A DNA stretch of 64,000 nucleotides, from positions 1,536,001 through 1,600,000 of the forward strand of contig CAXXJV010000001.1 in the NCBI GenBank assembly GCA_963663475.2. The letters are read 5' to 3'. This document shows positions 1-64,000 of the stretch, piece after piece (position 1 is the first letter of the stretch; each line of letters opens with the position of its first letter). This stretch comes from Candidatus Cloacimonadales bacterium. GTDB lineage: Bacteria > Cloacimonadota > Cloacimonadia > Cloacimonadales > JAFGVF01. The position numbers were made by a program, and so were the translations under genes. The notes beneath the pieces were generated by a model. The model saw nothing but the letters and a program-made list of their open reading frames with translations. It was not told where the DNA came from and did no database searches.

Positions 1-622
1 TTGAATTTAACCCTACACTAAGATATAATTCTTCTTCATTTGTGATAGGGTGTTTGTTTTTATAGGAAGTGTAGGTTGGTTCAAACAGGTGACTAGCTTC
101 TTTATTTAGATTATTATCAAAGTAATAATCATAGAAGATGCCTTCATGAGTTATATCTTCAACAATAGGCATATAATGATTTTTGATATTTTCCCTAAAG
201 TTTCCTATGTCTTTAGCTCCTCCCACAGACAAACCAAGATTGTTAGAGGAATAGTTTTTTCTCACAGCCATACTTCCTCTACTTGAATAACTTAGATTTC
301 CAGGGCGTGACTCTATTTCAGCTGTAGATAATAATCCCATACTAGATTTCATGTCTGTAAGACTTGTCATAGAAACATTTCCATCGCCTAAACTACTTGT
401 CATATCAGAATTTATTTGTCCCAACATACTATTAGTAATTTCACTTTCAGCATTCAGGCTATCGCTAGTGACCTGTAAAGAAGAATCTGTAAGTGCTAGT
501 GAAATTGTATCAATGTTTGTTTGTAGAGAATCTGCGTCTGAAAGCTCACCATTCATTTTTTTACAACCAATAAAAAGTAAAATTATAGACATTAGAAACA
601 TAGCTAATGTTAACTTTTTCAT
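1..622 (-). CDS. Partial lipoprotein, probably YfbK-like/VWA-associated (runs off the window start)
   Basis: ATG at 622 with GAGG upstream. Reads MKKLTLAMFLMSIILLFIGCKK (lipobox-like) ... LGLSVGGAKDIGNFRENI...DITHEGIFYDYYF, resembling the N-terminal region of VWA lipoproteins. Not in the ORF track because it is truncated. Confidence 0.65.
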   Translation of the reverse strand, partial: MKKLTLAMFLMSIILLFIGCKKMNGELSDADSLQTNIDTISLALTDSSLQVTSDSLNAESEITNSMLGQINSDMTSSLGDGNVSMTSLTDMKSSMGLLSTAEIESRPGNLSYSSRGSMAVRKNYSSNNLGLSVGGAKDIGNFRENIKNHYMPIVEDITHEGIFYDYYFDNNLNKEASHLFEPTYTSYKNKHPITNEEELYLSVGLNS

Positions 623-685
623 TTTTAACCTCGTATCTTATTAATTATAAACTATATATAAATTTAAGTATAAGATAGTCAAGGG

Positions 686-725
686 AAAAATAAAAATACT
701 CTGATTAGTTCCTAATCAGAGTATT
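686..725 (-). terminator. Intrinsic terminator after the OsmC gene
   Basis: AATACTCTGATTAG-ttc-CTAATCAGAGTATT hairpin followed by a T-run on the minus strand. Confidence 0.7.
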
Positions 726-741
726 AGCTATTAATTGAGCT

Positions 742-1173
742 TTAGATTTTACAGGTTACCCTAACACCTTTGAGAGTGTCAGAAACTGGGCATCTTTCTT
801 CAATAAGTTCAAGTAGCTTTTGAATATTCTCCTTAGGTGAGGGAGAATCGATATTTATTTTATATCTAATTTCCTGATAGCCAGTTCTCACATCTGGATT
901 AATACCAAGAAATCCTTCAGGGTCTAAATCACCTTCAATATCAACATTACATCCCTTTAAGTCAACTCCACACTTTTTAGCAAAGGCTGCTGCACAGATG
1001 GTCATACATCCTCCTAAGGCATTTAAGAGTAATTCGACAGGGTTCATAGCTTGGTCTTTTCCACCTAATTCTTTAGGCTCATCCAAGCCTACTTGAAAGT
1101 CTCTAGATGTTCCTTGGCTATAAACACCATCTCCTGACCATTTTACATTTGCTTTAAATACAGTCTTAGCCAT
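742..1173 (-). CDS. OsmC/Ohr family protein
   Basis: DEPKELGGKDQAMNPVELLLNALGGC and ERCPVSDTL two-Cys motifs. Confidence 0.9.
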   Translation of the reverse strand: MAKTVFKANVKWSGDGVYSQGTSRDFQVGLDEPKELGGKDQAMNPVELLLNALGGCMTICAAAFAKKCGVDLKGCNVDIEGDLDPEGFLGINPDVRTGYQEIRYKINIDSPSPKENIQKLLELIEERCPVSDTLKGVRVTCKI

Positions 1174-1373
1174 ATTTCCTCCATTTTTTTTCTTTATATA
1201 ATAATGTTTAAAGAATCATAAGCAAGAAAAAAGTCTATTTTTAGCGAGAATAAAAAAAAATATAGAGAAAAAATATGAGATTTAATTATCTGTAAAGTTA
1301 GAAAAAACAGGTTATTATCATACAAAGAGCAGTAAGGAAAAAGAGAAAAAATAAAATAATATATAAAAAAGTA

Positions 1374-1401
1374 TTGACAGAAAATCATGCTTTTATAAAT
1401 T
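1374..1401 (+). promoter_or_regulatory. Putative sigma70-type promoter of the tRNA pair
   Basis: TTGACA-N16-TAAATT. Confidence 0.5.
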
Positions 1402-1428
1402 GATTAAACTTAACTTATACGAAGTATT

Positions 1429-1503
1429 GGTCCAGTAACTCAGTGGTAGAGTATCTGCCTTTTAAGCAGAGAGTCGATGGTTCGAGCCCATCCTGGATCA
1501 CCA
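1429..1503 (+). tRNA. tRNA-Lys(TTT)
   Basis: Acceptor stem GGTCCAG/CTGGATC, anticodon arm TCTGC-CT TTT AA-GCAGA, GGTTCGA T-loop, encoded CCA. Confidence 0.95.
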
Positions 1504-1506
1504 TTT

Positions 1507-1581
1507 GACCCCTTCGTCTAGTGGTTAGGACTCAAGATTTTCATTCTTGCAACAGGGGTTCGATTCCCCTAGGGGTCGCCA
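1507..1581 (+). tRNA. tRNA-Glu(TTC)
   Basis: Acceptor GACCCCT/AGGGGTC, anticodon arm CAAGA-TT TTC AT-TCTTG, GGTTCGATTC, encoded CCA. Confidence 0.95.
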
Positions 1582-1617
1582 AGAGAGCTTATCAGCGTGG
1601 TAAGCTCTCTTTTTTTA
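1582..1617 (+). terminator. Intrinsic terminator after tRNAs
   Basis: AGAGAGCTTA...TAAGCTCTCT followed by a T-run. Confidence 0.8.
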
Positions 1618-1700
1618 TGCAAAAATTAGTTTTATAGAAAAAAAGACTTGTCTAAATTTTACCTGAAAGCAATTATGGCATATGAAAATAAGGGGTAACT

Positions 1701-2333
1701 ATGAATAAAATTAAAACAATATTAGTAATACTTGTTGGCTTAATTGGATTAGTAGCTTGTGAAGAGGGCGGATCTATAAAGATAAACAATCAAACTAGTC
1801 ATAATGTTTATACAGAAATCGAGGGAGTTGAATATACCATAAGTGGATCTGCTTCTAAAAAAGTTAATGTTGATACAAGCAAAAAAATATTTTTATTCTC
1901 AGATGGTCAGACTACTACTGACATAAAATTGGTGGGGGAGACCTATAGAATTTGGGATGAATATAATGATTTTCCTCAAGATTATACAAGCATAACAGTT
2001 ACTGCAGGAGAAACTTATAATATATACTGTAGTCCTACAACTGCTTCAGTTAAAATAGTAAATAATTCGAATAAGACTGTAGATAAGTTAAGTTATAGAA
2101 GTGTTAAACAATTTTCTGTTGGGGAATGGTTCTATATCACTTATGATCCTCCATTAGCAAATGGTCAATTCGCTTATTATCATCTAAATCCCCAAACTCA
2201 AGAAAATAGATTCTTTTATAATTTTAAAGTTGAAGGGCAAGACCAAGTTCTCTATTCTATCGGAGATGAGTTTGAAGGTGTAGAACTTTTTATTGATGAT
2301 CAACATCTGATAGTTATTGAAGAAAACGACTAA
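1701..2333 (+). CDS. Hypothetical lipoprotein (two Ig-like repeats)
   Basis: Lipobox LVAC; repeated (S/A)(I/V)KI(N/V)N motif; GGGG RBS. Confidence 0.75.
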   Translation: MNKIKTILVILVGLIGLVACEEGGSIKINNQTSHNVYTEIEGVEYTISGSASKKVNVDTSKKIFLFSDGQTTTDIKLVGETYRIWDEYNDFPQDYTSITVTAGETYNIYCSPTTASVKIVNNSNKTVDKLSYRSVKQFSVGEWFYITYDPPLANGQFAYYHLNPQTQENRFFYNFKVEGQDQVLYSIGDEFEGVELFIDDQHLIVIEEND

Positions 2334-2464
2334 TAAGGGTTCTTAACTAGGAGGGATTAAGCCCAAGAGTGAAGTAGTTTTTGTTATTTAAAGAATGAAC
2401 ACTCTCTCCTAGAATTCTACTTAAGTAATTTTGTTAAACCAACGATTTAACAGTGGAATAAGCC

Positions 2465-2809
2465 TCAGGAAAAGCCATTTTTGAACCTAATATAGATTAC
2501 TATAGCAAGGGCTATTAGAAGTAAAATAAAGATTATCCAAGAGATAATATCATTTTTAGACTTAGTAAGTTCTTTAAGCACTTCTTTATTAGTTCTGATG
2601 AAATCTTTAGGTAAGTCCTTATAGTTAGCATCATGAACTAACTTATTTCTCACACTGGCAATGAACCTAATTTTCTTAACTAAATCTGGAGCAAGTTTAT
2701 CTTCTACAGAAGTTAATTTGCTATGAAGTCCTTTGCCTTGAGCTCCATAGTTATTGACTAGAGCTTTTTCAATTTTTTTATTATATTCAATTACTTTCCA
2801 TTTATTCAT
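2465..2809 (-). CDS. Small HEPN/DUF4145-like protein with C-terminal TM helix
   Basis: GKGLHSKL...IASVRNKLVH (R-N-x3-H) and a hydrophobic tail. Confidence 0.6.
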   Translation of the reverse strand: MNKWKVIEYNKKIEKALVNNYGAQGKGLHSKLTSVEDKLAPDLVKKIRFIASVRNKLVHDANYKDLPKDFIRTNKEVLKELTKSKNDIISWIIFILLLIALAIVIYIRFKNGFS

Positions 2810-2860
2810 TTTAATAATCCTTAACTCTCCAATAAAGTTCTACTAGACTACTTGTGTTTA

Positions 2861-3093
2861 ACCCAAATAGTGCAGTAGACCTTTGTGAATAGCACTATAT
2901 TCTTCTGCAAAATTAACTTCCATAATTTCTCCGAATATATAAATTATATGCGTAAAAATTCTGTAAGCTATTTTGCTAGAATAATCTGCACTCTTCACTA
3001 AAGCTCTACAACACTACTTGTGTTTACCCCAAATAGTGCAGTAGAGCTTTAGAGAATATTCTGCTATTCTCAAAGAACTATTACATTATTAGG
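2861..3093. repeat. GTAG-type REP doublet (REPIN/MITE-like): full copy (2861-3024) plus short copy (3026-3093)
   Basis: ACCCAAATAGTGCAGTAGACCTTTGTGAATAG...CTCTTCACTAAAGCTCTAC inverted ends; near-identical to the copies at 5008, 12779 and 56141. Confidence 0.85.
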
Positions 3094-3111
3094 CTTTAAG
3101 ATAATATAAGT

Positions 3112-4482
3112 CTAATCATGGATAATGTCAAGACTTTTCCACTTACCTTGTTTGAATCTGTGCAAGAGGACTAAAGAAAAACTTAAGAAGGTGAAGACAA
3201 GAACTCCCCAGCCTGTAACAGCAGACGCATTAAAAATCTTGAGACTAATAAAGAGATTAGCTACTGCTAACCAGTGCATTATTATAAAAGCGAACATAGT
3301 CCAATGAGTATCACCTGCTCCTCGTAAGACTCCTACAAAGGCAACTGTAACAGCATCTGCTAAAACATAGATAGTCGCAAGTCTTAGCATTGATTTAGCC
3401 ATAGGGAAGGCCTGGTGGAATACCTCAGATGCTTGGTCAGGTTTAAAGAAGTTTACTAGCATTTCTGTTGCAAATACATAGAGTAAGAAAATAATTGCTG
3501 AATATACTAAGCCAGTAATTACTCCAGAATAGGCTACCTTAGTAGCTGATTTGATATCTCTAGCTCCCATATACTTGCCAACAAGACTGGTTACTGCTAT
3601 TTGAATTCCTACTAATGGCATAAAAGAAACATAATCCCAATTAAACATTATGGTTGAGGCGGTAGCTGCTATCTCTCCTTCAGAATGAAGTAGTAAAATC
3701 ATAGTAGTAAAGGCAGAGAGACTCATAAAGCTTTCAAACCCTTGGGGAAGTCCATACCAGAGTAGTTTTTTCATAATTTCAGGATTAAACTTAAAGGATT
3801 TAATTATCTGAAAATCTATTCTATTCTGCTTGGAAAAATAGAGAATAAAGAGAACTAAAACCCCAACAAAAGCTCCGATGTTAGTTCCAAGAGCAGCACC
3901 TCGGATTCCTAAAGCTGGAAAACCAAACTTACCAAAGATTAAGGTGTAGTTACAGATAACATTGGTTACTAATGATACTAGGGCTGCTATCATTATGTAT
4001 TTGGTTTTTCCTAAACCAGAGAAAAAACTAGATAAAGCTGTCCTTAATAATAAGAAGATTGAACCCCAAAGCAAGATAGAAAAATAGTCTATCTGAAGAG
4101 GTAATTGACCAGCAGGGATATTCATATGCTGAAAGACTAATCTAGCTAAAGGGGTTGTTATCAGTAGAATTGGGTAAGATATTAAGGCAATTAAAATAGC
4201 TTGAAAAGTAGTCACTGCTGATCTTGTTTTAAAACCAGCTCCTAAATATTGAGCTACTAAAGCTGTTGAATAACTAATTAATCCAGTGAAAAATATCGTG
4301 AAAGTTGCTAAATAAACTCCTCCTCCTAAGGAAGCATTCATGTGATCAGGACTTAACTTAGCTAAGAATATCCTATCCGTAAAAGTCATTAACGCATCAC
4401 ATCCCATAGAAGCAAACATGGGAAGGGCTACTAGTAACATTTCAATTATTCCACCTTTTGGGTGATTATTTTCATTCATCAT
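3112..4482 (-). CDS. MATE family efflux transporter
   Basis: About 12 TM helices; FGKFGFPALGIRGAALGT and GVLRGAGDT motifs. Confidence 0.92.
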   Translation of the reverse strand: MMNENNHPKGGIIEMLLVALPMFASMGCDALMTFTDRIFLAKLSPDHMNASLGGGVYLATFTIFFTGLISYSTALVAQYLGAGFKTRSAVTTFQAILIALISYPILLITTPLARLVFQHMNIPAGQLPLQIDYFSILLWGSIFLLLRTALSSFFSGLGKTKYIMIAALVSLVTNVICNYTLIFGKFGFPALGIRGAALGTNIGAFVGVLVLFILYFSKQNRIDFQIIKSFKFNPEIMKKLLWYGLPQGFESFMSLSAFTTMILLLHSEGEIAATASTIMFNWDYVSFMPLVGIQIAVTSLVGKYMGARDIKSATKVAYSGVITGLVYSAIIFLLYVFATEMLVNFFKPDQASEVFHQAFPMAKSMLRLATIYVLADAVTVAFVGVLRGAGDTHWTMFAFIIMHWLAVANLFISLKIFNASAVTGWGVLVFTFLSFSLVLLHRFKQGKWKSLDIIHD

Positions 4483-4730
4483 TTTTTTACCTCAATAACA
4501 ATTTATCAGTCAAATGACAGAAAACTTCAACTGGTATTTTGGGCAAGAAAGAAATAAATAAAATAGTTAGTTGACTGTTGAGAATAGGAGGATCTGCACT
4601 CTTCTCTAAAGCTCTATTGCACCATTTAGGTTAAAATAGAAACTAGCTCTTTGGGTAATAATTATCTGATCAAGAAATTTACATAACTCAAGTAAAAAGC
4701 TATTTGAAATTCTACAAAGATTCTTGTAGC

Positions 4731-4807
4731 ATCCTTAATCCTTCCTTTACGGTCTTTCGATGAAAGTCCGCTTTTCATCGAAAGACCGTAAAGGAAGGGT
4801 TAAGGAT
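4731..4807. repeat. 35-bp-stem hairpin repeat (second copy at 55970-56046)
   Basis: ATCCTTAATCCTTCCTTTACGGTCTTTCGATGAAA-loop-TTTCATCGAAAGACCGTAAAGGAAGGGTTAAGGAT. Confidence 0.85.
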
Positions 4808-4812
4808 GGATT

Positions 4813-5290
4813 AACCAAAATAATACAGTAGACCTTTGCGAATAGCTCAATATTCTTCTGCAAAATTAAGATCTATAATTTCTCTGAATATATATTATAT
4901 GCGTCAAATTTCTGTAAGCTAATTTGCAAGAATAATCTGCACTCTTCACCGGTGATAGTTAGCTTTAGCCAAGTATTACTAAAGTTCTACTGCACTATCT
5001 GGCTTAAACCCAAATAGTGCAGTAGACCTTTGTGAATAGCACTATATTCTTCTGCAAAAGTAACTTCCATAATTTCTCCGAATATATAAATTATATGCGT
5101 CAAAATTCTGTAAGCTATTTTGCTAGAATAATCTGCACTCTTCACTAAAGCTCTACTACACTATCTGGGTTAAAAAATTGATAAAAATATTGACAGATAA
5201 TTTTGAATAAAGCATATAAATTCTAATAATGCAGTAGCTTTTGAGAATAGAAGAATATTCATCACTAAAATCCTACTGCACCATTAGGGA
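4813..5290. repeat. Tandem GTAG-REP doublets (4813-5004, 5008-5170, short copy 5222-5290)
   Basis: Same terminal arms and internal spacer as the 2861 copy; the first copy carries an extra ~30-bp insertion. Confidence 0.85.
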
Positions 5291-5318
5291 TAAAAGACAT
5301 AAAAATGAGGTGTGAAAA

Positions 5319-5891
5319 ATGAAAAAGTTTTTGATTACATTCTATATAATCCTAATAAGTTCTTTATTGCCTGCAAAATCAGGTCTTACAACAGAATCTT
5401 ATATTTATCAGAACCAGAATAATAGATACAAGAAGTATGGCTTTATGCTTGCCTATGCACCTGTAAATGAGGCTTATTCAGCTAAAATATACGGCATTCC
5501 TGAAAATAACATGCTCTCGACTAATTTTTCTTATTTTTCCCTGTATCATGCCAGGAAAGGATCTTTTAAAGGTGGTGAATTTGATGATTCTCCTCTTGAT
5601 TTCTGGGTCAAGGAAGACAAGGATATCTATAGAAAATATATTGTTAATCTAGGTGTTACTCAAGGCTTAACTGCTCAAGGAGGCATATTTTTAGCTTATT
5701 ATGCTGGACTTGGTCTATCTGAGGAATTTCACCAATATAAATCTTCTTATGGAAATTATTGGTTTAAAAATGAAAATAAAATGATAGGGGATATTGGTAT
5801 AGAGTTAAATGGCAGATTGAGTTTAATCAACTTTGGTATAGGATTTTCATATCAATCCCTATATTATCTGTCAGCAGGATTGGAGTTTTAG
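5319..5891 (+). CDS. Putative small outer-membrane beta-barrel protein
   Basis: Signal peptide, alternating Gly/aromatic strands, C-terminal YLSAGLEF. Confidence 0.65.
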   Translation: MKKFLITFYIILISSLLPAKSGLTTESYIYQNQNNRYKKYGFMLAYAPVNEAYSAKIYGIPENNMLSTNFSYFSLYHARKGSFKGGEFDDSPLDFWVKEDKDIYRKYIVNLGVTQGLTAQGGIFLAYYAGLGLSEEFHQYKSSYGNYWFKNENKMIGDIGIELNGRLSLINFGIGFSYQSLYYLSAGLEF

Positions 5892-6077
5892 GGGAAAATA
5901 TAAAAAACAGTAGAACTTGTCGATGACTATATGTTCTACTGTGATAGATGGTTCATTTTTAATCCTGTAATATTGTTGATAATTACTAAATCAAGGTCTT
6001 TAACAATATAATGCGATATTCCTCTTGCGAACTATATTTATCTGCTCTCTTCACAAAAGTTCATCTACATCATCACC

Positions 6078-8150
6078 TTAGAAAGAGTACTCAACCATTA
6101 ACTTGGTCCAAAAGTTATTATGTAACTCATCAGTTCTTTCATTAATAGTATCTGCACCGTAGGAATAACCACCAGACAACTCAATATATTTGTTAAATTT
6201 AAAGAGAAGATTTGCATATAGCCCAATATGATCAGTGTAATTATACTCGTGTCCATTTGCATCAATATATTTACCAGAATAATTATTATAGCGAATACCT
6301 GTTGTTGATTTCAATATTTTCCCAATATTCATGGTAAGATCGCCATTTATATATTGGTATCCGTTATCAAATTCTTCTTTTTCTGATGAAGATAAATCTA
6401 AGTAGTTCATAGATGTCATTGAGAGGGATAGATCATACCTTTCCATAAATGTATATTGGGCATTTACTGTATTTTTGTAAAGCTTATAAGTCTCATTAAA
6501 ATTATAAATTAGGGATTTACCAAAGGCTGTTGAATAGGTAAAAGATAAATTACTATAATTACTCCAAGTAAGTGATTGTCTAAGGTCTGGTTCATTGAAT
6601 ATCTCGCCAATATACTCTTGTTGATTAAATCTAAGTCCTAAGTCATAGTTAAATCCATTCATAGTTGAAGCCGTTAGGTAGGATGTAGCAGATAAACTTC
6701 TCTTATCTCCATTTTCATGAAAGAAACTGTAATCAATCCAAGAATCAAGGCCAAGATATCTTAATTTTTTAGTATCAAAAATATATTCAAAACTGCTTGT
6801 TAATAGAGTGTAATTTGTTTCATCTATTCTCCCCATATCTGCTGTGAAATTCTTTGATGAAGAGTTACTTGCCAACATTATATTATATTTTGGAGCATAA
6901 TAGTTATATTCTAAGGAAAAATCAATCCCATTAATTGTTTCTGTATCATCTGCTTTATTAGTAGATAAATAAGAATCAATCATTAAGCTATTTTTATCAT
7001 TAAAATAGATTACAGGTTTTATCTGTAGCAAACTATTAGTATAGTCATCTTGAGGATTAAATCTATTTAAAGTTGTAAGCTGTAAACTCCAATTATCGCC
7101 CTTAGGCTTAACATTTGCTACAAAATATTGATCTCCAGTATTATATATTTTACCATTGTCGGTTAGCTTTTCATCTTTAGCATAGAGAAGACCATAGCTA
7201 ATGTTTTGAAGATTCCCTGTAAACTTGGTGGCTATTTCAGGTTGTTGAATATGCCTAGTATAAAACATATAATTAGGTATATCAAAGATAGCATAATCTT
7301 CAGTAAAAAAATATCTATTCTCACTTAAATAAGGAGCAAACTCCAAATTATAGACATCTTGTTCATAATCCAAAGGTACTTCTGAGTAGTCCGGATTAAC
7401 AGATGCTTTGAAATTTAAAGCAGAAGATGGATTATAAGCAAAATCTAATCCAGAATATTTAGCTCCATACTTACTATCCTGATCTAAGTTATTATGCATA
7501 TATGAAGTATATCCTCGACTTGTAATATTAAGCTTACTACGGACAATATCAGATAAAATAATATCAAATCCTTTATCGAAATAGTCATTGCTCATCTTAA
7601 TATCAGTATATGGCCCACTATAAAGATGGTACTTCTTGGTATAAGCTCTGGAAAATGCTAACTTCCACTTGTGAACCTCTAGGTTAGGGTAATTTAGGTC
7701 ATTAAAGGGAATAGTGAAATCAACAATCCACTCACTATCTGTGCAAAAAGTCTTATAAGAGTAATTACTATCCCAATCATTACTGATATTAAGATCAGAT
7801 TTTCTTACTCCATCTAATAAAGAACCATTTGGATAAGCATAATAGATATAACCAAATCTATCCTTTGGTGAAACAACAACTTGCACTCTTAAATAATCCG
7901 CTTTCTGATAAGTCTCATGATTAACTAAATTTCCAAAAATCATATCTTCATTCTTAGCCATCACAGCGTGAATGTAGAGATTCTCTTTGTCATAAGAAGC
8001 ACTAATGCTTATTGGTTCAATAAGTTCAAGCATATCATTAGGTTCATTTCTCATAAATTGACTTTGATCTGCTGTGAGGATGTTTTCTCCCCAAATTGAT
8101 GCACATAACAACCATAGTAAATTACCCAACAATATTTTAAAACTAGCCAT
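6078..8150 (-). CDS. DUF5916-like protein: CBM9-like N-domain plus outer-membrane beta-barrel
   Basis: Signal peptide; WIVDFTIPFNDLNY; ASVNPDYSEV...ENRYFFTE...FYTRHI motifs; C-terminal VEYSF. Confidence 0.75.
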   Translation of the reverse strand: MASFKILLGNLLWLLCASIWGENILTADQSQFMRNEPNDMLELIEPISISASYDKENLYIHAVMAKNEDMIFGNLVNHETYQKADYLRVQVVVSPKDRFGYIYYAYPNGSLLDGVRKSDLNISNDWDSNYSYKTFCTDSEWIVDFTIPFNDLNYPNLEVHKWKLAFSRAYTKKYHLYSGPYTDIKMSNDYFDKGFDIILSDIVRSKLNITSRGYTSYMHNNLDQDSKYGAKYSGLDFAYNPSSALNFKASVNPDYSEVPLDYEQDVYNLEFAPYLSENRYFFTEDYAIFDIPNYMFYTRHIQQPEIATKFTGNLQNISYGLLYAKDEKLTDNGKIYNTGDQYFVANVKPKGDNWSLQLTTLNRFNPQDDYTNSLLQIKPVIYFNDKNSLMIDSYLSTNKADDTETINGIDFSLEYNYYAPKYNIMLASNSSSKNFTADMGRIDETNYTLLTSSFEYIFDTKKLRYLGLDSWIDYSFFHENGDKRSLSATSYLTASTMNGFNYDLGLRFNQQEYIGEIFNEPDLRQSLTWSNYSNLSFTYSTAFGKSLIYNFNETYKLYKNTVNAQYTFMERYDLSLSMTSMNYLDLSSSEKEEFDNGYQYINGDLTMNIGKILKSTTGIRYNNYSGKYIDANGHEYNYTDHIGLYANLLFKFNKYIELSGGYSYGADTINERTDELHNNFWTKLMVEYSF

Positions 8151-8179
8151 GCTACTACTCCTTTTAGCTACAATTTACA

Positions 8180-9856
8180 TTATCCTACTTTAATCTCTCT
8201 ATTTATGTATCCTGAAATTATGTCTTGATGAGAAGTTATTATAATTGTCTTGGACTTGAATAAATCAAAGAGAAGACTTAAAATATTATTAGCATTTTCA
8301 ATATCTAAGTTTGCTACCGGCTCATCAAGAAGAATAATTTCTGGATTACAGAGAAAAAGTCTAGCAATAGCGATTCTCTGTTTTTCACCTCCAGATAACT
8401 TTTCTCCATAATTTCCTCTCAAGGAGTATAGTTCTTCATTAGTATTCAAATATTCAAGCTTTACTTTTTCTAATACATTTATCACTTCTGAATCGGTTGC
8501 TTTGGGATTACCATATCTGATATTCTCTATTAGAGGTAGATCATACATATAACTCTCTTGAGTTAAATAACCGATTTTTTTTCTAAGCAACTGAGCTGGT
8601 ATTGATTTGATTTCATAGTTGTTAAGTAAAAGAGAACCTTGATAATTATCCTCTAATTTTGTAAGTAAATTTAGAAGGGTTGTTTTTCCAGAACCACTTG
8701 CTCCTACGAAGGCAACTTTATCTCCAATATTTATATCAAAGGATAGATTGTCGATTATATAGTTATTATGAGCTGTGTCATGTTTGAAAGAGATATTTTT
8801 AAACTGAATTATTGGATTTGAGAAACGTGTAAATATATTTCCTTCTACTATATCGACTATTTCTGCTTTGTTTTCACAATCAGTAATTACTTGAGTAATT
8901 TTTCTATAGGAGACAAATGAGCTTATGATGGAATTATAATATCTTGTGATATTCATAAAAGGAAGATAAAATCTACCTAAATATTGAATGAATACTATTA
9001 AACCTCCTACAGATAATTCATTATTCTTTACTAAATTTATTCCTACTACTATTATGATAACATTTATGATTATCCGGGCACCACTGGTAAAGGGAAAAAT
9101 TAATAGATGTAAATTAAGTCCCTTCTTACCAGTCTGAACATATTCTGTTATTAAATTATTGAATAAACTATCCTCTTCGTTTTCTTTAATAAATAACTTA
9201 AATAATTTATAATCTTTAAAACGACTTATAATCGTCGATTTTATTTTTGACATTTGCTCTCGTTCAAGGTTTGATAAGGCATATTGCTTCTTCCCAAAAA
9301 AGTAACCATTAAAAATAACTAACGGGACAGGTATTAACATTATCAAAGTTAGTGATTTAGATAAGTTAAAACAAACGAACGCCATTATAATGGCAGTAAT
9401 CAAATCAACAACAATTCCATTGATTGGACTTATTATAATATCTCTAATTGCTTCCACATCTGAAATAATCAAGGTAGATGCCTCTCCAGATGTCATTTCT
9501 TTTAAATACTTCGGCTTTACCCTAAGTAACTTAGAATATAATGTTTTCCTAACATCAGCTTTAACCTTGTACCCATATAAGGTAACTAAATAACCTCGTA
9601 TTAAGGATACTATGAAGACCCCTAAGGAAACAATTAAATAAGCAATAACCAAGAAGTTAACTATTGACAAACTACTAAGATTATGAAGAAAACTCAGACT
9701 ATTCTCAATGAGATAATTACTAGTGCGAGATTTTCCAGTTAAGTTATCAATCAATATGCCAAATACTTGCTGAGGCAAGACAGTAACAAAAGATTCTAAG
9801 AATACTAAAAATACTATTATAATAAATGTAGGACTTTTAAGATATTTTAATAACAT
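8180..9856 (-). CDS. ABC transporter ATP-binding/permease (exporter, no C39 peptidase domain)
   Basis: N-terminal TM domain; GASGSGKTT, LSGGEKQR, ILLDEP. Confidence 0.92.
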   Translation of the reverse strand: MLLKYLKSPTFIIIVFLVFLESFVTVLPQQVFGILIDNLTGKSRTSNYLIENSLSFLHNLSSLSIVNFLVIAYLIVSLGVFIVSLIRGYLVTLYGYKVKADVRKTLYSKLLRVKPKYLKEMTSGEASTLIISDVEAIRDIIISPINGIVVDLITAIIMAFVCFNLSKSLTLIMLIPVPLVIFNGYFFGKKQYALSNLEREQMSKIKSTIISRFKDYKLFKLFIKENEEDSLFNNLITEYVQTGKKGLNLHLLIFPFTSGARIIINVIIIVVGINLVKNNELSVGGLIVFIQYLGRFYLPFMNITRYYNSIISSFVSYRKITQVITDCENKAEIVDIVEGNIFTRFSNPIIQFKNISFKHDTAHNNYIIDNLSFDINIGDKVAFVGASGSGKTTLLNLLTKLEDNYQGSLLLNNYEIKSIPAQLLRKKIGYLTQESYMYDLPLIENIRYGNPKATDSEVINVLEKVKLEYLNTNEELYSLRGNYGEKLSGGEKQRIAIARLFLCNPEIILLDEPVANLDIENANNILSLLFDLFKSKTIIITSHQDIISGYINREIKVG

Positions 9857-9973
9857 GAATATTCCTTAAGACATAATAATTTATTAAATGAAATTTTAAA
9901 ACAGGGTTATCGTCAAGTATAATTTCTAATTGCTGTAAAAAATACAAACAATTTTAATTAAATATTATGAATC

Positions 9974-10099
9974 CTATTTTGGATCAACAGGTATTTCAGA
10001 ATAACATGAATCTCCATCATTTTTCCACGTTTTGCAACCAGCACCGATATTGATCATTTGATCAAGTTCTATAATCTCAGGCTTTTCATAAGTTTCCAT
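9974..10099 (-). CDS. Putative RiPP precursor peptide, 41 aa: METYEKPEIIELDQMINIGAGCKTWKNDGDSCYSEIPVDPK
   Basis: AAGGAG RBS directly after the rSAM stop codon; ATG 10099, TAG 9974-9976; YxxPxI leader motif; Cys/Trp/Asp-rich core. Confidence 0.8.
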   Translation of the reverse strand: METYEKPEIIELDQMINIGAGCKTWKNDGDSCYSEIPVDPK

Positions 10100-10110
10100 T
10101 TTTTTCTCCT

Positions 10111-11406
10111 TTATATATTATTTTGATAACCCTCTTTATCAAATTCTGCTCCATTACAAAGAATTGTATTTATATATTCATCCATCTGGCTTTCCTCAAC
10201 TCGAATTATCCAAGCTGGGCAAATAGCGCAATGATATTTTTTATCACAATTATGACATTTAAAAGCTTGTTTTTTAACATTTTTATTTTTTAGTAATAAG
10301 TTAATTTTTTCCCCAATATCCATCCATGCCTTTTCTATAGAAATATTACTATTAGTCATGCTTATAGAAGGAATCCTCAACTGAACACATGGACTAATAT
10401 TTAATTCTGAATCAATAAAACAGGATGTAATTCCACCACCGCAAATCCAATCAATTTCCTTAAGTTGGGGTGGAATTGAATTTAACATTTTTTTTGAAAA
10501 TACTAAATTCTTCTCTCTATCTAGCGGTTCACTTGGTACTAGTTCTTTGATCCGATGAATTTCTTCAGGCAGTAAGTTCATAGATATCAAGTTTAAATCA
10601 GTTGGATCATTTGGTGGGCATATATTTGAACCATAATTGAACGGAATATTTAAATTAGCACTGATATCATAAATTTTTTTTATTATCTCTTTTGTTTCAG
10701 AATGTAACTGGGTTCGTGTTTGAATAGGGATATTGTTTTGTTTGAAAAATTTTATTGAATTCATTATCCGATTGAATGCTTCAGGCATCTTGGTAAAATA
10801 TTCATAAGATATATTATCATAACCATACAAAGAGATAGCAATCATTGATGGCTTTTTATCTATAAAACATTCTTTTAACTCTTCAGTTAAATGATACCCA
10901 TTTGTATATACTGTTATTTTAAATCCTAAAGAATAGGCATGTGAATATATTTCGCAAAAATCAGGGTGTAATGTTGCTTCTCCTCCAGTAAACAATAAAC
11001 TATAGCATCCAATCTTGGAAAGCTCCGTAATAAGCTCTTTAGTCCTTTCAGTATTAATGAAAGAAGATTGTTTTTTGTCTACATAACAATGCTTACACTT
11101 AAAATTACAGATATTTGTTAACTCAATGGTTGCATTTAGAATGTTCCTTTCTAATCTATTTTGGATAGTAATTTCATCAAAGATGTTATAATTTTGTTTT
11201 GCTAGACCATCAAAATTACCTTTTTCAAAGTTATTCAATAATTTTACAAATTCATCATAATCATGAATTAACATACTCTTTTCTATATTAAATATGGACA
11301 TTAACTTGCTTATACAGTCTTTTTTACTCAACCCAAGAGAATGGACTTGGAACATAATTATACTTGTTTTATTCAATTTCATAACTTTTTCATAGTTTTT
11401 ATACAC
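10111..11406 (-). CDS. Radical SAM/SPASM peptide maturase with N-terminal PqqD-like RRE (probable original start 11457, interrupted by TGA at 11431-11433)
   Basis: CNFKCKHC (CxxxCxxC), FTGGE, YTNG; SPASM CGGG...ISPC...CHNC...CAIC; RRE-like LNKTS...DYDEFVKLL. Confidence 0.9.
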   Translation of the reverse strand: MYKNYEKVMKLNKTSIIMFQVHSLGLSKKDCISKLMSIFNIEKSMLIHDYDEFVKLLNNFEKGNFDGLAKQNYNIFDEITIQNRLERNILNATIELTNICNFKCKHCYVDKKQSSFINTERTKELITELSKIGCYSLLFTGGEATLHPDFCEIYSHAYSLGFKITVYTNGYHLTEELKECFIDKKPSMIAISLYGYDNISYEYFTKMPEAFNRIMNSIKFFKQNNIPIQTRTQLHSETKEIIKKIYDISANLNIPFNYGSNICPPNDPTDLNLISMNLLPEEIHRIKELVPSEPLDREKNLVFSKKMLNSIPPQLKEIDWICGGGITSCFIDSELNISPCVQLRIPSISMTNSNISIEKAWMDIGEKINLLLKNKNVKKQAFKCHNCDKKYHCAICPAWIIRVEESQMDEYINTILCNGAEFDKEGYQNNI

Positions 11407-11518
11407 TAAAAATAACTCAACACCTATTTTTCATAATTTTAAATTTATGTATTGCATCAAAACTCCATTTTTTTTATTATGTTTCACTTATTTTCTTTTA
11501 GTTTATTAATGAGTTCTA

Positions 11519-11719
11519 TCAATTTTCTAAGTAATAGATTACACCATTAACCTCTATTAAAACAATATTTTCATTATTATCCTCATAAATAATGTGATAC
11601 TCCACATGCTCCAAATTAGATAAGATCATTTTATCAATTTGTACAAAATTAACTTGACTATAATTACATACAAAAAAAATAAATACACTAAGTAATAGAA
11701 AAAAAATAATCTTATTCAT
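11519..11719 (-). CDS. Small secreted/membrane protein (SQVN family, paralog at 36388-36525)
   Basis: Signal-like hydrophobic N-terminus followed by SQVN; GAGGA RBS. Confidence 0.65.
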   Translation of the reverse strand: MNKIIFFLLLSVFIFFVCNYSQVNFVQIDKMILSNLEHVEYHIIYEDNNENIVLIEVNGVIYYLEN

Positions 11720-11813
11720 GAAGTTCCTCTGTAATAATAAATGAGGAAAATTAAAAAGTCCCGCAAAGATATGTTATACTACTGTATAATAATAAATTAT
11801 AAAGGTATAGATA

Positions 11814-12812
11814 ATGGAAAGATATTATGATAGGGTGTATACAACCGCTAAAAAAGTAGCCTTTTTATATATAAAAAATGCAGATGATGTTGAAGATATT
11901 ATTCAGTTGACTCTTATGCAATTTTATTTAAACAAAGATAAAATTACTGAAGAAAAAATTTATAACTGGGTATTTACAGTTACTAAAAACTTCTGTATGC
12001 AGTATTTTCGTTCAAGGAAAAAAGAAGATGAGTTAAAAAAATCTTATATAATTGAGGCAAGTAGTAATTTATCCCATGATGATAATCAGGATAAAAAAAA
12101 TGAAGAAAATTTAATCATAATAGATATTGATCAGTATGGATTTATTAATAACAAAGATAAAGTTATTTTAAAAGATTATATTGATAAACATAATAGTATT
12201 TCTAAGCTAAGTAAAAGCTATAAAGTGAAAAAAAAGACTCTACAGAATAAGATAAACCTTTTATTGAAAGAGATTAAACTCTATCATATTATTCAGTCGC
12301 AACCTCATGTATTTGATGCTTTGCCAGGCACTAAATTATCCAGAAATATTAATAATTTCCTTAAAACTATCACTAAGGCGATTGAGACAAATGAGATAGA
12401 TAAATTAAAACACTATCTCAGTGACTGTAAAATAAACGATAGTATTGATAATTTATATGTTAAGGAAGTTTCTTCATACAGAATTCAAATTGTAGCATCA
12501 AATATTTATATGTTAATCGTAGGTTTTATAGATTTGGATGACCATGTTAAATTTTTTATGGCTCGATTTAAATTAATAAATAACTATACTTTGAAATTTA
12601 TTGAATTTCCCATCTTTCCTAAGAGAGTTGTTGCTCTTGATAAAAAATATGCAGAGGGGAAAGAAGGGTTAAAAGGACTTTCTGATGATAGAGGTGCTAG
12701 TAATATGAAGTTTGGAACTCCAGACACTATACTAGACAAAAGAATGGGTAAAGTTGTTCAAACAGAAAATGAATTTAAACCCAAAAATAAGGCAGTAGAT
12801 CTTTGTGAATAG
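11814..12812 (+). CDS. ECF-like sigma-70 factor with long C-terminal extension
   Basis: Region 2 pattern DVEDIIQ...WVFTVTKNFC; paralog at 36618. Confidence 0.75.
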   Translation: MERYYDRVYTTAKKVAFLYIKNADDVEDIIQLTLMQFYLNKDKITEEKIYNWVFTVTKNFCMQYFRSRKKEDELKKSYIIEASSNLSHDDNQDKKNEENLIIIDIDQYGFINNKDKVILKDYIDKHNSISKLSKSYKVKKKTLQNKINLLLKEIKLYHIIQSQPHVFDALPGTKLSRNINNFLKTITKAIETNEIDKLKHYLSDCKINDSIDNLYVKEVSSYRIQIVASNIYMLIVGFIDLDDHVKFFMARFKLINNYTLKFIEFPIFPKRVVALDKKYAEGKEGLKGLSDDRGASNMKFGTPDTILDKRMGKVVQTENEFKPKNKAVDLCE

Positions 12813-12943
12813 CAGAATATTCTTTTGCAATAGTAACTTACATAATTTTCATGAATTTATATATATTATATGGGTCAAAATTTTGTAAGCTATTTTGCCA
12901 GAATAATCTGCACTCTTCATCAAAGTTTACTGAACCATTTGGT
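12779..12943. repeat. GTAG-REP doublet overlapping the 3' end of the sigma gene
   Basis: GCAGTAGATCTTTGTGAATAGC...CTCTTCATCAAAGTTTACTG, with the same spacer as the other copies. Confidence 0.8.
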
Positions 12944-12950
12944 TAAAATG

Positions 12951-12984
12951 AAAAAAGGGTTATGAATTTAATCATAACCCTAAA
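12951..12984. terminator. Terminator between convergent sigma and OTCase genes
   Basis: AAAAAAGGGTTATGA-loop-TCATAACCCT. Confidence 0.7.
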
Positions 12985-13005
12985 TAGATTTTACGTTTCT
13001 ATTGA

Positions 13006-14007
13006 TTAGTCACCTAAAGTAGCAACCATAACAGCTTTAATAGTGTGCATTCTGTTTTCAGCTTCATCAAAGACAACTGAATTTTCAGATTCAAAAACTT
13101 CATTAGAAACTTCTTGAGAATCGATACCATACTTTTCAAATACTTCTTTACCAACAGTAGTATTTAAGTCATGGAAAGCAGGTAAACAGTGCATGAAGAT
13201 AGTTTCTTTTTTACCAGTCATATCCATCATAGCTTTATTAACTTGGAAAGGTTTAAGAAGGTTAATTCTTTGTTCCCAAACTTCAGCAGCTTCTCCCATT
13301 GAAACCCAAACATCAGTGTAAATAGCATCAGCGTCTTTAACACCAGCAGGGATATCTTCAGTAAGAGTAATTTTTGCACCAGTTTCTTTAGCTATTTCAT
13401 TACATTTAGCAACTAATTCATCAGTTGGGAAAAGTGATTTAGGAGCAACAATTCTGAAATCCATACCCATTTTAGCAGCACCAATCATGAGTGAATTACC
13501 CATATTATTTCTACCATCACCAACATAAGTGAAAACAACTTCATTAAGAGGTTTTTTGATATGTTCTTGGATAGTAAGTAAGTCAGCAAGAATTTGAGTT
13601 GGATGATATTCAGTAGTAAGACCATTCCAAACAGGAACGCCAGCATACTCAGCTAATTCTTCAACAACTGATTGGCCAAAACCTCTGTATTCGATGCCAT
13701 CATACATTCTTCCTAAAACACGAGCTGTGTCAGCCATAGATTCTTTATGACCAATTTGAGAACCTGAAGGTCCTAAATATGTTACATGAGCACCTTGATC
13801 ATAAGCTGCAACTTCAAAAGCACAACGGGTTCTGGTTGAAGATTTCTCAAAGATAAGAGCAATGTTTTTACCTTTAAGTCTAGCTTGTTCTGTTCCAGTA
13901 TATTTAGCTCTCTTTAAATCTCTTGCTAAGTCTAACAAATAATTGATTTCTTTTGGAGTGAAATCAAGTAATGTGAGGAAATTTCTGTTTCTTAAATTAA
14001 AAGCCAT
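13006..14007 (-). CDS. argF: Ornithine carbamoyltransferase (likely catabolic ArcB-type)
   Basis: STRTR, HPTQ and HCLP motifs; start [11 protein letters not shown] with AAGGAG RBS. Confidence 0.95.
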
Positions 14008-14602
14008 AATTAACTCCTTAATATATATTTTTCTAATTACCAAAAAATAGTAAGTAAATTTTATAGCAAGGAAATTTTTTGAGAAAGCTGAGAATTAGTA
14101 ATTAAGGGAACAAGATTAGTCATTATGAAGTTAATAAAAGTAACATATGACTTAGAAAGATAAAAGAACAAGTTGTAAATATACCCTGCAGTTTTTTTTA
14201 AAAATATTTTCAAAAAGTGGGACAAATTTGAAAAAGTGGACACTAGATATAAGTGAAGGGAAATTTCAATCGACAAATAGCAACCGACACCAAGAATGAC
14301 TGCTCAAATTAATCAATTGTTATTTAATACTTTAGATTTTAAAAGAGCTCAAATAGTGCACACTTATCATTAACTATCATATTAATTTCAACTTGACCCA
14401 AGAGAGCGCAATTTCTCGTATCCTGAAAGGTTTTAAAGAGGCTCAAGTTCAAGTCTGGTGGAAGAAAATAAGTAAATAATAAAATGTTTACGTAGTTTAT
14501 ATCCCTGAAAGGGATTAGTAATTTAGCCTGGGGTAAGCTACTCTCAGGAGCGTCACCCCAGGTCCAATATCCAAAACTAATACCAGAACCCTGTAAGGGT
14601 TT

Positions 14603-16265
14603 CAGGCTGTTGACAAACCTATTGTAATTAATAATATGATTTAATATAATACATAAAAAGTTGAATAATTAGCAATAAATATCTTGACATAATATACCCA
14701 TAATACTTTATTGTACAAGAGGTAAGATATGATTGAAAAAATAAATAGACAGACAGAAATTGAGATGGTAACCATCGAACAATTAGTAAAAGAAGACCAT
14801 CCTATAAGAAAAATTGACAAATATATAAATTTTGATTTTATATATGATAAAGTAAAACATTTGTATTGTTTGGATAACGGACGTCCAGGTATTGACCCTG
14901 TAAGATTCTTTAAAATGCTACTAATCGGATATTTATATGGGATTAAGTCAGAAAGAAAATTAGTTCTTGAAATAGAACATAGTACAGCCTTTAGGTGGTT
15001 TTTAGGTTATAAACTATTAGATAAGATACCTCACCATTCAGTTTTTAGCAAAAATCGACAAAGACGATTCAAGGATAGTTCAATATTTCAAGAAATTTTT
15101 GAAGATTTAGTCTTCATGGCACTGAAGTCTGATATGCTTGATGGCAAAGTATTATATACAGACTCTACACATACTAAAGCCAATGCAAATAACAAGAATT
15201 TCAGAAAAATAGAGGTTACCAAAACTCCCCAAGAATATGTTGGAGAATTAAATAAAGCAGTAAATGAAGATAGAGTAGCTCATGATAAGAAACCTTTCCC
15301 TGAAGCCGAGATTAAAGAAGAAACCAAGACAATAAAGCAAAGTACGACAGATCCAGATAGTGGAGAAATGAATCGTGAACGCAAGCCACGGGGTTTTTAT
15401 TATTTAGATCACAGAACAACAGATTCTCTCTTTAATATAATTACAGATGTTCATATAACTCCGGCTAATGTAAGTGATAGTACATGCTATATAGACAGGT
15501 TAAAATATCAGATTAACAGGTTTGGTTTTGATGTTGAAGCTGTGGGTTTAGATGCTGGTTATAATACAACATATATTTGTAAGGAACTATATGATTTAGG
15601 CATATTTGCAACAATGGGAAGAAGAAAAGCAGGAGGGAAAAAGCACTTTTTTAAGAAGAATAAGTTTAAATATGATAAAGATAAAGATATATGGATATGT
15701 CCTAATAATTGTATCTTAAAGTATTATACAACCACGAGAACAGGTTCAAAAGAGTATAAATCGTCAAAATCAGATTGTAAAAACTGTAAATATTTTGGGC
15801 AGTGTATAACTAATAAAAATGGAACTAAATCAATAAGAAATCATGTTTGGCAAAAATATAAAGATTGGGTTAAAGATAATACTAATAGTGAATATGGTAA
15901 GGAAATATATCGACGGCGAAAAGAAACTATAGAACGGAGTTTCGCTAATAGCAAAGAATTACACGGTTATCGATATGCTAAATTTAGGGGAATTGAGAAA
16001 ATGAAATTCCAAGCTTACATGACCGCTATAGCTCAAAATATCAAAAAAATGGCCAATATCCTCAGCAGACGTGGAGGTGGTGGAACCAATCCATTATCAA
16101 AATTTATTTTTTCACAAATGAAGTATTATATTTACATTCTGAAGTTCCAAATCAGTAAAATTAACATAAAAAAAGGCAAAACATAAATGACTCTTCAGAT
16201 TTATTTAAATTGCTAAAAACAGCGTAAATTTCTATTTAAAAAAGAGGGGGTTTGTCTACTACCTG
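14603..16265 (+). mobile_element. IS1182-family insertion sequence (1663 bp)
   Basis: IRL CAGGCTGTTGACAAACC and IRR GGTTTGTCTACTACCTG (14/17 match); flanking 17-bp direct repeat GAACCCTGTAAGGGTTT at 14586-14602 and 16266-16282. Confidence 0.92.
14729..16186 (+). CDS. IS1182-family DDE transposase
   Basis: EDHPIRKID, GRPGIDP, TDSTHTKANAN, STTDPD, LDAGY, RRKETIERSFA motifs. Confidence 0.95.
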   Translation: MIEKINRQTEIEMVTIEQLVKEDHPIRKIDKYINFDFIYDKVKHLYCLDNGRPGIDPVRFFKMLLIGYLYGIKSERKLVLEIEHSTAFRWFLGYKLLDKIPHHSVFSKNRQRRFKDSSIFQEIFEDLVFMALKSDMLDGKVLYTDSTHTKANANNKNFRKIEVTKTPQEYVGELNKAVNEDRVAHDKKPFPEAEIKEETKTIKQSTTDPDSGEMNRERKPRGFYYLDHRTTDSLFNIITDVHITPANVSDSTCYIDRLKYQINRFGFDVEAVGLDAGYNTTYICKELYDLGIFATMGRRKAGGKKHFFKKNKFKYDKDKDIWICPNNCILKYYTTTRTGSKEYKSSKSDCKNCKYFGQCITNKNGTKSIRNHVWQKYKDWVKDNTNSEYGKEIYRRRKETIERSFANSKELHGYRYAKFRGIEKMKFQAYMTAIAQNIKKMANILSRRGGGGTNPLSKFIFSQMKYYIYILKFQISKINIKKGKT

Positions 16266-16810
16266 GAACCCTGTAAGGGTTTAATATAATGCCAACAAGG
16301 TAATATAATAAGTCTTTGATATACATGTGTTTTTATTAAACCCTTACAGGGTTACACTTTTTATATGCATCATAACCCAGGGTTGCGATACTTTCAGCAT
16401 CTTACCCTGGGCTAAACTATTTATCCCCTTTAGGGATATAAGACCTATCCCTTCAGGATTATGTCTTATTCAACTAAAAACTACTATCAACAGTACATTC
16501 TAATCCGTAAATTAGTGTAATACAATATCTAGTGCAAAATAATGCTAAATATTTTCCACCAGACTTGAACTTGAGCCTTTAAAAAGATAATCTCTCGAAA
16601 AAATATCAAAAAATGTCAAGAAAACATGAAATGTCCAATATTATCGACTTCTTTGAGGATAAGCTATTGGGGAGAGTGACTTGATGGTTGAACAGTCTCC
16701 AAGAAAAGCAGATAATCTTGAAATATATGTTGACAAATATAAAACAAAAAATATGGTGTATAATAACTAAAACAAAAAAAGAAGTTTTAACTAAATTAGG
16801 GGGATTGATT

Positions 16811-17203
16811 GTGGCAGATTTTGAAGTAGAGATGTTTATAGCATCTGGTCTTGGTGCTTTTTTTTCTATTTTTTTCTTATATAATTATGCAAGAGTTAGA
16901 AAAATTACTACAGATTTGAAGAAATATAAAAAAATAATTATATCGTCTAAGGGGATTGGTATAAGGGAAATTGCCGAGAAAATATTGAACTACAATGTGG
17001 CAATGAAACTGAGTATAGAAGGGGATAAGTTGATTTTTCAAGATAAACTATCTTTATCATCCTTATCGTGGGGCAAAATGTATATTATTACTGCCGAAGA
17101 GAGCAATATCAATCTATATTATAGAAATACCTTAGGTTTTTATAATGTTTATAAATTTGAGACACGTGAGATGGAGAATATCATTAAAATAATTGTGTCA
17201 TAA
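16811..17203 (+). CDS. Hypothetical membrane-anchored protein
   Basis: GTG start with G-rich RBS; single N-terminal TM; TTGACA-N16-TATGGT at 16730-16757. Confidence 0.55.
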   Translation: MADFEVEMFIASGLGAFFSIFFLYNYARVRKITTDLKKYKKIIISSKGIGIREIAEKILNYNVAMKLSIEGDKLIFQDKLSLSSLSWGKMYIITAEESNINLYYRNTLGFYNVYKFETREMENIIKIIVS

Positions 17204-17247
17204 TTCATGTTACTCTAATTTACTCAACTAATAGTTTTGCTAATTAA

Positions 17248-19011
17248 TTAATTTAGGAAATTCCAAGACATCAAGACAGTGATAGATTGAGGAATAGTCC
17301 TATATCCAGCAATAACTTGTTCATCAAGAATATTCTTCCAATAAAGATTAATTTCAAAAAGTTTAGTAATTTGGAAACCAAAATATAAATCTAAGAGAGA
17401 GGATTCTGGGTGGAGAAGTTCAAGTTCTTGGTCAAACACTAAATAAGAATCAAAGAAGTGGTAGGCAGCTCCAACTTTAATATAGTTATTGTGGTTCACA
17501 TCCCTAGCAATTTCAAATGAGTTAGTTAGATTTGCTTTTGGTAGATAGTGAATATTTTCATTAGTATAGTCTTGATAAAAGCTCATTTGTGATGTTAAAT
17601 TAAAGGCATATTTTCCATAAGATTGGGTAAATTGGCCTTGAAACTGAGTTATGAGAGCTTGAAAATCTTGTTTATAAACAGTATTTAAGAGTTTAGTTTC
17701 AATTATCGAGTTTCCCAGAGTTAAAGCTAGACTAAGAGATTTTGATGTATACTTTAAAGATAATCCACTATTATTCTTTTCATTAAGATAGTAGATTGGC
17801 AGACTTAACTCTTGGCCTGTATCAGGGTCAATACCAGGGGAATAACCCTTAATAAGGTAGTTTTTCTGGATACTTTCTTTAAAGTTAGTAAAAGCAGTTA
17901 AAGACATATTTTCTTGAAAATTATAGTTAATGTCAGAATTAGTGATTAGCTGATAAGGATGAGTAAGTATAAGTCTATTAGTAAGATTAAACTTGTCATA
18001 ATTAGATTTTAGGGAAAGGTCTAGTAAATGGTCAATATCAGAAGAAAGGGAGTTTATTTCTTGACTATAGAAGTCTGTTTTGCCTAGAAAAGCTTCATAG
18101 TTAAAGTTTGCTTGCCAGTAATCAAAGTTTAAATCTTTACTCAGGAGAATTTGCAATTTATTTCTTTCTAAAGTCTTATCAGAAATTCCTTTATAAGTTT
18201 CAGAAAGATACTTAAGACCGAAATTGACTATATTATTTTTATAAAGGGCAGAGAGGCTTTGGCTATTATCTTCAAAGATAGAAGTTTTTAGCATAAAGGC
18301 AGGGGATAGTCGATGAAAAGGACCTTCATAAGCAATAGAATTGAAAGCAATATCTAAGCTAGAGTTAGAAAAAGGAATAAGAATATTAGCAGAGGAATTG
18401 GAAGCTAGCTCAGGTCCGTAAAAGAAGTCTCCTTTAGCAAAATTCATTCTGAAGTCTAAATTAAATCTATCCAAGAATTTATTCTTTTTGAGGGCAAAAT
18501 AACCAGTTCCCAAATCATAATCTCCAGTTGATGCCACAACTTCAATTGCTGTAACAGGTAGTTGATAATAGTCCTTAGTTAAATCAATAAAATAATCATC
18601 TTGAGATTCTTGATAGAACCTATTATAATTTTGCAATTTTAGGTAACTTGGATAGAGGGAATTAAGTTCGGTAAAGTTATCTCTTCTAATATGATAATTA
18701 TCACTAACTAAACCGAAGAGATGTCCTTGAATAGACCAATATAATCCTTTATTCTCATCAGCAATAAAGTTCCTTCTGCTTTCAGTCTTGTAGTCTTCTA
18801 CCTTAGAAAAAAGATCTAAATAATCAGATCTATCAAGTTTTTTATCTACATTTGCTAGAGAGTCAATAACTGCCTGGAGGCCAAGAGTATCACTGGCTAC
18901 TTCTTGTCCACTTAAAGAATCATTATCTGTTGGTAAAGCAAGATCTTGAGACCAGGCAAGATTTAGGACAAAGATAAGAATGATAATAAGAAGATATATT
19001 TTAAACTTCAT
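17248..19011 (-). CDS. Putative porin / outer-membrane beta-barrel
   Basis: Signal peptide, amphipathic strands, C-terminal WKNIL...MSWNFLN. Confidence 0.7.
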   Translation of the reverse strand: MKFKIYLLIIILIFVLNLAWSQDLALPTDNDSLSGQEVASDTLGLQAVIDSLANVDKKLDRSDYLDLFSKVEDYKTESRRNFIADENKGLYWSIQGHLFGLVSDNYHIRRDNFTELNSLYPSYLKLQNYNRFYQESQDDYFIDLTKDYYQLPVTAIEVVASTGDYDLGTGYFALKKNKFLDRFNLDFRMNFAKGDFFYGPELASNSSANILIPFSNSSLDIAFNSIAYEGPFHRLSPAFMLKTSIFEDNSQSLSALYKNNIVNFGLKYLSETYKGISDKTLERNKLQILLSKDLNFDYWQANFNYEAFLGKTDFYSQEINSLSSDIDHLLDLSLKSNYDKFNLTNRLILTHPYQLITNSDINYNFQENMSLTAFTNFKESIQKNYLIKGYSPGIDPDTGQELSLPIYYLNEKNNSGLSLKYTSKSLSLALTLGNSIIETKLLNTVYKQDFQALITQFQGQFTQSYGKYAFNLTSQMSFYQDYTNENIHYLPKANLTNSFEIARDVNHNNYIKVGAAYHFFDSYLVFDQELELLHPESSLLDLYFGFQITKLFEINLYWKNILDEQVIAGYRTIPQSITVLMSWNFLN

Positions 19012-19077
19012 AAAAGAAATCCTTTTATATTAATTTGTTCAATAAAATATAAAAGGATAAATCTAACAAGAAAAAAA

Positions 19078-19821
19078 TTAGAAACTACCGATTTCAAAGA
19101 ATTCTTCTACTTGTGGGATTCCAGACTTCTTAGCTTGCTCAAGGCTACCAGTGAAGAGGAGTTTACCCTTATGTAAATAGATTATTCTATCTGCAATTCT
19201 GTGAATTGATGCTAATTCGTGAGTAACAATAACCATAGACATGTTTAATTGATTCTTAAGATTGATAATTAACTCATCTAAATCTGCACTTGTCACAGGG
19301 TCTAGTCCTGCTGAAGGTTCATCACAGAAGAGTATTTCAGGTTCAAGAGCTAAAGCTCTAGCCAAAGCTGCTCTTTTTTTCATTCCTCCAGATAATTCTG
19401 ATGGTGTAAGATATACTGCATGGTCTAAATTAACCAAGTGGAGTTTTGTTTTAATAATTCTATCAATAATTTCAGGAGTAAGATTAGTATGCTGTTCTAA
19501 AGGAATAGCTACATTATCATAAACTGATATTGAGTTTAGTAGGGCTCCATTTTGAAAGAGCATACCCGTCCGTTTTAAAATCTCATCAAAGGCTTCTTCT
19601 TCCATATTTGTAACATCCTGTCCTAGAATCTCAACCTTTCCTGAGTAAGGTTTGTACATTTTTAAGATATTTTTTAAGAGAGTTGTTTTACCACAGCCAC
19701 TAGTTCCAAGGATAACAGTAACTTCACCTTTATACATCTCTACCGAAATACCATCGAGAACAGTTTTATCACCATATTTGGCAATCAGATCATTAGTTTT
19801 GATTATTATTTCTTTTTTCAT
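19078..19821 (-). CDS. mlaF: MlaF/Mkl-type ABC ATPase of an MCE system
   Basis: GTSGCGKT, LFQNGALL, ELSGGMKKR, CDEPSAGLDP. Confidence 0.88.
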   Translation of the reverse strand: MKKEIIIKTNDLIAKYGDKTVLDGISVEMYKGEVTVILGTSGCGKTTLLKNILKMYKPYSGKVEILGQDVTNMEEEAFDEILKRTGMLFQNGALLNSISVYDNVAIPLEQHTNLTPEIIDRIIKTKLHLVNLDHAVYLTPSELSGGMKKRAALARALALEPEILFCDEPSAGLDPVTSADLDELIINLKNQLNMSMVIVTHELASIHRIADRIIYLHKGKLLFTGSLEQAKKSGIPQVEEFFEIGSF

Positions 19822-19823
19822 AA

Positions 19824-20900
19824 TTATAAATAGATAAGGCTAAATGCTGCATCAGCTAGGATTACAGCAAAGATTGAAGTAACAACAGAGCTGGTAGTAG
19901 CTTTACCTACACCCTCAGCACCACCAGTAACTTTCATTCCGTAATAAGCACCGATAATGACGATTAACCAGCTGAAAGAGATAGTTTTAATTAGAGTAAT
20001 TATAATGTCTTTAACTGCTAAAATATTAATTGATCTAGAAATATAGACTTCTAAAGCAACGTCTAAAAAACCCACTGAAATCAGGAGACCTGCTCCCATG
20101 GAGATTAGAACTGAAAAAGCTACTAGCATTGGCATGGTAAGTGTGATGGCATGAAACTTGGGTACTATAACATACTTTATGGGGTTTAGAGCCATCATTT
20201 TTAGTGCATCAAGTTCCTCAGTAACCTTCATTGTGGCTATTTCAGAGGCAATTGCTGAACCAGATCTACCAGCAATAATAATTGCTGTAATGAGGGGCCC
20301 CATCTCTCTTACTATGGAAATACTTAAGAGGTCTGCAATATAGACATTTGCACCGAATTTCTGCAGTTGGAAACCTGATTGAAGAGTGAGGATAAAGCCA
20401 ATAACAAAAGATAGAAGAGCAACAATTGGTAAGGCATCAAGTCCGATTGCTATTGCTTGTTCTGTAACCGCACCTTTTCTTCTTCCTTTTTTATTGACTA
20501 GTCCATTAATACTCCACCAGATAGTATCTGAAGCTAGATATAGTCCATCTACAAGTTGATTTATCAGGGATAAGAGACTATCTCCAGCTTTAACAAAGAT
20601 GTTATCTGCTTTGGGCTTTTCAGGTTTTTCTCCCTTGCTAGTCGAGAAAATCTCAATAGTTTTCATAATAGACTCATTACCTGCTTCTAAGGCATCATTA
20701 GTCAATTCCTGCCTATCAAGAATAGTTTCAATTAGGGATACACCAGCACCATCGATCTCTTCAACATTAGCCAGATTAACTTTATTAAGCTTGGTCTTGG
20801 CATAATTTTGATCATAATCTTTTAGCAAAGCTGTTATATTAGCAATTAGTATTTTACCAGATAAGTAGAGGCTTTTGTCTTTTACTTTTAATTGAGCCAT
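19824..20900 (-). CDS. mlaE: MlaE-family permease with N-terminal STAS-like domain
   Basis: REMGPLITAIIIAGRSGSAIASEIATMKVTEELDAL; GGAEGVGKATT. Confidence 0.9.
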   Translation of the reverse strand: MAQLKVKDKSLYLSGKILIANITALLKDYDQNYAKTKLNKVNLANVEEIDGAGVSLIETILDRQELTNDALEAGNESIMKTIEIFSTSKGEKPEKPKADNIFVKAGDSLLSLINQLVDGLYLASDTIWWSINGLVNKKGRRKGAVTEQAIAIGLDALPIVALLSFVIGFILTLQSGFQLQKFGANVYIADLLSISIVREMGPLITAIIIAGRSGSAIASEIATMKVTEELDALKMMALNPIKYVIVPKFHAITLTMPMLVAFSVLISMGAGLLISVGFLDVALEVYISRSINILAVKDIIITLIKTISFSWLIVIIGAYYGMKVTGGAEGVGKATTSSVVTSIFAVILADAAFSLIYL

Positions 20901-20906
20901 AATAAT

Positions 20907-23027
20907 TTAGAAGAAGTAAGATAATCTGATAAATGAGCTAGTTCTATAGACAAAATAGTCTTTGATATTCTCATTATAATTTACATCAAATCGGAAATCC
21001 CAGGAGACATTTCTGATAAGCTTTATGTTGAAGACATTAACAAATTCAAAAGTTGGATTTTCTTGTCCTTGTAAAGGAATAAGTAGGTCAGCAGTTGAAG
21101 ACCAGCTAAGTCTTACCTGAGGTATATTAACATTTGCAACAATAGAAGTTGCAACACCTTTAGTTGAAGTATCATCTAATCTCCTATAGGTACGATAGCC
21201 AGTAGCATCATCATCGCCCTCATAGACAAGTACATCGCTATTGTAGGTCTGCAACCAACCTAAACCAGCTCTAAAGTTAATATTTCCATACTTACCATTA
21301 TTGATTCTATAGTTAAGTCCAATATCTTCCTTGAGAGTAAGTGGGAAGATAGGATTTTGCATTTTAACCCGATCTTTATTAAAGAGGGTATCAATATAGG
21401 TTCCAGATTCATCCTTGATAATATAATTTGAGTCTGTAGAGAAGTAAGTATGTTTAGGGAAGAAGTGAGAATTAGTATCAAATCTACCATAGAAACCTAA
21501 TTGATTCCAAATATTGTAGATAAGTGTATTATTAAATCTAAAATCATCTACAGAAATTTTTAAGTCTTGTTCAGATTCTTTATTAAAACCTAGTTCCCAG
21601 TCTATTCTACCTTCATAATCAATATTATCTCTTTGATAGTACATTTTTCTATCAAACTGACTGCTCATAGTAAGGTTTTCATCAAAAGAATTTTCTTCAT
21701 CTTCATTATTAACATTGATATTGAAGTTTAAATGAAAGGCATTTTGAGTTGACCAGAAAGTTTTGAGGAGATTATCAGTTTCTTGAGGGTGAATTCCAGC
21801 CCCGAGTAGTTTCCCATTAGCTCCAGCAGGATCTACTACAATTGTTAAATTATAATGTTTGTTAGGTTCTAAATCTATGGTAGTAAAATCTACATAAGAA
21901 GAAAAAGATGCTCCATCAATGGTTATGAAGTAGCGACCTGCTTCCAAAATCCAGACACGATTTTCTTCACCTGCTTCATCTGCAGCTGAAAAATCAAAGC
22001 CAATAGCTTCATTTGAATCCCCTTCATAAATGTCATAGTTCATTCTCACCTTATTTTTACTGGAATCAATAATATTTATAATTAATGAAGACCAGTTTGG
22101 AGTAACTATAGTTCTATACTTAGGTTTAATCTCGATTGGATAAGGTATTTCACGCTCCTGACCCTGTCCTAAATAAAGTGTATATTTACCCACAGGTAGG
22201 GTGATTATTTCTCCCATGGAGATGATTGTATCAAAAGAAGTATCATTACTCTTAACTAGAACCTTAGGAGCATTAGAAGAGTTAGATAGGTTAGGGACTG
22301 TTAGTTCACCATTAGTGTCTTCTATACCTTCAATTATGATAGATTTATAAATGTCATCATAATCAACTACTTCCATGTTGAGTTCAGGAATAGCAGTTTT
22401 GCTTTCAATCCCTTCATCAAAGTAGTCTTTAGCTTTAAATAGGAAATTATCATACTCTTCGGCAATGATTTCTGAAAAAGTTTGGACTACAGAGCTCATT
22501 CTAGAATCAAGAACTTGGATGGTTCTATTTGATCTATGAACAACTACAATTCTCTGTTTGGCATTTCTAAGATAAAAATCAATTCTCACATGAGCAGATA
22601 CCTGGTCGTTAGTATTAACTTTTTCAATATTGCCTACAAAAGAATCAATGTAATAGTCTGGAACAGAGGTAAATAAATCTCTTTGAACACTTTCAAAAAA
22701 GTTATATCTATTTGTTTTTTGCAGGAGTAGCTGCGGAACAGCATTATAAAGTTTGTCAGCCCATAAATCAGTTTCAGAATAAGAAATTGTATTGATTGAG
22801 TTCTTCTCTACAATCTGATTTCTTTGGTAAGAACGAGGAATTTGTGATTCAGTAATCTCTACAGTGTAAGGATAAGGCGTAGTCATCCTTAGCTCTTCTT
22901 TATCTAAATGTGGAAAGTAGTCTAAAATGTAGTGATTTACTTCCTTAACTTCTCTATTACTTGAACAGCCAGTAAAGGCAAGTGATATTAAAACTAACAA
23001 TGATATTAAATAAATTATTTTTTTCAT
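20907..23027 (-). CDS. PqiC-like auxiliary lipoprotein fused to Ig-like domains and a C-terminal beta-barrel
   Basis: Lipobox FTGC; HYIL...PRSYQRNQIV...WAD PqiC-like pattern; barrel-like C-half ending RLSYFF. Confidence 0.65.
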   Translation of the reverse strand: MKKIIYLISLLVLISLAFTGCSSNREVKEVNHYILDYFPHLDKEELRMTTPYPYTVEITESQIPRSYQRNQIVEKNSINTISYSETDLWADKLYNAVPQLLLQKTNRYNFFESVQRDLFTSVPDYYIDSFVGNIEKVNTNDQVSAHVRIDFYLRNAKQRIVVVHRSNRTIQVLDSRMSSVVQTFSEIIAEEYDNFLFKAKDYFDEGIESKTAIPELNMEVVDYDDIYKSIIIEGIEDTNGELTVPNLSNSSNAPKVLVKSNDTSFDTIISMGEIITLPVGKYTLYLGQGQEREIPYPIEIKPKYRTIVTPNWSSLIINIIDSSKNKVRMNYDIYEGDSNEAIGFDFSAADEAGEENRVWILEAGRYFITIDGASFSSYVDFTTIDLEPNKHYNLTIVVDPAGANGKLLGAGIHPQETDNLLKTFWSTQNAFHLNFNINVNNEDEENSFDENLTMSSQFDRKMYYQRDNIDYEGRIDWELGFNKESEQDLKISVDDFRFNNTLIYNIWNQLGFYGRFDTNSHFFPKHTYFSTDSNYIIKDESGTYIDTLFNKDRVKMQNPIFPLTLKEDIGLNYRINNGKYGNINFRAGLGWLQTYNSDVLVYEGDDDATGYRTYRRLDDTSTKGVATSIVANVNIPQVRLSWSSTADLLIPLQGQENPTFEFVNVFNIKLIRNVSWDFRFDVNYNENIKDYFVYRTSSFIRLSYFF

Positions 23028-23038
23028 AGCTTCCCCTC

Positions 23039-23998
23039 TTATTCTCCTCTTAATAAAATGGTTGGATTATCATTTATCTGTTTAGAAAACTCATTTAAAT
23101 TTTCCATAGCTTCTCTTGCTGAATCTAAGATTTCTAAAATATCTCTTCTAGAACGGATAACAGTGTTGTCAACAGTTTTCATCATTGACTCAAGTCTTAC
23201 TATTGATGAATTTAAGCTTGTAACTAAGACATCTAAGTCTGCATCAGCTAAGTCAGTTGATATTGTATCAAGGTTGGTAATTATATTATTGATTGATCCA
23301 TTGCTCAATATCTTATTTACAGATGATATAGATTGGGTGGTAGCTGTAACAAGTGTATCTAGTTTAGCATCAAGAACATTAGTAAATTTAGCTACATCAC
23401 CAGAAATAAGTTCAAGATTTCGCATAGTACCTTCCAAAGTAGAACGATTTTCAGTAAGTATATTATCTAAATTAGTGATGATTGATGCCATCCTATCAAT
23501 ATTATCTTGGTCTGCTAAATTGTTTAAACTTTTTATTAAGGCATCTAGTTGTTCAGTGATCGAAACAGCTTTATTGGTAATGGTTCCAAAAAGAGATTTC
23601 TCAACTTCAATATAAGATTTTGGTGATAAGAGTTTTGATTCATTGGTTCCACCTTTAATCTCAATAGCATTTAAGCCTGTTATACCCACAGGGGAGAGAG
23701 AGGCTCTAGCATCACTTTTTATAGGTGTACCACCTTTTATACTGATGGTAACAATAATTGACGTTACATCATCAGGTGAGATTACTATATCATCAACTCT
23801 ACCAACACCTATTCCTTGATAGTTGACCTTGCTTCCTACATCTAAACCACCTACTGATTCATCGTGAAAGTTGATGTAGTAGATATCTCTTTGCTGGGAA
23901 AGACTTGCCCCTGCTATGACTGCAACAGTGATGATTATCAGAGAAAAACCAGTTATTAAAAAGACTCCTAAACGAAATTTCTGAGCTTTATTTGCCAT
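23039..23998 (-). CDS. mlaD: MCE/MlaD family protein with helical C-terminus
   Basis: SVGGLDVGSKVNYQGIGVGRV; GITGL; NPTILLRG. Confidence 0.9.
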   Translation of the reverse strand: MANKAQKFRLGVFLITGFSLIIITVAVIAGASLSQQRDIYYINFHDESVGGLDVGSKVNYQGIGVGRVDDIVISPDDVTSIIVTISIKGGTPIKSDARASLSPVGITGLNAIEIKGGTNESKLLSPKSYIEVEKSLFGTITNKAVSITEQLDALIKSLNNLADQDNIDRMASIITNLDNILTENRSTLEGTMRNLELISGDVAKFTNVLDAKLDTLVTATTQSISSVNKILSNGSINNIITNLDTISTDLADADLDVLVTSLNSSIVRLESMMKTVDNTVIRSRRDILEILDSAREAMENLNEFSKQINDNPTILLRGE

Positions 23999-24803
23999 AG
24001 TTACCTACCATTAATCTTCCTTCTAAAATTGTAATTGCCTGTCCCTCAATAGAGACACTAGCTTGTTTATTTATCAATCTCATTTGACCTCCTCGATGAG
24101 ACATCTGTTCCAAATCTATTTCATCTGTTTTAAGATTCTCAAACCAATATTCAGATGCAACTAAAGCTGCTGAACCTGTAACTGGATCTTCAGGAATACC
24201 TTCCCAAGGATCAAAAAACCTCATTTTAATCTTCTTATCCCGATAGTTGCAAATAATGAGTCCTCGGATATTAGCCATGATTCTATTTAAAGCAAATATC
24301 TTTTCCAAATCTACTCTTACTTCTTCTAATTTAAGCTCATTGGAAGTTAAAACAAGTAAATAATTATTCTTTTCACTAAAGAATATATCAGCTTTAATCG
24401 AAAAGTTAAAGAAAGATGCTATATCACTATAGTTATCTATTTTTTGTAACTTATCTTTAGGGAAGTTCATACTTATCCAGTTATCTTGCTTATAACATGC
24501 TAAGTTTCCATACTTGGTTGAGAAGTTAACAGAATTAGCTTGAGGATTGATATAATCAAAATATATCTTTCCACTAGCTAATGTTGCATGCCCGCACAAG
24601 CCCACTTCTGTCTGCGGAGAAAACCAGCGAAGACTTATGTTATTCCTATCTTTTATCAGAATAAAAGCAGTTTCTGAAAAGCCAATTTCACAGGCAATGC
24701 TTTGCAATAGCTTGTCAGAAAGTGAGTTATCTAGCAAGACTACTGCTGCAGGGTTTCCCCTAAAGGCCTGATTAGTAAATGAATCAACATAATATATTTT
24801 CAT
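23988..24803 (-). CDS. PhzF family epimerase/isomerase
   Basis: VDSF...GNPAAV, SETAF, LCGHATLA, EDPVTGSA. Confidence 0.92.
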   Translation of the reverse strand: MKIYYVDSFTNQAFRGNPAAVVLLDNSLSDKLLQSIACEIGFSETAFILIKDRNNISLRWFSPQTEVGLCGHATLASGKIYFDYINPQANSVNFSTKYGNLACYKQDNWISMNFPKDKLQKIDNYSDIASFFNFSIKADIFFSEKNNYLLVLTSNELKLEEVRVDLEKIFALNRIMANIRGLIICNYRDKKIKMRFFDPWEGIPEDPVTGSAALVASEYWFENLKTDEIDLEQMSHRGGQMRLINKQASVSIEGQAITILEGRLMVGNYGK

Positions 24804-24954
24804 AAATCAAATTAAATATAAGATGATAATTAAGTCAAGAAATATGAATAATAAAAGCTTGACTTTTAGTTTTACATCTTTGAATTTTAGTTAATAATAT
24901 GGTTCTCACAAGTAGACTGGACTTACTCAACCCAAGGTAAGGTACTTCAGACGG

Positions 24955-25021
24955 AGAGACCTTTGTGAATAGCACATATTCTTCTGCACTCTTCACTAAA
25001 GTTCTACTACACTATCTGGGA
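24955..25021. repeat. Short GTAG-REP doublet
   Basis: AGACCTTTGTGAATAGC...CTCTTCACTAAAGTTCTACTACACTATCTGGG. Confidence 0.75.
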
Positions 25022-25095
25022 TAAAAAAGCAGTAAATCAATGTAAAACAATTATAGTTTTGATAAAGATTTACTGCTATAAGGTAAATTAGCTTT

Positions 25096-25434
25096 TTATT
25101 CTACAGTGAAAGTAGTAGATTTTTCACCTCTTTTGTTACATTCTACTATGATTTTAACTTGGTCACCTAACTTTAAGTCTGGGATTCGATAAATTAACCG
25201 CCCACCCTCTTTTGTTTCTTGTTGGCTAATAAGCTGTGAGATGATTTCTTTATCATTAACTTCAATTTCAACCTCTTTAATAAAATGATCAGCAGCATCC
25301 CTAACCTTGTGTTCAAAATTAACTGTTAGTAATTTTGTTTCCTGATCATAAGTAGCTGTAACTTCTTGAGCTGAATGGGCAAATAAACCACCCATTAAAA
25401 TAGTAAACAGGGTAACTAGTATTAATTTTTTCAT
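25096..25434 (-). CDS. Secreted Ig-like protein with His motifs (possible metal binder)
   Basis: Signal peptide ending LFA/HSA; HKVRDAADHFI and a C-terminal Cys. Confidence 0.6.
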   Translation of the reverse strand: MKKLILVTLFTILMGGLFAHSAQEVTATYDQETKLLTVNFEHKVRDAADHFIKEVEIEVNDKEIISQLISQQETKEGGRLIYRIPDLKLGDQVKIIVECNKRGEKSTTFTVE

Positions 25435-25670
25435 TAGTTTTCTCCTCTTTTTTTAAAGATTTGTGATTTTATCCATTTCCAATTGAAACTTATATGTAAA
25501 ATAGCAAATAATGCAAATAAGATTCCTGCTGTTTCATGTATTTCTCCAACTATTTCATCCCCATTTAATGCTGAGGGAATGAAGGCATATAGAAGGGCAC
25601 TTGTGATTGCTGTAAGAAAAGCAAAAAAAAGTAGAATATTTATTACGATAAGAATTTTTTGTTTTTTCAT
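25434..25670 (-). CDS. DUF4405-like small membrane protein
   Basis: Two TM helices; IHETAG...ILHISFNWKWIK. Confidence 0.75.
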   Translation of the reverse strand: MKKQKILIVINILLFFAFLTAITSALLYAFIPSALNGDEIVGEIHETAGILFALFAILHISFNWKWIKSQIFKKRGEN

Positions 25671-25684
25671 TTAAGCTCCTTATA

Positions 25685-25752
25685 AACTCAAATGTTGCAG
25701 TAGATTTTTTAGAATTTTCATTCTTCATAAAAGCTCTACGGCTCCATTTTAG
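25685..25752. repeat. Degenerate short GTAG-REP doublet
   Basis: TGCAGTAGATTTTTTAGAA...TTCTTCATAAAAGCTCTACGGC. Confidence 0.6.
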
Positions 25753-25857
25753 ATTAATTTATAACATAATAATTGTTTAAGAGCAAAAAGCAAGTTTTTG
25801 AAGAATTTTTAATCTATTTAGGTACTGGTCGTCATAGCTCTGGTGTCTAATTTTGGT

Positions 25858-25890
25858 AAAAAAAAAGAGGCGAAATTACTTTCACCTCTT
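25858..25890 (-). terminator. Terminator of the hydrogenase operon
   Basis: AAGAGGCGAAA...TTTCACCTCTT with a poly-T on the minus strand. Confidence 0.7.
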
Positions 25891-25909
25891 AATTACTATT
25901 TAATACTGT

Positions 25910-27697
25910 TTAGTGTTTTTCATCTAAGCCAGTAGTTTGTTTTTCAACATGACCTTTAAATTTATCTCTACCGAAGTAGTAAGTATGAAGTAAGTCATGA
26001 GCTTTATGTGAACCTGGTTTTTCTAAGTAATCTTTATAGATTTTAGTGATTTCAGGGTTGTGATGTGAGCATCTGAAGTCCATATTAGCATCTTCTTTAT
26101 AAAGAGCTTCACCTCTTCTAGCACGTTGTGAAATACCATTACCGAATGGTTGTCCACCACCACCAACACAGCCACCAGGGCAAGCCATGATTTCAACAAA
26201 GTGATATTCAGTTGAACCAGTTTCCTTGATTTGTTGCTGGATTTTGTCCATAACTTTTCTAGCATTACCAAGTCCGTTAGCAACAGCAACTTTAACATCA
26301 CCGAAACCAGGGATTGTGATAACAGCTTCTTTAACACCTTTAAGTCCACGAACTGCTTCAATGTTTGGATTCTCTAAATCTTCACCAGTTACTAAGAAGT
26401 AAGCAGAACGGATTGCAGCTTCCATAACACCACCAGTTGCACCAAAGATAGTACCAGCACCAGTATAGAAACTCATTCCTTCATCAGGTTTAGCTTCTTG
26501 TATGTTTTGGAAGTCTATACCTGCTTCATGAATCATTCTTAGGAATTCACGGGTTGTAAGAACGATATCAGTATCAGGAACACCATCACGAGCTAATTCA
26601 GGTCTTTGAGCTTCAAACTTTTTAGCAGTACAAGGCATGATAGCAACAGAAACTATATCTTTTGGATCTAAACCATGAACTTCAGGATAGTAAGTTTTTG
26701 ATAAAGCACCAAACATAGACATTGGTGATTTAGCTGTTGATACATAAGGAGTTAAGTCTGGATAGTAAGTCTCAACAAATTTAACCCAACCAGGAGAACA
26801 AGAAGTAATCACAGGTTTGCCTGTATGTTTTTTAAGGTTCTCAACACACTCTGTACCTTCTTCCATAATGGTAAGGTCAGCAGTGAAGTTAGTGTCCATA
26901 ACTGAATCAAAACCAAGAGCTCTTAAAGCTGCATACATTTTACCAGGAGTAACTGTACCCATATCCATACCAAATTCATCACCTAAAGATGCACGAATTG
27001 ATGGAGCTTCTTGAACCACAACGTGTTTTGTTGGATCTAAAAGAGCATCCCATACTTTATCAGTATCGTCTTTTTCTCTTAAAGCACCTGTTGGACAATA
27101 AACAGTACATTGACCACAGTTTACACAAGAACTGTTACCAATACCCCAGCTCATAGCTGTATCAACATGAGCTTCAAAACCACGATCAGCAAAAGTTAAA
27201 GCATAAACAGTTTGAATTTCATTACATACAGTGATACAACGACCACAATTAATACATTTATTAGTATCTCTTACTATAGAAGGACTTGAATAGTCAATAG
27301 GCTTCATTTCTAATAATTTAGGAACTTTTTCCATATCGATATCCATAGTGTAAGCTAATTGTTGAAGTTCACACTTTCCATTAGCAACACAGGTAGGACA
27401 TTTAACATCGTGATTAGCAAGAACTAATTCTAAAATAGTCTTTCTTAATTCTCTTAATTCTTTACTATTAGTTGTAACTTTCATTCCTTCTGTTACAGGA
27501 GTAGCACAAGCTCTTTTAGGAACGCCATAGCCTTCTACATCACAAACACAAATACCACATGCAGCTGTAGGTGCTAAGTCAGGATGCCAACATAAAGAAG
27601 GAACTTTAAAACCGGCTTTTAAGGCTGCCTGAATAATTGTTGTACCTTCTGGAACCTCTACAGGGATATTATTGATTGATAAATTAATCATTTTCAT
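25910..27697 (-). CDS. hydA: Group A [FeFe]-hydrogenase catalytic subunit (HydA/HndD)
   Basis: H-cluster motifs TSCSPGW, MPCTAKKFE, EIMACPGGCVGGGGQP; N-terminal 2Fe-2S, His-ligated 4Fe-4S and 2x4Fe-4S motifs. Confidence 0.95.
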   Translation of the reverse strand: MKMINLSINNIPVEVPEGTTIIQAALKAGFKVPSLCWHPDLAPTAACGICVCDVEGYGVPKRACATPVTEGMKVTTNSKELRELRKTILELVLANHDVKCPTCVANGKCELQQLAYTMDIDMEKVPKLLEMKPIDYSSPSIVRDTNKCINCGRCITVCNEIQTVYALTFADRGFEAHVDTAMSWGIGNSSCVNCGQCTVYCPTGALREKDDTDKVWDALLDPTKHVVVQEAPSIRASLGDEFGMDMGTVTPGKMYAALRALGFDSVMDTNFTADLTIMEEGTECVENLKKHTGKPVITSCSPGWVKFVETYYPDLTPYVSTAKSPMSMFGALSKTYYPEVHGLDPKDIVSVAIMPCTAKKFEAQRPELARDGVPDTDIVLTTREFLRMIHEAGIDFQNIQEAKPDEGMSFYTGAGTIFGATGGVMEAAIRSAYFLVTGEDLENPNIEAVRGLKGVKEAVITIPGFGDVKVAVANGLGNARKVMDKIQQQIKETGSTEYHFVEIMACPGGCVGGGGQPFGNGISQRARRGEALYKEDANMDFRCSHHNPEITKIYKDYLEKPGSHKAHDLLHTYYFGRDKFKGHVEKQTTGLDEKH

Positions 27698-27717
27698 CTT
27701 TACATCTCCAGATCTAT

Positions 27718-29277
27718 TTATTTAATTCTTTTTAAAAAATCATTTCTAAAGTTCAAAATTGAACTCTTAATTGGCATATTAGGTGACTGTCCAAGGGCAC
27801 AGAATGAAGACTTTAACATAGCTTCAGAAAGCATAATCATACTTTCTAAATCTTCTTCACTACCTTTACCATCTCTAATTTTACAAATAATATTATACAA
27901 CTGCTGGGTACCTAAACGGCAAGGGAAACATTTTCCACATGATTCATGGCGGAAGAAACGGAGAATTGACCACAGCATTTCTACCATATCAACCTCTTCA
28001 CTCATAACCATAATCGCACCTGAACCAAGAACAGCGGTGTACTCTTTCAAACTTTCATAATCCATTTTTACGTCAAGAAGTTTATCAGATAAAATTACAC
28101 CAGCAGCTCCACCAACTAAGGCTGCTTTGAATTTTTTACCTTTAAGCATTCCACCACCATACTTGTTTATGATGTCTCTTAAGGTAATTCCCATAGGTAC
28201 TTCTGTAAGACCTGGCATAGCTACATCACCCATCAAAGTATATACTTTTGTACCTGTAGCTCCATTAACACCTAGACTCTTATACCAATCAGCACCTTTA
28301 TTAATAATTGTAGGAACGTTAGCAATAGTCTCAACATTGTTTACTACTGTTGGAGTTTGCCAAAGCCCCTTAACTCCTGGGAATGGTGGTTTGAAACGAG
28401 GATTACCTCTGTTTCCTTCTAATGATTCAATAAGGGCAGTTTCTTCACCACAAACATAAGCACCAGCACCTACTTTAATGTCAAAATCTAAGTTGTATCC
28501 TGAATCAAAAATATTCTCACCTAAGATACCATAGGAACGACATTGGTTAATAGCATGTTTTAATCTTTCTATACAGAGCTTATATTCACCTCTAATATAA
28601 ATGAAGCCCTTGTTAGCTCCAAAAGCACGACAAGCAATCATCATACCTTCAAGAAGTTTATGAGGGTCTCCTTCCATGATTAATCTGTCTTTAAAAGTTC
28701 CTGGTTCACCTTCATCAGCATTGATAACTAAGTGTTTATTAGGTGAATCTATAGGGGCAGTAAAACTCCATTTTAAACCTGTTGGGAAACCAGCGCCACC
28801 ACGACCTCTTAAGCCTGATTCTTTAACTTCAGCAATGATTTCTTCTGGTTTCATCTCTAACAAAGCTTTTTCCCAAGCTGTATAGCCACCTGCTCCAATA
28901 TATTCCTCAATATCTTCAGGATCTATTATACCTGAGTTTTCTAATACATTTCTTTCTTTATAATTAAAGTCATATGCTTCAACTCTGTCTGTTGATGCTA
29001 GAAGTCTTTTTACTGGTCTTCCTTTTAAGAAATGTTCTTCAACTAATTCAGGAATATCCTCGACAGTAACATTTTCATAAAGTGTGTTTTCAGGATAAAC
29101 TTTAAGACAAACACCTTTAGCAAAAAAACCGAGAGGACCAGTTTCTAAAACATCAATTTCATCCTGTAAGTTTCTTTTAGCAAGTTCAGATTTTAAAGCA
29201 AGTTCAATCTTCTTAGCACCAGCTTCGATAGAAGTCTCATTGATGCCTAATAGTATGTGGCTACGATAGAATTTCAT
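27718..29277 (-). CDS. hydB: NuoF-like NADH/FMN subunit (HydB/HndC), short form
   Basis: [49 protein letters not shown]; no C-terminal ferredoxin. Confidence 0.9.
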
Positions 29278-29732
29278 TACTTCTCTCCTTTGATGTCTTT
29301 AATAATTCTGACAACTTTTTCTTCAGTAAGGTCACCATAAATATCGTTGTTAATCATCATAACAGGAGCATTACCACATACTCCCAGACAGGCACATAAT
29401 TCTAAGGTAAACATACCGTCTGCAGTAGTCTCATTTTGTTTAATATTTAATATTTCTTTTAATTTTCTATAAATGTTATCACAACCTTTTAAATAACAAG
29501 GAGGTGACTCACATAATCTGATAATATTACGTCCACGTGGTTTCATAGAGAACATTCCGTAGAAGGTGATAACTCCATAAATGTGGTTAATTGGTACGTT
29601 TAAGTATTTTGATACAGCAAGAACAGCCTCTTCAGAAATGTATTGCTGAGGATGATTGTCTTGAATGTCATGTAAAATATAGATTAAATTATCTTTAGTT
29701 GCTTCGTATTTTTTAAATATTTCCTGATACAT
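29277..29732 (-). CDS. hydC: NuoE-like 2Fe-2S subunit (HydC/HndA)
   Basis: CESPPC...CLGVC. Confidence 0.88.
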   Translation of the reverse strand: MYQEIFKKYEATKDNLIYILHDIQDNHPQQYISEEAVLAVSKYLNVPINHIYGVITFYGMFSMKPRGRNIIRLCESPPCYLKGCDNIYRKLKEILNIKQNETTADGMFTLELCACLGVCGNAPVMMINNDIYGDLTEEKVVRIIKDIKGEK

Positions 29733-29752
29733 AAAAAATTCCTTATGGGGTC

Positions 29753-30115
29753 TTAGTCAGTTGAAATTATAAAGTCATTTACTGGGTTGCCATTTACAAT
29801 GTGTTCTGCTACAACTTTTTTAACTTTTTCGGCATTCATGTTGCCATAAGTAACACTTTTTTTGCCATCGATGATTACATCAACAACAGGTTCCATTGAG
29901 GACAGTCCTTTTTCTCCAGTTTGAGTAACTAAAACATCATGAAGCTGTCTGTTTGCTACTTCGTCTAAAAAAGCTTTCATAACTTCACGAGCACCCATAG
30001 CAATTCCAGATGTTCCCATACCTACAACAACTTTTACTCTTGTTTCACTGTTTCTTAGTTTCATGTCGTTTTGTGCTTTCTCTCTAATTTTTCTTAAATC
30101 AGCTAGAGTTTTCAT
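29753..30115 (-). CDS. Thioredoxin-like ferredoxin subunit (HndB/HydD-like), cysteine-free
   Basis: VVVGMGTSGIAMGA...TGEKGLSSMEP...EHIVNG aligns to HndB, but there is no Cys in the protein. Confidence 0.85.
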   Translation of the reverse strand: MKTLADLRKIREKAQNDMKLRNSETRVKVVVGMGTSGIAMGAREVMKAFLDEVANRQLHDVLVTQTGEKGLSSMEPVVDVIIDGKKSVTYGNMNAEKVKKVVAEHIVNGNPVNDFIISTD

Positions 30116-30450
30116 TATACGACCTCCTAATTTATTTATTTGTTAGTAAATTCATCCCAAAATTTATTAAATCCAAAATTATCTAAATTCCACAAAACTG
30201 TCAAATATTAAATCTACTAAGAATAAAAAATAATATTTGCTAACTGCTTAAAGAGTGATATTATATAGGTTAGGAAATAAAAAAATATCTAAAAAAATGA
30301 TAGCTAAGTCACTTTATAATTCTTTTTTTCAAGAATTAACTTAATTGCATAAAACTTGTCTTTTCCTTAAGAGAAGAAAAAAAAATACTACATTTATTGA
30401 CAGCTATATCAGATATTTTTAATAGGAACTATTATTAATAGGTGATTTTT

Positions 30451-32139
30451 ATGAAAACAATGAAAAAGACGATAATAGAAAACATTAACGACGCAATTGA
30501 AAGATATCCGAATCAGATAGCTTTGACCTGGCTTGGGGAAAAAGGTATCACATATAAAGAACTTGGTAAGAAGTATAGAAAAGTAGCTCAACTCCTTAAA
30601 GAACAAGGTATTAGATATGGCGATAAAGTCGCTATCCTCAGTGAGAATTCTCCTAATTGGGGAATAGCCTATCTAGCAATAGTTTCACTAGGAGCTGTAG
30701 TTGTACCAATATTAACAGAATTTCATGAAAATGAAATTCATCATATTCTAAGACATTCAGAAGCAAAAGCTATCTTTGTATCTAATAAGCTCTTCCCAAA
30801 ATTCGAAACTTTGTTTGGAGCTGGCAAAGATATTATAGCTATTGATATTGAAGGATTTAGTATAAAGAACCCAACTTCTGCTCTCAATAAGCTGAAAACT
30901 ATGCTCTTAGATAGACGTGATTCTATGCTAGATAAAACTGGTATTATTGGAGAAATTGCTGGATTTAAACATAAACAAGTTGATGAAAATGATATTGCCG
31001 TTATAATTTATACCTCTGGAACTACAGGTCAATCTAAAGGGGTTATGTTAACTCATAAAAACCTAATCACTAATATATTAGCCTGTTTTGATGTGCAACC
31101 AATGGATCATAATGACAGATTAATATCTATTCTTCCGCTTCCTCATACTTATGAATGCACTTTAGGTTTTCTATTCCCTTTGATGCATAATAGCAAGATT
31201 ACCTATCTAAAAAGACCACCTACAGCAAGTGTTCTTCTTCCAGCCTTAGCTAAGGTTAGGCCTACTATAATGTTAACCGTTCCTCTTATAATGGAGAAAA
31301 TCTTCAAAAATAAGATTCATCCTGCTTTAACATCCAAACCAATTTCAAGATTTCTCTACTCAATCCCTATGATAAGAAAACTACTCCATAATCTTGCAGG
31401 AAAAAAACTCTATAAATCCTTTGGTGGTCAGCTGAAATTCTACGGTATTGGTGGTGCTAAAATTGCCTCTGATGTTGAAAAATTTCTACAAGACTGTAAT
31501 TTTCCTTATTCCATAGGTTATGGTCTAACAGAGACTTCGCCACTTGTAGCTGGAGCACCACCTGCTAAAACACGCTACCGTTCTACTGGACCAGTTGTTT
31601 TTAATCTCAACTATAAGCTGATTAATAAGAACCCACAAACAGGAGAAGGGGAGATTGTTGTTAAAGGCGATAGTGTGATGAAAGGGTATTTTAAGGCTGA
31701 AGAAACTACCAAATCTGTCTTTACCGAAGATGGCTACTTTAAGACTGGAGACTTAGGACTAGTTAAACGGGGCTATCTCTATATCAAGGGAAGGTTAAAG
31801 AATGTAATTATTGGTCCTAGCGGAGAAAATATCTATCCAGAAGAAATTGAATCGATCATTAATGAAAATGAATTCGTTATTGAATCTCTTGTACTTGAAC
31901 AAGACCAAAAACTCCTTGCCAGAATACATTTGAATTATGACTATATAGATCAGATTTACGGTTCTCATGCAAATTCTGAAACTAAAATAAAAAGAGAAAT
32001 CACTAAAATTCTTGAGAATATCAGGACTGATGTTAACTCAAAAGTCTCAAACTTCTCAAAAATTACCAAAGTCGTTGAGCAAGCTGAACCTTTTGAAAAG
32101 ACCCCTACTATGAAAATTAAAAGGTATCTGTATAAGTAA
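30451..32139 (+). CDS. Long-chain fatty acid-CoA ligase (AMP-binding)
   Basis: YTSGTTGQSKG, GYGLTE, FKTGDLG. Confidence 0.92.
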   Translation: MKTMKKTIIENINDAIERYPNQIALTWLGEKGITYKELGKKYRKVAQLLKEQGIRYGDKVAILSENSPNWGIAYLAIVSLGAVVVPILTEFHENEIHHILRHSEAKAIFVSNKLFPKFETLFGAGKDIIAIDIEGFSIKNPTSALNKLKTMLLDRRDSMLDKTGIIGEIAGFKHKQVDENDIAVIIYTSGTTGQSKGVMLTHKNLITNILACFDVQPMDHNDRLISILPLPHTYECTLGFLFPLMHNSKITYLKRPPTASVLLPALAKVRPTIMLTVPLIMEKIFKNKIHPALTSKPISRFLYSIPMIRKLLHNLAGKKLYKSFGGQLKFYGIGGAKIASDVEKFLQDCNFPYSIGYGLTETSPLVAGAPPAKTRYRSTGPVVFNLNYKLINKNPQTGEGEIVVKGDSVMKGYFKAEETTKSVFTEDGYFKTGDLGLVKRGYLYIKGRLKNVIIGPSGENIYPEEIESIINENEFVIESLVLEQDQKLLARIHLNYDYIDQIYGSHANSETKIKREITKILENIRTDVNSKVSNFSKITKVVEQAEPFEKTPTMKIKRYLYK

Positions 32140-32293
32140 ATGGCTAAAGCCTTATCACAGAGACAAAGAGACAGAGAGACGGGGAGAATCCCTGAGCACT
32201 TTCCATGTAAAATTACATGAATTGTGTCGTTCCATAAAAGTGGACTAGTAAATTAAATGAACTAGGAACACAAAATGGAAAGAAAAAAGAATA

Positions 32294-33850
32294 CTATTTC
32301 ATTAATAACATTTTTTTTGTTTGAATATCAGTATCAGTTTTTATTTTAGAGAAATATATACCTGTTGCTACACTCTTTCCTCTTTCATCTTTACCATTCC
32401 AGACCAGACTGTGTGTCCCAGCACTAGTTTCTTCATCTAATAGCGTTTTCACCAACTGTCCTTTGATATTGTATATCGACAAGTTCACTTTACCTGGTTT
32501 AGGGATATTGAAAGAAATTGTTGTTTCAGGGTTAAATGGATTGGGATATATCTTTGAAGTAACTTTAGGCAAACTATCAATATCTTCATCAGTATTAGCT
32601 ACAGATATCATTAATTCACTATAGATGAATTCACTACCATCACTAGAAAAATATCCAAATCTATCAAAGCAATTAAAGGTTCTCGATGAAGAAGAAAAGT
32701 TATCTCCTATATTTTCACTATATAAAAGGTCAAGTTGGTCATTATACACTCTTAGAGTAGTATCGTAGTCATTATTAATTACAATATAGTCTTTTGATGT
32801 AAAAATTCCATCTGGTATATAGAGAAGCTGAACTTCATTAAATTCATATTCATTACCTGATTTTATATTATTTGTGAGAAACCAACCCTCATACCTCGCA
32901 AGAAAAGTTATGTAGCTGTTATCAGAAGCTTTCACAAGATTCCCTGTATCATATTCTTTTAAATTAGTGATAATTAGTTCATTATTACTAATAGATAAAT
33001 CAGCAACTGCCCTCCCATTATTTCTTTTGAGTAAATAGGGTGGGATATCATAAATTAATTTATCATTGATACAAAAAATTCCACTTCTATCACTAAAGTA
33101 TAAAATATTCCCTAAGTTTTGGCCTACTTGTGAATCAATTATCTCATTAACTTGTTCAAAATTACTATTAAAGACTCTATATGAGAATGGATCGTCATTT
33201 TGGTATGTATAAAAATCTGATGTTTGAATATACATATTTTCCACGAAAAGAACATCGTTATAATACATTGTATTCATCCAATATTGAAGTTCATAGGTAT
33301 CAAAGTTAAGAATAAAGTTTTCATATACCTCATTCGTTTCATCTATTGAACTACCTAGTAATATCTTGTCATCAGATAAAAGTTGTCTGAATACATAATT
33401 TTCATTTATATCCTTAATATTAATTAATTGTTCACTATCACCTAAATCATTTAACAACAATATATAATCAATCGTTGCTGTTTCATCACCATCCCATTCC
33501 TGCAGATTCTTATCAGTTATATGAAAGGCTTCTCTATTAGTTAGAAAACGATAATAGACAAATATATCATCTATAGATTCCACGACACTATTTAATTCAA
33601 TATCAATTATTGATTCTTGAGAAGAAAAATCATAATCACTATCTAAAATAAATTTGCTTATTGTTAAGGTTTGACCAGCTAATTCCCAATCATAGAATCT
33701 AACAAAATCATCTTCAAACTTATCATAGACAATTTCTTTATAACTGAATGGCACGAACAAGGTATCGACCTCGCTAAAAGAAAACTGGATTTCATTTCCA
33801 GATAAGACCATACTAACACAAGCTAACACAAATACTATTACCCTTTTCAT
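32294..33850 (-). CDS. Secreted protein with FlgD-Ig/T9SS-like C-terminal sorting domain
   Basis: Signal peptide; YPNPFNPETTI...IYNIKGQLVKTL...WNGKD...KKMLLMK. Confidence 0.85.
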   Translation of the reverse strand: MKRVIVFVLACVSMVLSGNEIQFSFSEVDTLFVPFSYKEIVYDKFEDDFVRFYDWELAGQTLTISKFILDSDYDFSSQESIIDIELNSVVESIDDIFVYYRFLTNREAFHITDKNLQEWDGDETATIDYILLLNDLGDSEQLINIKDINENYVFRQLLSDDKILLGSSIDETNEVYENFILNFDTYELQYWMNTMYYNDVLFVENMYIQTSDFYTYQNDDPFSYRVFNSNFEQVNEIIDSQVGQNLGNILYFSDRSGIFCINDKLIYDIPPYLLKRNNGRAVADLSISNNELIITNLKEYDTGNLVKASDNSYITFLARYEGWFLTNNIKSGNEYEFNEVQLLYIPDGIFTSKDYIVINNDYDTTLRVYNDQLDLLYSENIGDNFSSSSRTFNCFDRFGYFSSDGSEFIYSELMISVANTDEDIDSLPKVTSKIYPNPFNPETTISFNIPKPGKVNLSIYNIKGQLVKTLLDEETSAGTHSLVWNGKDERGKSVATGIYFSKIKTDTDIQTKKMLLMK

Positions 33851-33997
33851 TTCCACTCCTTTTTTTGTTATTGATGTTCTATTACACCATAATATATAAT
33901 ATGACTATACAACAAATTTAGATAAGTGAGATTGAAATACTCACAAATAACTACAGAGCTCTATAGTTATTATTAATATATTTTATTATTCTGTCAA

Positions 33998-36379
33998 TTA
34001 TTTCATCAACATTATTTTTTTAGTCGTTGCCATTTTACCTGATTTTATTTTTATAAAATATAATCCTGTAGCAACTTTTTTACCATTATCGTCATCACCA
34101 TTCCAAACAACAGTATTATTTCCTCTTGCAAAGACATCATTCGCTACTGTTTTCACCTTTTGACCTTTAATGTTATAAATAGTAATGTTAACATTTTTAT
34201 CTAGATTATTATTAAAGTTTATAGATGTAGTGGGATTAAATGGATTTGGATAGTTAGTGGCATTTAGTTCTGTTACAAGTTCAAGACCATCATCAATGTT
34301 GGGTGTATAACCTGGAAATTCATAACAACCGAGATCTATTATATTGTTATGTATTCTTGGATTTCCATAAAGATCTAGTTCAGCTGGGACAAACCACTCG
34401 GGAAGCCAAGCAAAACTACTATTACCAGCATCTATTGCAGGAGACACCTCTCCTATGTCTCCACCTCTTAAATGATAGTAGGATGCTAAAGCTGGATCTC
34501 CTCCTACAAAGAGTGGGTCTTGGTTATAGATATTATTATCCCCCAATATTAGCTCTGCTCCAGATAGATTACTTACTTCTAAGTCTGAATCTCCAAAAAG
34601 ACAGTTGTCTATGTCTAAAACTTCATTAGTAAGTGATAAATCCCAGGGTTGATTATTGTTCATAAAGATATTGTTTCTATAAACTGTATTTGTGCCACTA
34701 TTCATTATAGTACCAAAGTTAGGACATCCACTATTATTGGCAAAAGTACAATTAGATATTGTTGTATTTTCTCCCATATTGGCAAACATTTTACATTCAC
34801 CAGCAACATTGTTAGCAAAAAGGCAGTTGTCTATTACAACTTCTAATGAGTCAGCCCAGTCTATAAATCTAAATAGAGTCCAACCATAATAATCAGAAGT
34901 ACAATGATTATCAATAAATTCTGAGTTAGTAACCTCTACTCTGTTCATAGCTACCACATTACCAATACCTTTTCCATTTTCATTAATACAAGTGTTATTA
35001 TAGACCTTAACATTGTTCATAACAACATCTAACGCTTTAATAGAAAAAGCTGGGTAACTCTTTATTGAATGATTATTCTGGAAAATTACATTATCAAGTT
35101 TAACTTTACTAATATATATTCCATCTACATATAGAGTGGTCCAACTATTAATATTGCTAGCTTCAAACACTACATTCTCAATTGTAAAGTTATCGATACA
35201 AGTTGTTAACACAGCAGATCCTTCTCCATTGCTAATACTCATATCTTTTATCGTGATGTTCTCTCCAAAAAATTCAGGTATGATAGTCCCATTTCCCCAA
35301 CTATAGATATTAGGATTACCTATTATCTTTGTCTCTTCTGCTGAAACTCCTTGTAAGATTGTGTTACTTTTTAACCCAATAGGTATATTAGTATGCCCCC
35401 ATAAATTGTGTTCATAGATTTCAGATGTTAGTCGTATGGTTTTAGGGTTATCTCTATTGCTAGAGATTATGGTATTAGCCCTATAAATTGTACGAAGTGC
35501 TTGGTCAGGTGTTAAACCAGAATTGTTATCATCCCCATTATTATCTACATATAGGTCTTCATCAACCTCCTCATGCATACCCTCATTTACATCAAAAGTT
35601 CTATAGGGTGTATAGCCATCTTCTATTGCCTCAACAAATCCTTCAAAAAAATTTACATAATAGCGTTCATAAGATGCTTTAGTAAATTTATCTAAATAGA
35701 TATCAGACACTGCACCAAAAGGTAACTCCCAGTACATATCCGCTCCTAACGAGGCATAGTTATCATAAAGGGAACATCTGTTGCTCTCCGAAAAGGTGAT
35801 TGTTGGTTGTTCACTTACAGTACCTTGAGTACATATACCTCCTCCTGACATTAGTGCCAAGTTATTATTTATAGTACATGCAGCTAGATGTACAGTAGCC
35901 TGGTAATTAATAATTATCCCTCCCCCTAAATCTGCATAATTATCATAGATTTGAAGATTTACAATATTAAAACTACTCAAGGCGAGACACAAACCGCCCC
36001 CTATAGTTTTAGTGCCATCCTGATAGCCACTTCCTCCTGTTATTGATAATCCTCTTATTTCAAACTCTTTATCTCCAACAGTGCAATATAGAGTACTACC
36101 ACTTTGGTTACCATCTATGATAGTTGTAGAGATAAAGGTGCTATCATTGGTTATTGCTTCTAATGAATAGAGTTTTAGGTTGTTAGCATAGCTTAAATCA
36201 ACATTTTCATAATAGGTTCCTGGATAAACTAATACAGTATCTCCTGTAGAAGCCTGATTAACAGCCATCTGGATTTCTGTACATGGTTTAGTACCATCTA
36301 GTGAGACTTCAAGGGTATTAGAAAAGAGAGAGGTAAGACCAAGTAATATCAAAAGTGTATAAAATAATTTTAGTTTCAT
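33998..36379 (-). CDS. Secreted right-handed beta-helix protein with FlgD-Ig/T9SS-like C-terminal domain
   Basis: IQMAV...GDTVLVYPGTYYEN, GGGI repeats, GDDNNSGLT, SPAIDAG, IDLGCYE; C-terminal YPNPFNP. Confidence 0.85.
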   Translation of the reverse strand: MKLKLFYTLLILLGLTSLFSNTLEVSLDGTKPCTEIQMAVNQASTGDTVLVYPGTYYENVDLSYANNLKLYSLEAITNDSTFISTTIIDGNQSGSTLYCTVGDKEFEIRGLSITGGSGYQDGTKTIGGGLCLALSSFNIVNLQIYDNYADLGGGIIINYQATVHLAACTINNNLALMSGGGICTQGTVSEQPTITFSESNRCSLYDNYASLGADMYWELPFGAVSDIYLDKFTKASYERYYVNFFEGFVEAIEDGYTPYRTFDVNEGMHEEVDEDLYVDNNGDDNNSGLTPDQALRTIYRANTIISSNRDNPKTIRLTSEIYEHNLWGHTNIPIGLKSNTILQGVSAEETKIIGNPNIYSWGNGTIIPEFFGENITIKDMSISNGEGSAVLTTCIDNFTIENVVFEASNINSWTTLYVDGIYISKVKLDNVIFQNNHSIKSYPAFSIKALDVVMNNVKVYNNTCINENGKGIGNVVAMNRVEVTNSEFIDNHCTSDYYGWTLFRFIDWADSLEVVIDNCLFANNVAGECKMFANMGENTTISNCTFANNSGCPNFGTIMNSGTNTVYRNNIFMNNNQPWDLSLTNEVLDIDNCLFGDSDLEVSNLSGAELILGDNNIYNQDPLFVGGDPALASYYHLRGGDIGEVSPAIDAGNSSFAWLPEWFVPAELDLYGNPRIHNNIIDLGCYEFPGYTPNIDDGLELVTELNATNYPNPFNPTTSINFNNNLDKNVNITIYNIKGQKVKTVANDVFARGNNTVVWNGDDDNGKKVATGLYFIKIKSGKMATTKKIMLMK

Positions 36380-36387
36380 AAAGCTTC

Positions 36388-36525
36388 CTAGGATTTAATG
36401 ACTTCGTAATTCTGAGATCCAACTTCTTCCCAAGTAATTTCTGGATAGAGATTATAATTAACTTGACTAGCAAAGACCAACACGACAAAACTGAACAATA
36501 ATAAAAGTGAGATTATTTTTTTCAT
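36388..36525 (-). CDS. Small secreted protein, 45 aa (SQVN family): MKKIISLLLLFSFVVLVFASQVNYNLYPEITWEEVGSQNYEVIKS
   Basis: AGGAGGAG RBS; ATG 36525, TAG 36388-36390; resembles 11519-11719; below the ORF-track cutoff. Confidence 0.65.
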   Translation of the reverse strand: MKKIISLLLLFSFVVLVFASQVNYNLYPEITWEEVGSQNYEVIKS

Positions 36526-36617
36526 ATCTCCTCCTATTATATAGACCCTAAAAAAACTAATATTTTTATTAGTTTACCCTATTTGATTGATATATAAATA
36601 TTTACGAGAGGTAAGCG

Positions 36618-37577
36618 ATGGATAATGATTTTAAAGAGTATTTTAATTATGCCAAGGAAATTGCATATAAATTAGTTAAAGATTATGAATCAGCTGAGGA
36701 CATTGCAAGTAATTGTGTGGTTAAACTTGAAAAGGTTTCAAGAACAAGAGAGGTTGCTAATCCTAAAGGATGGATTAGAAAGGTAGTTACTAACTCATGT
36801 AATGATTATTTTAATAAGCAAAAAAGACTATTGGAAGTTCCCTTAGATGAAGAAAAACTTGAATATTTTGCTTATAGAAATGAAGAAAATAGTAGTAAAA
36901 TTATAGATTTTGAGATCGATTTTAGTAAGTATCCTTTTCTTGAACATAAAGATAGAGAAAAAAAGATATTAGAGTATTTCTATATAGAGAAAGAATCAAA
37001 AGCTAAAATTGCCCAGAGATTTAAACTTAAAGAGAATAAAGTCAGAGAATTAATATATAAATATACTAATGAAATTGAGTTATATCATTTAATTGATAAT
37101 AAGACCCTATTTTTTAAGTTATTACCTTATACCAACCTTACCCTTAAGATTAATAATTTCATACATAAACTAAAGATCTGTCTTAATAATAATGATTTAT
37201 CTTCTATGAAACGATACATGAAAAATGCTAAAGTTAATGACTTTTCAAAGATTAAATTTAAAGAAATGAAGTCATGTAAATTACAGTATATTGATGAACA
37301 AAGCTATTGTCTTTTAGTTGTTTTTATTAATCAAGCTAATAAACACAGCTTTTTTTTCATAGAGTTCATTATAACAAGCTCTGGCAATGTACAAGTAATT
37401 GAATTTCCTATCTGGCCTCAAGGAGTTCTACAAATTGATAAAAGCAAATTAAAAAAAGAAATTAAGCAAGAAGACCTAGATAGCTTCAAGGGTTCTTATA
37501 ACGAAAGATTAGGAAGTTATGATGAATTGAAAGAAAAAGGTATTGCTAAAAAAATTCAACAAAAAGATAAGTTTTAA
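36618..37577 (+). CDS. ECF-like sigma-70 factor with long C-terminal extension (paralog of 11814)
   Basis: AEDIAS...WIRKVVTNSC; shares EIxLYH, LPxTxL, INNF and IEFPI motifs with the 11814 ORF. Confidence 0.75.
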   Translation: MDNDFKEYFNYAKEIAYKLVKDYESAEDIASNCVVKLEKVSRTREVANPKGWIRKVVTNSCNDYFNKQKRLLEVPLDEEKLEYFAYRNEENSSKIIDFEIDFSKYPFLEHKDREKKILEYFYIEKESKAKIAQRFKLKENKVRELIYKYTNEIELYHLIDNKTLFFKLLPYTNLTLKINNFIHKLKICLNNNDLSSMKRYMKNAKVNDFSKIKFKEMKSCKLQYIDEQSYCLLVVFINQANKHSFFFIEFIITSSGNVQVIEFPIWPQGVLQIDKSKLKKEIKQEDLDSFKGSYNERLGSYDELKEKGIAKKIQQKDKF

Positions 37578-37710
37578 TTTACACACTCCTAATTAATTTT
37601 AATGCTTACCCTTGACCATCTATAACAAAACCCTTACAGGTCAAAATACAACATCAAGACCAAAGTACTTATCGTTTTTAAGGATAATAACCTCTATCTC
37701 CAAATATCAT

Positions 37711-37738
37711 TTGACATTTTCCCCTATTAAATGATAAT
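37711..37738 (+). promoter_or_regulatory. Putative promoter of the smpB operon
   Basis: TTGACA-N16-GATAAT. Confidence 0.55.
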
Positions 37739-37826
37739 GGAATGAAAGGTTGAAAGTGGTGTCATGTAGTCACAAGCAAGCAATATTAACCACTTCAACA
37801 ATAATTCATAAAGATTGGTAATAATT

Positions 37827-38303
37827 ATGGCAAAACAAAATAATAATAATAGAATAAGAGAAATTAAGAATAGAAAAGCAAGGCATGAATACTTCTTTGT
37901 TCAAACATATGAAGCTGGTATTGTCCTTAAAGGAACTGAAATTAAGTCAATTAGACAGGGTAAGGTCAGCTTTAAGGATTCCTATGCAAGAATTGATAAA
38001 CAAGGTGAGGTCTGGCTTCTTAACTTGCACATATCACCCTACGAGAAATCTACCTACTTCAATCATGAGGCAACTAGACCTCGTAAGTTACTCTTAAACA
38101 AAAGGGAAATCAAGAAGATGAACTCTAAGATTGTAGAAGGGGGTATGACGCTCATACCTGCTTCTATTTACATAAATGAAAAGAGTCTTTGTAAGGTAGA
38201 ACTAGCAATTGCTAAAGGTAAAAAGAATTATGATAAGAGAGAAGTTTTGCAGAAAAAGGATCAACAAAGAGATGCTGAGCGTTCTAAGAAAATGCATTTT
38301 TAG
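37827..38303 (+). CDS. smpB: SsrA-binding protein SmpB
   Basis: NRKARHEY, EAGIVLKGTEIKS, RKLLL, KGKKNYDKR. Confidence 0.97.
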   Translation: MAKQNNNNRIREIKNRKARHEYFFVQTYEAGIVLKGTEIKSIRQGKVSFKDSYARIDKQGEVWLLNLHISPYEKSTYFNHEATRPRKLLLNKREIKKMNSKIVEGGMTLIPASIYINEKSLCKVELAIAKGKKNYDKREVLQKKDQQRDAERSKKMHF

Positions 38304-38311
38304 GAAGTCTG

Positions 38312-39463
38312 ATGCAAAGTAAAAGAATTCTATTCCTAAGCTTCTTTCTAATAGTTTTTTTCCCCCTCTTAAGTCAGATAAAAATCCAATATGCTGACAG
38401 TCAGGAGTATTATGTCCTAGATACATTTTCTCATGAAAACATAAATTACTTCAATTTAGATGATTTTAACAAGATAGTTAAGGGGCAAGTAAAAGAAATA
38501 CTTTTAGATGATCGTCTTCATTTTTATCTATTTAAGAAAGAGATATCCTTTTGTTTAGAGTCTTCTTTCGCCCATGTAGCTTCCTATAGTCAAGAAACAG
38601 GTATGCTGGAAGATGAATACTATAATTTTTATTATCCAATTAAGTATATTGATGGAAAATATGCACTTCCTGAACACTTCTTGCAAGAAATTCTTCCTCA
38701 GGTATATCCTAACTCAGTCTCATATAGTGGAGATTTTCTTTTGTTAAATGAACGCAATAAATCATCACTAGAGACTATTGTTCTAGATCCTGGGCATGGG
38801 GGAAAGGACCCAGGAGCTGAAGGAGCTAATGGACTTCAGGAGAAGCACATTGTTCTGGCAATTGCCAAAAAGCTCAAAGCAAGATTAGAAAGTGAATTAG
38901 ATGTTAGGGTTCTTTTAACTAGGGATGATGATTCTTTTATTTCTTTAAAAGAGAGAACAGAGTTTGCTAATACTAATGAAGCAGATCTTTTTATATCTAT
39001 TCATACTAATGCAGCTGAGAATAAGAAGGCTCATGGGGTAGAGGTATATTATCTTTCAGAAGCTAAGAATGATGAATCACGAGCTGCTCAAGCCCTAGAA
39101 AATGCTGTTGTAGAAGAATTTGAAGGTCAAGATGCTCTTCGTGAATATACCCAAGCAGATTATGTGATTAGTGATCTAATTCAATCAGCCCAGTTAATAG
39201 AAAGTATTAATTTAGCTTATAAATTTCAGAATAATTTGATAGTTGAAAGTCAAGCTAGGGATAGAGGAGTAAAATCAGCTAACTTTTATGTTCTCAGAGG
39301 TGCTTATATGCCTTCTGTTTTAGTGGAACTAGGTTTTATCTCCAATTATGAAGAAGGCAAAAAGCTAAATAATACTAGTTATCAAGATAAATTAGTTGAA
39401 AGTTTATTCTATGGAATAAAATCTTTTAAACTTCATAATGACAGGAATAATAGTTTAGAATAA
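38312..39463 (+). CDS. N-acetylmuramoyl-L-alanine amidase (Amidase_3)
   Basis: IVLDPGHGGKDPGA, EK, FISIHTNA, VLVELGF. Confidence 0.92.
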   Translation: MQSKRILFLSFFLIVFFPLLSQIKIQYADSQEYYVLDTFSHENINYFNLDDFNKIVKGQVKEILLDDRLHFYLFKKEISFCLESSFAHVASYSQETGMLEDEYYNFYYPIKYIDGKYALPEHFLQEILPQVYPNSVSYSGDFLLLNERNKSSLETIVLDPGHGGKDPGAEGANGLQEKHIVLAIAKKLKARLESELDVRVLLTRDDDSFISLKERTEFANTNEADLFISIHTNAAENKKAHGVEVYYLSEAKNDESRAAQALENAVVEEFEGQDALREYTQADYVISDLIQSAQLIESINLAYKFQNNLIVESQARDRGVKSANFYVLRGAYMPSVLVELGFISNYEEGKKLNNTSYQDKLVESLFYGIKSFKLHNDRNNSLE

Positions 39464-40359
39464 TGAAGGAAATTCATCCTAAGAGATTAGCTAGAGAGGA
39501 AAGAATTAAGGCTTGGCTAGCAGATAAATCCCATAGTCATAAAAAGGCCCATCCCTTTTCTAAGCTAGTGAAGCTTATTTTTGATGGATTTGGTTTAACT
39601 GCATTAGGCTTTAGGAATACTCAAAGAATTACTAGAAAGCATATTGAAGTTAAAAGTGAGAAAATTGGAAAGGCATTTAATAATTTCAAGATAATGTTTA
39701 TCTCAGATTTTCATCTTAATGGAAACCCACTGTTAATTAAGCCCATCCAGCAGATATTGCAAGAAGAAGAAGTTGATATCTATCTTCTTGGTGGCGATTA
39801 TCAAGTAAATGCTTTTGGAAATTATCAGGTAATAAAATCTCTTTACACTCAATTATTTGCAGTTATTGATACTTCTAAAGTATATGGTGTTTTAGGTAAC
39901 CATGATGAGTATAAGATTGCTGAGATACTTAATGATTTAGGTGTTAATATGCTGATTAATGATTATCTTAAACTCACACGAGAGGATGATTCTTTGATTA
40001 TATCTGGGATTGATGATTCTGACCGCTATCTTTCATATGAATTTCCTAAGCTAAGGGATGAGGCTAATAATTATAAGATTCTTTTAACTCACTCTCCAAA
40101 TGTTTATAAGGAAGCTCAGCAGAAAGGCTATAATCTCCTGCTAGCAGGTCATACTCATTCAGGACAGATTTGCTATCCCGGTGGCATTCCTATTGTAAGA
40201 TTTACTAAGTTTCCTAGAAAATACTCTTATTCTCTTTGGAAATATAGAGATATGCAAGGATATACAACTGCGGGAGTTGGCAATACTTGGGTTAATATTA
40301 GATTCTTCTGTCCTCCAGAAATAGTGGTTATCACCCTGAAGAATATGAAAAACAAATAG
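39463..40359 (+). CDS. Metallophosphoesterase (YkuE-like)
   Basis: SDFH, GGD, GNHD, LTHSP, GHTH. Confidence 0.9.
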   Translation: MKEIHPKRLAREERIKAWLADKSHSHKKAHPFSKLVKLIFDGFGLTALGFRNTQRITRKHIEVKSEKIGKAFNNFKIMFISDFHLNGNPLLIKPIQQILQEEEVDIYLLGGDYQVNAFGNYQVIKSLYTQLFAVIDTSKVYGVLGNHDEYKIAEILNDLGVNMLINDYLKLTREDDSLIISGIDDSDRYLSYEFPKLRDEANNYKILLTHSPNVYKEAQQKGYNLLLAGHTHSGQICYPGGIPIVRFTKFPRKYSYSLWKYRDMQGYTTAGVGNTWVNIRFFCPPEIVVITLKNMKNK

Positions 40360-40461
40360 CAAGAATTTTTGCTTGAGATTAAAGAAATAAAATTAATAAT
40401 AAATTTCTTGCATTATTTATTCTATATCTTAAAATGAATAATCAAATATGATAACAAGGAT

Positions 40462-42939
40462 ATGAAAATGAATAAAGATGAATCAATATTTTTTTCTGAT
40501 CAAATAGAACACAAACATAAAAGTCTAAGAGATAGATTTTATTATCACTTAGAATATACTATGATTAAAGATAAAACAACAATTAATGCTAGGGATATTT
40601 ACCAAGCTCTTGCCCTGACTATTAAGGAAAACTTAATTGAGAAGTGGTTAAGAACGGATTATGAATACCACAAAAGTAACAGCAAAATGGTTAACTATCT
40701 ATCAATGGAGTTTTTAGTTGGACGTTTAATGATAGACTCCTTAAATAGCATGGGAATACTAGACCAAGTTAGGGATCTTGTAAAAGAACTTAACTATTCT
40801 TTAAGTGATATTGAAGAGCTAGAGCCTGATATGGGTTTAGGTTCAGGAGGTTTAGGTAGATTAGCAGCTTGCTTTATGGATTCCTTGGCAACCCATAATT
40901 ATCCTGCTATGGGCTATGGAATCAGATATGAATTTGGTATTTTTAAACAGCTAGTAAGGCAAGGTTATCAAGTTGAAGAACCAGATAACTGGTTAAGAAA
41001 TGGAAATCCTTGGGAGATTAAAAGGCCAGAGATTACCTACCGAGTAAAGTTTGGTGGTAGGGTAGAACATTTTGAAAGAGAAGATGGCAAGACCTTATAT
41101 TACTGGGTTGATACTGAAGATATTATGGCTGTGGCTTGGGATATACCAGTCTTAGGATATCATACAAATAATGTCAATACTCTCAGGTTGTGGCAGGCTC
41201 AAGCTACTGATGATTTCGATTTTGACTACTTTAATACTGGTGATTATATCAAGGCGGTAGAAAAGAAGAATATTTCAGAAAATATATCCAAAGTTCTTTA
41301 TCCTAATGATAATTTCCACTTAGGAAAAGTCTTAAGACTAAAACAAGAATATTTCTTTGTTTCAGCAACCCTCCAGGATATTTTTACTAATTTCAAGAAA
41401 CATTGCCGAGATTTTTCACAGTTACCAGAAAAAGTTGCTATTCAGTTGAATGACACCCATCCTGCTTTAGCTATTCCTGAATTAATGAGAATCTTAATTG
41501 ACCAAGAAAGATTAGAATGGGATAAGGCATGGGCTATTACCAAGCAAACAATTGCTTACACAAATCATACTGTTCTTCCTGAAGCTTTAGAAAAATGGAA
41601 CTATGATCTTATGAAGGAACTTCTTCCTCGTCATTTGCAAATTATCCAAGAAATCAACCTGCATTTACTTAACAGAGTAAACAAACTCTATCCTGGTAAC
41701 ATCTACAAGTTGAAGGTTATGTCTATTATAGAAGAAGGACAGCCTAAACACGTTAGAATGGCTAACCTTTGTATTGAAGGTTCTTACTCTGTGAATGGTG
41801 TTGCTAAGTTACACTCTCAGATAATTAAAGAGAAGATATTTAAAGATTTTTATGAGATTTATCCTGAAAAATTTAATAATAAAACTAATGGCATTACTCA
41901 AAGGAGATGGCTAGATTCTTGTAATAAACACTTAGCCCAATATATCACTTCTTTGATAGGAGAGGACTGGAAAAAAGATCTCTATGAACTAAAGAAGTTA
42001 GAAGAATTTTATGATAATCATCAAGTACTCCAACAGATTCAAGAACATAAGTTAATCAATAAGAAGAGATTAACTAAGAAGATATATAAGCTAACAGGTG
42101 TTAGAGTTAATCCTCAATCTCTGTTTGATGTTCAAGTTAAAAGACTCCATGAATATAAAAGACAACTCTTAAATATTCTGCACATAATCTATCTTTATAA
42201 TCAAATTAAAGATAACCCTGATGCAGATTGGACTCCACGTACAATCATTTTTTCTGGAAAAGCAGCTCCAAGTTACTATGTTGCCAAGAATATCATTAAA
42301 CTAATTAATGCTGTGGGTGTTAAAATTAATTCTGACTTAAAAATCAGAGACCTCTTAAAAGTAGTCTTTATCCCCAACTACTCCGTATCCTTAGCAGAGA
42401 TAATTATCCCTGCTGCAGATTTATCAGAACAAATATCTACAGCTGGTTTTGAAGCCTCAGGTACTGGGAATATGAAATTTGCCTTAAATGGTGCTTTAAC
42501 TGTTGGAACCCTGGATGGTGCTAATGTGGAAATGCTAGAAGAATTTGGTCATGAAAATATGTATATTTTCGGACTTAAAGCTGAAGATGTTGTGAGAATG
42601 AAGAATGAAGGCTATAATCCTATAGACTTCTATAACTCTAATCCAGACTTAAAAAGAGTTATTGATATGATAAAAAATGATTACTTTAACCCAACAGAAC
42701 CAGGTATCTTCCAACCTATTCTAGATACTCTACTTAAGAATGGAGATTATTTTATGGTCTTGGAAGACTTTAACTCTTACTGTCAAATTAATGATACTAT
42801 CTCCAATGATTTTAAGAATCAAAAGCTATGGTATAACAAGGTCTTAATGAATATTGCGAGGTCTGGTAAATTCTCTTCTGATAGAACTATTCACCAGTAT
42901 GCTCATGATATCTGGAATATTCAACCTTTCAAGGTTTAA
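40462..42939 (+). CDS. glgP: Glycogen/alpha-glucan phosphorylase
   Basis: GGLGRLAACF, QLNDTHP, EASGTGNMKF (PLP lysine). Confidence 0.96.
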   Translation: MKMNKDESIFFSDQIEHKHKSLRDRFYYHLEYTMIKDKTTINARDIYQALALTIKENLIEKWLRTDYEYHKSNSKMVNYLSMEFLVGRLMIDSLNSMGILDQVRDLVKELNYSLSDIEELEPDMGLGSGGLGRLAACFMDSLATHNYPAMGYGIRYEFGIFKQLVRQGYQVEEPDNWLRNGNPWEIKRPEITYRVKFGGRVEHFEREDGKTLYYWVDTEDIMAVAWDIPVLGYHTNNVNTLRLWQAQATDDFDFDYFNTGDYIKAVEKKNISENISKVLYPNDNFHLGKVLRLKQEYFFVSATLQDIFTNFKKHCRDFSQLPEKVAIQLNDTHPALAIPELMRILIDQERLEWDKAWAITKQTIAYTNHTVLPEALEKWNYDLMKELLPRHLQIIQEINLHLLNRVNKLYPGNIYKLKVMSIIEEGQPKHVRMANLCIEGSYSVNGVAKLHSQIIKEKIFKDFYEIYPEKFNNKTNGITQRRWLDSCNKHLAQYITSLIGEDWKKDLYELKKLEEFYDNHQVLQQIQEHKLINKKRLTKKIYKLTGVRVNPQSLFDVQVKRLHEYKRQLLNILHIIYLYNQIKDNPDADWTPRTIIFSGKAAPSYYVAKNIIKLINAVGVKINSDLKIRDLLKVVFIPNYSVSLAEIIIPAADLSEQISTAGFEASGTGNMKFALNGALTVGTLDGANVEMLEEFGHENMYIFGLKAEDVVRMKNEGYNPIDFYNSNPDLKRVIDMIKNDYFNPTEPGIFQPILDTLLKNGDYFMVLEDFNSYCQINDTISNDFKNQKLWYNKVLMNIARSGKFSSDRTIHQYAHDIWNIQPFKV

Positions 42940-43006
42940 CCCTAAAAATGCAGTAGATCTTAGAGAATTTGTACTGTTCTCAAAAGCTCTACTGCACCAT
43001 TAGGGA
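42939..43006. repeat. Short GTAG-REP doublet directly at the glgP stop codon
   Basis: CCCTAAAAATGCAGTAGATCTTAGAGAA...TTCTCAAAAGCTCTACTGCACCATTAGGG. Confidence 0.8.
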
Positions 43007-43077
43007 TAAATGAAATATTGTAAATTTCTTATAATATTTCTACTAGACTTGAACTTAGGCTAAATATTCATAAGTAT

Positions 43078-43452
43078 CTATTCAGTAGCTAAAATCATTT
43101 CTAGAGTCTCTAATAGAGTATCTTGAGAAATTGGTTTAGTTAAGTAATAATCACATCCAGCATTCAAAGCAATAATCTTTTCTTCTGGATAGGCATAGGC
43201 TGTTAAGGCAATAATTGGTTTCTTAAAATCAAGTTTTCTAATCTCGCTGGTAGCTTCAATACCATCAATTAAAGGCATTTTTATATCCATCAAGATGGCA
43301 TCTATCCTATCTGCATCGTGTTTTATTGCTTCAATGGCTTCTGCTCCATTCTCAGCATGAACTACATCATAACGTCTTGAAATGTAAGCCTGAACTAAAG
43401 TGAAATTATCAGGTTGGTCTTCTGCAACCAATATTACTTTCTTGTGTTTCAT
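43078..43452 (-). CDS. Single-domain response regulator
   Basis: VAEDQ, LMDIKMP, ALTA, TKP. Confidence 0.9.
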   Translation of the reverse strand: MKHKKVILVAEDQPDNFTLVQAYISRRYDVVHAENGAEAIEAIKHDADRIDAILMDIKMPLIDGIEATSEIRKLDFKKPIIALTAYAYPEEKIIALNAGCDYYLTKPISQDTLLETLEMILATE

Positions 43453-45050
43453 TTATTATCTCCTTGATTAATATCTCTGTAAGCTATTTCAAAATAAAAT
43501 GTTGCTCCCTTGCCAAGCTCAGATTCTAGGTAAATTTTACCTCCTAACATCTCACTAAGAGCTCTACAAATAGATAGCCCTAGACCTGAACCTGCTATCA
43601 GGGTATCTAGTTTAAAAAATCTATCAAAAATTACTTCATGATTTTTAGGGTCAATTCCAAGACCAGGGTCGCTGACAAATAAGGTAATTGTGTTTTTATC
43701 ATATTTTTTTATGCCAAAATTGATATCCCCATATTTAGTGAATTTAAGGGCATTTGTTAAAAAGTTTGTGAGAATTTGATTTACCTTACTCTCATCTGTA
43801 TTTATCAAAAACTTGTCTAAACCTTGAGTTTCCAATCGCAAACGAAGGTCTCTTGAATTAGCATCTTTAAAATTATTAGCTAAATTTCTAAGCAAAGTGA
43901 TTAAATCTAACTCCTCAAAATGTAATAGAACGCTGTTAGACTCAATTAAAGCGAAGGTTAAAATGTTTTCAATTATGTTCAATAGATAAAGATTATTAGT
44001 ATTAATTATATAGGAATATTCTGTAACCAGTGAAGGCTTTTTCACATCTCTTAACAAATTAGAAAAACCCACGATTGAGTTTAGAGGTGTTCGAATTTCA
44101 TGACTTACATGAGCTAGAAAGGCAGATTTTAACCGGTCACTTTCTTCAGCTTTATTTTTTGCTGTTTCCAATTCCTTCATCTTACTTGAAAGTAGCTTGT
44201 TTAACTCTTCCAATTCTTTATTTTTCCTAGCTAAAGATTTCTGATATTCAACAATACTTGTAACATCACTTATAATACAAACAACCCCAATTACATTACC
44301 TTCACTATCATAATTAGGTGAATATACCTCTCTAGTATAGCCAGAGACTTTTGTAATAGGATTTACGAATTCTACAGATTCTAGAGTAACAACCTCTCCC
44401 TTTAAAGCTCTTTTTAAACCCTCTGTTACATCTGAGTAGGTGCCTTGACTGAAGATCTCAGTAGTTTTCTTTCCCAGTATTTGGCTAGCTTTCATGCCAG
44501 TTGTTTTAGCCATGAAATTGTTCCAAACAGTATATCGTAAATCTTTGTCATATACGATTATACCCTCAGAAGCATTTTTAATCAAGTTCTGATTAAAAAT
44601 TAAAGCATCTTTTAACTGCTTGTTAACTGTTAGATGCTCATTCTCCAACTGAATTAAGTCTGTATTATCATAAATTACTGAAAATATATAAGATTCTTCA
44701 TCAATCACAATCTTACTACTATGGACTCTTACAGTCTTAATACTATCATCTGCTAATTTATGATTAAAAATATAATTCCCTTTTGTATCAGCTAGAACCT
44801 GTCCCATTCTTTCTAAAATCTCTTCCTGACTCATGATATTAATTTCAAAAATAGTCATTCCCAGAAGTTTATCTTTGGGATATTTGTAGAAATCAACAGC
44901 TGATTTGTTAGCTGCTAAAATCCTACCAGTCTCAGGATCTACAAGCATCATGATAGTTAAATTATTTTCAAAAATATGCTTACACTCTTCTCGCAAAAGA
45001 GGAGAACTTGCTTTTTCTACTTGTTTCACAAGTTTTACAGGATTACTCAT
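43449..45050 (-). CDS. PAS-PAS sensor histidine kinase
   Basis: [10 protein letters not shown]-box; N, D and G boxes. Confidence 0.92.
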
Positions 45051-48000
45051 CTAGATTCCTCTGTTAGATATTTTTTAATAATTTTGATTAAGTCATTTTT
45101 AATTATTGGTTTTGATAGGAAATCATCCATGCCTGCAGTCAGACATTTTTCTCGATCTTCAGCAATAGCATTAGCTGTAAGTGCTATAATAGGTATCCGC
45201 TTATGAACCTGCTTCTCTCTAATCAAACCTGTAGCAGTATATCCATCCATTTCTGGCATTGTAATGTCCATAAATATTATATCAATATCATTGTTTAAAT
45301 ATGTATCTAAAGCAATTTTACCATTCTTAGCTTTAAAAATAAGAGCATTAGGAATAAGTCTATTTAAGATAATAGTTATAAGTTTCATGTTTAAATCATT
45401 ATCTTCTGCTATCAGAATTCTGGGTGCTTGTGATAAATTTATGACTTGATTGTTGTTATTCTTCATTTTCTCAAATGTTTTCTTCCGTAAATATATCCTA
45501 TCCTCTACTTTTAAAAGACATGCATAGAGGTCAGTTTGCTTTACAGGTTTGGAAATTCTAAAACTTAAATCAAGTTCTTCAGAAATACTTTTAATTAGTC
45601 TATCATCCTCTGAACTATAGAGAAGAATAATTGCTTGCTTATCTTGAGTTAATTTAAGCTCATCTCTGATAATCTTTATCGTGTCTAGACCATTCATTTC
45701 AGGCATTAAATAATCAATAATTATCGTGTCATATCTCTGACCATTCTTAAGTAGTCTGATAGCCTCAATACCACTATTAATACAGGTTGCATTGATATTC
45801 CAACTTTCAAGTATGTCTTTTAAAATCTTTAAATTCTGTTGATTATCATCAACACATAAAATATTTTTAATGTCTGAAATACTATCAACAGAGAACTTCT
45901 TTCCTTCCTGGTACTCAACCTTAAAAGAAAAATTAAAACTTGAGCCATGATTATATTCACTTTCAAATTTAATCTCTCCTCCCATCATATTGATAAGATT
46001 ATTAGAGATAATTAATCCTAAACCAGTTCCTCCAAATTTCCTAGTGGTAGAAGTATCAGCTTGGGAAAAAGCTTGGAATAGTTTTTCTCTTTGCTTGTCA
46101 GAAATACCTATACCAGTATCACTTACTTGGACAGAAAGAATACCCTCAGAGTTGGATAGCCTTTCAAATCCTACCTTTAATCTAACCTCACCTTCACTAG
46201 TGAACTTTACAGCATTAGAAAGAAGATTGATTATAACTTGCTTTAAACGAATTGAATCTATAACTAAGAATCGAGGTAAATCAGGCGAGATATCTACTAA
46301 AAACTCAAGTCCCTTCTTAGCAGTATTAAATTTTATGATATCTTCTGTTTGCTCAATAAGCTCAATGATGTCGGTTTTTAGAGTATCTAACTCCAACTTA
46401 CCTGCTTCAATTTTAGAAAAATCTAAAATATCATTGATAATATCCAAGAGCGATTGAGCAGATGTCTTTGTGTTATTGGCATACTCCTTCTGAGTAGGAG
46501 TTAAATCTGTTGTTAGAAGTAATTCACTAAAACCAATTACCCCATTAAGAGGAGTCCTAATCTCATGGCTCATATTGGCCAGGAACTGTGATTTAGCTTT
46601 GCTAGCATTAAAGGCTTTCTGAGCATATTCTTCAGCCATTTTACTTTTAGTGCGTAACTGCTCAGTTGTATTCAATAGGTTCATTTCACTTTCAATTCTT
46701 GACATAATATTTACATATATCTGAACAAAGAAATCTAGTAATTCCTTATCCATCTCAGAAAAACTAGTATGCTTTCTTACAAAATCCACCCCTACAAAAC
46801 CTAAACACTTGTCTTCAGAGAAAATGGGACTTGTGATAATACTCAAAATTCCTTGAGGTTGGAGAATTTCTCTAACTGATTTATCCTCGTAGTTATCTAC
46901 ATCTTCAATTGCTAATGATCTTTTCTGGAGGTGAACATCTACCCAGTTAGGAGCCAGTGAGAAAGGAATATTTTGAAGATTTTTAATTTCTGGTGAAGTA
47001 CCATCACTGCACCATTCAAAAGTATTAGACATTTCTTCTTTATCTAAATCATAATCAAATATGTAAGCTCTGTCTCCATCAAAAAATTCACCAATTTCCC
47101 CTAATACTTGATTGATTGCTTGGTTGATATCTTCTGTATCTATATTGATTAGGTTGGTGGAAAAATCCCTCAGAATGCTCTGAAGTTTATAGTAATACTG
47201 AAGTTTCTTTTGGTAATTCTTCTGCTGGGTAATATCTATCATGAAAGTCAAGTAATACTTCTTACCATTAGTTTCAAAAATCTCCCCAGAAAGAAGTCCT
47301 GTTATGGGGTTTGATACATGACTCTTTACTTTTATCTCTACATCTCTGATAAGACCATACTTAGATATTAGGCTAGCTATGCTTCCTCTTTCATTATTAT
47401 ATACTATTTCTCTATCTAAGAAATTATTATAATAACCTATGAAATTTTCCTTTTTCATATTAAAAAGATTTAAGAATGCTGAATTTAAATCAACAAATTT
47501 TTTATCTTCAAAGGAGCTGAGGGCTATAAGAGTGAAATTATTATTAAACAACCTATTATATTTATCTAAATCAATAGCTTGCTGTCTTTCATAATCAATC
47601 CGCTTTGTTATATCTCTGGCTGCAGCATATATGTGGCCATCAATAGTATTAGATCTCCATTCAATATAACGATAAGTACCATCAATAGTCCTGTAACGAT
47701 TAACAAAATTTGTAACATCTTTATGATTTTCTAAGTCTGTTACCTTATCTAATGTTGCTTGAATATCATCAGGATGGATAAATTCCAGAAACTTATGGTT
47801 AAGAAGATATTCTCTAGAATAACCTAAAATAGATTCCCAACTCTTGTTTACCTTAATAAAGTTCCCCTCTAAATCAGCTATACAAAGCAAATCAAGATTA
47901 ATATCAAAGAAGTTTGCTAAATCTATGGTTTCATTATTGCATGTTGAATCTAAGGAGATAGTAAGAATTAGATATTGATCTTTAGAACAATAGGCTGTTA

Positions 48001-48301
48001 ATAAATATCTCTGATGATTAATTGTTATTGGCCTATTTATTATGCTTTTGGTAAAATCTTTGGCAAGATCTTGAAATAAGAAACCTAGCTCTTGGTAGTC
48101 TTCTAAAAATAACTTGTTTACAGTATCAAAAGGTTGATTGATAACCTCCTGTTTACTCAAACTAGTATAAGTTAGAAAAATCTTATTTACTTCAATGTAA
48201 GATAGTTCTTTATTTTCATTTATCGCATCTGTTGAGACTTTTAGTAAAGCATAAGCAAATGGAGCCTCTTTCATAATATCGCCTATTGTCGAGTGTTGCA
48301 T
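45047..48301 (-). CDS. Hybrid PAS/GAF histidine kinase with two receiver domains
   Basis: [18 protein letters not shown], two REC domains; AGGAG RBS before ATG 48301. Confidence 0.92.
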
Positions 48302-48482
48302 TAAATTTCTCCTAATCAATATCAAACAAATTATACTTGTCTTCTCTTAAGTGTCAATATATTTCTTAAGAAAATAATTAGTTTTATTCTTAGTCTAGAA
48401 TCTTAAGAAAAAGGTTGACATGCACTGTTTTTATAATTTTTTTTAACCTTAGAGACAGTAATCTCTAGTAAAAGGGGGATAA

Positions 48483-51335
48483 ATGTTAAAAGAAAAGTTA
48501 ATAATTACCGATGTTGGCTCTACAACAACTAAGGCAATTTACTTGAAAATGGAAGCAAATGAATATAAATTACAAGGCTTAACTAATGCTATAACAACTG
48601 TAGAAAGTCCTTATGAAGATGTAAATATTGGTGTGTACCAAGCAATCAAAGCTCTGGAAAATGCCAGTAATGAACTTTTTTTAAGCCCTGAAGCAAACGA
48701 ACACAAACTGATCTTTTTACCTAATGTATCTTACCTAACAAGCTCTTCAGCTGGAGGAGGTTTACAAATCTTAGTAGTAGGTTTGACTCTCTTTGACTCT
48801 GCTAAATCTGCAGAAAGAGCAGCCTATGGAGCTGGAGGAGTTCTCTTAAATACACTTGCTATAAATGACAAAAGAACAACTTATGAACAAATGCAGATTA
48901 TAAATAATTCTCACCCAGATATTATTCTTTTTTCAGGCGGTACTGATTATGGAGCTTATACTGGAGTGATAAGAATGGCAGAAGTACTGGCCTTTGGTAA
49001 ACCATCTCCTAAATTTGCCACAGAAAAGAATATTCCCTTAATTTATGCAGGAAATGTTCAGGCACAATCTTTTATGAAATCTCTTTTTAGTGATGATTTT
49101 GCTCTTACAGTTCTACCTAACATTAGACCAAGTATGGAGAGAGAAGAGTTAGATGAGATTACTGAGAAAATTCATGAGCTATTCTTAAATAGTGTTATGG
49201 AAGATGCACCTGGCTATGCCCAATTAAAAGTGCAAGTTGATGGAGATATTTTACCTACCCCTTTAGCTGTTTTAAAAATGATGGAAATTCTTAGTGAAGA
49301 GTTTAATGAATCAATGCTTAAGGTTGATATTGGTGGAGCAACTACAGATATATTCTCAGTCATTAATGGATCTTTATATAGGACTGTAAGTGCTAATTAT
49401 GGTATGAGTTATTCAATTTCTAATGTAATTGCTAATGCAGGATATGAAGAATTAAAGAAGCTATTACCCCCTAGTTTTAGTGAAAAACTTGTTCGAGATT
49501 ATATCGGTAATAAGATGTTAAACCCAGGATATGTACCCGATAATGAAATTGAGATAGCTATAGAGCAAGCCATAGCTATTATTGCCTTAAGATTATCTTT
49601 GCTGCAACACTATGATATGCATTTGAACACCAGTAAAATTGGTTTTTTAGAACATGTAAAATCAGTATTTAGAGATCCTTTCTATGACCAAATGTACCAA
49701 GAGAAAGTTGCTGAAGAAAATAAATTTCATCATTCTGATATTAAAATTGTGATAGGGGCAGGGGGAGTAATATCTCATGTAGATAAGCCTCTGCAGGCCC
49801 TCTATATATTGATGCAAGGTTTCCAAGTAGAAGGAATTACTCATATTTGGAGAGATAAACATTTCATCTCGCCTCACTTAGGAGTCTTAAGCCAACTTGA
49901 TAAAATGCAAGTGAAAAAACTCATGTTTAGTGAATGTTATGAGAAACTAGGAACAGTGATTAATCCCTTAATTACTAGCAAAAAAACAGTTAGGAAGGTA
50001 ATGACAATTGAAGTAGGAAAACAAGTCTATAACTTCAATATAAATCAAGTCAAACTAATTAAGATTGATAAAAATACTCTTGTTAAAGTTAAACTACATT
50101 CAGGAGCCTTAATCAAAGATCTTGATAAAGATTATACCTTTGAAACAGATAAAGCTATCATTATCACTACCTACCCCAATAAAGAAATAGATAATATGCA
50201 TTTGATTAAAGAACTTGAACTCTACAAGAATGATTTAAATATTCCTCTTGCTGAGTTAGAATCTCAGAGAAAGTATACTAGTGGAGGACCATATTTCCAT
50301 AAAACAGGACCTTTCATAAAAGAAATTAATTTACCTTATGAGGGAGAAATCCTTTGTCATGAAAATGATATTTTAAAGCCAAACACCGTTTATGGATTTA
50401 ATAATCATGCTTTCCCAAAATTATACATAGTGAGTTTAGCTAAACTCTTAGGTAAAGCTTATAAGAATACCAATATTGCCAGAGATTTACTAGTAAAAGT
50501 TGGTGATTTAGTTAAGTTTGATCAAAAATTAATAGGAAGAGCCCATTCTCCAGTAAGAGGCATTGTTAAAGTAATTAACTATAAATCAGGCTCTATAGTA
50601 ATTAGAGAACATCAAGATTACCATGAAAGAGCTATTATTCATCCAGTAGCTAAAATGCTTAATATGAAGGTTTGGAAAGCAAGGTCTAGAATCAAAGTAA
50701 AAGAAGGTGAATTTGTCTTTCAAGACCAGTGTTTAGTTAATTTAAATATGGATCATGATCCTATAGTTGTAAGGGCTAAAAACACAGGTTATGTTACCAA
50801 AATAGATAATGAAACAGCTGAAGTAACAATCCAATATAAAAAGCACCCCATAAACTATCATGCCAAGCTAAACTGTAAAGTATTGCAAGTAAATGACAAA
50901 ATAGGAGTAAAAATCCAGTATGATGCTATAGAATACCAAGGAATAATTGGTTTTGGAAGCATTACCTTTGGAGATCTAGTATTTTTAAATAAATTACAAG
51001 AAGATACAGATATATCAGGGAAAATTTTAGTTTTAGCAGATATTATTAATTATGAAGATTTAAAGAAATTAGAAAATCTTAAGATTTCTGGCTTAATTAT
51101 TGCAGGAATAGAAATGAAAGATTTAGTAGAGTTTATCGGACGTGAGATAGGGGTAGCCTTAACTGGTAATGAAAGTATTCCTTACTCAATAATTATTATG
51201 AATGGTTTTGGTAAATTCTCTTTTGATCCAGAATTTATTAAGACAGTTAAAAAGAATGAAGGAAGAAATTGTTTGTTAAATCCTACTACGCAAGTCAGAG
51301 CGGGTGTTACCCGACCGAAAGTAATAATTAACTAA
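48483..51335 (+). CDS. GlmL (glutamate mutase L)-like ASKHA ATPase fused to barrel-hybrid repeats
   Basis: TDVGSTTTKA, SSSAGGGL, VDIGGATTD; C-terminal VKVGDLV/HSPVRG repeats and TQVRAGVTRP. Confidence 0.75.
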   Translation: MLKEKLIITDVGSTTTKAIYLKMEANEYKLQGLTNAITTVESPYEDVNIGVYQAIKALENASNELFLSPEANEHKLIFLPNVSYLTSSSAGGGLQILVVGLTLFDSAKSAERAAYGAGGVLLNTLAINDKRTTYEQMQIINNSHPDIILFSGGTDYGAYTGVIRMAEVLAFGKPSPKFATEKNIPLIYAGNVQAQSFMKSLFSDDFALTVLPNIRPSMEREELDEITEKIHELFLNSVMEDAPGYAQLKVQVDGDILPTPLAVLKMMEILSEEFNESMLKVDIGGATTDIFSVINGSLYRTVSANYGMSYSISNVIANAGYEELKKLLPPSFSEKLVRDYIGNKMLNPGYVPDNEIEIAIEQAIAIIALRLSLLQHYDMHLNTSKIGFLEHVKSVFRDPFYDQMYQEKVAEENKFHHSDIKIVIGAGGVISHVDKPLQALYILMQGFQVEGITHIWRDKHFISPHLGVLSQLDKMQVKKLMFSECYEKLGTVINPLITSKKTVRKVMTIEVGKQVYNFNINQVKLIKIDKNTLVKVKLHSGALIKDLDKDYTFETDKAIIITTYPNKEIDNMHLIKELELYKNDLNIPLAELESQRKYTSGGPYFHKTGPFIKEINLPYEGEILCHENDILKPNTVYGFNNHAFPKLYIVSLAKLLGKAYKNTNIARDLLVKVGDLVKFDQKLIGRAHSPVRGIVKVINYKSGSIVIREHQDYHERAIIHPVAKMLNMKVWKARSRIKVKEGEFVFQDQCLVNLNMDHDPIVVRAKNTGYVTKIDNETAEVTIQYKKHPINYHAKLNCKVLQVNDKIGVKIQYDAIEYQGIIGFGSITFGDLVFLNKLQEDTDISGKILVLADIINYEDLKKLENLKISGLIIAGIEMKDLVEFIGREIGVALTGNESIPYSIIIMNGFGKFSFDPEFIKTVKKNEGRNCLLNPTTQVRAGVTRPKVIIN

Positions 51336-51353
51336 GTATAAAGGTATTAAAAT

Positions 51354-53450
51354 ATGGAAAGTTTAAAAACTTTAGATCTAAGATCAACTAGTGGAAGACC
51401 TAAAAGAGAAGAAATAAGAGAATATTTCCTTAACACTTACAAGATTGAAGAAGAATTATACAAAACACTCAAGCGAGATGAATCTTTCTTTTTAAGAGCA
51501 GATCCTCTCAGACATCCTATCATCTTCTACTATGGCCATACATCAGCCTTCTATATGAACAAGTTGATTTTAGCAGGCCTGATTAAAGATAGAACTAATC
51601 CTACTATAGAATCAATGTGTGCTATTGGGGTAGACGAAATGTCTTGGGATGATTTAAATGAAGAGCATTATGATTGGCCAAGTGTTAAACAAGTAACTGA
51701 TTTTAGACTGCAAGTAAAAGAGCAAGTTTTGCAATTAATAGATAGGCTTCCTTTAGATTTGCCTATTGATTGGGAATCTCCTTGGTGGCCAATAATCATG
51801 GGTATAGAACATATGCGGATTCATATAGAAACATCATCAGTCTTGATCCGGCAATTACCTATTAGTGAAGTTCAAGTAAATCCTAATTTCCCTACCTGCA
51901 AAGAATATACTCCTCCACCTAAAAATGAAATAATTAATGTATTGGGTGGTCATATTACTATTGGTAAATCTCGTGATGATGCTTATTATGGCTGGGATAA
52001 TGAATATGGTATTCATAAAGCAGAAGTAGCTAATATGAAAGTTAGTAAGTTTTTAGTCTCAAATCAAGAGTTTCTTGACTTTGTGGAGTCTGATGGCTAC
52101 TCTAAGCAAGATTATTGGACAGAGGAAGGTTGGGGCTGGGTAAGCTATGCTAAGGTTAAGTATCCTCGATTTTGGATACAAGAACAAGGGAAATGGTATC
52201 AACGAAACATGACCGAAATTATCGAAATGCCATGGTCTTGGCCAGTTGAAGTCAATTTCTTAGAAGCAAAAGCCTTCTGTAACTGGAAATCTCAGCAAAC
52301 AGGCAAGAAATATCGTTTGCCAAGTGAAGATGAATGGTATCAGATGTTTAAAATCTGCCAAGTTGCTTCTTTCCAGAAGGTAGAAGTCCTACCAGCTAAT
52401 ATTAATTTAAATTATTGGGCATCTTCTTGTCCTGTTGATAGATTTAGATTTGATTCACTTTATGATATTATTGGCAATGTCTGGCAATGGACAGAGGTTC
52501 CTATTTATCCTTTCAAAGGTTTTAAGGTTCATCCTCTTTACGATGATTTCACAACTCCAACTTACGATACTCAACACAATCTTATTAAAGGTGGTTCTTG
52601 GATATCTTCGGGTAATCTAGCTATACCTGAATCACGTTATGCTTTCCGAAGACACTTCTATCAACATGCTGGTTTTAGATATATTGAGAGTGAAGAACCT
52701 GTAAAAACCTATGATACAATCTATGAAGAAGATCCTGAAGTAGTAGAAGAATGTGAAAGAGCCTGGGGGCAGGAAAGATTTGGAATTAAAAATCTTTCAA
52801 CCCAATTAATTGATATTGTTTTACCTTATGCGAAAAATCATAAGAAGGCTATGGTAATTGGTTGTGGAGCAGGAAGGACAGTCTTTGAACTTGGCAAAGA
52901 TTTTGATTTTGTTGAAGGTATTGATTTTTCTGCTAGAACTTTCAAATTAGCTGTGGAAATGCAGGTAAAAGGCTATAACCATTATATCACAATAGATGAA
53001 GGTGAAAATACTATCTATAATGAAAAATATTTAAGTAATTATGGCTTAGCTGAAAGTGCTAGTAAAGTTGCTTTCTATCAGGGAGATGCTTCTAACCTTT
53101 TAGAAAAATATAATAACTATGACCTCATAATATCAGAAGTTATGTTAAATAAAGCTTATGATCCAAGAAAGTTTCTGGAAATGATTCATACTAGAATCAA
53201 TAAAGATGGTATCTTGGTAATTGCTCACACTGCAGATTGGTCTTCAGACTTATCTAGTCAAGATAAGTGGTTAGGTGGCTATAGGGGAGAAGATGGTGAG
53301 ATTGTTGAGTCTCAAACAACAATCGAAAGAATTCTTCAAAAAAAGTTTAATAAAATTGGTTTAACTCAAGATTTACCTTATCTTATTTATAAGAACAGAC
53401 ATCGTATGCTGCTTAAGGTTGCTTCGGTTACTTTATGGCAGATAAGATAG
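51354..53450 (+). CDS. ovoA: 5-histidylcysteine sulfoxide synthase (ovothiol biosynthesis): DinB, FGE-like and SAM methyltransferase domains
   Basis: LRHPIIFYYGHT, GVDEMSWDDL, EHMRIHIETSSVL (HxxxHxE), FRRHFYQHAGFR, IGCGAGR. Confidence 0.9.
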   Translation: MESLKTLDLRSTSGRPKREEIREYFLNTYKIEEELYKTLKRDESFFLRADPLRHPIIFYYGHTSAFYMNKLILAGLIKDRTNPTIESMCAIGVDEMSWDDLNEEHYDWPSVKQVTDFRLQVKEQVLQLIDRLPLDLPIDWESPWWPIIMGIEHMRIHIETSSVLIRQLPISEVQVNPNFPTCKEYTPPPKNEIINVLGGHITIGKSRDDAYYGWDNEYGIHKAEVANMKVSKFLVSNQEFLDFVESDGYSKQDYWTEEGWGWVSYAKVKYPRFWIQEQGKWYQRNMTEIIEMPWSWPVEVNFLEAKAFCNWKSQQTGKKYRLPSEDEWYQMFKICQVASFQKVEVLPANINLNYWASSCPVDRFRFDSLYDIIGNVWQWTEVPIYPFKGFKVHPLYDDFTTPTYDTQHNLIKGGSWISSGNLAIPESRYAFRRHFYQHAGFRYIESEEPVKTYDTIYEEDPEVVEECERAWGQERFGIKNLSTQLIDIVLPYAKNHKKAMVIGCGAGRTVFELGKDFDFVEGIDFSARTFKLAVEMQVKGYNHYITIDEGENTIYNEKYLSNYGLAESASKVAFYQGDASNLLEKYNNYDLIISEVMLNKAYDPRKFLEMIHTRINKDGILVIAHTADWSSDLSSQDKWLGGYRGEDGEIVESQTTIERILQKKFNKIGLTQDLPYLIYKNRHRMLLKVASVTLWQIR

Positions 53451-53454
53451 ATAT

Positions 53455-53486
53455 AAGGGGGAGTATTTAACTCCCTCTATTTTTTA
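53455..53486 (+). terminator. Intrinsic terminator
   Basis: AGGGGGAGT-loop-ACTCCCTCT then a T-run. Confidence 0.65.
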
Positions 53487-53674
53487 TCTTGAATACGCAT
53501 ATAGTTAAGTAAGATATTACTAATATACATTTAAGCAAAACTGAAATTAAAATAAAAGTATCTCAAGTGCAGAATCTTTTAAAAATAAACTTAACCAATG
53601 GTATTATTTCTTTGACAAAAAAGTATGCTAAATTAATTTGGTAAGAAGAAGAAATAAAAAAATAAGGTAAGGAT

Positions 53675-54328
53675 ATGAACGAATTTAGAAATAAAAGAAA
53701 AGAATTAGAATATCAATTAAGAAGAGAATTCATTATTGAAGTTGCTCAAAAACTATTCTATGAAAAGGGATATGAAAATGTAACTTTGAATGAAGTTGCT
53801 AAAAAAGCTGATTACACTAAAGCTACCCTATATTCCTATATAAAGAGTAAAGAAGATTTATATATGGAAGTTTATTGTGTAGGCCTGCAAGAAAGACTAG
53901 ACTATCTTAAAAAAGAAATGTCTAAGGTTAAAACTGGATTAGCTAAAGTAGAAATGTTTGGTAAAGCCTATTATGAATTCTATAAAAATCATCCTCAAAT
54001 CCTCTACCATCAACAATATATTGACTACCGACCAATCAATCCTGAAAAGATTGATCCTAACTTAATGGAGAGATTTCAGAAAATTAATGTTGATGGTTAT
54101 ATGATTGTTGTTGAAGCTATTAAGGAAGGAATTGCTGATAATACTATCAAAGAAGATTTAGATCCTAATTATCTCTATTCACAAATTATCTATGCCTTAA
54201 GAGCTGTAGCTTCAGCTGCTGTTTACCGCCGAAAAGCTGTCTTGGAAGAAGAAAATACAGAAGAGATTAATAAGAACTGGTATTACTCATTCTTAGACCT
54301 TCTAATGAATGCTATTACCAAGAAATAA
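53675..54328 (+). CDS. TetR/AcrR family regulator
   Basis: LFYEKGYENVTLNEVAKKADYTKATLYSYIKSKEDL HTH. Confidence 0.92.
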   Translation: MNEFRNKRKELEYQLRREFIIEVAQKLFYEKGYENVTLNEVAKKADYTKATLYSYIKSKEDLYMEVYCVGLQERLDYLKKEMSKVKTGLAKVEMFGKAYYEFYKNHPQILYHQQYIDYRPINPEKIDPNLMERFQKINVDGYMIVVEAIKEGIADNTIKEDLDPNYLYSQIIYALRAVASAAVYRRKAVLEEENTEEINKNWYYSFLDLLMNAITKK

Positions 54329-54340
54329 TCTAAGTAATTC

Positions 54341-55234
54341 ATGAAAATAATTCCTAATTTCAAGTTTACTCCGATTTTAGGATGGTCAGTAAGTAGATAT
54401 GAAACTTTCCGTAACTGTAAGAGGGCTTACTTTTACAGTTACTACGGAAAATTTGATGAGCAAATCCCTAATGATGTCATAACAAGTCTTAAAAAATTAA
54501 CTTCAATACCCTTAGAAAAAGGAAATATTACCCACGATGTAATTAGGGATATTCTCATTAGATACTCAAAAAACTCCTCAGAAATAGATAGAGTAAAACT
54601 CTTTACTTATATTTATAAAATGATAAAATCTTATTGCAAGGGAAAAGTCTTTTCTGAGGTCTATTACCAACAATTACCTAAAGTCGACTTTGAACAATTA
54701 TTTACTGAAATCAAACAGGCAATAGTTAATTTCTTCAATAGTAATAGGTTTTCTTGGTTGCTAGAGAATGCTTTAGACTCTTCAGCAGACTGGGTAATTG
54801 AACCTGGTGGTTTTGGAGAATGTAGATTTAATGACCTTAAAGCTTATTGCAAGGTAGATTTCTTGCTACCAATAAAAAATCAATATTACATATTTGATTG
54901 GAAGACAGGAAAATACTCAGCTGAAAGACACAGAAAGCAAATGTTAGCTTACACTCTCTGGACTAGATCTACTTTTGCTATAAATCCTCAAGATATTAAC
55001 CCAATATTAGCCTTTCTTGACCCCACTTACCAGGAAATAGGAGAAGCTTTTTCTACTAAGGAACTTGATGAATTAAATGATCAAATCTTGCAAGAAAGCC
55101 AAGAAATGTATTCCTATTGCTCTAATGTTCAAGACAACATTCCCCTAGCAAAAAATAAGTTTCCCCAAACAAGCAACTATATCATCTGTTCATTCTGTAA
55201 CTATAGAAAGCTGTGCCATCTCTCTAATCTCTAA
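54341..55234 (+). CDS. PD-(D/E)XK nuclease, Cas4/AddB-like with Fe-S Cys set
   Basis: WSVSR...CKR, E...KVDF...FDWKTG, QxxxY, C-terminal CSFCNYRKLC. Confidence 0.82.
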   Translation: MKIIPNFKFTPILGWSVSRYETFRNCKRAYFYSYYGKFDEQIPNDVITSLKKLTSIPLEKGNITHDVIRDILIRYSKNSSEIDRVKLFTYIYKMIKSYCKGKVFSEVYYQQLPKVDFEQLFTEIKQAIVNFFNSNRFSWLLENALDSSADWVIEPGGFGECRFNDLKAYCKVDFLLPIKNQYYIFDWKTGKYSAERHRKQMLAYTLWTRSTFAINPQDINPILAFLDPTYQEIGEAFSTKELDELNDQILQESQEMYSYCSNVQDNIPLAKNKFPQTSNYIICSFCNYRKLCHLSNL

Positions 55235-55247
55235 TATTACCCTCATA

Positions 55248-55862
55248 TTAGATGATATCAAAAAATGTTGGTATTATTTGATTACTTTTTAAAAGATTTA
55301 TTAATACTATTACACAATAAGTTATTATAAACATAGCTACATCTCGTAAATCTTTATAAAAAACTTTTGGTTTAACACTATATTCTTTAGGCTGTGTGAA
55401 AAGTTTGAAATTAGGTAAAAAACGAGGAACACGTTTTAAATAGTTCTGATAATCTTGTCCAAGAATTGATGCCAAATTCCTCTCTTCACCAACAATTACA
55501 AAAGGATAATAGATTGCAAAACCGAGAATTATGAAAATTAAAACTGCTAGAGAATGAGAGACAAGACCAATCCCTATTGCCCCTATTAAACTATATAAAT
55601 AAAGGGGGTTTCTGCTCACTGAGTAAGGACCATCTGTTACTACTTTTTTATTCTTAAAGCCTGATATATAAAAGGCACACCAAATTCTTCCTAATGTTCC
55701 AATAGTAACTAAAAATAGGGCTATAACATCAATAATACCTGTTTGAATATTACCCAAAGAATACTTCTGGTTACCAAATATAAAGGCAATAATTACTATA
55801 ATAGCTAAGAGTCTCGATAATTTTGTTCTTATCTTTTTAATCTTTTGAAATTTATTTTCCAT
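55248..55862 (-). CDS. Isoprenylcysteine carboxylmethyltransferase (ICMT/Ste14/PEMT) family membrane protein
   Basis: VTDGPYSVSRNPLY, EE...GQDYQNYLKRVPRFLP. Confidence 0.88.
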   Translation of the reverse strand: MENKFQKIKKIRTKLSRLLAIIVIIAFIFGNQKYSLGNIQTGIIDVIALFLVTIGTLGRIWCAFYISGFKNKKVVTDGPYSVSRNPLYLYSLIGAIGIGLVSHSLAVLIFIILGFAIYYPFVIVGEERNLASILGQDYQNYLKRVPRFLPNFKLFTQPKEYSVKPKVFYKDLRDVAMFIITYCVIVLINLLKSNQIIPTFFDII

Positions 55863-55969
55863 CTTTTTCTCCTAATTTCCCCTTTTTATCAATAATAAAA
55901 GAATTGGCAAGAAAAATTTGGAAATAGCAAGATTTTATTTAATACCATATTCTCTTTTTTGCTTATTCC

Positions 55970-56046
55970 ATCCTTAATCCTTCCTTTACAGTCTTTCGAT
56001 GAAACTGGGACTTTCATCGAAAGACTGTAAAGGAAGAAATAAGCAT
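55970..56046. repeat. Second copy of the long hairpin repeat
   Basis: ATCCTTAATCCTTCCTTTACAGTCTTTCGATGAAA-loop-TTTCATCGAAAGACTGTAAAGGAAG. Confidence 0.8.
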
Positions 56047-56140
56047 GCTATAGTTATGAGTAGGGTTTCTGAAAGCTATTTCACTGGTGTAATTTGTTCT
56101 TTTACCAAAAATCCTACTAGTCCTTTCGAATAATGAATAA

Positions 56141-56303
56141 TCCCAAATAATGCAATAGATCTTTGAGAATAGCAGAATATTCTTCTGCAAAAGTAACTTC
56201 CATAATTTTCCCGAATATATATATTATATGCGTCAGAATTCTGCAAGCTATTTTGCTAAAAGAATCTGCACTCTTCTCTAAAGCTCTATTGCACCATTTG
56301 GGA
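56141..56303. repeat. GTAG-REP doublet, full copy
   Basis: TCCCAAATAATGCAATAGATCTTTGAGAATAGC...CTCTTCTCTAAAGCTCTATTGCACCATTTGGGA. Confidence 0.85.
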
Positions 56304-56495
56304 TAATCAAAATAATGAAAAAAAATTATAGAAAATTTTCTTCCACAAAACTGAATTTGAACCGAAAACTTCAACTGTTAATAAATATCTTAGGTATAAA
56401 AATATTAAACCGTGAATATAATCATTGACACTTATGATATATTGAATATTCTTGTCTTATCGATAAGCTCAAACAAAATATATGAAGGAAAGATT

Positions 56496-57578
56496 ATGCT
56501 AAATAGTGTTTTACTGCAAGTAATGACGGATAATCCGAAAATTGATATTAATTTCTTAAGAGAGGTTAACTTAGTTAAAGCTAATGATAAAATTGAAGAT
56601 ATCAGAATATCATCTCTTACGAAATCAACTACTTCATTAATGATTAAGTTTGATTTTATTTTATCAAAGAGTAAACAAAGGAAAGCTTATCTTATAAAAA
56701 CTAATGATGTACAAAGTGATAACACTTACCACTCTATAGCACTTAATGAATGTCAATTTTATAGTTATATCAATGACCTTAATATAACTGATCTACCAAT
56801 TGCAAAATGCTATTTCTCTCATATTATGCCAAAAAAGCAAGGTAGAATTTTAATTCTTGATGACCTGTCTCTTGACTATTCATCAACCAAAACAAATCTC
56901 TCAGATAAAAATATTTGGTTAACTGCTTCAAGTACTCTAGCTAAATTACATGCAAAATTCTGGAATAAATCCCCAAACTTTTTCAAGAAGAAAAGCAATG
57001 ATATTGATCAGCAAATTAATAAACATAGAGAAACAATTTCTGAAAGTCTAGATAAATTTATCATCTATATTAAGGGTAAAGTTAGTCCTGAGCTTATAGA
57101 TATTTACAAGCATGTAGAAAAGGTGTCAAACCAATTGTTTTATGAGAAGTTGATAAGATGTCAAGACAGGGAAAACATTACACTGCAACATGGGGATGCT
57201 CATATTTATAACTTTATGTTTTCGAAAAAACACCTACATAGAGCTCTAATAACAGATTTCCAGTTTTGTAATACAGGTATTGCATGTGGGGATTTGGCTC
57301 ACTTAACAAGAGTAAATTTTGCTGATAAGTTTGATTTAAGTTTTCACCAAGATTTAGTTAAAAATTACTATAATAACCTGTTGGATAATGAGGTAAATAA
57401 TTATTCTTGGGAAAACTGCTGGTCGGATTATCGTAAGCATGTAGCCTGCATGCTATTGATACCAATGTGGCAATACAGTCTTTTCGCTAGTAAGTTGGAA
57501 AATCTACAAGATGACTTAGCGTATTTACTTAAAAACTTTAAACAATTAGAATGTGAAAACTTACAAACAAACACATAA
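56496..57578 (+). CDS. APH/choline kinase-like (EcKL-type) phosphotransferase
   Basis: LAKLHA, LQHGDAHIYN, ITDFQ, GDLA; TTGACA-N16-TATTCT upstream. Confidence 0.82.
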   Translation: MLNSVLLQVMTDNPKIDINFLREVNLVKANDKIEDIRISSLTKSTTSLMIKFDFILSKSKQRKAYLIKTNDVQSDNTYHSIALNECQFYSYINDLNITDLPIAKCYFSHIMPKKQGRILILDDLSLDYSSTKTNLSDKNIWLTASSTLAKLHAKFWNKSPNFFKKKSNDIDQQINKHRETISESLDKFIIYIKGKVSPELIDIYKHVEKVSNQLFYEKLIRCQDRENITLQHGDAHIYNFMFSKKHLHRALITDFQFCNTGIACGDLAHLTRVNFADKFDLSFHQDLVKNYYNNLLDNEVNNYSWENCWSDYRKHVACMLLIPMWQYSLFASKLENLQDDLAYLLKNFKQLECENLQTNT

Positions 57579-57583
57579 AGGAG

Positions 57584-58357
57584 ATGAATATGAAGAGTAG
57601 AGATTTAATCTGCAAAGAATTAAAAGATTTTCTATATGACAAGTCGCAAGTTTTAGCAGTTTGGGAAGGTGGCTCAGTTGCTACTGGTTTTGCTGATGAC
57701 TATTCTGATTTAGATTTAGTCATCGTTGTAAATGATGATTATGTAAATCAAGCCTTTAAACAAGTTGATGATTTTATAGATTCACACTATAAAACATTAA
57801 GAAAATTTAGAGTTCCTGAACCTACTTGGCATGGTTTTTCCCAAACATTCTATAAAGCCCAAGATGTTCCTGAATACTTTTACTTTGACATTTCTGTAAT
57901 GAAGAAAAGCTTAGAAGATAAATTTCTGGAAACTAGCAGGCATGGCAAGGCTAAGGTATGGTTTGAAAAAGAAAAATTCGTTGAAGAGCAAAGGTCCAAA
58001 CAAGAAGACATTGATAAGAGGGTTAGTAGACTCTTTAAGATGGCTACTGCAACAGATTTTATTACTATTCTTGAAATAAAAAAAGCAATAAAAAGAAATT
58101 TATATACTGAAGCTTTCCCCCTTTACTTCACCTTTATTGTAAGGCATTTAGTTGTCATGCTAAATATCCTTAACAGACCTGAAAAAGTAGATTTCAATCT
58201 TCGCTATATTTATCGTGATTACCCGAAAGCTGATTACTTTCTTATCCAAGATGCACTACAAATTTCTAACATAAATGAGTTAAATCTAAAATTTAACCAA
58301 GTCTTATCCAAGTATGAAGATTTAAAAAGTAGACTCGCAAAGCAGATAAAACTCTAA
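57584..58357 (+). CDS. Pol-beta-type nucleotidyltransferase domain protein
   Basis: WEGGSVATGFADDYSDLDL motif with helical C-domain. Confidence 0.82.
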   Translation: MNMKSRDLICKELKDFLYDKSQVLAVWEGGSVATGFADDYSDLDLVIVVNDDYVNQAFKQVDDFIDSHYKTLRKFRVPEPTWHGFSQTFYKAQDVPEYFYFDISVMKKSLEDKFLETSRHGKAKVWFEKEKFVEEQRSKQEDIDKRVSRLFKMATATDFITILEIKKAIKRNLYTEAFPLYFTFIVRHLVVMLNILNRPEKVDFNLRYIYRDYPKADYFLIQDALQISNINELNLKFNQVLSKYEDLKSRLAKQIKL

Positions 58358-58366
58358 TAAATAAAT

Positions 58367-58390
58367 AGGGTAGGCAAAATACCTACCCTT
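58367..58390. terminator. Bidirectional terminator
   Basis: AGGGTAGG-loop-CCTACCCT between convergent genes. Confidence 0.65.
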
Positions 58391-58418
58391 TATCTCATTT
58401 CACTAATAAATTTAATAT

Positions 58419-59126
58419 TTAATGATCTTTTAAGGGAGACCATTCCTTCCAGACATTTCCTACTAAGGCTGGCCCAGGCTTAAGAATCTTCTTACCTGGC
58501 TCCCAACCTGCTGGGCAGACTTCTCCACCTTTAGTCTTTCTTACATGCTGATAGGCCTGAATTTGTCTAATTGTCTCTTCTAATTTTCTTCCAACTGGCG
58601 GAGTTAATACTTCCATACCTTGAACTATTCCATCTGGATCAATAATAAATCTTCCTCGAAACTCGACTCCTGCAGCTTGGTCATATACACCATACATGGA
58701 ACCTACATGACCAGCACCATCTGAAGCCATATGAAAAGGAACATCTCTCTCTGCCATTTTACTTAATTCTTGATCATTCCATACTTTATGAACAAACTGA
58801 CTATCCACACTCATTGAGATTACTTCTGTATCTAATTCTTGAAGCTTTTCATAATTTGCAGCGACCGCTGAAACTTCGGTTGCTCAGACGAATGTGAAAT
58901 CACCTGGGTAGAAACATAATACCACCCATTTTCCTTTAAAATCTGATAATTTAACTGATGTAAATCCACCTTTATAATAGGCAGGTGCTTCGAAATCTGG
59001 AGCTTTATGCCCAACTCTTACTATATCCATTTTATTCTCCTTTGTGTTGATTTGCTCAGGTTTAACCTGGTCTGATTGTTCAATTTTTGAGATTGGTCTT
59101 GCACAACCTACGGCTTTTTCTTCCAT
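58419..59126 (-). CDS. prxU: Selenocysteine-containing peroxiredoxin (AhpC/Prx1 family); in-frame TGA at 58884-58886
   Basis: [19 protein letters not shown] puts TGA at the peroxidatic Cys position; the frame continues to [17 protein letters not shown]; alternative start 59030. Confidence 0.92.
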
Positions 59127-59275
59127 TATAAACTCCTTATAGAATAAGTAAAATGAGATAATGATATTATAATCAAAACAAGGAGAAATCAAAATTTTTT
59201 TGATTAATTGATAACCAATAATCTCTTATTAATTTATTTTATTGATATGATCTTGTATTTTCCCTAGTAAGTTAA

Positions 59276-59343
59276 TCCTAAGTAATGCAGTAGATCTTTG
59301 AGAATATGCAGTCTTCTCTAAAGCTCTACTGCACCATTCTGGT
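59276..59343. repeat. Short GTAG-REP doublet
   Basis: AATGCAGTAGATCTTTGAGAA...TTCTCTAAAGCTCTACTGCACCATT. Confidence 0.8.
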
Positions 59344-59471
59344 TAATAGATAGTCAAGAATGTTGTTAATGAAGTAGCTTATATAAAAGTACAAATATTA
59401 CAAATTATGGAACAAGAGATGCATATGTATATTTACAAAGCTTCATGATAAATCAAAATAGGAGGATAATT

Positions 59472-62402
59472 ATGAAACTGTATGTAACGATTATTTTTGT
59501 TTTATTGACTAGTCTTTTAATTAGTCACACTGTGTGGGAACAACCTTTAAAAATTAGACAAGCTGGTCAACTAGAGTGGCCTCAATCATCTGTTACAACA
59601 GAGGATAATGAAATTATTCATGCTTGGTCTGAACAGCAATCTGGTCAATTAGATCTTTTCGCAATGAAGTATGATAATGTAGGAAACCCTGTCTGGGGTG
59701 ATGAAGCTATTTTAGTTGCAGAATCTGCTAATAATCAGTATAATTCAAAAGTAATTACTAGTAATGATGGTGGAATTATACTTATCTGGATAGAAAATAT
59801 AAGTCCATTACAAATCAGGGGTCAAAAGCTCGATGCTGAAGGGAATAGACTTTGGTCTGATCAAGGTATTCTAATTAGTGATTCTTGTAATGAAGATTTT
59901 TCTCATTTATTATCACTTTTGCCAAATGAAAATGGTGGAGCTATTGTATCATGGATTCAAGATACTAATCGACAAGCTATAAGTTTAGATGATAATGGTG
60001 ATAATCAATGGACAGAGGGTGGCATAAATCTTGGACCTGTTTATGAGACTAATCTACTTGAAACTGATGGGTTTGGAGGACTAGTATTTATTTCAATTCT
60101 CAATAGCAAACCAGATTCTTTTGATTCTATTAGCATAAAAAGAATAGGGGCTTCAGGTGATCTATTATGGAATGAAAGTGTTGACTTACCAATGCAGGAA
60201 GTCTATAGTAGAAGATTACAAATAATTTATGATAATATTGATAGCTATTATCTTATCGCTGGTGATTCTGAAGATAGCTTAGTAGGATTTAACATCAAAA
60301 AAGTATCCTTAACAGGCCAAATCAGCCCAAATCATATCTTTTTACCAGTTGCAGATTCAAATTTAGGATTTATCCCAGCATACTACTCAACTAATGGCAT
60401 TGGAGATTTATTCGTAATAAGCTATTCAAATTTTATTTTGGATGGTGTTGATGATTCTATTCTTGCTTTTAGGATAAATTCAGACTTGAATCATGTTTGG
60501 AATGAAAGTGGTATTTCTATAAATAACATAAGTACAATTTATTTTAATTCAATGACTTTACATGCCTTAGATTCAGGAGACTTATTTTTTGTTAATATGG
60601 CATCTAGTCAAGATTATCCAGATTTTGAAAATGATGTTAATCTTTATATGATTACTTCAGAGGGAAATCTAGTAAATGATGGAGCTGGCTTGTTAATCAG
60701 CCAAAATCAATCTATGCGTTTTTCCCCATTTTTAAACTTTGAAGATGATTTGTTCATTGCTTGGGGGGAAGTTACTGCTGATAATTATGAATTAAAACAA
60801 AAAGTTTTAGATAGTAACTTACAGTCATTAACTTCAGAAGAGAATGAATGTGTAAGCCAAATATTAGTAGGTTCAGTATATTATGATAATTACGTGAGCT
60901 TTCCTCTTGCAGATTCAGACCAAACACTTGTAATTTGGTTAGATAGTAAGTTAGTTCAATATAATAAAATTAAGTATCAAATTATCAATTCTGATGGTAG
61001 TGTAGAGTTTGCTAACAATGGTATAGATATAGCAGACTTTTCACTCAATACTTTTAATCAAAATGATATAGACAGCTTTAAGGCTAGTCAAAATGATGCT
61101 GGCCAAATTTGCATAGTCTGGGAATCACAGTTTTTAGAAAATCATATAAAAAGTAGGCTAATTGATACAGATGGTTCTCTTTTAGGTAATGATAGTGGTC
61201 AAGATGTACTTGTCTTGAACCCTAATGAATACATAAGTAATATTGAATTAAGTTCATACAATAACGCCTTTTACTTAACCTATATGATAGACGCGAACCC
61301 TAATAGAAGTATATATTCAAAAATGTCTAGCAATGGTTATGAATGGGGACAAGCAAACCTAATAGACTCTTATACCGGCTCTCCTCTAAGTATTTTTGAA
61401 ATAAACAAGACTATCAACAATTACTGTATTGTTAAAAAAAGTAATTTACTATACTATATATATATGCTTGGTGAAGATGGATCTGTCTCTGCATCTAATC
61501 ACCTTCAAACTGGTTATGATTATAACTTCGATTGTGATTCTAATAATAATCTTTTCTTCACTTGGTATGGAGTTGGAAAAGTATATCTTCAAGCTATTAC
61601 AGAGTCTGATCAACAATATTGGAATAGCCCAGTTCAAGTTTCCTATGAAGGTCCAGATGATAATGTTCAAGCAAGATTCCCGCAACTTCTTGTAACAGAT
61701 TCTGGGATTAATGTCTTATGGAGTCAACCTGCTCAAGGACCTAGTATTGAACTCAGAGCTCAGAAAATAGATTACTCAGGTAATAAGCTTTGGCCTCAAG
61801 CAGGTAATGTGATTTCTACTATGGATATGGACTTTAATTTGACTCTTATGGAAGAGATAAATGGTGGGTATTTTATCACTGGTTGGAGAGATTATTCTAC
61901 TATCTCAGACAATTATCAGATAAGTATCATTGATTCTAATGGACAAATTGCTTATAGTGATAATTCATCTGCCTTTACTGGACTCGATAATCACAGCAAT
62001 ACCATAAAGGTTACTAATCTTGTTAATGATGAAATTTTTACAACTTGGGTTTATAGAGGAGGTCTCTACGGACAGAAAGTAGATTTTACTCTTGTAGACA
62101 ATGATGACAACGATGTTGATATTATTACTAATAATTTACTGTTCAATTATCCTAATCCTTTTAATCCTCAAACAAATATAGCTTTTACTCTTCCTACTTC
62201 AGGAAATGTCTCTATTGATATCTATAATTTAAAAGGACAAAAGGTAAAAGAACTTGTAAATGATAATTACAGCTCTGGTAGATATAGTGTTCTATGGGAT
62301 GGTAAAGATGATAATAATAAACAAGTAGCTTCTGGAGTCTATCTCTATAAAATGAGAAGTGGAAAGTATAGCTCAACCAAAAAAATGATTCTAATGAAAT
62401 AG
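59472..62402 (+). CDS. Large secreted beta-propeller-like protein with FlgD-Ig/T9SS-like C-terminal domain
   Basis: Repeated QK(L/I)DxxGNxLW and DGGxIxxW motifs; YPNPFNP...KKMILMK; GGAGG RBS. Confidence 0.85.
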   Translation: MKLYVTIIFVLLTSLLISHTVWEQPLKIRQAGQLEWPQSSVTTEDNEIIHAWSEQQSGQLDLFAMKYDNVGNPVWGDEAILVAESANNQYNSKVITSNDGGIILIWIENISPLQIRGQKLDAEGNRLWSDQGILISDSCNEDFSHLLSLLPNENGGAIVSWIQDTNRQAISLDDNGDNQWTEGGINLGPVYETNLLETDGFGGLVFISILNSKPDSFDSISIKRIGASGDLLWNESVDLPMQEVYSRRLQIIYDNIDSYYLIAGDSEDSLVGFNIKKVSLTGQISPNHIFLPVADSNLGFIPAYYSTNGIGDLFVISYSNFILDGVDDSILAFRINSDLNHVWNESGISINNISTIYFNSMTLHALDSGDLFFVNMASSQDYPDFENDVNLYMITSEGNLVNDGAGLLISQNQSMRFSPFLNFEDDLFIAWGEVTADNYELKQKVLDSNLQSLTSEENECVSQILVGSVYYDNYVSFPLADSDQTLVIWLDSKLVQYNKIKYQIINSDGSVEFANNGIDIADFSLNTFNQNDIDSFKASQNDAGQICIVWESQFLENHIKSRLIDTDGSLLGNDSGQDVLVLNPNEYISNIELSSYNNAFYLTYMIDANPNRSIYSKMSSNGYEWGQANLIDSYTGSPLSIFEINKTINNYCIVKKSNLLYYIYMLGEDGSVSASNHLQTGYDYNFDCDSNNNLFFTWYGVGKVYLQAITESDQQYWNSPVQVSYEGPDDNVQARFPQLLVTDSGINVLWSQPAQGPSIELRAQKIDYSGNKLWPQAGNVISTMDMDFNLTLMEEINGGYFITGWRDYSTISDNYQISIIDSNGQIAYSDNSSAFTGLDNHSNTIKVTNLVNDEIFTTWVYRGGLYGQKVDFTLVDNDDNDVDIITNNLLFNYPNPFNPQTNIAFTLPTSGNVSIDIYNLKGQKVKELVNDNYSSGRYSVLWDGKDDNNKQVASGVYLYKMRSGKYSSTKKMILMK

Positions 62403-62418
62403 TATAATGTGATTTCTT

Positions 62419-62452
62419 ATGCCTACTCTTTAACAGGGTAGGCATTTTTTTT
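62419..62452 (+). terminator. Intrinsic terminator
   Basis: ATGCCTAC...GTAGGCAT followed by a T-run. Confidence 0.75.
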
Positions 62453-62586
62453 GCTTATTAAGAATGTCTCTCTTCTAAGTTAATTTTTCAGAGACTAATC
62501 TATAATTAAAATAAATGTAATTTATTTATTGACATAATTGACATTAAATACAATATGCATATTATTAAAATTAAAGGCCTGTCATC

Positions 62587-63486
62587 ATGAAAGAAATTAA
62601 AGAATATTTGAATGAGTTGGATAAAATAAGGATAGAACTTGCTAGTTTACAATATCAGCAAGAAAAGACTTACCAGACTCTTATTGATAGCATAATGATT
62701 AATTGTAGAACAGATGTTCATCCTCTTGTTTTAGAACATCTTAATAGAACTAAATGGATTAGAAAGGTAGGTTATTGGGTTCATGATGTAAATAAGAAAA
62801 TATTTATGGGTACAAGGGAATTGCTACAGTTTATGGGAGCAAACCCTATGCAGGAAACATTTACAGAAGAAGACTTCTTCTCCTTAATCCATAAAGATGA
62901 TCTTGATAGAATTACTCAAAGTTACTCTCAAGATATATTTGCCCATGCCGATAGAGCTTCAGCTTATAGGATTATTAATCTTAATTCTCAACTGAAATAT
63001 GTTATCTCACACTTCTCATGTAAGTATGATGAAGATGATAAGCCTAATCAAGTTACAGGAATTCTTTTTGAGATACCTCAAAGTGATACTGAACATTATT
63101 ATAAACCAGTAGAATCAAATAATGATTTAATTAGATTTAATATGGGGGTTGGTTTCTGGGAGTATAATCCTAACAATAGCCAGGAATACTGGTCGGCTAG
63201 TCTCTATGATATTATTGAAACTAGTCCTCAAGAATGCCCTCCTAGTCTAGCATCATTAAAAGGACTAATTTCTGAATCCTATCTCAGCAAATCAATTGAT
63301 ACTATTATTGAAAAAAATAATGCTAATATTGATTATGAACTAGCTTTTATGATAAAAACTTTCAAAGGTAGAGAAAAATATCTTTTTTCTCAAGTGCACC
63401 ATCTAGTAGATTTTGATGGTAAGTTAGTAAAAAGATATGGTCTGATTTATGATATAACTAAAATGAAAAATTTATTGATTAAATAA
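62587..63486 (+). CDS. PAS-domain (PAS_3-like, two copies) protein without output domain
   Basis: Two G-x-W starts, IHKDD, YGLIYDIT PAC-like end. Confidence 0.75.
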   Translation: MKEIKEYLNELDKIRIELASLQYQQEKTYQTLIDSIMINCRTDVHPLVLEHLNRTKWIRKVGYWVHDVNKKIFMGTRELLQFMGANPMQETFTEEDFFSLIHKDDLDRITQSYSQDIFAHADRASAYRIINLNSQLKYVISHFSCKYDEDDKPNQVTGILFEIPQSDTEHYYKPVESNNDLIRFNMGVGFWEYNPNNSQEYWSASLYDIIETSPQECPPSLASLKGLISESYLSKSIDTIIEKNNANIDYELAFMIKTFKGREKYLFSQVHHLVDFDGKLVKRYGLIYDITKMKNLLIK

Positions 63487-63565
63487 TATAACTAAAGAAA
63501 AATAAAATTTGGTCTGAAGCTTAACTTCTCTAATATATATAACATAAGACCTTTGAGAGGTGATA

Positions 63566-64000
63566 ATGAAGTTATATATATTTATCTTTATTTTTCTGAT
63601 TATTCTTGGATTGCATAGTGAAGAATATCTTTATGAATATAAAGACTTGCCTGAATTAAGAAGAGCTCATTACAATGTTACTGGTCAAGCAAATCTAGAA
63701 TATAAAGTTTTAGAATTTATTCTTCCCATAGAAGAAGACCTTGTTTCTGTCGAGATTTATAACCCTAGCTATAAAACTAGTCAAAAACATATTGCCTTGT
63801 ATCCAGGTGATGCTAGTATAAGTCAGGGCTTTATAGCTAATCAAGTAAATAACCTATCAGCTCAATTTCCCACTTCTACCCAAGTAACCTTTTCTAATTA
63901 TTTCAAACGAGGTATAAAGATTGCCCTAATTAAAATTCCTCATCAGATTTATAGATATGCAAGCAAAGAACTTGATATTTTAGATGATGGGCTAATAAAA
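63566..64000 (+). CDS. Partial secreted protein, possibly C25 (gingipain-like) peptidase propeptide
   Basis: GAGGTG RBS, ATG 63566, signal peptide MKLYIFIFIFLIILGLHS; GQANL...ILP and RGIKIALIKI patterns; open to the window end. Confidence 0.55.
   Translation, partial: MKLYIFIFIFLIILGLHSEEYLYEYKDLPELRRAHYNVTGQANLEYKVLEFILPIEEDLVSVEIYNPSYKTSQKHIALYPGDASISQGFIANQVNNLSAQFPTSTQVTFSNYFKRGIKIALIKIPHQIYRYASKELDILDDGLIK

Follow-up and report, generated by a model that had tools for sequence, protein, structure and literature searches.

Positions 6079–12788 of the window, the 64,000-nucleotide stretch of Cloacimonadales DNA analysed here, raise the question of whether a radical SAM (rSAM) enzyme, a 41-residue open reading frame, a transporter, an outer-membrane barrel and a sigma factor belong to one pathway. 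We consider it likely that the segment is a self-contained, horizontally mobile RiPP cassette of a diderm, wastewater-type bacterium, made up of precursor, RRE-rSAM enzyme, exporter, barrel and sigma factor. All elements named in a preliminary description of this DNA were found, and the logic it proposed, an rSAM/SPASM RiPP cassette with dedicated export, is supported; its impression of a complete-looking locus holds for the gene set but not for intactness, because the rSAM gene carries a premature TGA that leaves the locus incomplete in this genome. The features are:

6078–8150, minus strand: outer-membrane barrel protein, 690 aa, last gene of the operon (AF2 model, distant homology)
8180–9856, minus strand: fused permease-ATPase ABC exporter, 558 aa (PF00664, 1.3e-34; PF00005, 2.3e-31)
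9974–10099, minus strand: putative precursor peptide, 41 aa, conserved in the congener G002 and in database cluster P0046
10106–10110, minus strand: AGGAG ribosome-binding site; the rSAM stop immediately precedes it and the precursor ATG follows after 6 nt; conserved in G002
10111–11457, minus strand: RRE-radical SAM-SPASM maturase gene, full frame from ATG 11457 (sequence, ORFs, PF04055)
11431–11433, minus strand: premature TGA stop at rSAM codon 9, AGA (Arg) in relatives
11519–11719, minus strand: small exported protein of 66 aa and possible lipoprotein, with a hydrophobic N-terminus; ends in TGA
11720–11813, no strand: divergent intergenic region flanked by the small ORF and the sigma gene, presumed promoter region in both directions
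11814–12812, plus strand: ECF-type sigma factor, 332 aa (PF04542, 6.2e-07)
12780–12925, no strand: one copy of a high-copy genomic repeat of ~145 nt, abutting the right end of the block (repeat search)

The block, its maturase and the adjoining peptide

Comparison with G002 indicates that the gene arrangement is beyond chance, since this genome carries the entire block elsewhere in its chromosome. Window positions 6079–12788 recur there with 92.9% nucleotide identity (L013, 3750–10471), the homology extends from the barrel stop codon to within the sigma C-terminus, and the copy is flanked by 152-nt direct repeats. The ~145-nt repeat at the right end of the window block also occurs to its left, at 4813–4954 and 5007–5150; word depth in run X1 was ~3300 over the repeat at 12780–12925 versus 82 over the block. 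Neither a leader peptidase nor a periplasmic adaptor nor an anti-sigma factor was found among the cassette ORFs.

The maturase matched PF04055 (E 2.4e-18), contains the motif CNFKCKHC, and its CX3CX2C motif and seven C-terminal cysteines in a SPASM pattern are invariant across 12 homologues. The labels PqqD and SPASM, like DUF5916 for the barrel, failed in direct HMM searches and are upheld by profile-profile, motif or transitive evidence: PF05402 (PqqD) did not match the enzyme at E<=10, PF13186 did not match, and TIGR04085 scored 20.9 bits, below its cut-off of 27. By sequence comparison, the enzyme N-terminus shows homology to the PqqD proteins that partner related rSAMs as separate polypeptides, its first 90 residues aligning to such proteins in hhalign at 95.4% (E 1.9e-8; reversed control 0.2%). 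Its closest solved relatives are peptide maturases, SkfB being the closest by profile (3.3e-29, then a margin to 5.6e-14), together with PqqE, SuiB and CteB, the last aligned over nearly the whole length, RRE included (residues 4–415). No curated NCBIfam model, peptide-maturase models included, reached its cut-off; the top-scoring ones describe AhbD/NirJ-type cofactor enzymes (103 bits versus a cut-off of 500) and align only along the generic rSAM core (profile positions 4–165 of 339). Identity to anything named is 25–31% or less.

The 41-residue ORF starts 11 nt past the rSAM stop, behind the strong ribosome-binding site recognized earlier. Its leader (approximately residues 1–21, including YEKPEIIEL) contains Y4-x-x-P7-x-I9, then IGAG, and its core (approximately 22–41) contains the invariant residues C22, D28, D30, C32, E35 and D39, so that the leader is conserved and the core varies around invariant cysteines. 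Relative to G002, 12 codons differ (6 synonymous, 6 non-synonymous); leader codons 1–16 show only two changes, both synonymous, and the change in the Cys22 codon is also synonymous. As the preliminary description had anticipated, the peptide fits no recognized family, with no match in Pfam or NCBIfam and only its own cluster found among 5.8 billion protein clusters. It is nevertheless not an orphan: Cys peptides whose YxxPx[LIVMF] leaders resemble its own lie beside distant homologous rSAMs at 71 of 80 loci, in addition to L014, L003 and L086, so that an adjacent peptide ORF is a recurrent companion of these enzymes. An HMM built from 70 homologue-linked peptides retrieved the precursor as the best match in the six-frame window, at a borderline E of 0.037 (0.19 for the G002 precursor).

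The premature stop in the maturase gene

Codon 9 of the maturase gene reads AGA in L094 and encodes Arg or Lys in P0001, P0002, P0003 and G002, with Arg in G002 and in two metagenome copies (L094, P0001). The translated match to the rSAM contains this one TGA, and the longest open part (10111–11406, minus strand) starts at GTG 11406 and encodes 431 aa. An assembly slip is not the cause, because an independent contig from run X1 (depth 82) is identical to the window across 5900–12821.

Whether the cassette is a recently inactivated remnant in this genome, its maturase halted at codon 9 and no modified peptide made, is in our judgement evenly balanced. Arg or Lys in four relatives at 11433–11431, the presence of the TGA in the independent contig at depth 82, the use of TGA as a stop elsewhere in the block, where it terminates the small ORF, and the loss of the first 17 residues upon restart at GTG 11406, which span the two opening strands of the PqqD-like domain in the hhalign alignment, all favor inactivation. 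Against this, further decay is absent, the window-specific changes in the N-terminal 230 residues being common to L094, where the gene is intact; the remaining block genes are all open, the 431-aa protein would retain most leader-facing residues of the complex model (25–33, 56–74), and read-through is possible. The cassette is thus probably silent or impaired in this strain and intact in G002 and the metagenome variants. A remnant of this kind would consist of unmodified peptide, exporter, barrel and sigma factor, a strain-level state that is compatible with the RiPP reading for the lineage.

Exporter, outer-membrane barrel and sigma factor

The ABC protein is of the exporter type (MsbA/LssB/CydDC-like) and shares 96.8% amino-acid identity with its G002 copy. 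Bacteriocin/PCAT models aligned only from residue ~190 on (TIGR01193 bacteriocin_ABC from model position 194); as the alignment misses their N-terminal peptidase part, the exporter lacks a C39 peptidase domain, in agreement with its earlier designation as peptidase-less. It would carry the product across the inner membrane.

The predicted outer-membrane barrel was modelled confidently by AF2 (pLDDT 90.9, pTM 0.82), with a signal helix, an N-terminal beta-sandwich (~residues 23–200) and a large beta-barrel of ~24 strands. Foldseek against the PDB returned generic outer-membrane barrels only (LptD, ushers, TonB-dependent receptors; TM 0.24–0.39). No Pfam or NCBIfam model, DUF5916 included, matched the protein directly. 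The label DUF5916-like survives through its relatives: among the homologues at E<=1e-3 (2282 in 1.84 billion representatives), 7 of 53 aligned sequences matched PF19313 (DUF5916) and 4 of 53 CBM9_1, and the closest Atlas clusters are DUF5916, and the barrel is accordingly placed as a distant DUF5916/CBM9-like relative. The gene is present in single copy in the genome. Homologues occur in 128 of 203 genomes, most of them not beside such rSAMs, which were found in only five genomes, and the barrel family therefore has a wider role; an ABC gene lies directly upstream at 5 of 16 distant barrel loci. Within the order, the barrel gene invariably closes operons of this kind, and this conserved linkage suggests that the protein passes the product through the outer membrane or acts on it there.

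The sigma factor scored 33.4 bits with TIGR02937, below the cut-off of 42.9. It combines sigma2 and sigma4 with a C-terminal alpha+beta (NTF2-like) extension of ~155 aa (AF2 pLDDT 78.3). VIA-align matched ECF sigma2 (Z 9–9.5), SigR region 4 (Z 7.6) and, for residues 165–320, NTF2/cystatin-like folds (Z 8–9), but these Z values are middling by the scale of the tool and the assignment of the extension as NTF2/SnoaL-like is provisional. The extended sigma factor noted earlier is present; its architecture is a known one, which we take to be that of the ECF41/ECF56-type groups, ECF sigma factors with C-terminal SnoaL/NTF2-like extensions such as SigG1. SigG1 of Streptomyces tsukubaensis (PDB 7qh5) aligned over residues 1–267 (Z 8.0), and like the SnoaL-type ECFs the window protein joins sigma2 and sigma4 to a C-terminal alpha+beta NTF2-like domain and lacks an adjacent anti-sigma gene. 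It differs from them in belonging to a lineage-restricted family (5 clusters among 5.8 billion) and in having a small exported partner in six module copies. The genome contains ~10 sigma paralogues with unrelated neighbours, and the 66-aa ORF has five paralogues, each divergent beside a sigma paralogue. This gene, previously counted as part of the RiPP operon, is by its genomic distribution a sigma partner rather than a RiPP-specific gene, the sigma and small-protein module occurring six times in the genome; it is intact in L094, carries a frameshift within a T-run in G002 and is split in G006. The intergenic region 11720–11813 shows 2 mismatches to G002 (counted by eye), compared with 92.9% identity block-wide; since a promoter scan gave chance-level results, its promoter role is inferred. 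Co-transfer with the block suggests that the sigma factor controls the operon.

A syntenic locus in the congener G006 carries the same scaffold with a different set of rSAM, peptide and ABC genes, a new observation. There, barrel (96%) and sigma factor (98%) flank another rSAM/SPASM enzyme, a different Cys peptide of 39 aa and an ABC-2 exporter in three parts, which occupy the exact place of the window ABC-peptide-rSAM segment. This second-cassette rSAM was found in 3 of 203 genomes of the order (G006, G031, G094); peptide, rSAM, ABC and barrel are collinear in all three, and the gene logic and terminal barrel resemble those of the window. In contrast to the window, the enzyme belongs to an unrelated, geopeptide/CefB/PapB-like subfamily (best NCBIfam match geopeptide maturase, 3.1e-43), the peptide, with a C(N/D)(Q/R)RT(Q/H)RCP core unrelated to the window precursor, is placed upstream of the enzyme, and a separate ATPase and two permeases take the place of the fused ABC protein.

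It is possible but unlikely that the barrel, and perhaps the ABC protein, serves uptake, sensing or producer protection rather than peptide export. The absence of a periplasmic adaptor such as type I secretion uses, the CBM9-like binding-type sandwich at the barrel N-terminus and a sigma factor moving along with the block would suit such a role, as would the methanobactin precedent; the G006-type three-part ABC-2 transporters score against lantibiotic-protection and DrrA-type models, and G005 has barrel and ABC-2 genes without the rSAM, as expected of orphan immunity or uptake genes. Against it, the barrel has no TonB-receptor plug and its receptor fold matches are generic, the cassette has no anti-sigma factor, the ~10 sigma paralogues have unrelated neighbours, the sigma factor is missing beside the G031 and G094 cassettes, and the window ABC is exporter-type. 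On the uptake reading, the peptide would act as a signal or bind metal, and its presence would be passed on to the sigma factor, following the pattern of methanobactin operons.

Methanobactin operons combine a RiPP with the TonB-dependent receptor MbnT and the ECF sigma/anti-sigma pair MbnIR. For Bacteroidales RiPP clusters, a passage of PMC10352776 describes a PCAT with an adaptor and a TolC-like outer-membrane protein. Both resemble the window in placing Gram-negative RiPP genes with an outer-membrane protein, and methanobactin also with an ECF sigma factor, but the window barrel is neither a TonB-dependent receptor nor TolC-like, and anti-sigma factor, adaptor and ABC peptidase domain are absent. 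The pairing of barrel and sigma factor, proposed earlier as undescribed, accordingly has printed counterparts among RiPP clusters with outer-membrane proteins; a DUF5916-type barrel in this setting is undescribed in the literature searched, in which no paper on DUF5916 was found.

Predicted leader recognition and putative cross-links

In the predicted complex of precursor and enzyme, the ipSAE was 0.69 (runs 0.66–0.76; best of three controls 0.01), reaching a mark that 116 of the 157 solved complexes attained but only 2 of the 215 mismatched pairs, a pass that may, by the tool's own warning, reflect memory of solved RRE-leader complexes (CteB, SuiB). Contact agreement among runs was at least 47% and partner pLDDT at least 46. 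Leader residues 1–15 lie on RRE residues 17–36 and 56–74, and C22, D28 and D30–C32 lie near residues 340–346, 358–360 and 414–416, including SPASM cysteines. On sequence and model evidence, the RiPP reading of the locus is well supported. The precursor would bind through its leader motif Y4-x-x-P7-x-I9 to the enzyme-fused PqqD-like RRE, and the enzyme, with one SAM cluster and two auxiliary [4Fe-4S] clusters, would take hydrogen from the C-terminal core and cross-link it, as family resemblance suggests.

By analogy, the cross-links would most likely be two thioethers of the sactionine or ranthionine type, joining Cys22 and Cys32 to nearby acceptors. As in SkfA/SkfB, CteA/CteB (thermocellin) and PapA/PapB (freyrasin), a short Cys precursor adjoins the rSAM, and the window shares with these sactipeptide/ranthipeptide systems auxiliary Fe-S clusters, an N-terminal peptide-binding domain and an ABC exporter in the cluster. 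Its core has Cys with Asp/Glu a few residues off, a spacing that the abstract of PMC9413430 gives for PapB substrates. The window differs in its unrelated precursor sequence, its diderm host and an operon ending in a DUF5916-like barrel, and no curated sactipeptide/ranthipeptide model reached its cut-off with the enzyme.

A C-C or C-O link with Trp25 or Lys, streptide- or darobactin-like, is distinctly unlikely in place of a Cys thioether. The core does contain K23-x-W25-K26, the solved relatives include SuiB (Lys-Trp) and PqqE, and, according to a passage of PMC10288494, sequence does not reveal rSAM/SPASM chemistry. However, Trp25 is not invariant, because the near-identical variant P0046 has Cys there, and G002 carries Arg in place of K23; invariant reactive side chains are limited to C22, C32 and Asp/Glu. 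The conserved core feature of related peptide families is Cys, and among solved structures the thioether-forming SkfB matches best, far ahead of the others (3.3e-29 versus 5.6e-14). With a link of this other type, the Cys pair would form a disulfide or bind metal. It is highly improbable that the 41-aa ORF is not the substrate and that the rSAM instead acts as a protein or cofactor maturase (anSME, NirJ/AhbD or PqqE-like) beside unrelated neighbours: AhbD/NirJ models do give the top NCBIfam scores and no curated peptide-maturase model reaches its cut-off, but those matches span only the generic rSAM core and score a fifth of what the cut-off demands. The enzyme carries a domain of the PqqD-like, peptide-binding type; the ORF, 11 nt past the enzyme stop and behind an AGGAG of its own, shows conservation and a coding signature; a similar peptide adjoins homologous enzymes in 71 of 80 loci; and the block travels as one unit.

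Closest to the enzyme in sequence, after P0003, are rSAMs (25–37% identity) from cassettes of PqqD, rSAM/SPASM and HprK-like kinase in Acidobacteriota, Oscillospiraceae and further groups; these cassettes resemble the SynChlorMet/GeoRSP ones that Haft described in NCBIfam. A literature search on HprK-type PqqD-rSAM cassettes found no paper. The leader signature is common to the window (METYEKPEIIEL), L014 (MDKYEKATFEYIEL) and L034 (KKPYEPPQLTTISL), the core opens with Cys-Lys in both kinds of cassette, and L014 and L086 have an ABC exporter, as the window does. The HprK-type cassettes encode PqqD as a separate protein rather than a fused domain, along with an HprK-like protein and in many cases an S24/S26-type peptidase, two partners that the cassette here lacks; their peptide cores have three Cys and a GS end. 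Neither barrel nor sigma factor appears in the ORF lists of L014, L034, L079 and L086. The six-gene block is rare and mobile, and most likely makes, cross-links and exports a small two-Cys peptide.

Gene content of the block and the interrupted enzyme gene

The preliminary description had proposed a RiPP locus consisting of an RRE-containing rSAM/SPASM enzyme, a precursor, an ABC exporter, an outer membrane barrel and an ECF sigma factor. All of its reading frames were recovered in the ORF table of the window, and none of the encoded proteins reached a curated NCBIfam cut-off.

Genes of the candidate RiPP cassette, in window coordinates
6078-8150, minus strand: barrel protein, 690 aa; no Pfam match
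8180-9856, minus strand: ABC permease-ATPase, 558 aa; Pfam ABC_membrane and ABC_tran
9974-10099, minus strand: 41-aa peptide ORF, METYEKPEIIELDQMINIGAGCKTWKNDGDSCYSEIPVDPK; no Pfam match
10111-11406, minus strand: open part of the rSAM gene; Pfam Radical_SAM, 2.4e-18
11519-11719, minus strand: small ORF, 66 aa; no Pfam match
11814-12812, plus strand: sigma factor, 332 aa; Pfam Sigma70_r2, 6.2e-07

The sequence AGGAG directly follows the rSAM stop codon, 6 nt ahead of the peptide ATG. The ABC exporter has no C39 peptidase domain, as TIGR01193 aligned only from model position 194 and NHLM_micro_ABC1 from position 196, with no peptidase match in Pfam; for want of this N-terminal domain, membership in the PCAT family (TIGR01193) was rejected. 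No further ORF of at least 60 aa that might encode a periplasmic adaptor is present in the block, and a type I secretion system of ABC protein, adaptor and TolC was rejected on the missing adaptor gene and because TolC was not among the structure matches listed for the barrel. Scans of 5800-13000 returned 52 promoter-like sites where 49.5 were expected, which is nothing usable, and 2 terminator-like sites against 1.6 expected; the 136-nt spacer 3' of the precursor gene folded no better than its shuffles (z -0.48), giving no sign of an attenuator hairpin.

The enzyme gene of this strain carries a premature stop. In the relatives P0001 and P0002 and in the enzyme of the congener G002 the N-terminus reads MQYINLKLRKIG…; the window frame starts at ATG 11457 and reads MQYINLKL, a TGA stop (11433-11431) and KIGVELFLV, and the near-identical metagenome contig L094 has AGA in place of the TGA. 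The genome search independently flagged '1 TGA' inside the enzyme match, and since a Logan contig of sequencing run X1, at a depth of 82, agrees with the window in every letter from 5900 to 12821, the TGA is not an assembly slip. The state of position 11433 was established in X1 (as in the window), L094, P0001 and G002. Within the first 230 residues, L094, in which the gene is intact, also has the window's other amino acid differences from G002, so the stop looks recent from these comparisons. It may mean that the locus is dead in this strain; a restart at GTG 11406 would remove the first 17 residues of the enzyme.

Contigs from other runs differ from the window by one base in the length of homopolymers at 10100-10105, 11720, 8575, 11386 and 12228. 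The A-run between the ribosome binding site and the precursor ATG is one base longer in runs X5 and X10, and run X6 has 1-nt deletions within the ABC, rSAM and sigma genes. These single-base changes are either strain variation or long-read artefacts.

The rSAM enzyme and its probable precursor peptide

Assignment to the rSAM superfamily was borne out by PF04055 (E 2.4e-18, 67.3 bits against a cut-off of 29.5), and the CX3CX2C cluster motif (C118, C122, C125) is invariant in an alignment of 12 homologues. SPASM domains coordinate a pair of auxiliary [4Fe-4S] clusters through a seven-cysteine pattern, C...C...CX2CX5CX2C...C. The SPASM assignment of the preliminary description did not hold at the level of family models: TIGR04085 aligned over model positions 1-82 of 93 and scored 20.9 bits (window) and 22.7 bits (G002), below its cut-off of 27, and PF13186 gave no match at E<=10. 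The C-terminus nevertheless fits the cysteine pattern, with C340, C358, C402, C405, C411 and C414 invariant among the 12 homologues and C435 present in at least 90%; some homologues, including P0014 and P0020, carry PF13186 in precomputed annotation. The claimed PqqD-like N-terminus likewise found no direct match to PF05402 at E<=10 in the N-terminal 95 aa of either the window or the G002 enzyme. The same model scored 0.026 on a relative at locus L003, and 9.3e-20 and 2.7e-18 on stand-alone partner proteins at loci L086 and L034. When the N-terminal 90 residues of the G002, P0001 and P0003 enzymes were compared by hhalign with 16 stand-alone PqqD proteins encoded beside related rSAM genes, 71 columns aligned at 95.4% (E 1.9e-8), against 0.2% for the reversed control. 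By profile comparison, the enzyme N-terminus is homologous to PqqD chaperones.

In a profile search of solved structures SkfB ranked first (3.3e-29); next, at about 1e-13, came a decarboxylase, PqqE, SuiB and CteB, the last of these aligned over positions 4-415 with its RRE included (E 9.3e-13). Sactipeptides are defined by a thioether between a Cys sulfur and an alpha-carbon in the mature peptide, and ranthipeptides by one to a beta- or gamma-carbon. With SkfB as the best solved match, the window enzyme appears to resemble the sactipeptide type. The PapB family (NF047865) was not among the best 25 of the 57 (window) or 48 (G002) NCBIfam families matched, none of which reached its cut-off. Cross-links other than thioethers are an alternative. 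Darobactin- and dynobactin-type RiPPs have a Trp-centred core that is cross-linked by a DarE/DynA-type rSAM enzyme, and this type was rejected: the core contains a single Trp, which is Cys in the peptide variant P0046, and neither DynA nor DarW was among the matches listed for the window enzyme.

Relatives of the enzyme are rare. Among 5.8 billion clusters 45 matched at E<=1e-3, the only close ones being P0001 (98%), P0002 (86%) and P0003 (40%). The enzyme is present in two of the seven genomes of the genus, and three of 232 genomes of the phylum match it at E<=1e-30, the third (G142) with a different, Acidobacteria-type enzyme. The only mid-distance relative, P0003, was not found in genome or metagenome contigs, where the metagenome search returned only the near-identical 1139-nt contig L094.

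The precursor gene shows a coding signature. Between the source genome and G002, 12 codons differ, 6 of them synonymously; both changes within codons 1-16 are synonymous, the codon for Cys22 is altered with the residue kept, and the non-synonymous changes are concentrated at positions 17-24 and 36-38. The third variant, P0046, has W25C. A double-glycine leader (…IGAG|C) was considered and dropped: the spacing of hydrophobic residues is a loose fit, yet the G002 peptide reads …GAA, and a peptidase is missing from the exporter.

More distant relatives of the enzyme were scanned with one genome per species, retaining 80 loci, mostly from Acidobacteriota, at 25-31% identity. In 71 of these, a regular expression located, on the same strand and at most 1.4 kb downstream, an ORF that contains Cys and has Yxx-P-x-[LIVMF] close to the N-terminus. 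Five spurious extras were removed from the 75 ORFs so found before HMM building, and the remaining 70 peptides are obviously a single family (…KKPYEPPxLxxISLRPEEAVLGHCK…C…C…GS). The adjoining rSAM enzymes are homologous to that of the window (tblastn E 1e-31 to 1e-42), and the window peptide has the leader motif Y4-E-K-P7-E-I9. In a search space of 2055 six-frame segments from the window, L013 (the G002 contig) and L003, the 70-member peptide HMM ranked the L003 peptide first (E 9.2e-4), the window peptide second (0.037) and the G002 peptide fourth (0.19). The 41-aa peptide is the top match within the window, and the ranking is supportive but borderline. Closer relatives of the enzyme encode peptides with closer leaders. 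Locus L003, from the window's own order, has a peptide MEYSTPEVIAVSLDD…SCEDPDEDCSTWRWS ahead of a 514-aa RRE-rSAM enzyme; the L086 peptide has MKAYTKPTIEFIELRPEE…; and the Oscillospiraceae locus L014 encodes MDKYEKATFEYIELIPDEVVALGCWNCGGSSGGSC with a 350-aa enzyme of the P0004-P0009 type, beside PqqD (TIGR03859, 4e-11), an HprK-like protein, a B12-rSAM protein, an S24-like peptidase and an ABC exporter.

The YxxPxL family itself (loci L014-L093, e.g. L034 7529-10480, L086 437-5120 and L014 1719-8348) is large, apparently uncurated and RiPP-like, combining a stand-alone PqqD, an rSAM/SPASM enzyme, a peptide of about 57 aa and an HprK-like protein. It occurs in Acidobacteriota, Chloroflexota, Desulfobacterota, Cloacimonadales and others; 603 pattern matches, 465 of them confirmed by tblastn, yielded the 80 loci. 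These unnamed PqqD-rSAM cassettes differ from the window block in their HprK-like partner, which is absent there. A search of mainly non-subscription literature found no relevant paper on HprK/PqqD/rSAM cassettes or on SynChlorMet, GeoRSP or TIGR04133.

A complex of the G002 enzyme (alignment A1) with the peptide (alignment A6) was predicted with an ipSAE of 0.69 (runs 0.66, 0.69 and 0.76), compared with 0.01 for the best of three controls. The runs share at least 47% of contacts, the pLDDT of the partner is at least 46, and the same mark is attained by 116 of 157 solved complexes and by 2 of 215 mismatched pairs; because solved RRE-leader complexes exist, the score may partly be the predictor's memory of these. 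In the model, leader residues 1-15 contact enzyme residues 17-36 and 56-74, and C22, D28 and D30-C32 contact residues 108-109, 154, 181-183, 251 and 277-279, as well as 340-346, 358-360 and 414-416 around the SPASM cysteines. The leader is thus predicted to bind the RRE, with the core near the auxiliary clusters.

Transfer of the block and exchange of its cassette

By blastn, window 6079-12788 matches the congener G002 (L013 3750-10471) at 92.9% identity, from the barrel stop codon to the last codons of the sigma gene, and the block is one unit. It is flanked in the window by a MATE gene, a 190-aa ORF and an ornithine carbamoyltransferase gene and, differently, in G002 by a dipeptidase gene and AbiEi/AbiEii-like genes. 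The G002 block is bracketed by 152-nt direct repeats that are 97% alike (L013 3580-3731 and 10718-10869). As these repeats duplicate the 3' end of the AbiEii-like gene, they suggest that the G002 cassette was inserted by recombination at that gene. No integrase or transposase is encoded inside the block.

The cassette region of the window is itself bracketed by copies of a repeat of about 145 nt, at 4813-4954 and 5007-5150 on the left and at 12780-12925, abutting the right end of the block; with a word depth in X1 of about 3300 against 82 for the block, a roughly 40-fold excess, it is a high-copy genomic repeat. The gene-poor stretch to the left also contains a 36-nt inverted repeat (4730-4808; 97% complementary, 7-nt loop). 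The 190-aa ORF (5319-5891, plus strand), with a signal peptide, a C-terminal …GLEF and no Pfam or NCBIfam match, probably encodes a small outer membrane beta-barrel protein; it is 97% identical in the congener G006 and lies outside the mobile block in G002. A 485-aa transposase-like ORF of an IS element is found at 14729-16186 (plus strand), and no near-identical copy of the IS-like stretch 14600-16300 turned up among the plasmids searched.

Synteny between G006 and the window extends across the MATE gene, the 190-aa ORF, the barrel, the sigma gene (98%) and the carbamoyltransferase gene. Window 8095-11484, from the end of the barrel signal peptide through the ABC, peptide and rSAM genes, is replaced there by 4.1 kb encoding two ABC-2 permeases (PF06182), an ABC ATPase, a 419-aa rSAM/SPASM protein and a 39-aa ORF, MILVIKSVVEPNSEDTKEECNQRTQRCPEPPKTNCQNNN. 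Two unrelated rSAM-peptide-ABC sets thus occupy the position between the same barrel and sigma genes in congeners, a swap that provides a clean natural experiment for which parts are product-specific. The best NCBIfam matches of the G006 rSAM protein, all below cut-off, are the geopeptide maturase (3.1e-43), CefB (2.2e-37) and PapB (4.9e-32). This second rSAM type occurs in three of the 203 genomes of the order, namely G006 (L184 8866-12944), G031 (L186 4328-10533) and G094 (L190 4807-10793), with the order peptide(s), rSAM, ATPase, two permeases, barrel in all three. Its peptides have a common core, C(N/D)(Q/R)RT(Q/H)RCP, followed by a Pro-rich tail; G031 has two precursor genes in tandem.

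Counting both types, a barrel of the window family stands at the end of all five such rSAM cassettes found in the order. The barrel has 2282 phmmer relatives among 1.84 billion representatives, 57 of them at E<=1e-30, typically 670-710 aa long and about 30% identical. PF19313 (DUF5916) gave no direct match to the window barrel; among 53 aligned homologues it is found in 7 (best 4e-20) and CBM9_1 in 4, and its three nearest Atlas clusters belong to DUF5916, which 19-84% of their members carry (score 0.97). AlphaFold modelled the protein with confidence (pLDDT 90.9, pTM 0.82): a signal helix leads into a beta-sandwich that extends to about residue 200, after which comes a barrel of about 24 strands. 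Foldseek returned only generic large barrels (LptD, ushers, TonB-dependent receptors; TM 0.24-0.39) and no specific solved relative.

The barrel gene is single-copy in the genome, its congener forms are 96% (G006), 91% (G002) and 76% (G005) identical, and relatives occur in 128 of the 203 genomes searched in the order. An ABC gene lies directly upstream in 5 of 16 more distant barrel loci, viewed with flanking sequence of about 1.5 kb if the contig was long enough. Two observations speak against an obligatory link between barrel and rSAM enzyme: G005 lacks an rSAM gene beside its barrel, and most barrel-bearing genomes have neither rSAM type. An alternative role of the barrel would be uptake, immunity or sensing. 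The G005 locus (L185 6975-11600), with the barrel and an ABC-2 exporter set and no rSAM, peptide or sigma gene beside them, may be an orphaned leftover of export or immunity genes.

The sigma factor exceeds the cut-off of PF04542 (29.6 bits against 24) and falls below those of NCBIfam (TIGR02937, 33.4 against 42.9; TIGR02985, 41.5 against 126.4). In its model (pLDDT 78.3), a disordered linker joins sigma2 (1-83) to sigma4 (113-161), and an alpha+beta domain (166-321) follows; residues 163-332 had no Pfam match. In VIA-align, sigma2 matched the ECF sigma2 domains of SigK, SigW and RpoE at Z 9-9.5, region 4 matched SigR at Z 7.6, and SigG1 (7qh5) matched at Z 8.0 over residues 1-267. For residues 165-320 the matches were to folds of the NTF2-like, cystatin-like and scytalone-dehydratase kinds, with Z of 8-9 and an rmsd of about 3 A across 90-104 residues. 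These values are in the 'middling' range, and a Z below 8 possibly reflects just a common arrangement. As modelled, the protein resembles an ECF sigma factor with a SnoaL/NTF2-like C-terminal extension, presumably akin to the ECF groups with SnoaL-like extensions.

The sigma family is a narrow one, with 5 clusters in a set of 5.8 billion. The genome has about 10 paralogues; these are 29-40% identical over their full length, and two or three contain stops. Since each of the five paralogues of the 66-aa ORF in the genome lies divergently beside a sigma paralogue, the small ORF is part of a repeated sigma module. The module, in which a small exported protein is encoded divergently from an ECF-type sigma factor of about 320 aa with an NTF2-like extension, recurs at least six times:

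Further copies of the sigma module
Window 36630-37577, plus strand: sigma copy with a TAA stop
Source genome C1 568591-569828: module copy
Source genome C1 1025919-1027166: module copy
Source genome C1 1269331-1270572: module copy
Source genome C1 1915019-1916224: module copy
Source genome C1 2603412-2604514: module copy

Next to the paralogues, unrelated secreted proteins are encoded, and some of these have T9SS-like C-terminal tails. With its hydrophobic N-terminus followed by a conserved Cys, the small ORF product may be a lipoprotein. In G002 a T-run in its gene contains a frameshift, and in G006 the gene is split; as both are one- or two-contig assemblies, homopolymer error is possible. 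No sigma gene adjoins the cassettes of G031 and G094, so the sigma link is genus-specific and rests on co-transfer with the block.

Proposed function and significance

In the proposed mechanism, the enzyme would install thioethers on the peptide core, an enzyme encoded elsewhere would remove the leader, the product would leave through the ABC exporter and the barrel, and the sigma factor would control the operon. RiPP clusters that pair an RRE-rSAM/SPASM enzyme with an ABC exporter are well known. What is new is the precursor and the enzyme subfamily, the conserved presence of a DUF5916-type barrel in the operon, and the fact that one cargo set is exchanged for another, unrelated one between identical barrel and sigma genes in congeners. 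A wider reading is conceivable, if on balance doubtful: that DUF5916-like barrels, widespread and with no described function, are a dedicated outer membrane component for rSAM-modified peptides in Cloacimonadales; that in this genus the barrel and the NTF2-extended ECF sigma factor form a fixed 'dock', within which recombination trades the complete cargo (enzyme, precursor and matching ABC exporter) between species, as happens at polymorphic bacteriocin loci; and that with the window cargo a new class of two-thioether peptides has its first member, whose leader is recognised by a PqqD domain that is fused and highly diverged.

A literature search found no paper on DUF5916, with subscription journals mostly outside its reach, and none of relevance on RiPPs of Cloacimonadota in mainly non-subscription literature. 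The place of the barrel as the conserved last gene of peptide-maturation/export operons would be a first functional lead for DUF5916, which has thousands of members. The three-Cys peptides with a YxxPxL leader are a large, apparently undescribed family sharing the enzyme lineage, and the same assays could characterise them. The source genome consists of two replicons of 2.895 and 0.403 Mb with a GC content near 30%, and the runs containing the stretch, from 12 studies, were sampled from wastewater, manure, compost, landfill and faeces. These habitats, like the Atlas taxa of the barrel, are consistent with an assignment to Cloacimonadota. Cloacimonadota are described as a candidate phylum without cultured representatives, common in wastewater and anaerobic digesters. 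With RiPP loci present in this phylum, antagonistic or signalling peptides could shape such communities.

Follow-up and report, generated by a model that had tools for sequence, protein, structure and literature searches.

A candidate RiPP precursor gene next to an RRE-fused radical SAM/SPASM enzyme in a gene cassette of a Candidatus Cloacimonadales bacterium

Gene content of the locus

The window analysed here is a 64,000-nucleotide stretch of the genome of a Candidatus Cloacimonadales bacterium (GenBank assembly GCA_963663475.2, contig CAXXJV010000001.1, forward-strand positions 1,536,001 to 1,600,000). It carries a cassette of five genes, which encode a short peptide, a radical SAM enzyme (hereafter the maturase), an ABC exporter, a secreted protein and a protein resembling sigma-70/ECF factors (Table 1). 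The initial annotation had pointed to the peptide ORF and to an AAGGAG ribosome-binding site in front of it, and both exist as described, with exactly the translation that had been given, METYEKPEIIELDQMINIGAGCKTWKNDGDSCYSEIPVDPK; the strand, which it did not state, is the minus strand. Its characterization of the ORF as hidden holds with respect to the 60-aa cutoff and to nothing else, since the exact sequence and three variants are already present in public protein collections.

Table 1. Features of the cassette (positions in the window)
Feature	Position	Strand	Remarks
Five-gene cassette, 6.7 kb	6079..12788		No other part of window 1..24000 has a match at the G002 locus; 93% identity
690-aa secreted protein	6078..8150	minus	N-terminal signal-like segment; ends ...YSF
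ABC exporter, 558 aa, fused permease and ATPase	8180..9856	minus	Pfam ABC_membrane 11-294 and ABC_tran 369-515 only
Peptide precursor gene (candidate)	9974..10099	minus	ATG at 10099, TAG stop ending at 9974; 41 codons and stop
AAGGAG ribosome-binding site	10106..10111	minus	6 nt 5' of the peptide ATG; also in G002
RRE-fused radical SAM/SPASM maturase	10111..11457	minus	448 codons from ATG 11457, TGA at codon 9
In-frame TGA, maturase codon 9	11431..11433	minus	AGA (Arg) in relatives; natural polymorphism
Sigma-70/ECF-like protein, 332 aa	11814..12812	plus	Divergent; region 2 only and a long C-terminal part

The stop-to-stop frame of the peptide contains a single ATG and no other start codon. 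The first two bases of the AAGGAG are the last two of the TAA that ends the maturase gene (10113..10111), and the distance from the maturase stop to the peptide gene is 11 nt; given this overlap, the maturase and peptide genes can be considered operonic and coupled. Residues 1-21 of the peptide form the putative leader, in which the YxxP-type motif is indeed present as Y4-x-x-P7-x-I9 (here Y4-E-K-P7-E-I9). The core, residues 22-41 (CKTWKNDGDSCYSEIPVDPK), has two cysteines, Cys22 and Cys32, and the acidic residues D28, D30, E35 and D39. At the possible cleavage mark GA/G of the initial annotation, residues G19-A20-G21 correspond to G-A-A in G002, a sister species of the same genus, and position 21 is either G or A among the variants described below. 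Promoter and terminator scans gave matches at chance level, the spacer between the peptide and exporter genes had no unusual fold (z -0.5) and Rfam had no match. A 66-aa ORF upstream of the maturase gene (11519..11719) was not counted as a gene; it has no counterpart among the G002 ORFs of at least 30 aa.

The membrane domain of the exporter begins at residue 11, and its best NCBIfam matches are to the last ~470 positions of exporters that do bear a peptidase; no C39 peptidase domain, the kind that accompanies double-glycine leaders, was found on it with Pfam or NCBIfam. No leader protease is encoded in the cassette, nor is there a kinase-like gene by NCBIfam and Pfam. The 690-aa protein has no Pfam or NCBIfam match even at E 10, and its AF2 model, built from a two-row alignment, is unusable (pLDDT 27.3). 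Its Atlas look-alikes, at 0.97, are DUF5916 clusters, and it is possibly an outer-membrane protein of the DUF5916 type. The sigma-like protein, the candidate regulator, has ~10 paralogues across the genome (25-38% identity) and travels with the cassette in G002.

The extent of the cassette was defined by blastn of window positions 1..24000 against 20 kb around the G002 locus. Its flanks are formed here by a MatE gene, an unknown gene, an ornithine carbamoyltransferase gene and an IS transposase gene, and in G002 by genes for a CitMHS transporter, an M20 peptidase and AbiEii, which are unrelated to those of the window. As the cassette matches and the flanks are unrelated in the two species, the five genes constitute a discrete, mobile cassette. 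One of the six other species of the genus that were searched has it, and with P0003, a 40%-identical relative of the maturase, as the query, two of 232 genomes of the phylum gave a match, both of them in the genus of the window bacterium. Another species of the genus has a weak radical SAM match (G006:C1:2249057-2249992, E 9.7e-31) with three in-frame stops, which may be a decayed radical SAM gene.

Direct repeats of ~140 nt around the cassette (5012-5150 and 12785-12925) were considered as attachment sites; the idea was dropped because the repeat is dispersed throughout the genome, with well over 150 copies among the matches listed, on both contigs. An IS-type DDE transposase gene (DDE_Tnp_1_6, DUF772; 14729-16186, plus strand) lies 2 kb from the cassette. 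Farther along the window there is an Mla-type lipid transport operon (19078-23998, minus strand) for an ABC ATPase, MlaE, MlaD and an auxiliary lipoprotein, which fits a diderm cell envelope.

Conservation of the peptide gene

The peptide ORF is a real, conserved coding gene. In G002, an ORF of 41 codons occupies the same position behind an enzyme gene that is 86% identical to that of the window, and the ribosome-binding site and its spacing are kept as well. The two peptide ORFs differ by eight synonymous and seven non-synonymous changes (dN/dS 0.16, Fisher p 0.0013); the other genes of the cassette give dN/dS values of 0.11 (exporter), 0.16 (690-aa protein), 0.22 (enzyme) and 0.37 (sigma-like protein). 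The spacer 3' of the peptide ORF, with 93 of 133 columns identical in G002, is less conserved than the ORF itself. Conservation of the ORF in related loci, on which the initial annotation had made its proposal depend, is observed in the sister species.

Contigs of the public runs X3, X5, X6 and X14 have no differences inside the peptide ORF and up to nine in the enzyme gene. Four distinct versions of the peptide, which form one cluster, were found in protein collections: the window's own (5 contigs), a W25C variant (P0046, 3 contigs), that of G002 and one more. Positions 17, 21, 23, 24, 25, 36 and 38 vary among them, K23 being replaced by Arg in G002, whereas residues 1-16, Cys22, K26-E35 (KNDGDSCYSE), P37 and D39-K41 are invariant. 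The window stretch was found in 20 listed runs from 12 studies, namely an isolate-like set and metagenomes of feces, manure, wastewater, compost and landfill.

The peptide is not named by any model of NCBIfam or Pfam, and a phmmer search of 1.84 billion representatives returned P0046 and four long repeat proteins, the latter judged unrelated. A profile HMM built from 67 peptides of distant loci (see below) placed the window ORF at rank 2 among 77,575 short frames of the genome; this is a weak match (10.5 bits, E 1.8), which gains weight because the ORF is the one that adjoins the related enzyme.

The maturase

The maturase matches the Pfam Radical_SAM family (PF04055, 2.4e-18). Its CX3CX2C cysteines, C100, C104 and C107, are invariant, and seven SPASM-type cysteines are conserved (C339, C357, C401, C404, C410, C413 and C434 in G002 numbering); the SPASM model PF13186 gave no score on the window maturase. 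In an AF2 model of the intact G002 orthologue (mean pLDDT 89.2, N-terminal block 84-95), the barrel is preceded by three strands (6-11, 14-19 and 24-28) and three helices (30-39, 45-56 and 60-78), a beta3-alpha3 unit (residues 6-78) that is predicted to have the winged-helix topology of an RRE. When aligned with hhalign to the stand-alone PqqD proteins of distant relatives, the fused N-terminus was in register, although the match was weak (probability 24.6%, E 8e-4); the isolated domain had no PqqD match in NCBIfam. The best Foldseek matches of the model, SkfB, SuiB, CteB and TigE, are all RRE-bearing peptide maturases, at 12-18% identity, and the nearest solved structure by sequence is that of SkfB, a thioether former (5.8e-11). 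The association of a YxxP leader with an RRE-bearing radical SAM enzyme, as initially proposed, is thus supported by the modelled N-terminus and also by the same motif in the peptides of relatives.

The maturase scores far under every curated NCBIfam cutoff, for example 51.5 bits against 300 for SkfB, 46.1 against 850 for AlbA, 45.5 against 625 for StsB, and 51.6 and 44.5 against 400 for ScmF and ScmE, respectively. No NCBIfam or Pfam model names its family, and it belongs to none of the curated families tested, among them the thioether maturases SkfB, AlbA, StsB, PapB and the SCIFF maturase; triceptide and streptide maturase models are absent from the best 25 of the 57 NCBIfam families matched. 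The earlier statement that the chemistry of the peptide is not assignable from sequence holds.

A stop codon in the maturase gene

The TGA at codon 9 of the maturase gene was not mentioned in the initial annotation. It is found in this genome, in X3 (near-identical) and in X5, which comes from another study and has two other differences; X6, X14, the otherwise identical metagenome contig L083 and G002 carry AGA instead. Recoding of TGA was rejected: 141 of the 1297 long ORFs end in TGA, and treating TGA as a sense codon adds only 3% to long-ORF length. The longest maturase ORF under translation table 11 starts at GTG 11406 and encodes 431 aa. Placed on the structural model, the stop at codon 9 would delete RRE strand beta1, and a restart at GTG 11406 would also delete most of beta2. 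With a stop inside the leader-binding domain, the pathway may be impaired in this genome; with an RRE strand lost, production becomes doubtful, and we regard it as slightly the less probable outcome that this strain still makes the mature product. In X6, which has AGA at codon 9, a single nucleotide is missing from an A5 tract at 11386, in the RRE-coding part of the gene (one contig, depth 20.8); if real, this is a second, independent frameshift lesion.

Related enzymes and their peptides

Among the candidates of a search of 5.8 billion proteins there were 45 relatives of the maturase at E <=0.001, and only three clusters among them (98%, 86% and 40% identity) are full-length with the fused N-terminal domain. 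For more distant relatives (25-37% identity), the best 80 genome loci were surveyed; they come mostly from Acidobacteriota and also from Chloroflexota, Bacillota, Zixibacteria, Planctomycetota and Myxococcota. Reading such homologous loci for small ORFs, as the initial annotation had suggested, yielded a matching ORF with the shared leader motif and Cys in 68 of the 80 (67 by a stricter pattern and L003, where Ala replaces Pro, by eye); a loose leader pattern gave a small same-strand ORF in 69 of the 80. In the loci whose neighbouring ORFs were inspected, the position of the peptide gene varies: it starts 22 nt after the enzyme gene in L020, overlaps the end of the enzyme gene in L023 and precedes the enzyme gene in L001 and L003.

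These ORFs have in common a Y-x-x-P-x-[ILV] leader and a Cys at a fixed spacing from it. Since only ORFs with Y/W-x-x-P and with K, N, D or W after a Cys were collected, the YxxP and first Cys positions are invariant partly by construction; beyond the pattern, conservation extends to L-R-P-E-E-A-V-L-G, G-P, the later Cys residues and G-S. In an alignment of 69 peptides, Lys follows the first Cys in 64, three Cys are present in 65, the peptide ends in Gly-Ser in 53 and the core lacks any acidic residue (Asp/Glu) in 55. The distance from Tyr to Cys is 20 in 66 of the peptides; it is 21 in a single one and falls to 18 in both window-type peptides. None of the six relatives' peptides that were compared with NCBIfam matched a model; the stand-alone PqqD proteins in the relatives' loci match lasso-type PqqD models.

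The large unnamed family that these loci represent (L001-L080, e.g. L020:7345-7521 and L023:2216-2362) combines radical SAM/SPASM enzymes with PqqD, an HprK-like kinase and a methyltransferase or S26-like peptidase, and it has precursors of the form ...YExPxLxxISLRPEEAVLGxCK..., three Cys and a C-terminal Gly-Ser. The conserved C-terminal Ser beside a kinase gene suggests phosphorylation. A Bacillota variant (L001:5457-5564 and L003:1719-1826) has the core ...LGCWNCGGSSGGSC, with neighbours that encode a HemN-like radical SAM protein, a stand-alone PqqD, a SPASM enzyme, an HprK-like protein and a B12-binding radical SAM protein.

Two loci come from the same order as the window. In G152, the enzyme gene is followed by a peptide of the Cys-Lys type that ends in Gly-Ser. 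In G020, which belongs to another family, a 39-aa ORF (L164:902-1021, MEYSTPEVIAVSL...CEDPDEDCSTWRWS) with a Y-S-T-P-E-V leader and an acidic core with two Cys ends inside the start of a 514-aa RRE-radical SAM/SPASM gene. In a tree of 33 enzymes, drawn with a midpoint root for display only, the window type (the window maturase, P0001, G002 and P0003) forms a separate clade (support 100/99) on a long stem (1.49). By path length, the closest rows are enzymes of the Bacillota and Cys-Lys types, and the fork that joins those two groups is only moderately supported (84/73).

Comparison with known systems

The systems that make sactipeptides and ranthipeptides (SkfA/SkfB, CteA/CteB of the SCIFF type and PapA/PapB) have the same succession of an N-terminal RRE, a radical SAM domain and a Cys-rich C-terminal part (SPASM/twitch), and likewise have a small Cys-containing precursor beside the enzyme and often an ABC exporter; SkfB and CteB are, as noted, among the best structural matches of the window-type maturase. 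However, that maturase falls far below the curated cutoffs, the window peptide has two Cys only, and its leader is of the lasso type, YxxP, in contrast to the HIxxI that a recent survey (PMC12710340) gives for sactipeptides. Streptide (SuiA/SuiB) shares the RRE-radical SAM-SPASM architecture, SuiB has the best TM-score (0.61), and Lys and Trp both occur in the window core. However, K23 and W25 both vary among the window-type variants, and the identity is 13%.

Lasso peptides and linear polyphosphorylated peptides (LPPs) share the Y-x-x-P-x-[ILV] motif near the N-terminus, and the RRE in the relatives' loci is, as in those systems, a stand-alone PqqD. According to Popov et al. (2026, PMC13381572), the RREs of lasso peptides and LPPs bind [Y/W]xxPx[L/V/I/F/A], and recognition depends mainly on the aromatic residue, in agreement with the earlier identification of this motif as the RRE-binding leader of lasso peptides. 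Lasso leader families are also the nearest named Atlas look-alikes of the window peptide, at 0.82 and 0.81, which we treat as a lead only. In contrast to lasso and LPP systems, the cassette has no lasso cyclase, B2 protease, SpI-type peptidase or kinase, and its RRE is fused to a radical SAM enzyme, a type of protein that PMC13381572 does not mention. The absence of a lasso cyclase, which had been noted from the start, was borne out by a Pfam scan of 22 ORFs in window 1..24803, in which neither an Asn-synthase-type cyclase nor a transglutaminase-like B2 protease was found; the scan covered the peptide ORF and 20/21 listed ORFs of at least 80 aa, with ORFs 19262..19522 and 23058..23615 (both plus strand) and short frames outside it.

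The Acidobacteriota-type clusters, with their radical SAM, PqqD, HprK-like kinase and S26-like peptidase genes, resemble SynChlorMet (NCBIfam TIGR04248-04251). Their maturases are the nearest relatives that were found (25-37% identity), and their peptides have the leader motif and Cys-Lys. In contrast to the window type, these peptides mostly have three Cys (65/69) and a Gly-Ser end (53/69) and mostly lack acidic residues, and kinase- and peptidase-like genes are part of the clusters. The window type is set apart by its fused RRE, a leader that is shorter by two residues, an acidic core with two Cys and a clade with a long stem. With respect to SynChlorMet itself, the window maturase is below the ScmE and ScmF cutoffs and the cassette is without a kinase-like gene.

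Proposed pathway and alternative explanations

We regard it as very likely that the peptide is a RiPP precursor (A peptide) of the adjoining RRE-fused radical SAM enzyme. The best explanation of the locus as a whole, and in our view a probable one, is that it encodes the precursor of an uncharacterised radical-SAM-modified RiPP. In such a pathway, the ~21 N-terminal residues would act as the leader, with Y4-x-x-P7-x-I9 docking in strand conformation against the beta-sheet and alpha3 of the winged-helix RRE at the N-terminus of the enzyme. Docking would place the core in the radical SAM/SPASM active site, and the fixed spacing between Tyr and Cys may serve as a ruler that puts the first Cys there. 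The enzyme would then most likely join the sulfur atoms of Cys22, the one core residue that does not vary anywhere in the superfamily (partly by construction of the pattern), and of Cys32 to a carbon of an acceptor residue, giving thioether macrocycles of the sactipeptide or ranthipeptide type. Export across the inner membrane would fall to the ABC exporter, with a possible role for the DUF5916-like protein in handling the product at the outer membrane.

The thioether part of this proposal, with Cys22 and Cys32 as donors, has close to an even chance of being right. It is favoured because a Cys starts every collected core (as the pattern required) and 65 of the 69 cores have three Cys, because thioether formers are among the solved structures closest to the enzyme in sequence and fold, and because aromatic positions are not conserved. 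Its rating is kept this low by a warning in PMC10288494 that the reaction of an uncharacterised radical SAM enzyme is unpredictable unless its identity to a known enzyme is very high. The acidic core of the window peptide would allow acceptors of the ranthipeptide type. With 55 of the 69 family cores free of Asp and Glu, a ranthipeptide-type link from Cys to Asp/Glu cannot be family-wide, and the acceptor chemistry may differ between branches.

We consider it extremely improbable that the peptide ORF is open merely by chance. The ORF is short, open frames are common in AT-rich DNA, and there is no RNA run among those listed; however, the dN/dS of 0.16 (p 0.0013), the conserved ribosome-binding site and spacing, the higher conservation of the ORF than of the spacer 3' of it and its fit to the family leader motif all argue for a gene. 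The peptide might also leave the cell unmodified by radical chemistry and act as a signal or bacteriocin, closed into a small hairpin by a Cys22-Cys32 disulfide, with the radical SAM enzyme working on something else. This would be in line with the likeness of the core to Cys-x-x-Trp-x6-Cys-Tyr hairpins of secreted repeat proteins (P0047, with lectin-like repeats, E 4e-6, and P0050, E 5e-4) and with an intact peptide gene next to an interrupted maturase gene. Such a peptide is nevertheless very unlikely, in view of its translational coupling to the maturase, a lasso-type leader with no signal peptide and the recurrence of the leader and enzyme pair in 68 of the 80 distant loci; moreover, the repeat-protein matches are multi-stretch matches to long proteins that are not relatives. 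P0050, a secreted protein of 434 aa, has four ...G-S-G-C-x-x-W-x-x-x-x-P-x-C-Y... repeats that resemble the window core, a likeness that we take to be convergence on a Cys hairpin and not homology.

Other alternatives retain the enzyme-substrate pair. The links might be C-C or C-O bonds on aromatic residues, either cyclophanes at W25-K-N or Y33-S-E or a streptide-like Lys-Trp crosslink, since W25 and Y33 stand in three-residue motifs of the core and the best structural matches include the Lys-Trp crosslinker SuiB (TM 0.61). Of the two cyclophane motifs named in the initial annotation, W-K-N is weakened by the natural variant P0046, in which W25 is Cys (3 contigs), and Y-S-E (Y33-S-E35) is invariant in all four variants. 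We nonetheless consider aromatic links unlikely: Arg replaces K23 in G002, three Cys are present in 65 of the 69 cores (the invariance of Cys22 being by construction of the pattern), and no triceptide or streptide maturase model appeared in the best 25 of the 57 NCBIfam families. A decaying cassette, with an inactivated maturase and no mature product in this strain, is compatible with a RiPP family and is a serious possibility, if one short of an even chance. It is in line with the TGA in this genome and in runs X3 and X5, from two studies, set against AGA in X6, X14, L083 and G002, with the deletion at 11386 in X6, with TGA being a genuine stop in this genome, with the lack of a Shine-Dalgarno sequence, as read by eye, 5' of GTG 11406 or ATG 11382, and with the presence of the cassette in just one of the six other species of the genus. 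On the other hand, the remaining maturase frame of 431 codons is intact, as are the peptide gene and the other cassette genes, and re-initiation 27 nt past the stop is possible. The reading that we prefer for the family, a radical-SAM-modified RiPP, applies to either state of this strain.

A broader reading joins several of these threads and is, as a whole, rather unlikely. The YxxP leader and the Cys at a fixed distance from it might define a large uncharacterised RiPP class, in which the radical SAM reaction takes place on Cys or on Cys-Lys/Arg and gives neither a sactionine nor a ranthionine. The Cloacimonadota cassette might then be a streamlined, horizontally moving offshoot of the class with an outer-membrane component of its own, its product an exported signal or weapon in anaerobic digesters that has been repeatedly switched off by early lesions in the maturase gene.

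Novelty and implications

Judged from its sequences, the system would work like known RRE-dependent radical SAM/SPASM RiPP systems, outside every curated family tested. It is distinguished by a lasso-type leader motif, a tiny enzyme clade, the company of an outer-membrane-like protein and a sigma-like gene, and a host in Cloacimonadota. Searches of the literature for SynChlorMet/GeoRSP or for the leader strings EEAVLG, PEEAVL and LRPEEA found no relevant paper. For Cloacimonadota and RiPPs, the literature searched held nothing beyond passing mention. No paper on the peptide/maturase family was found in that literature either, and supplementary precursor lists could already contain the family.

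Within the literature searched, this is the first concrete RiPP candidate found for Cloacimonadota. The locus offers a precise, testable enzyme-substrate pair for a radical SAM/SPASM clade that, in a set of 5.8 billion proteins, amounts to no more than three clusters at 90% identity, and this small clade is now tied to a much larger unnamed family across several phyla. According to a recent survey (PMC12710340), recognition motifs are mostly class-specific; this family unites a recognition motif of the lasso type with radical SAM chemistry. The natural TGA and AGA alleles of the maturase gene provide a ready comparison of non-producer and producer strains.
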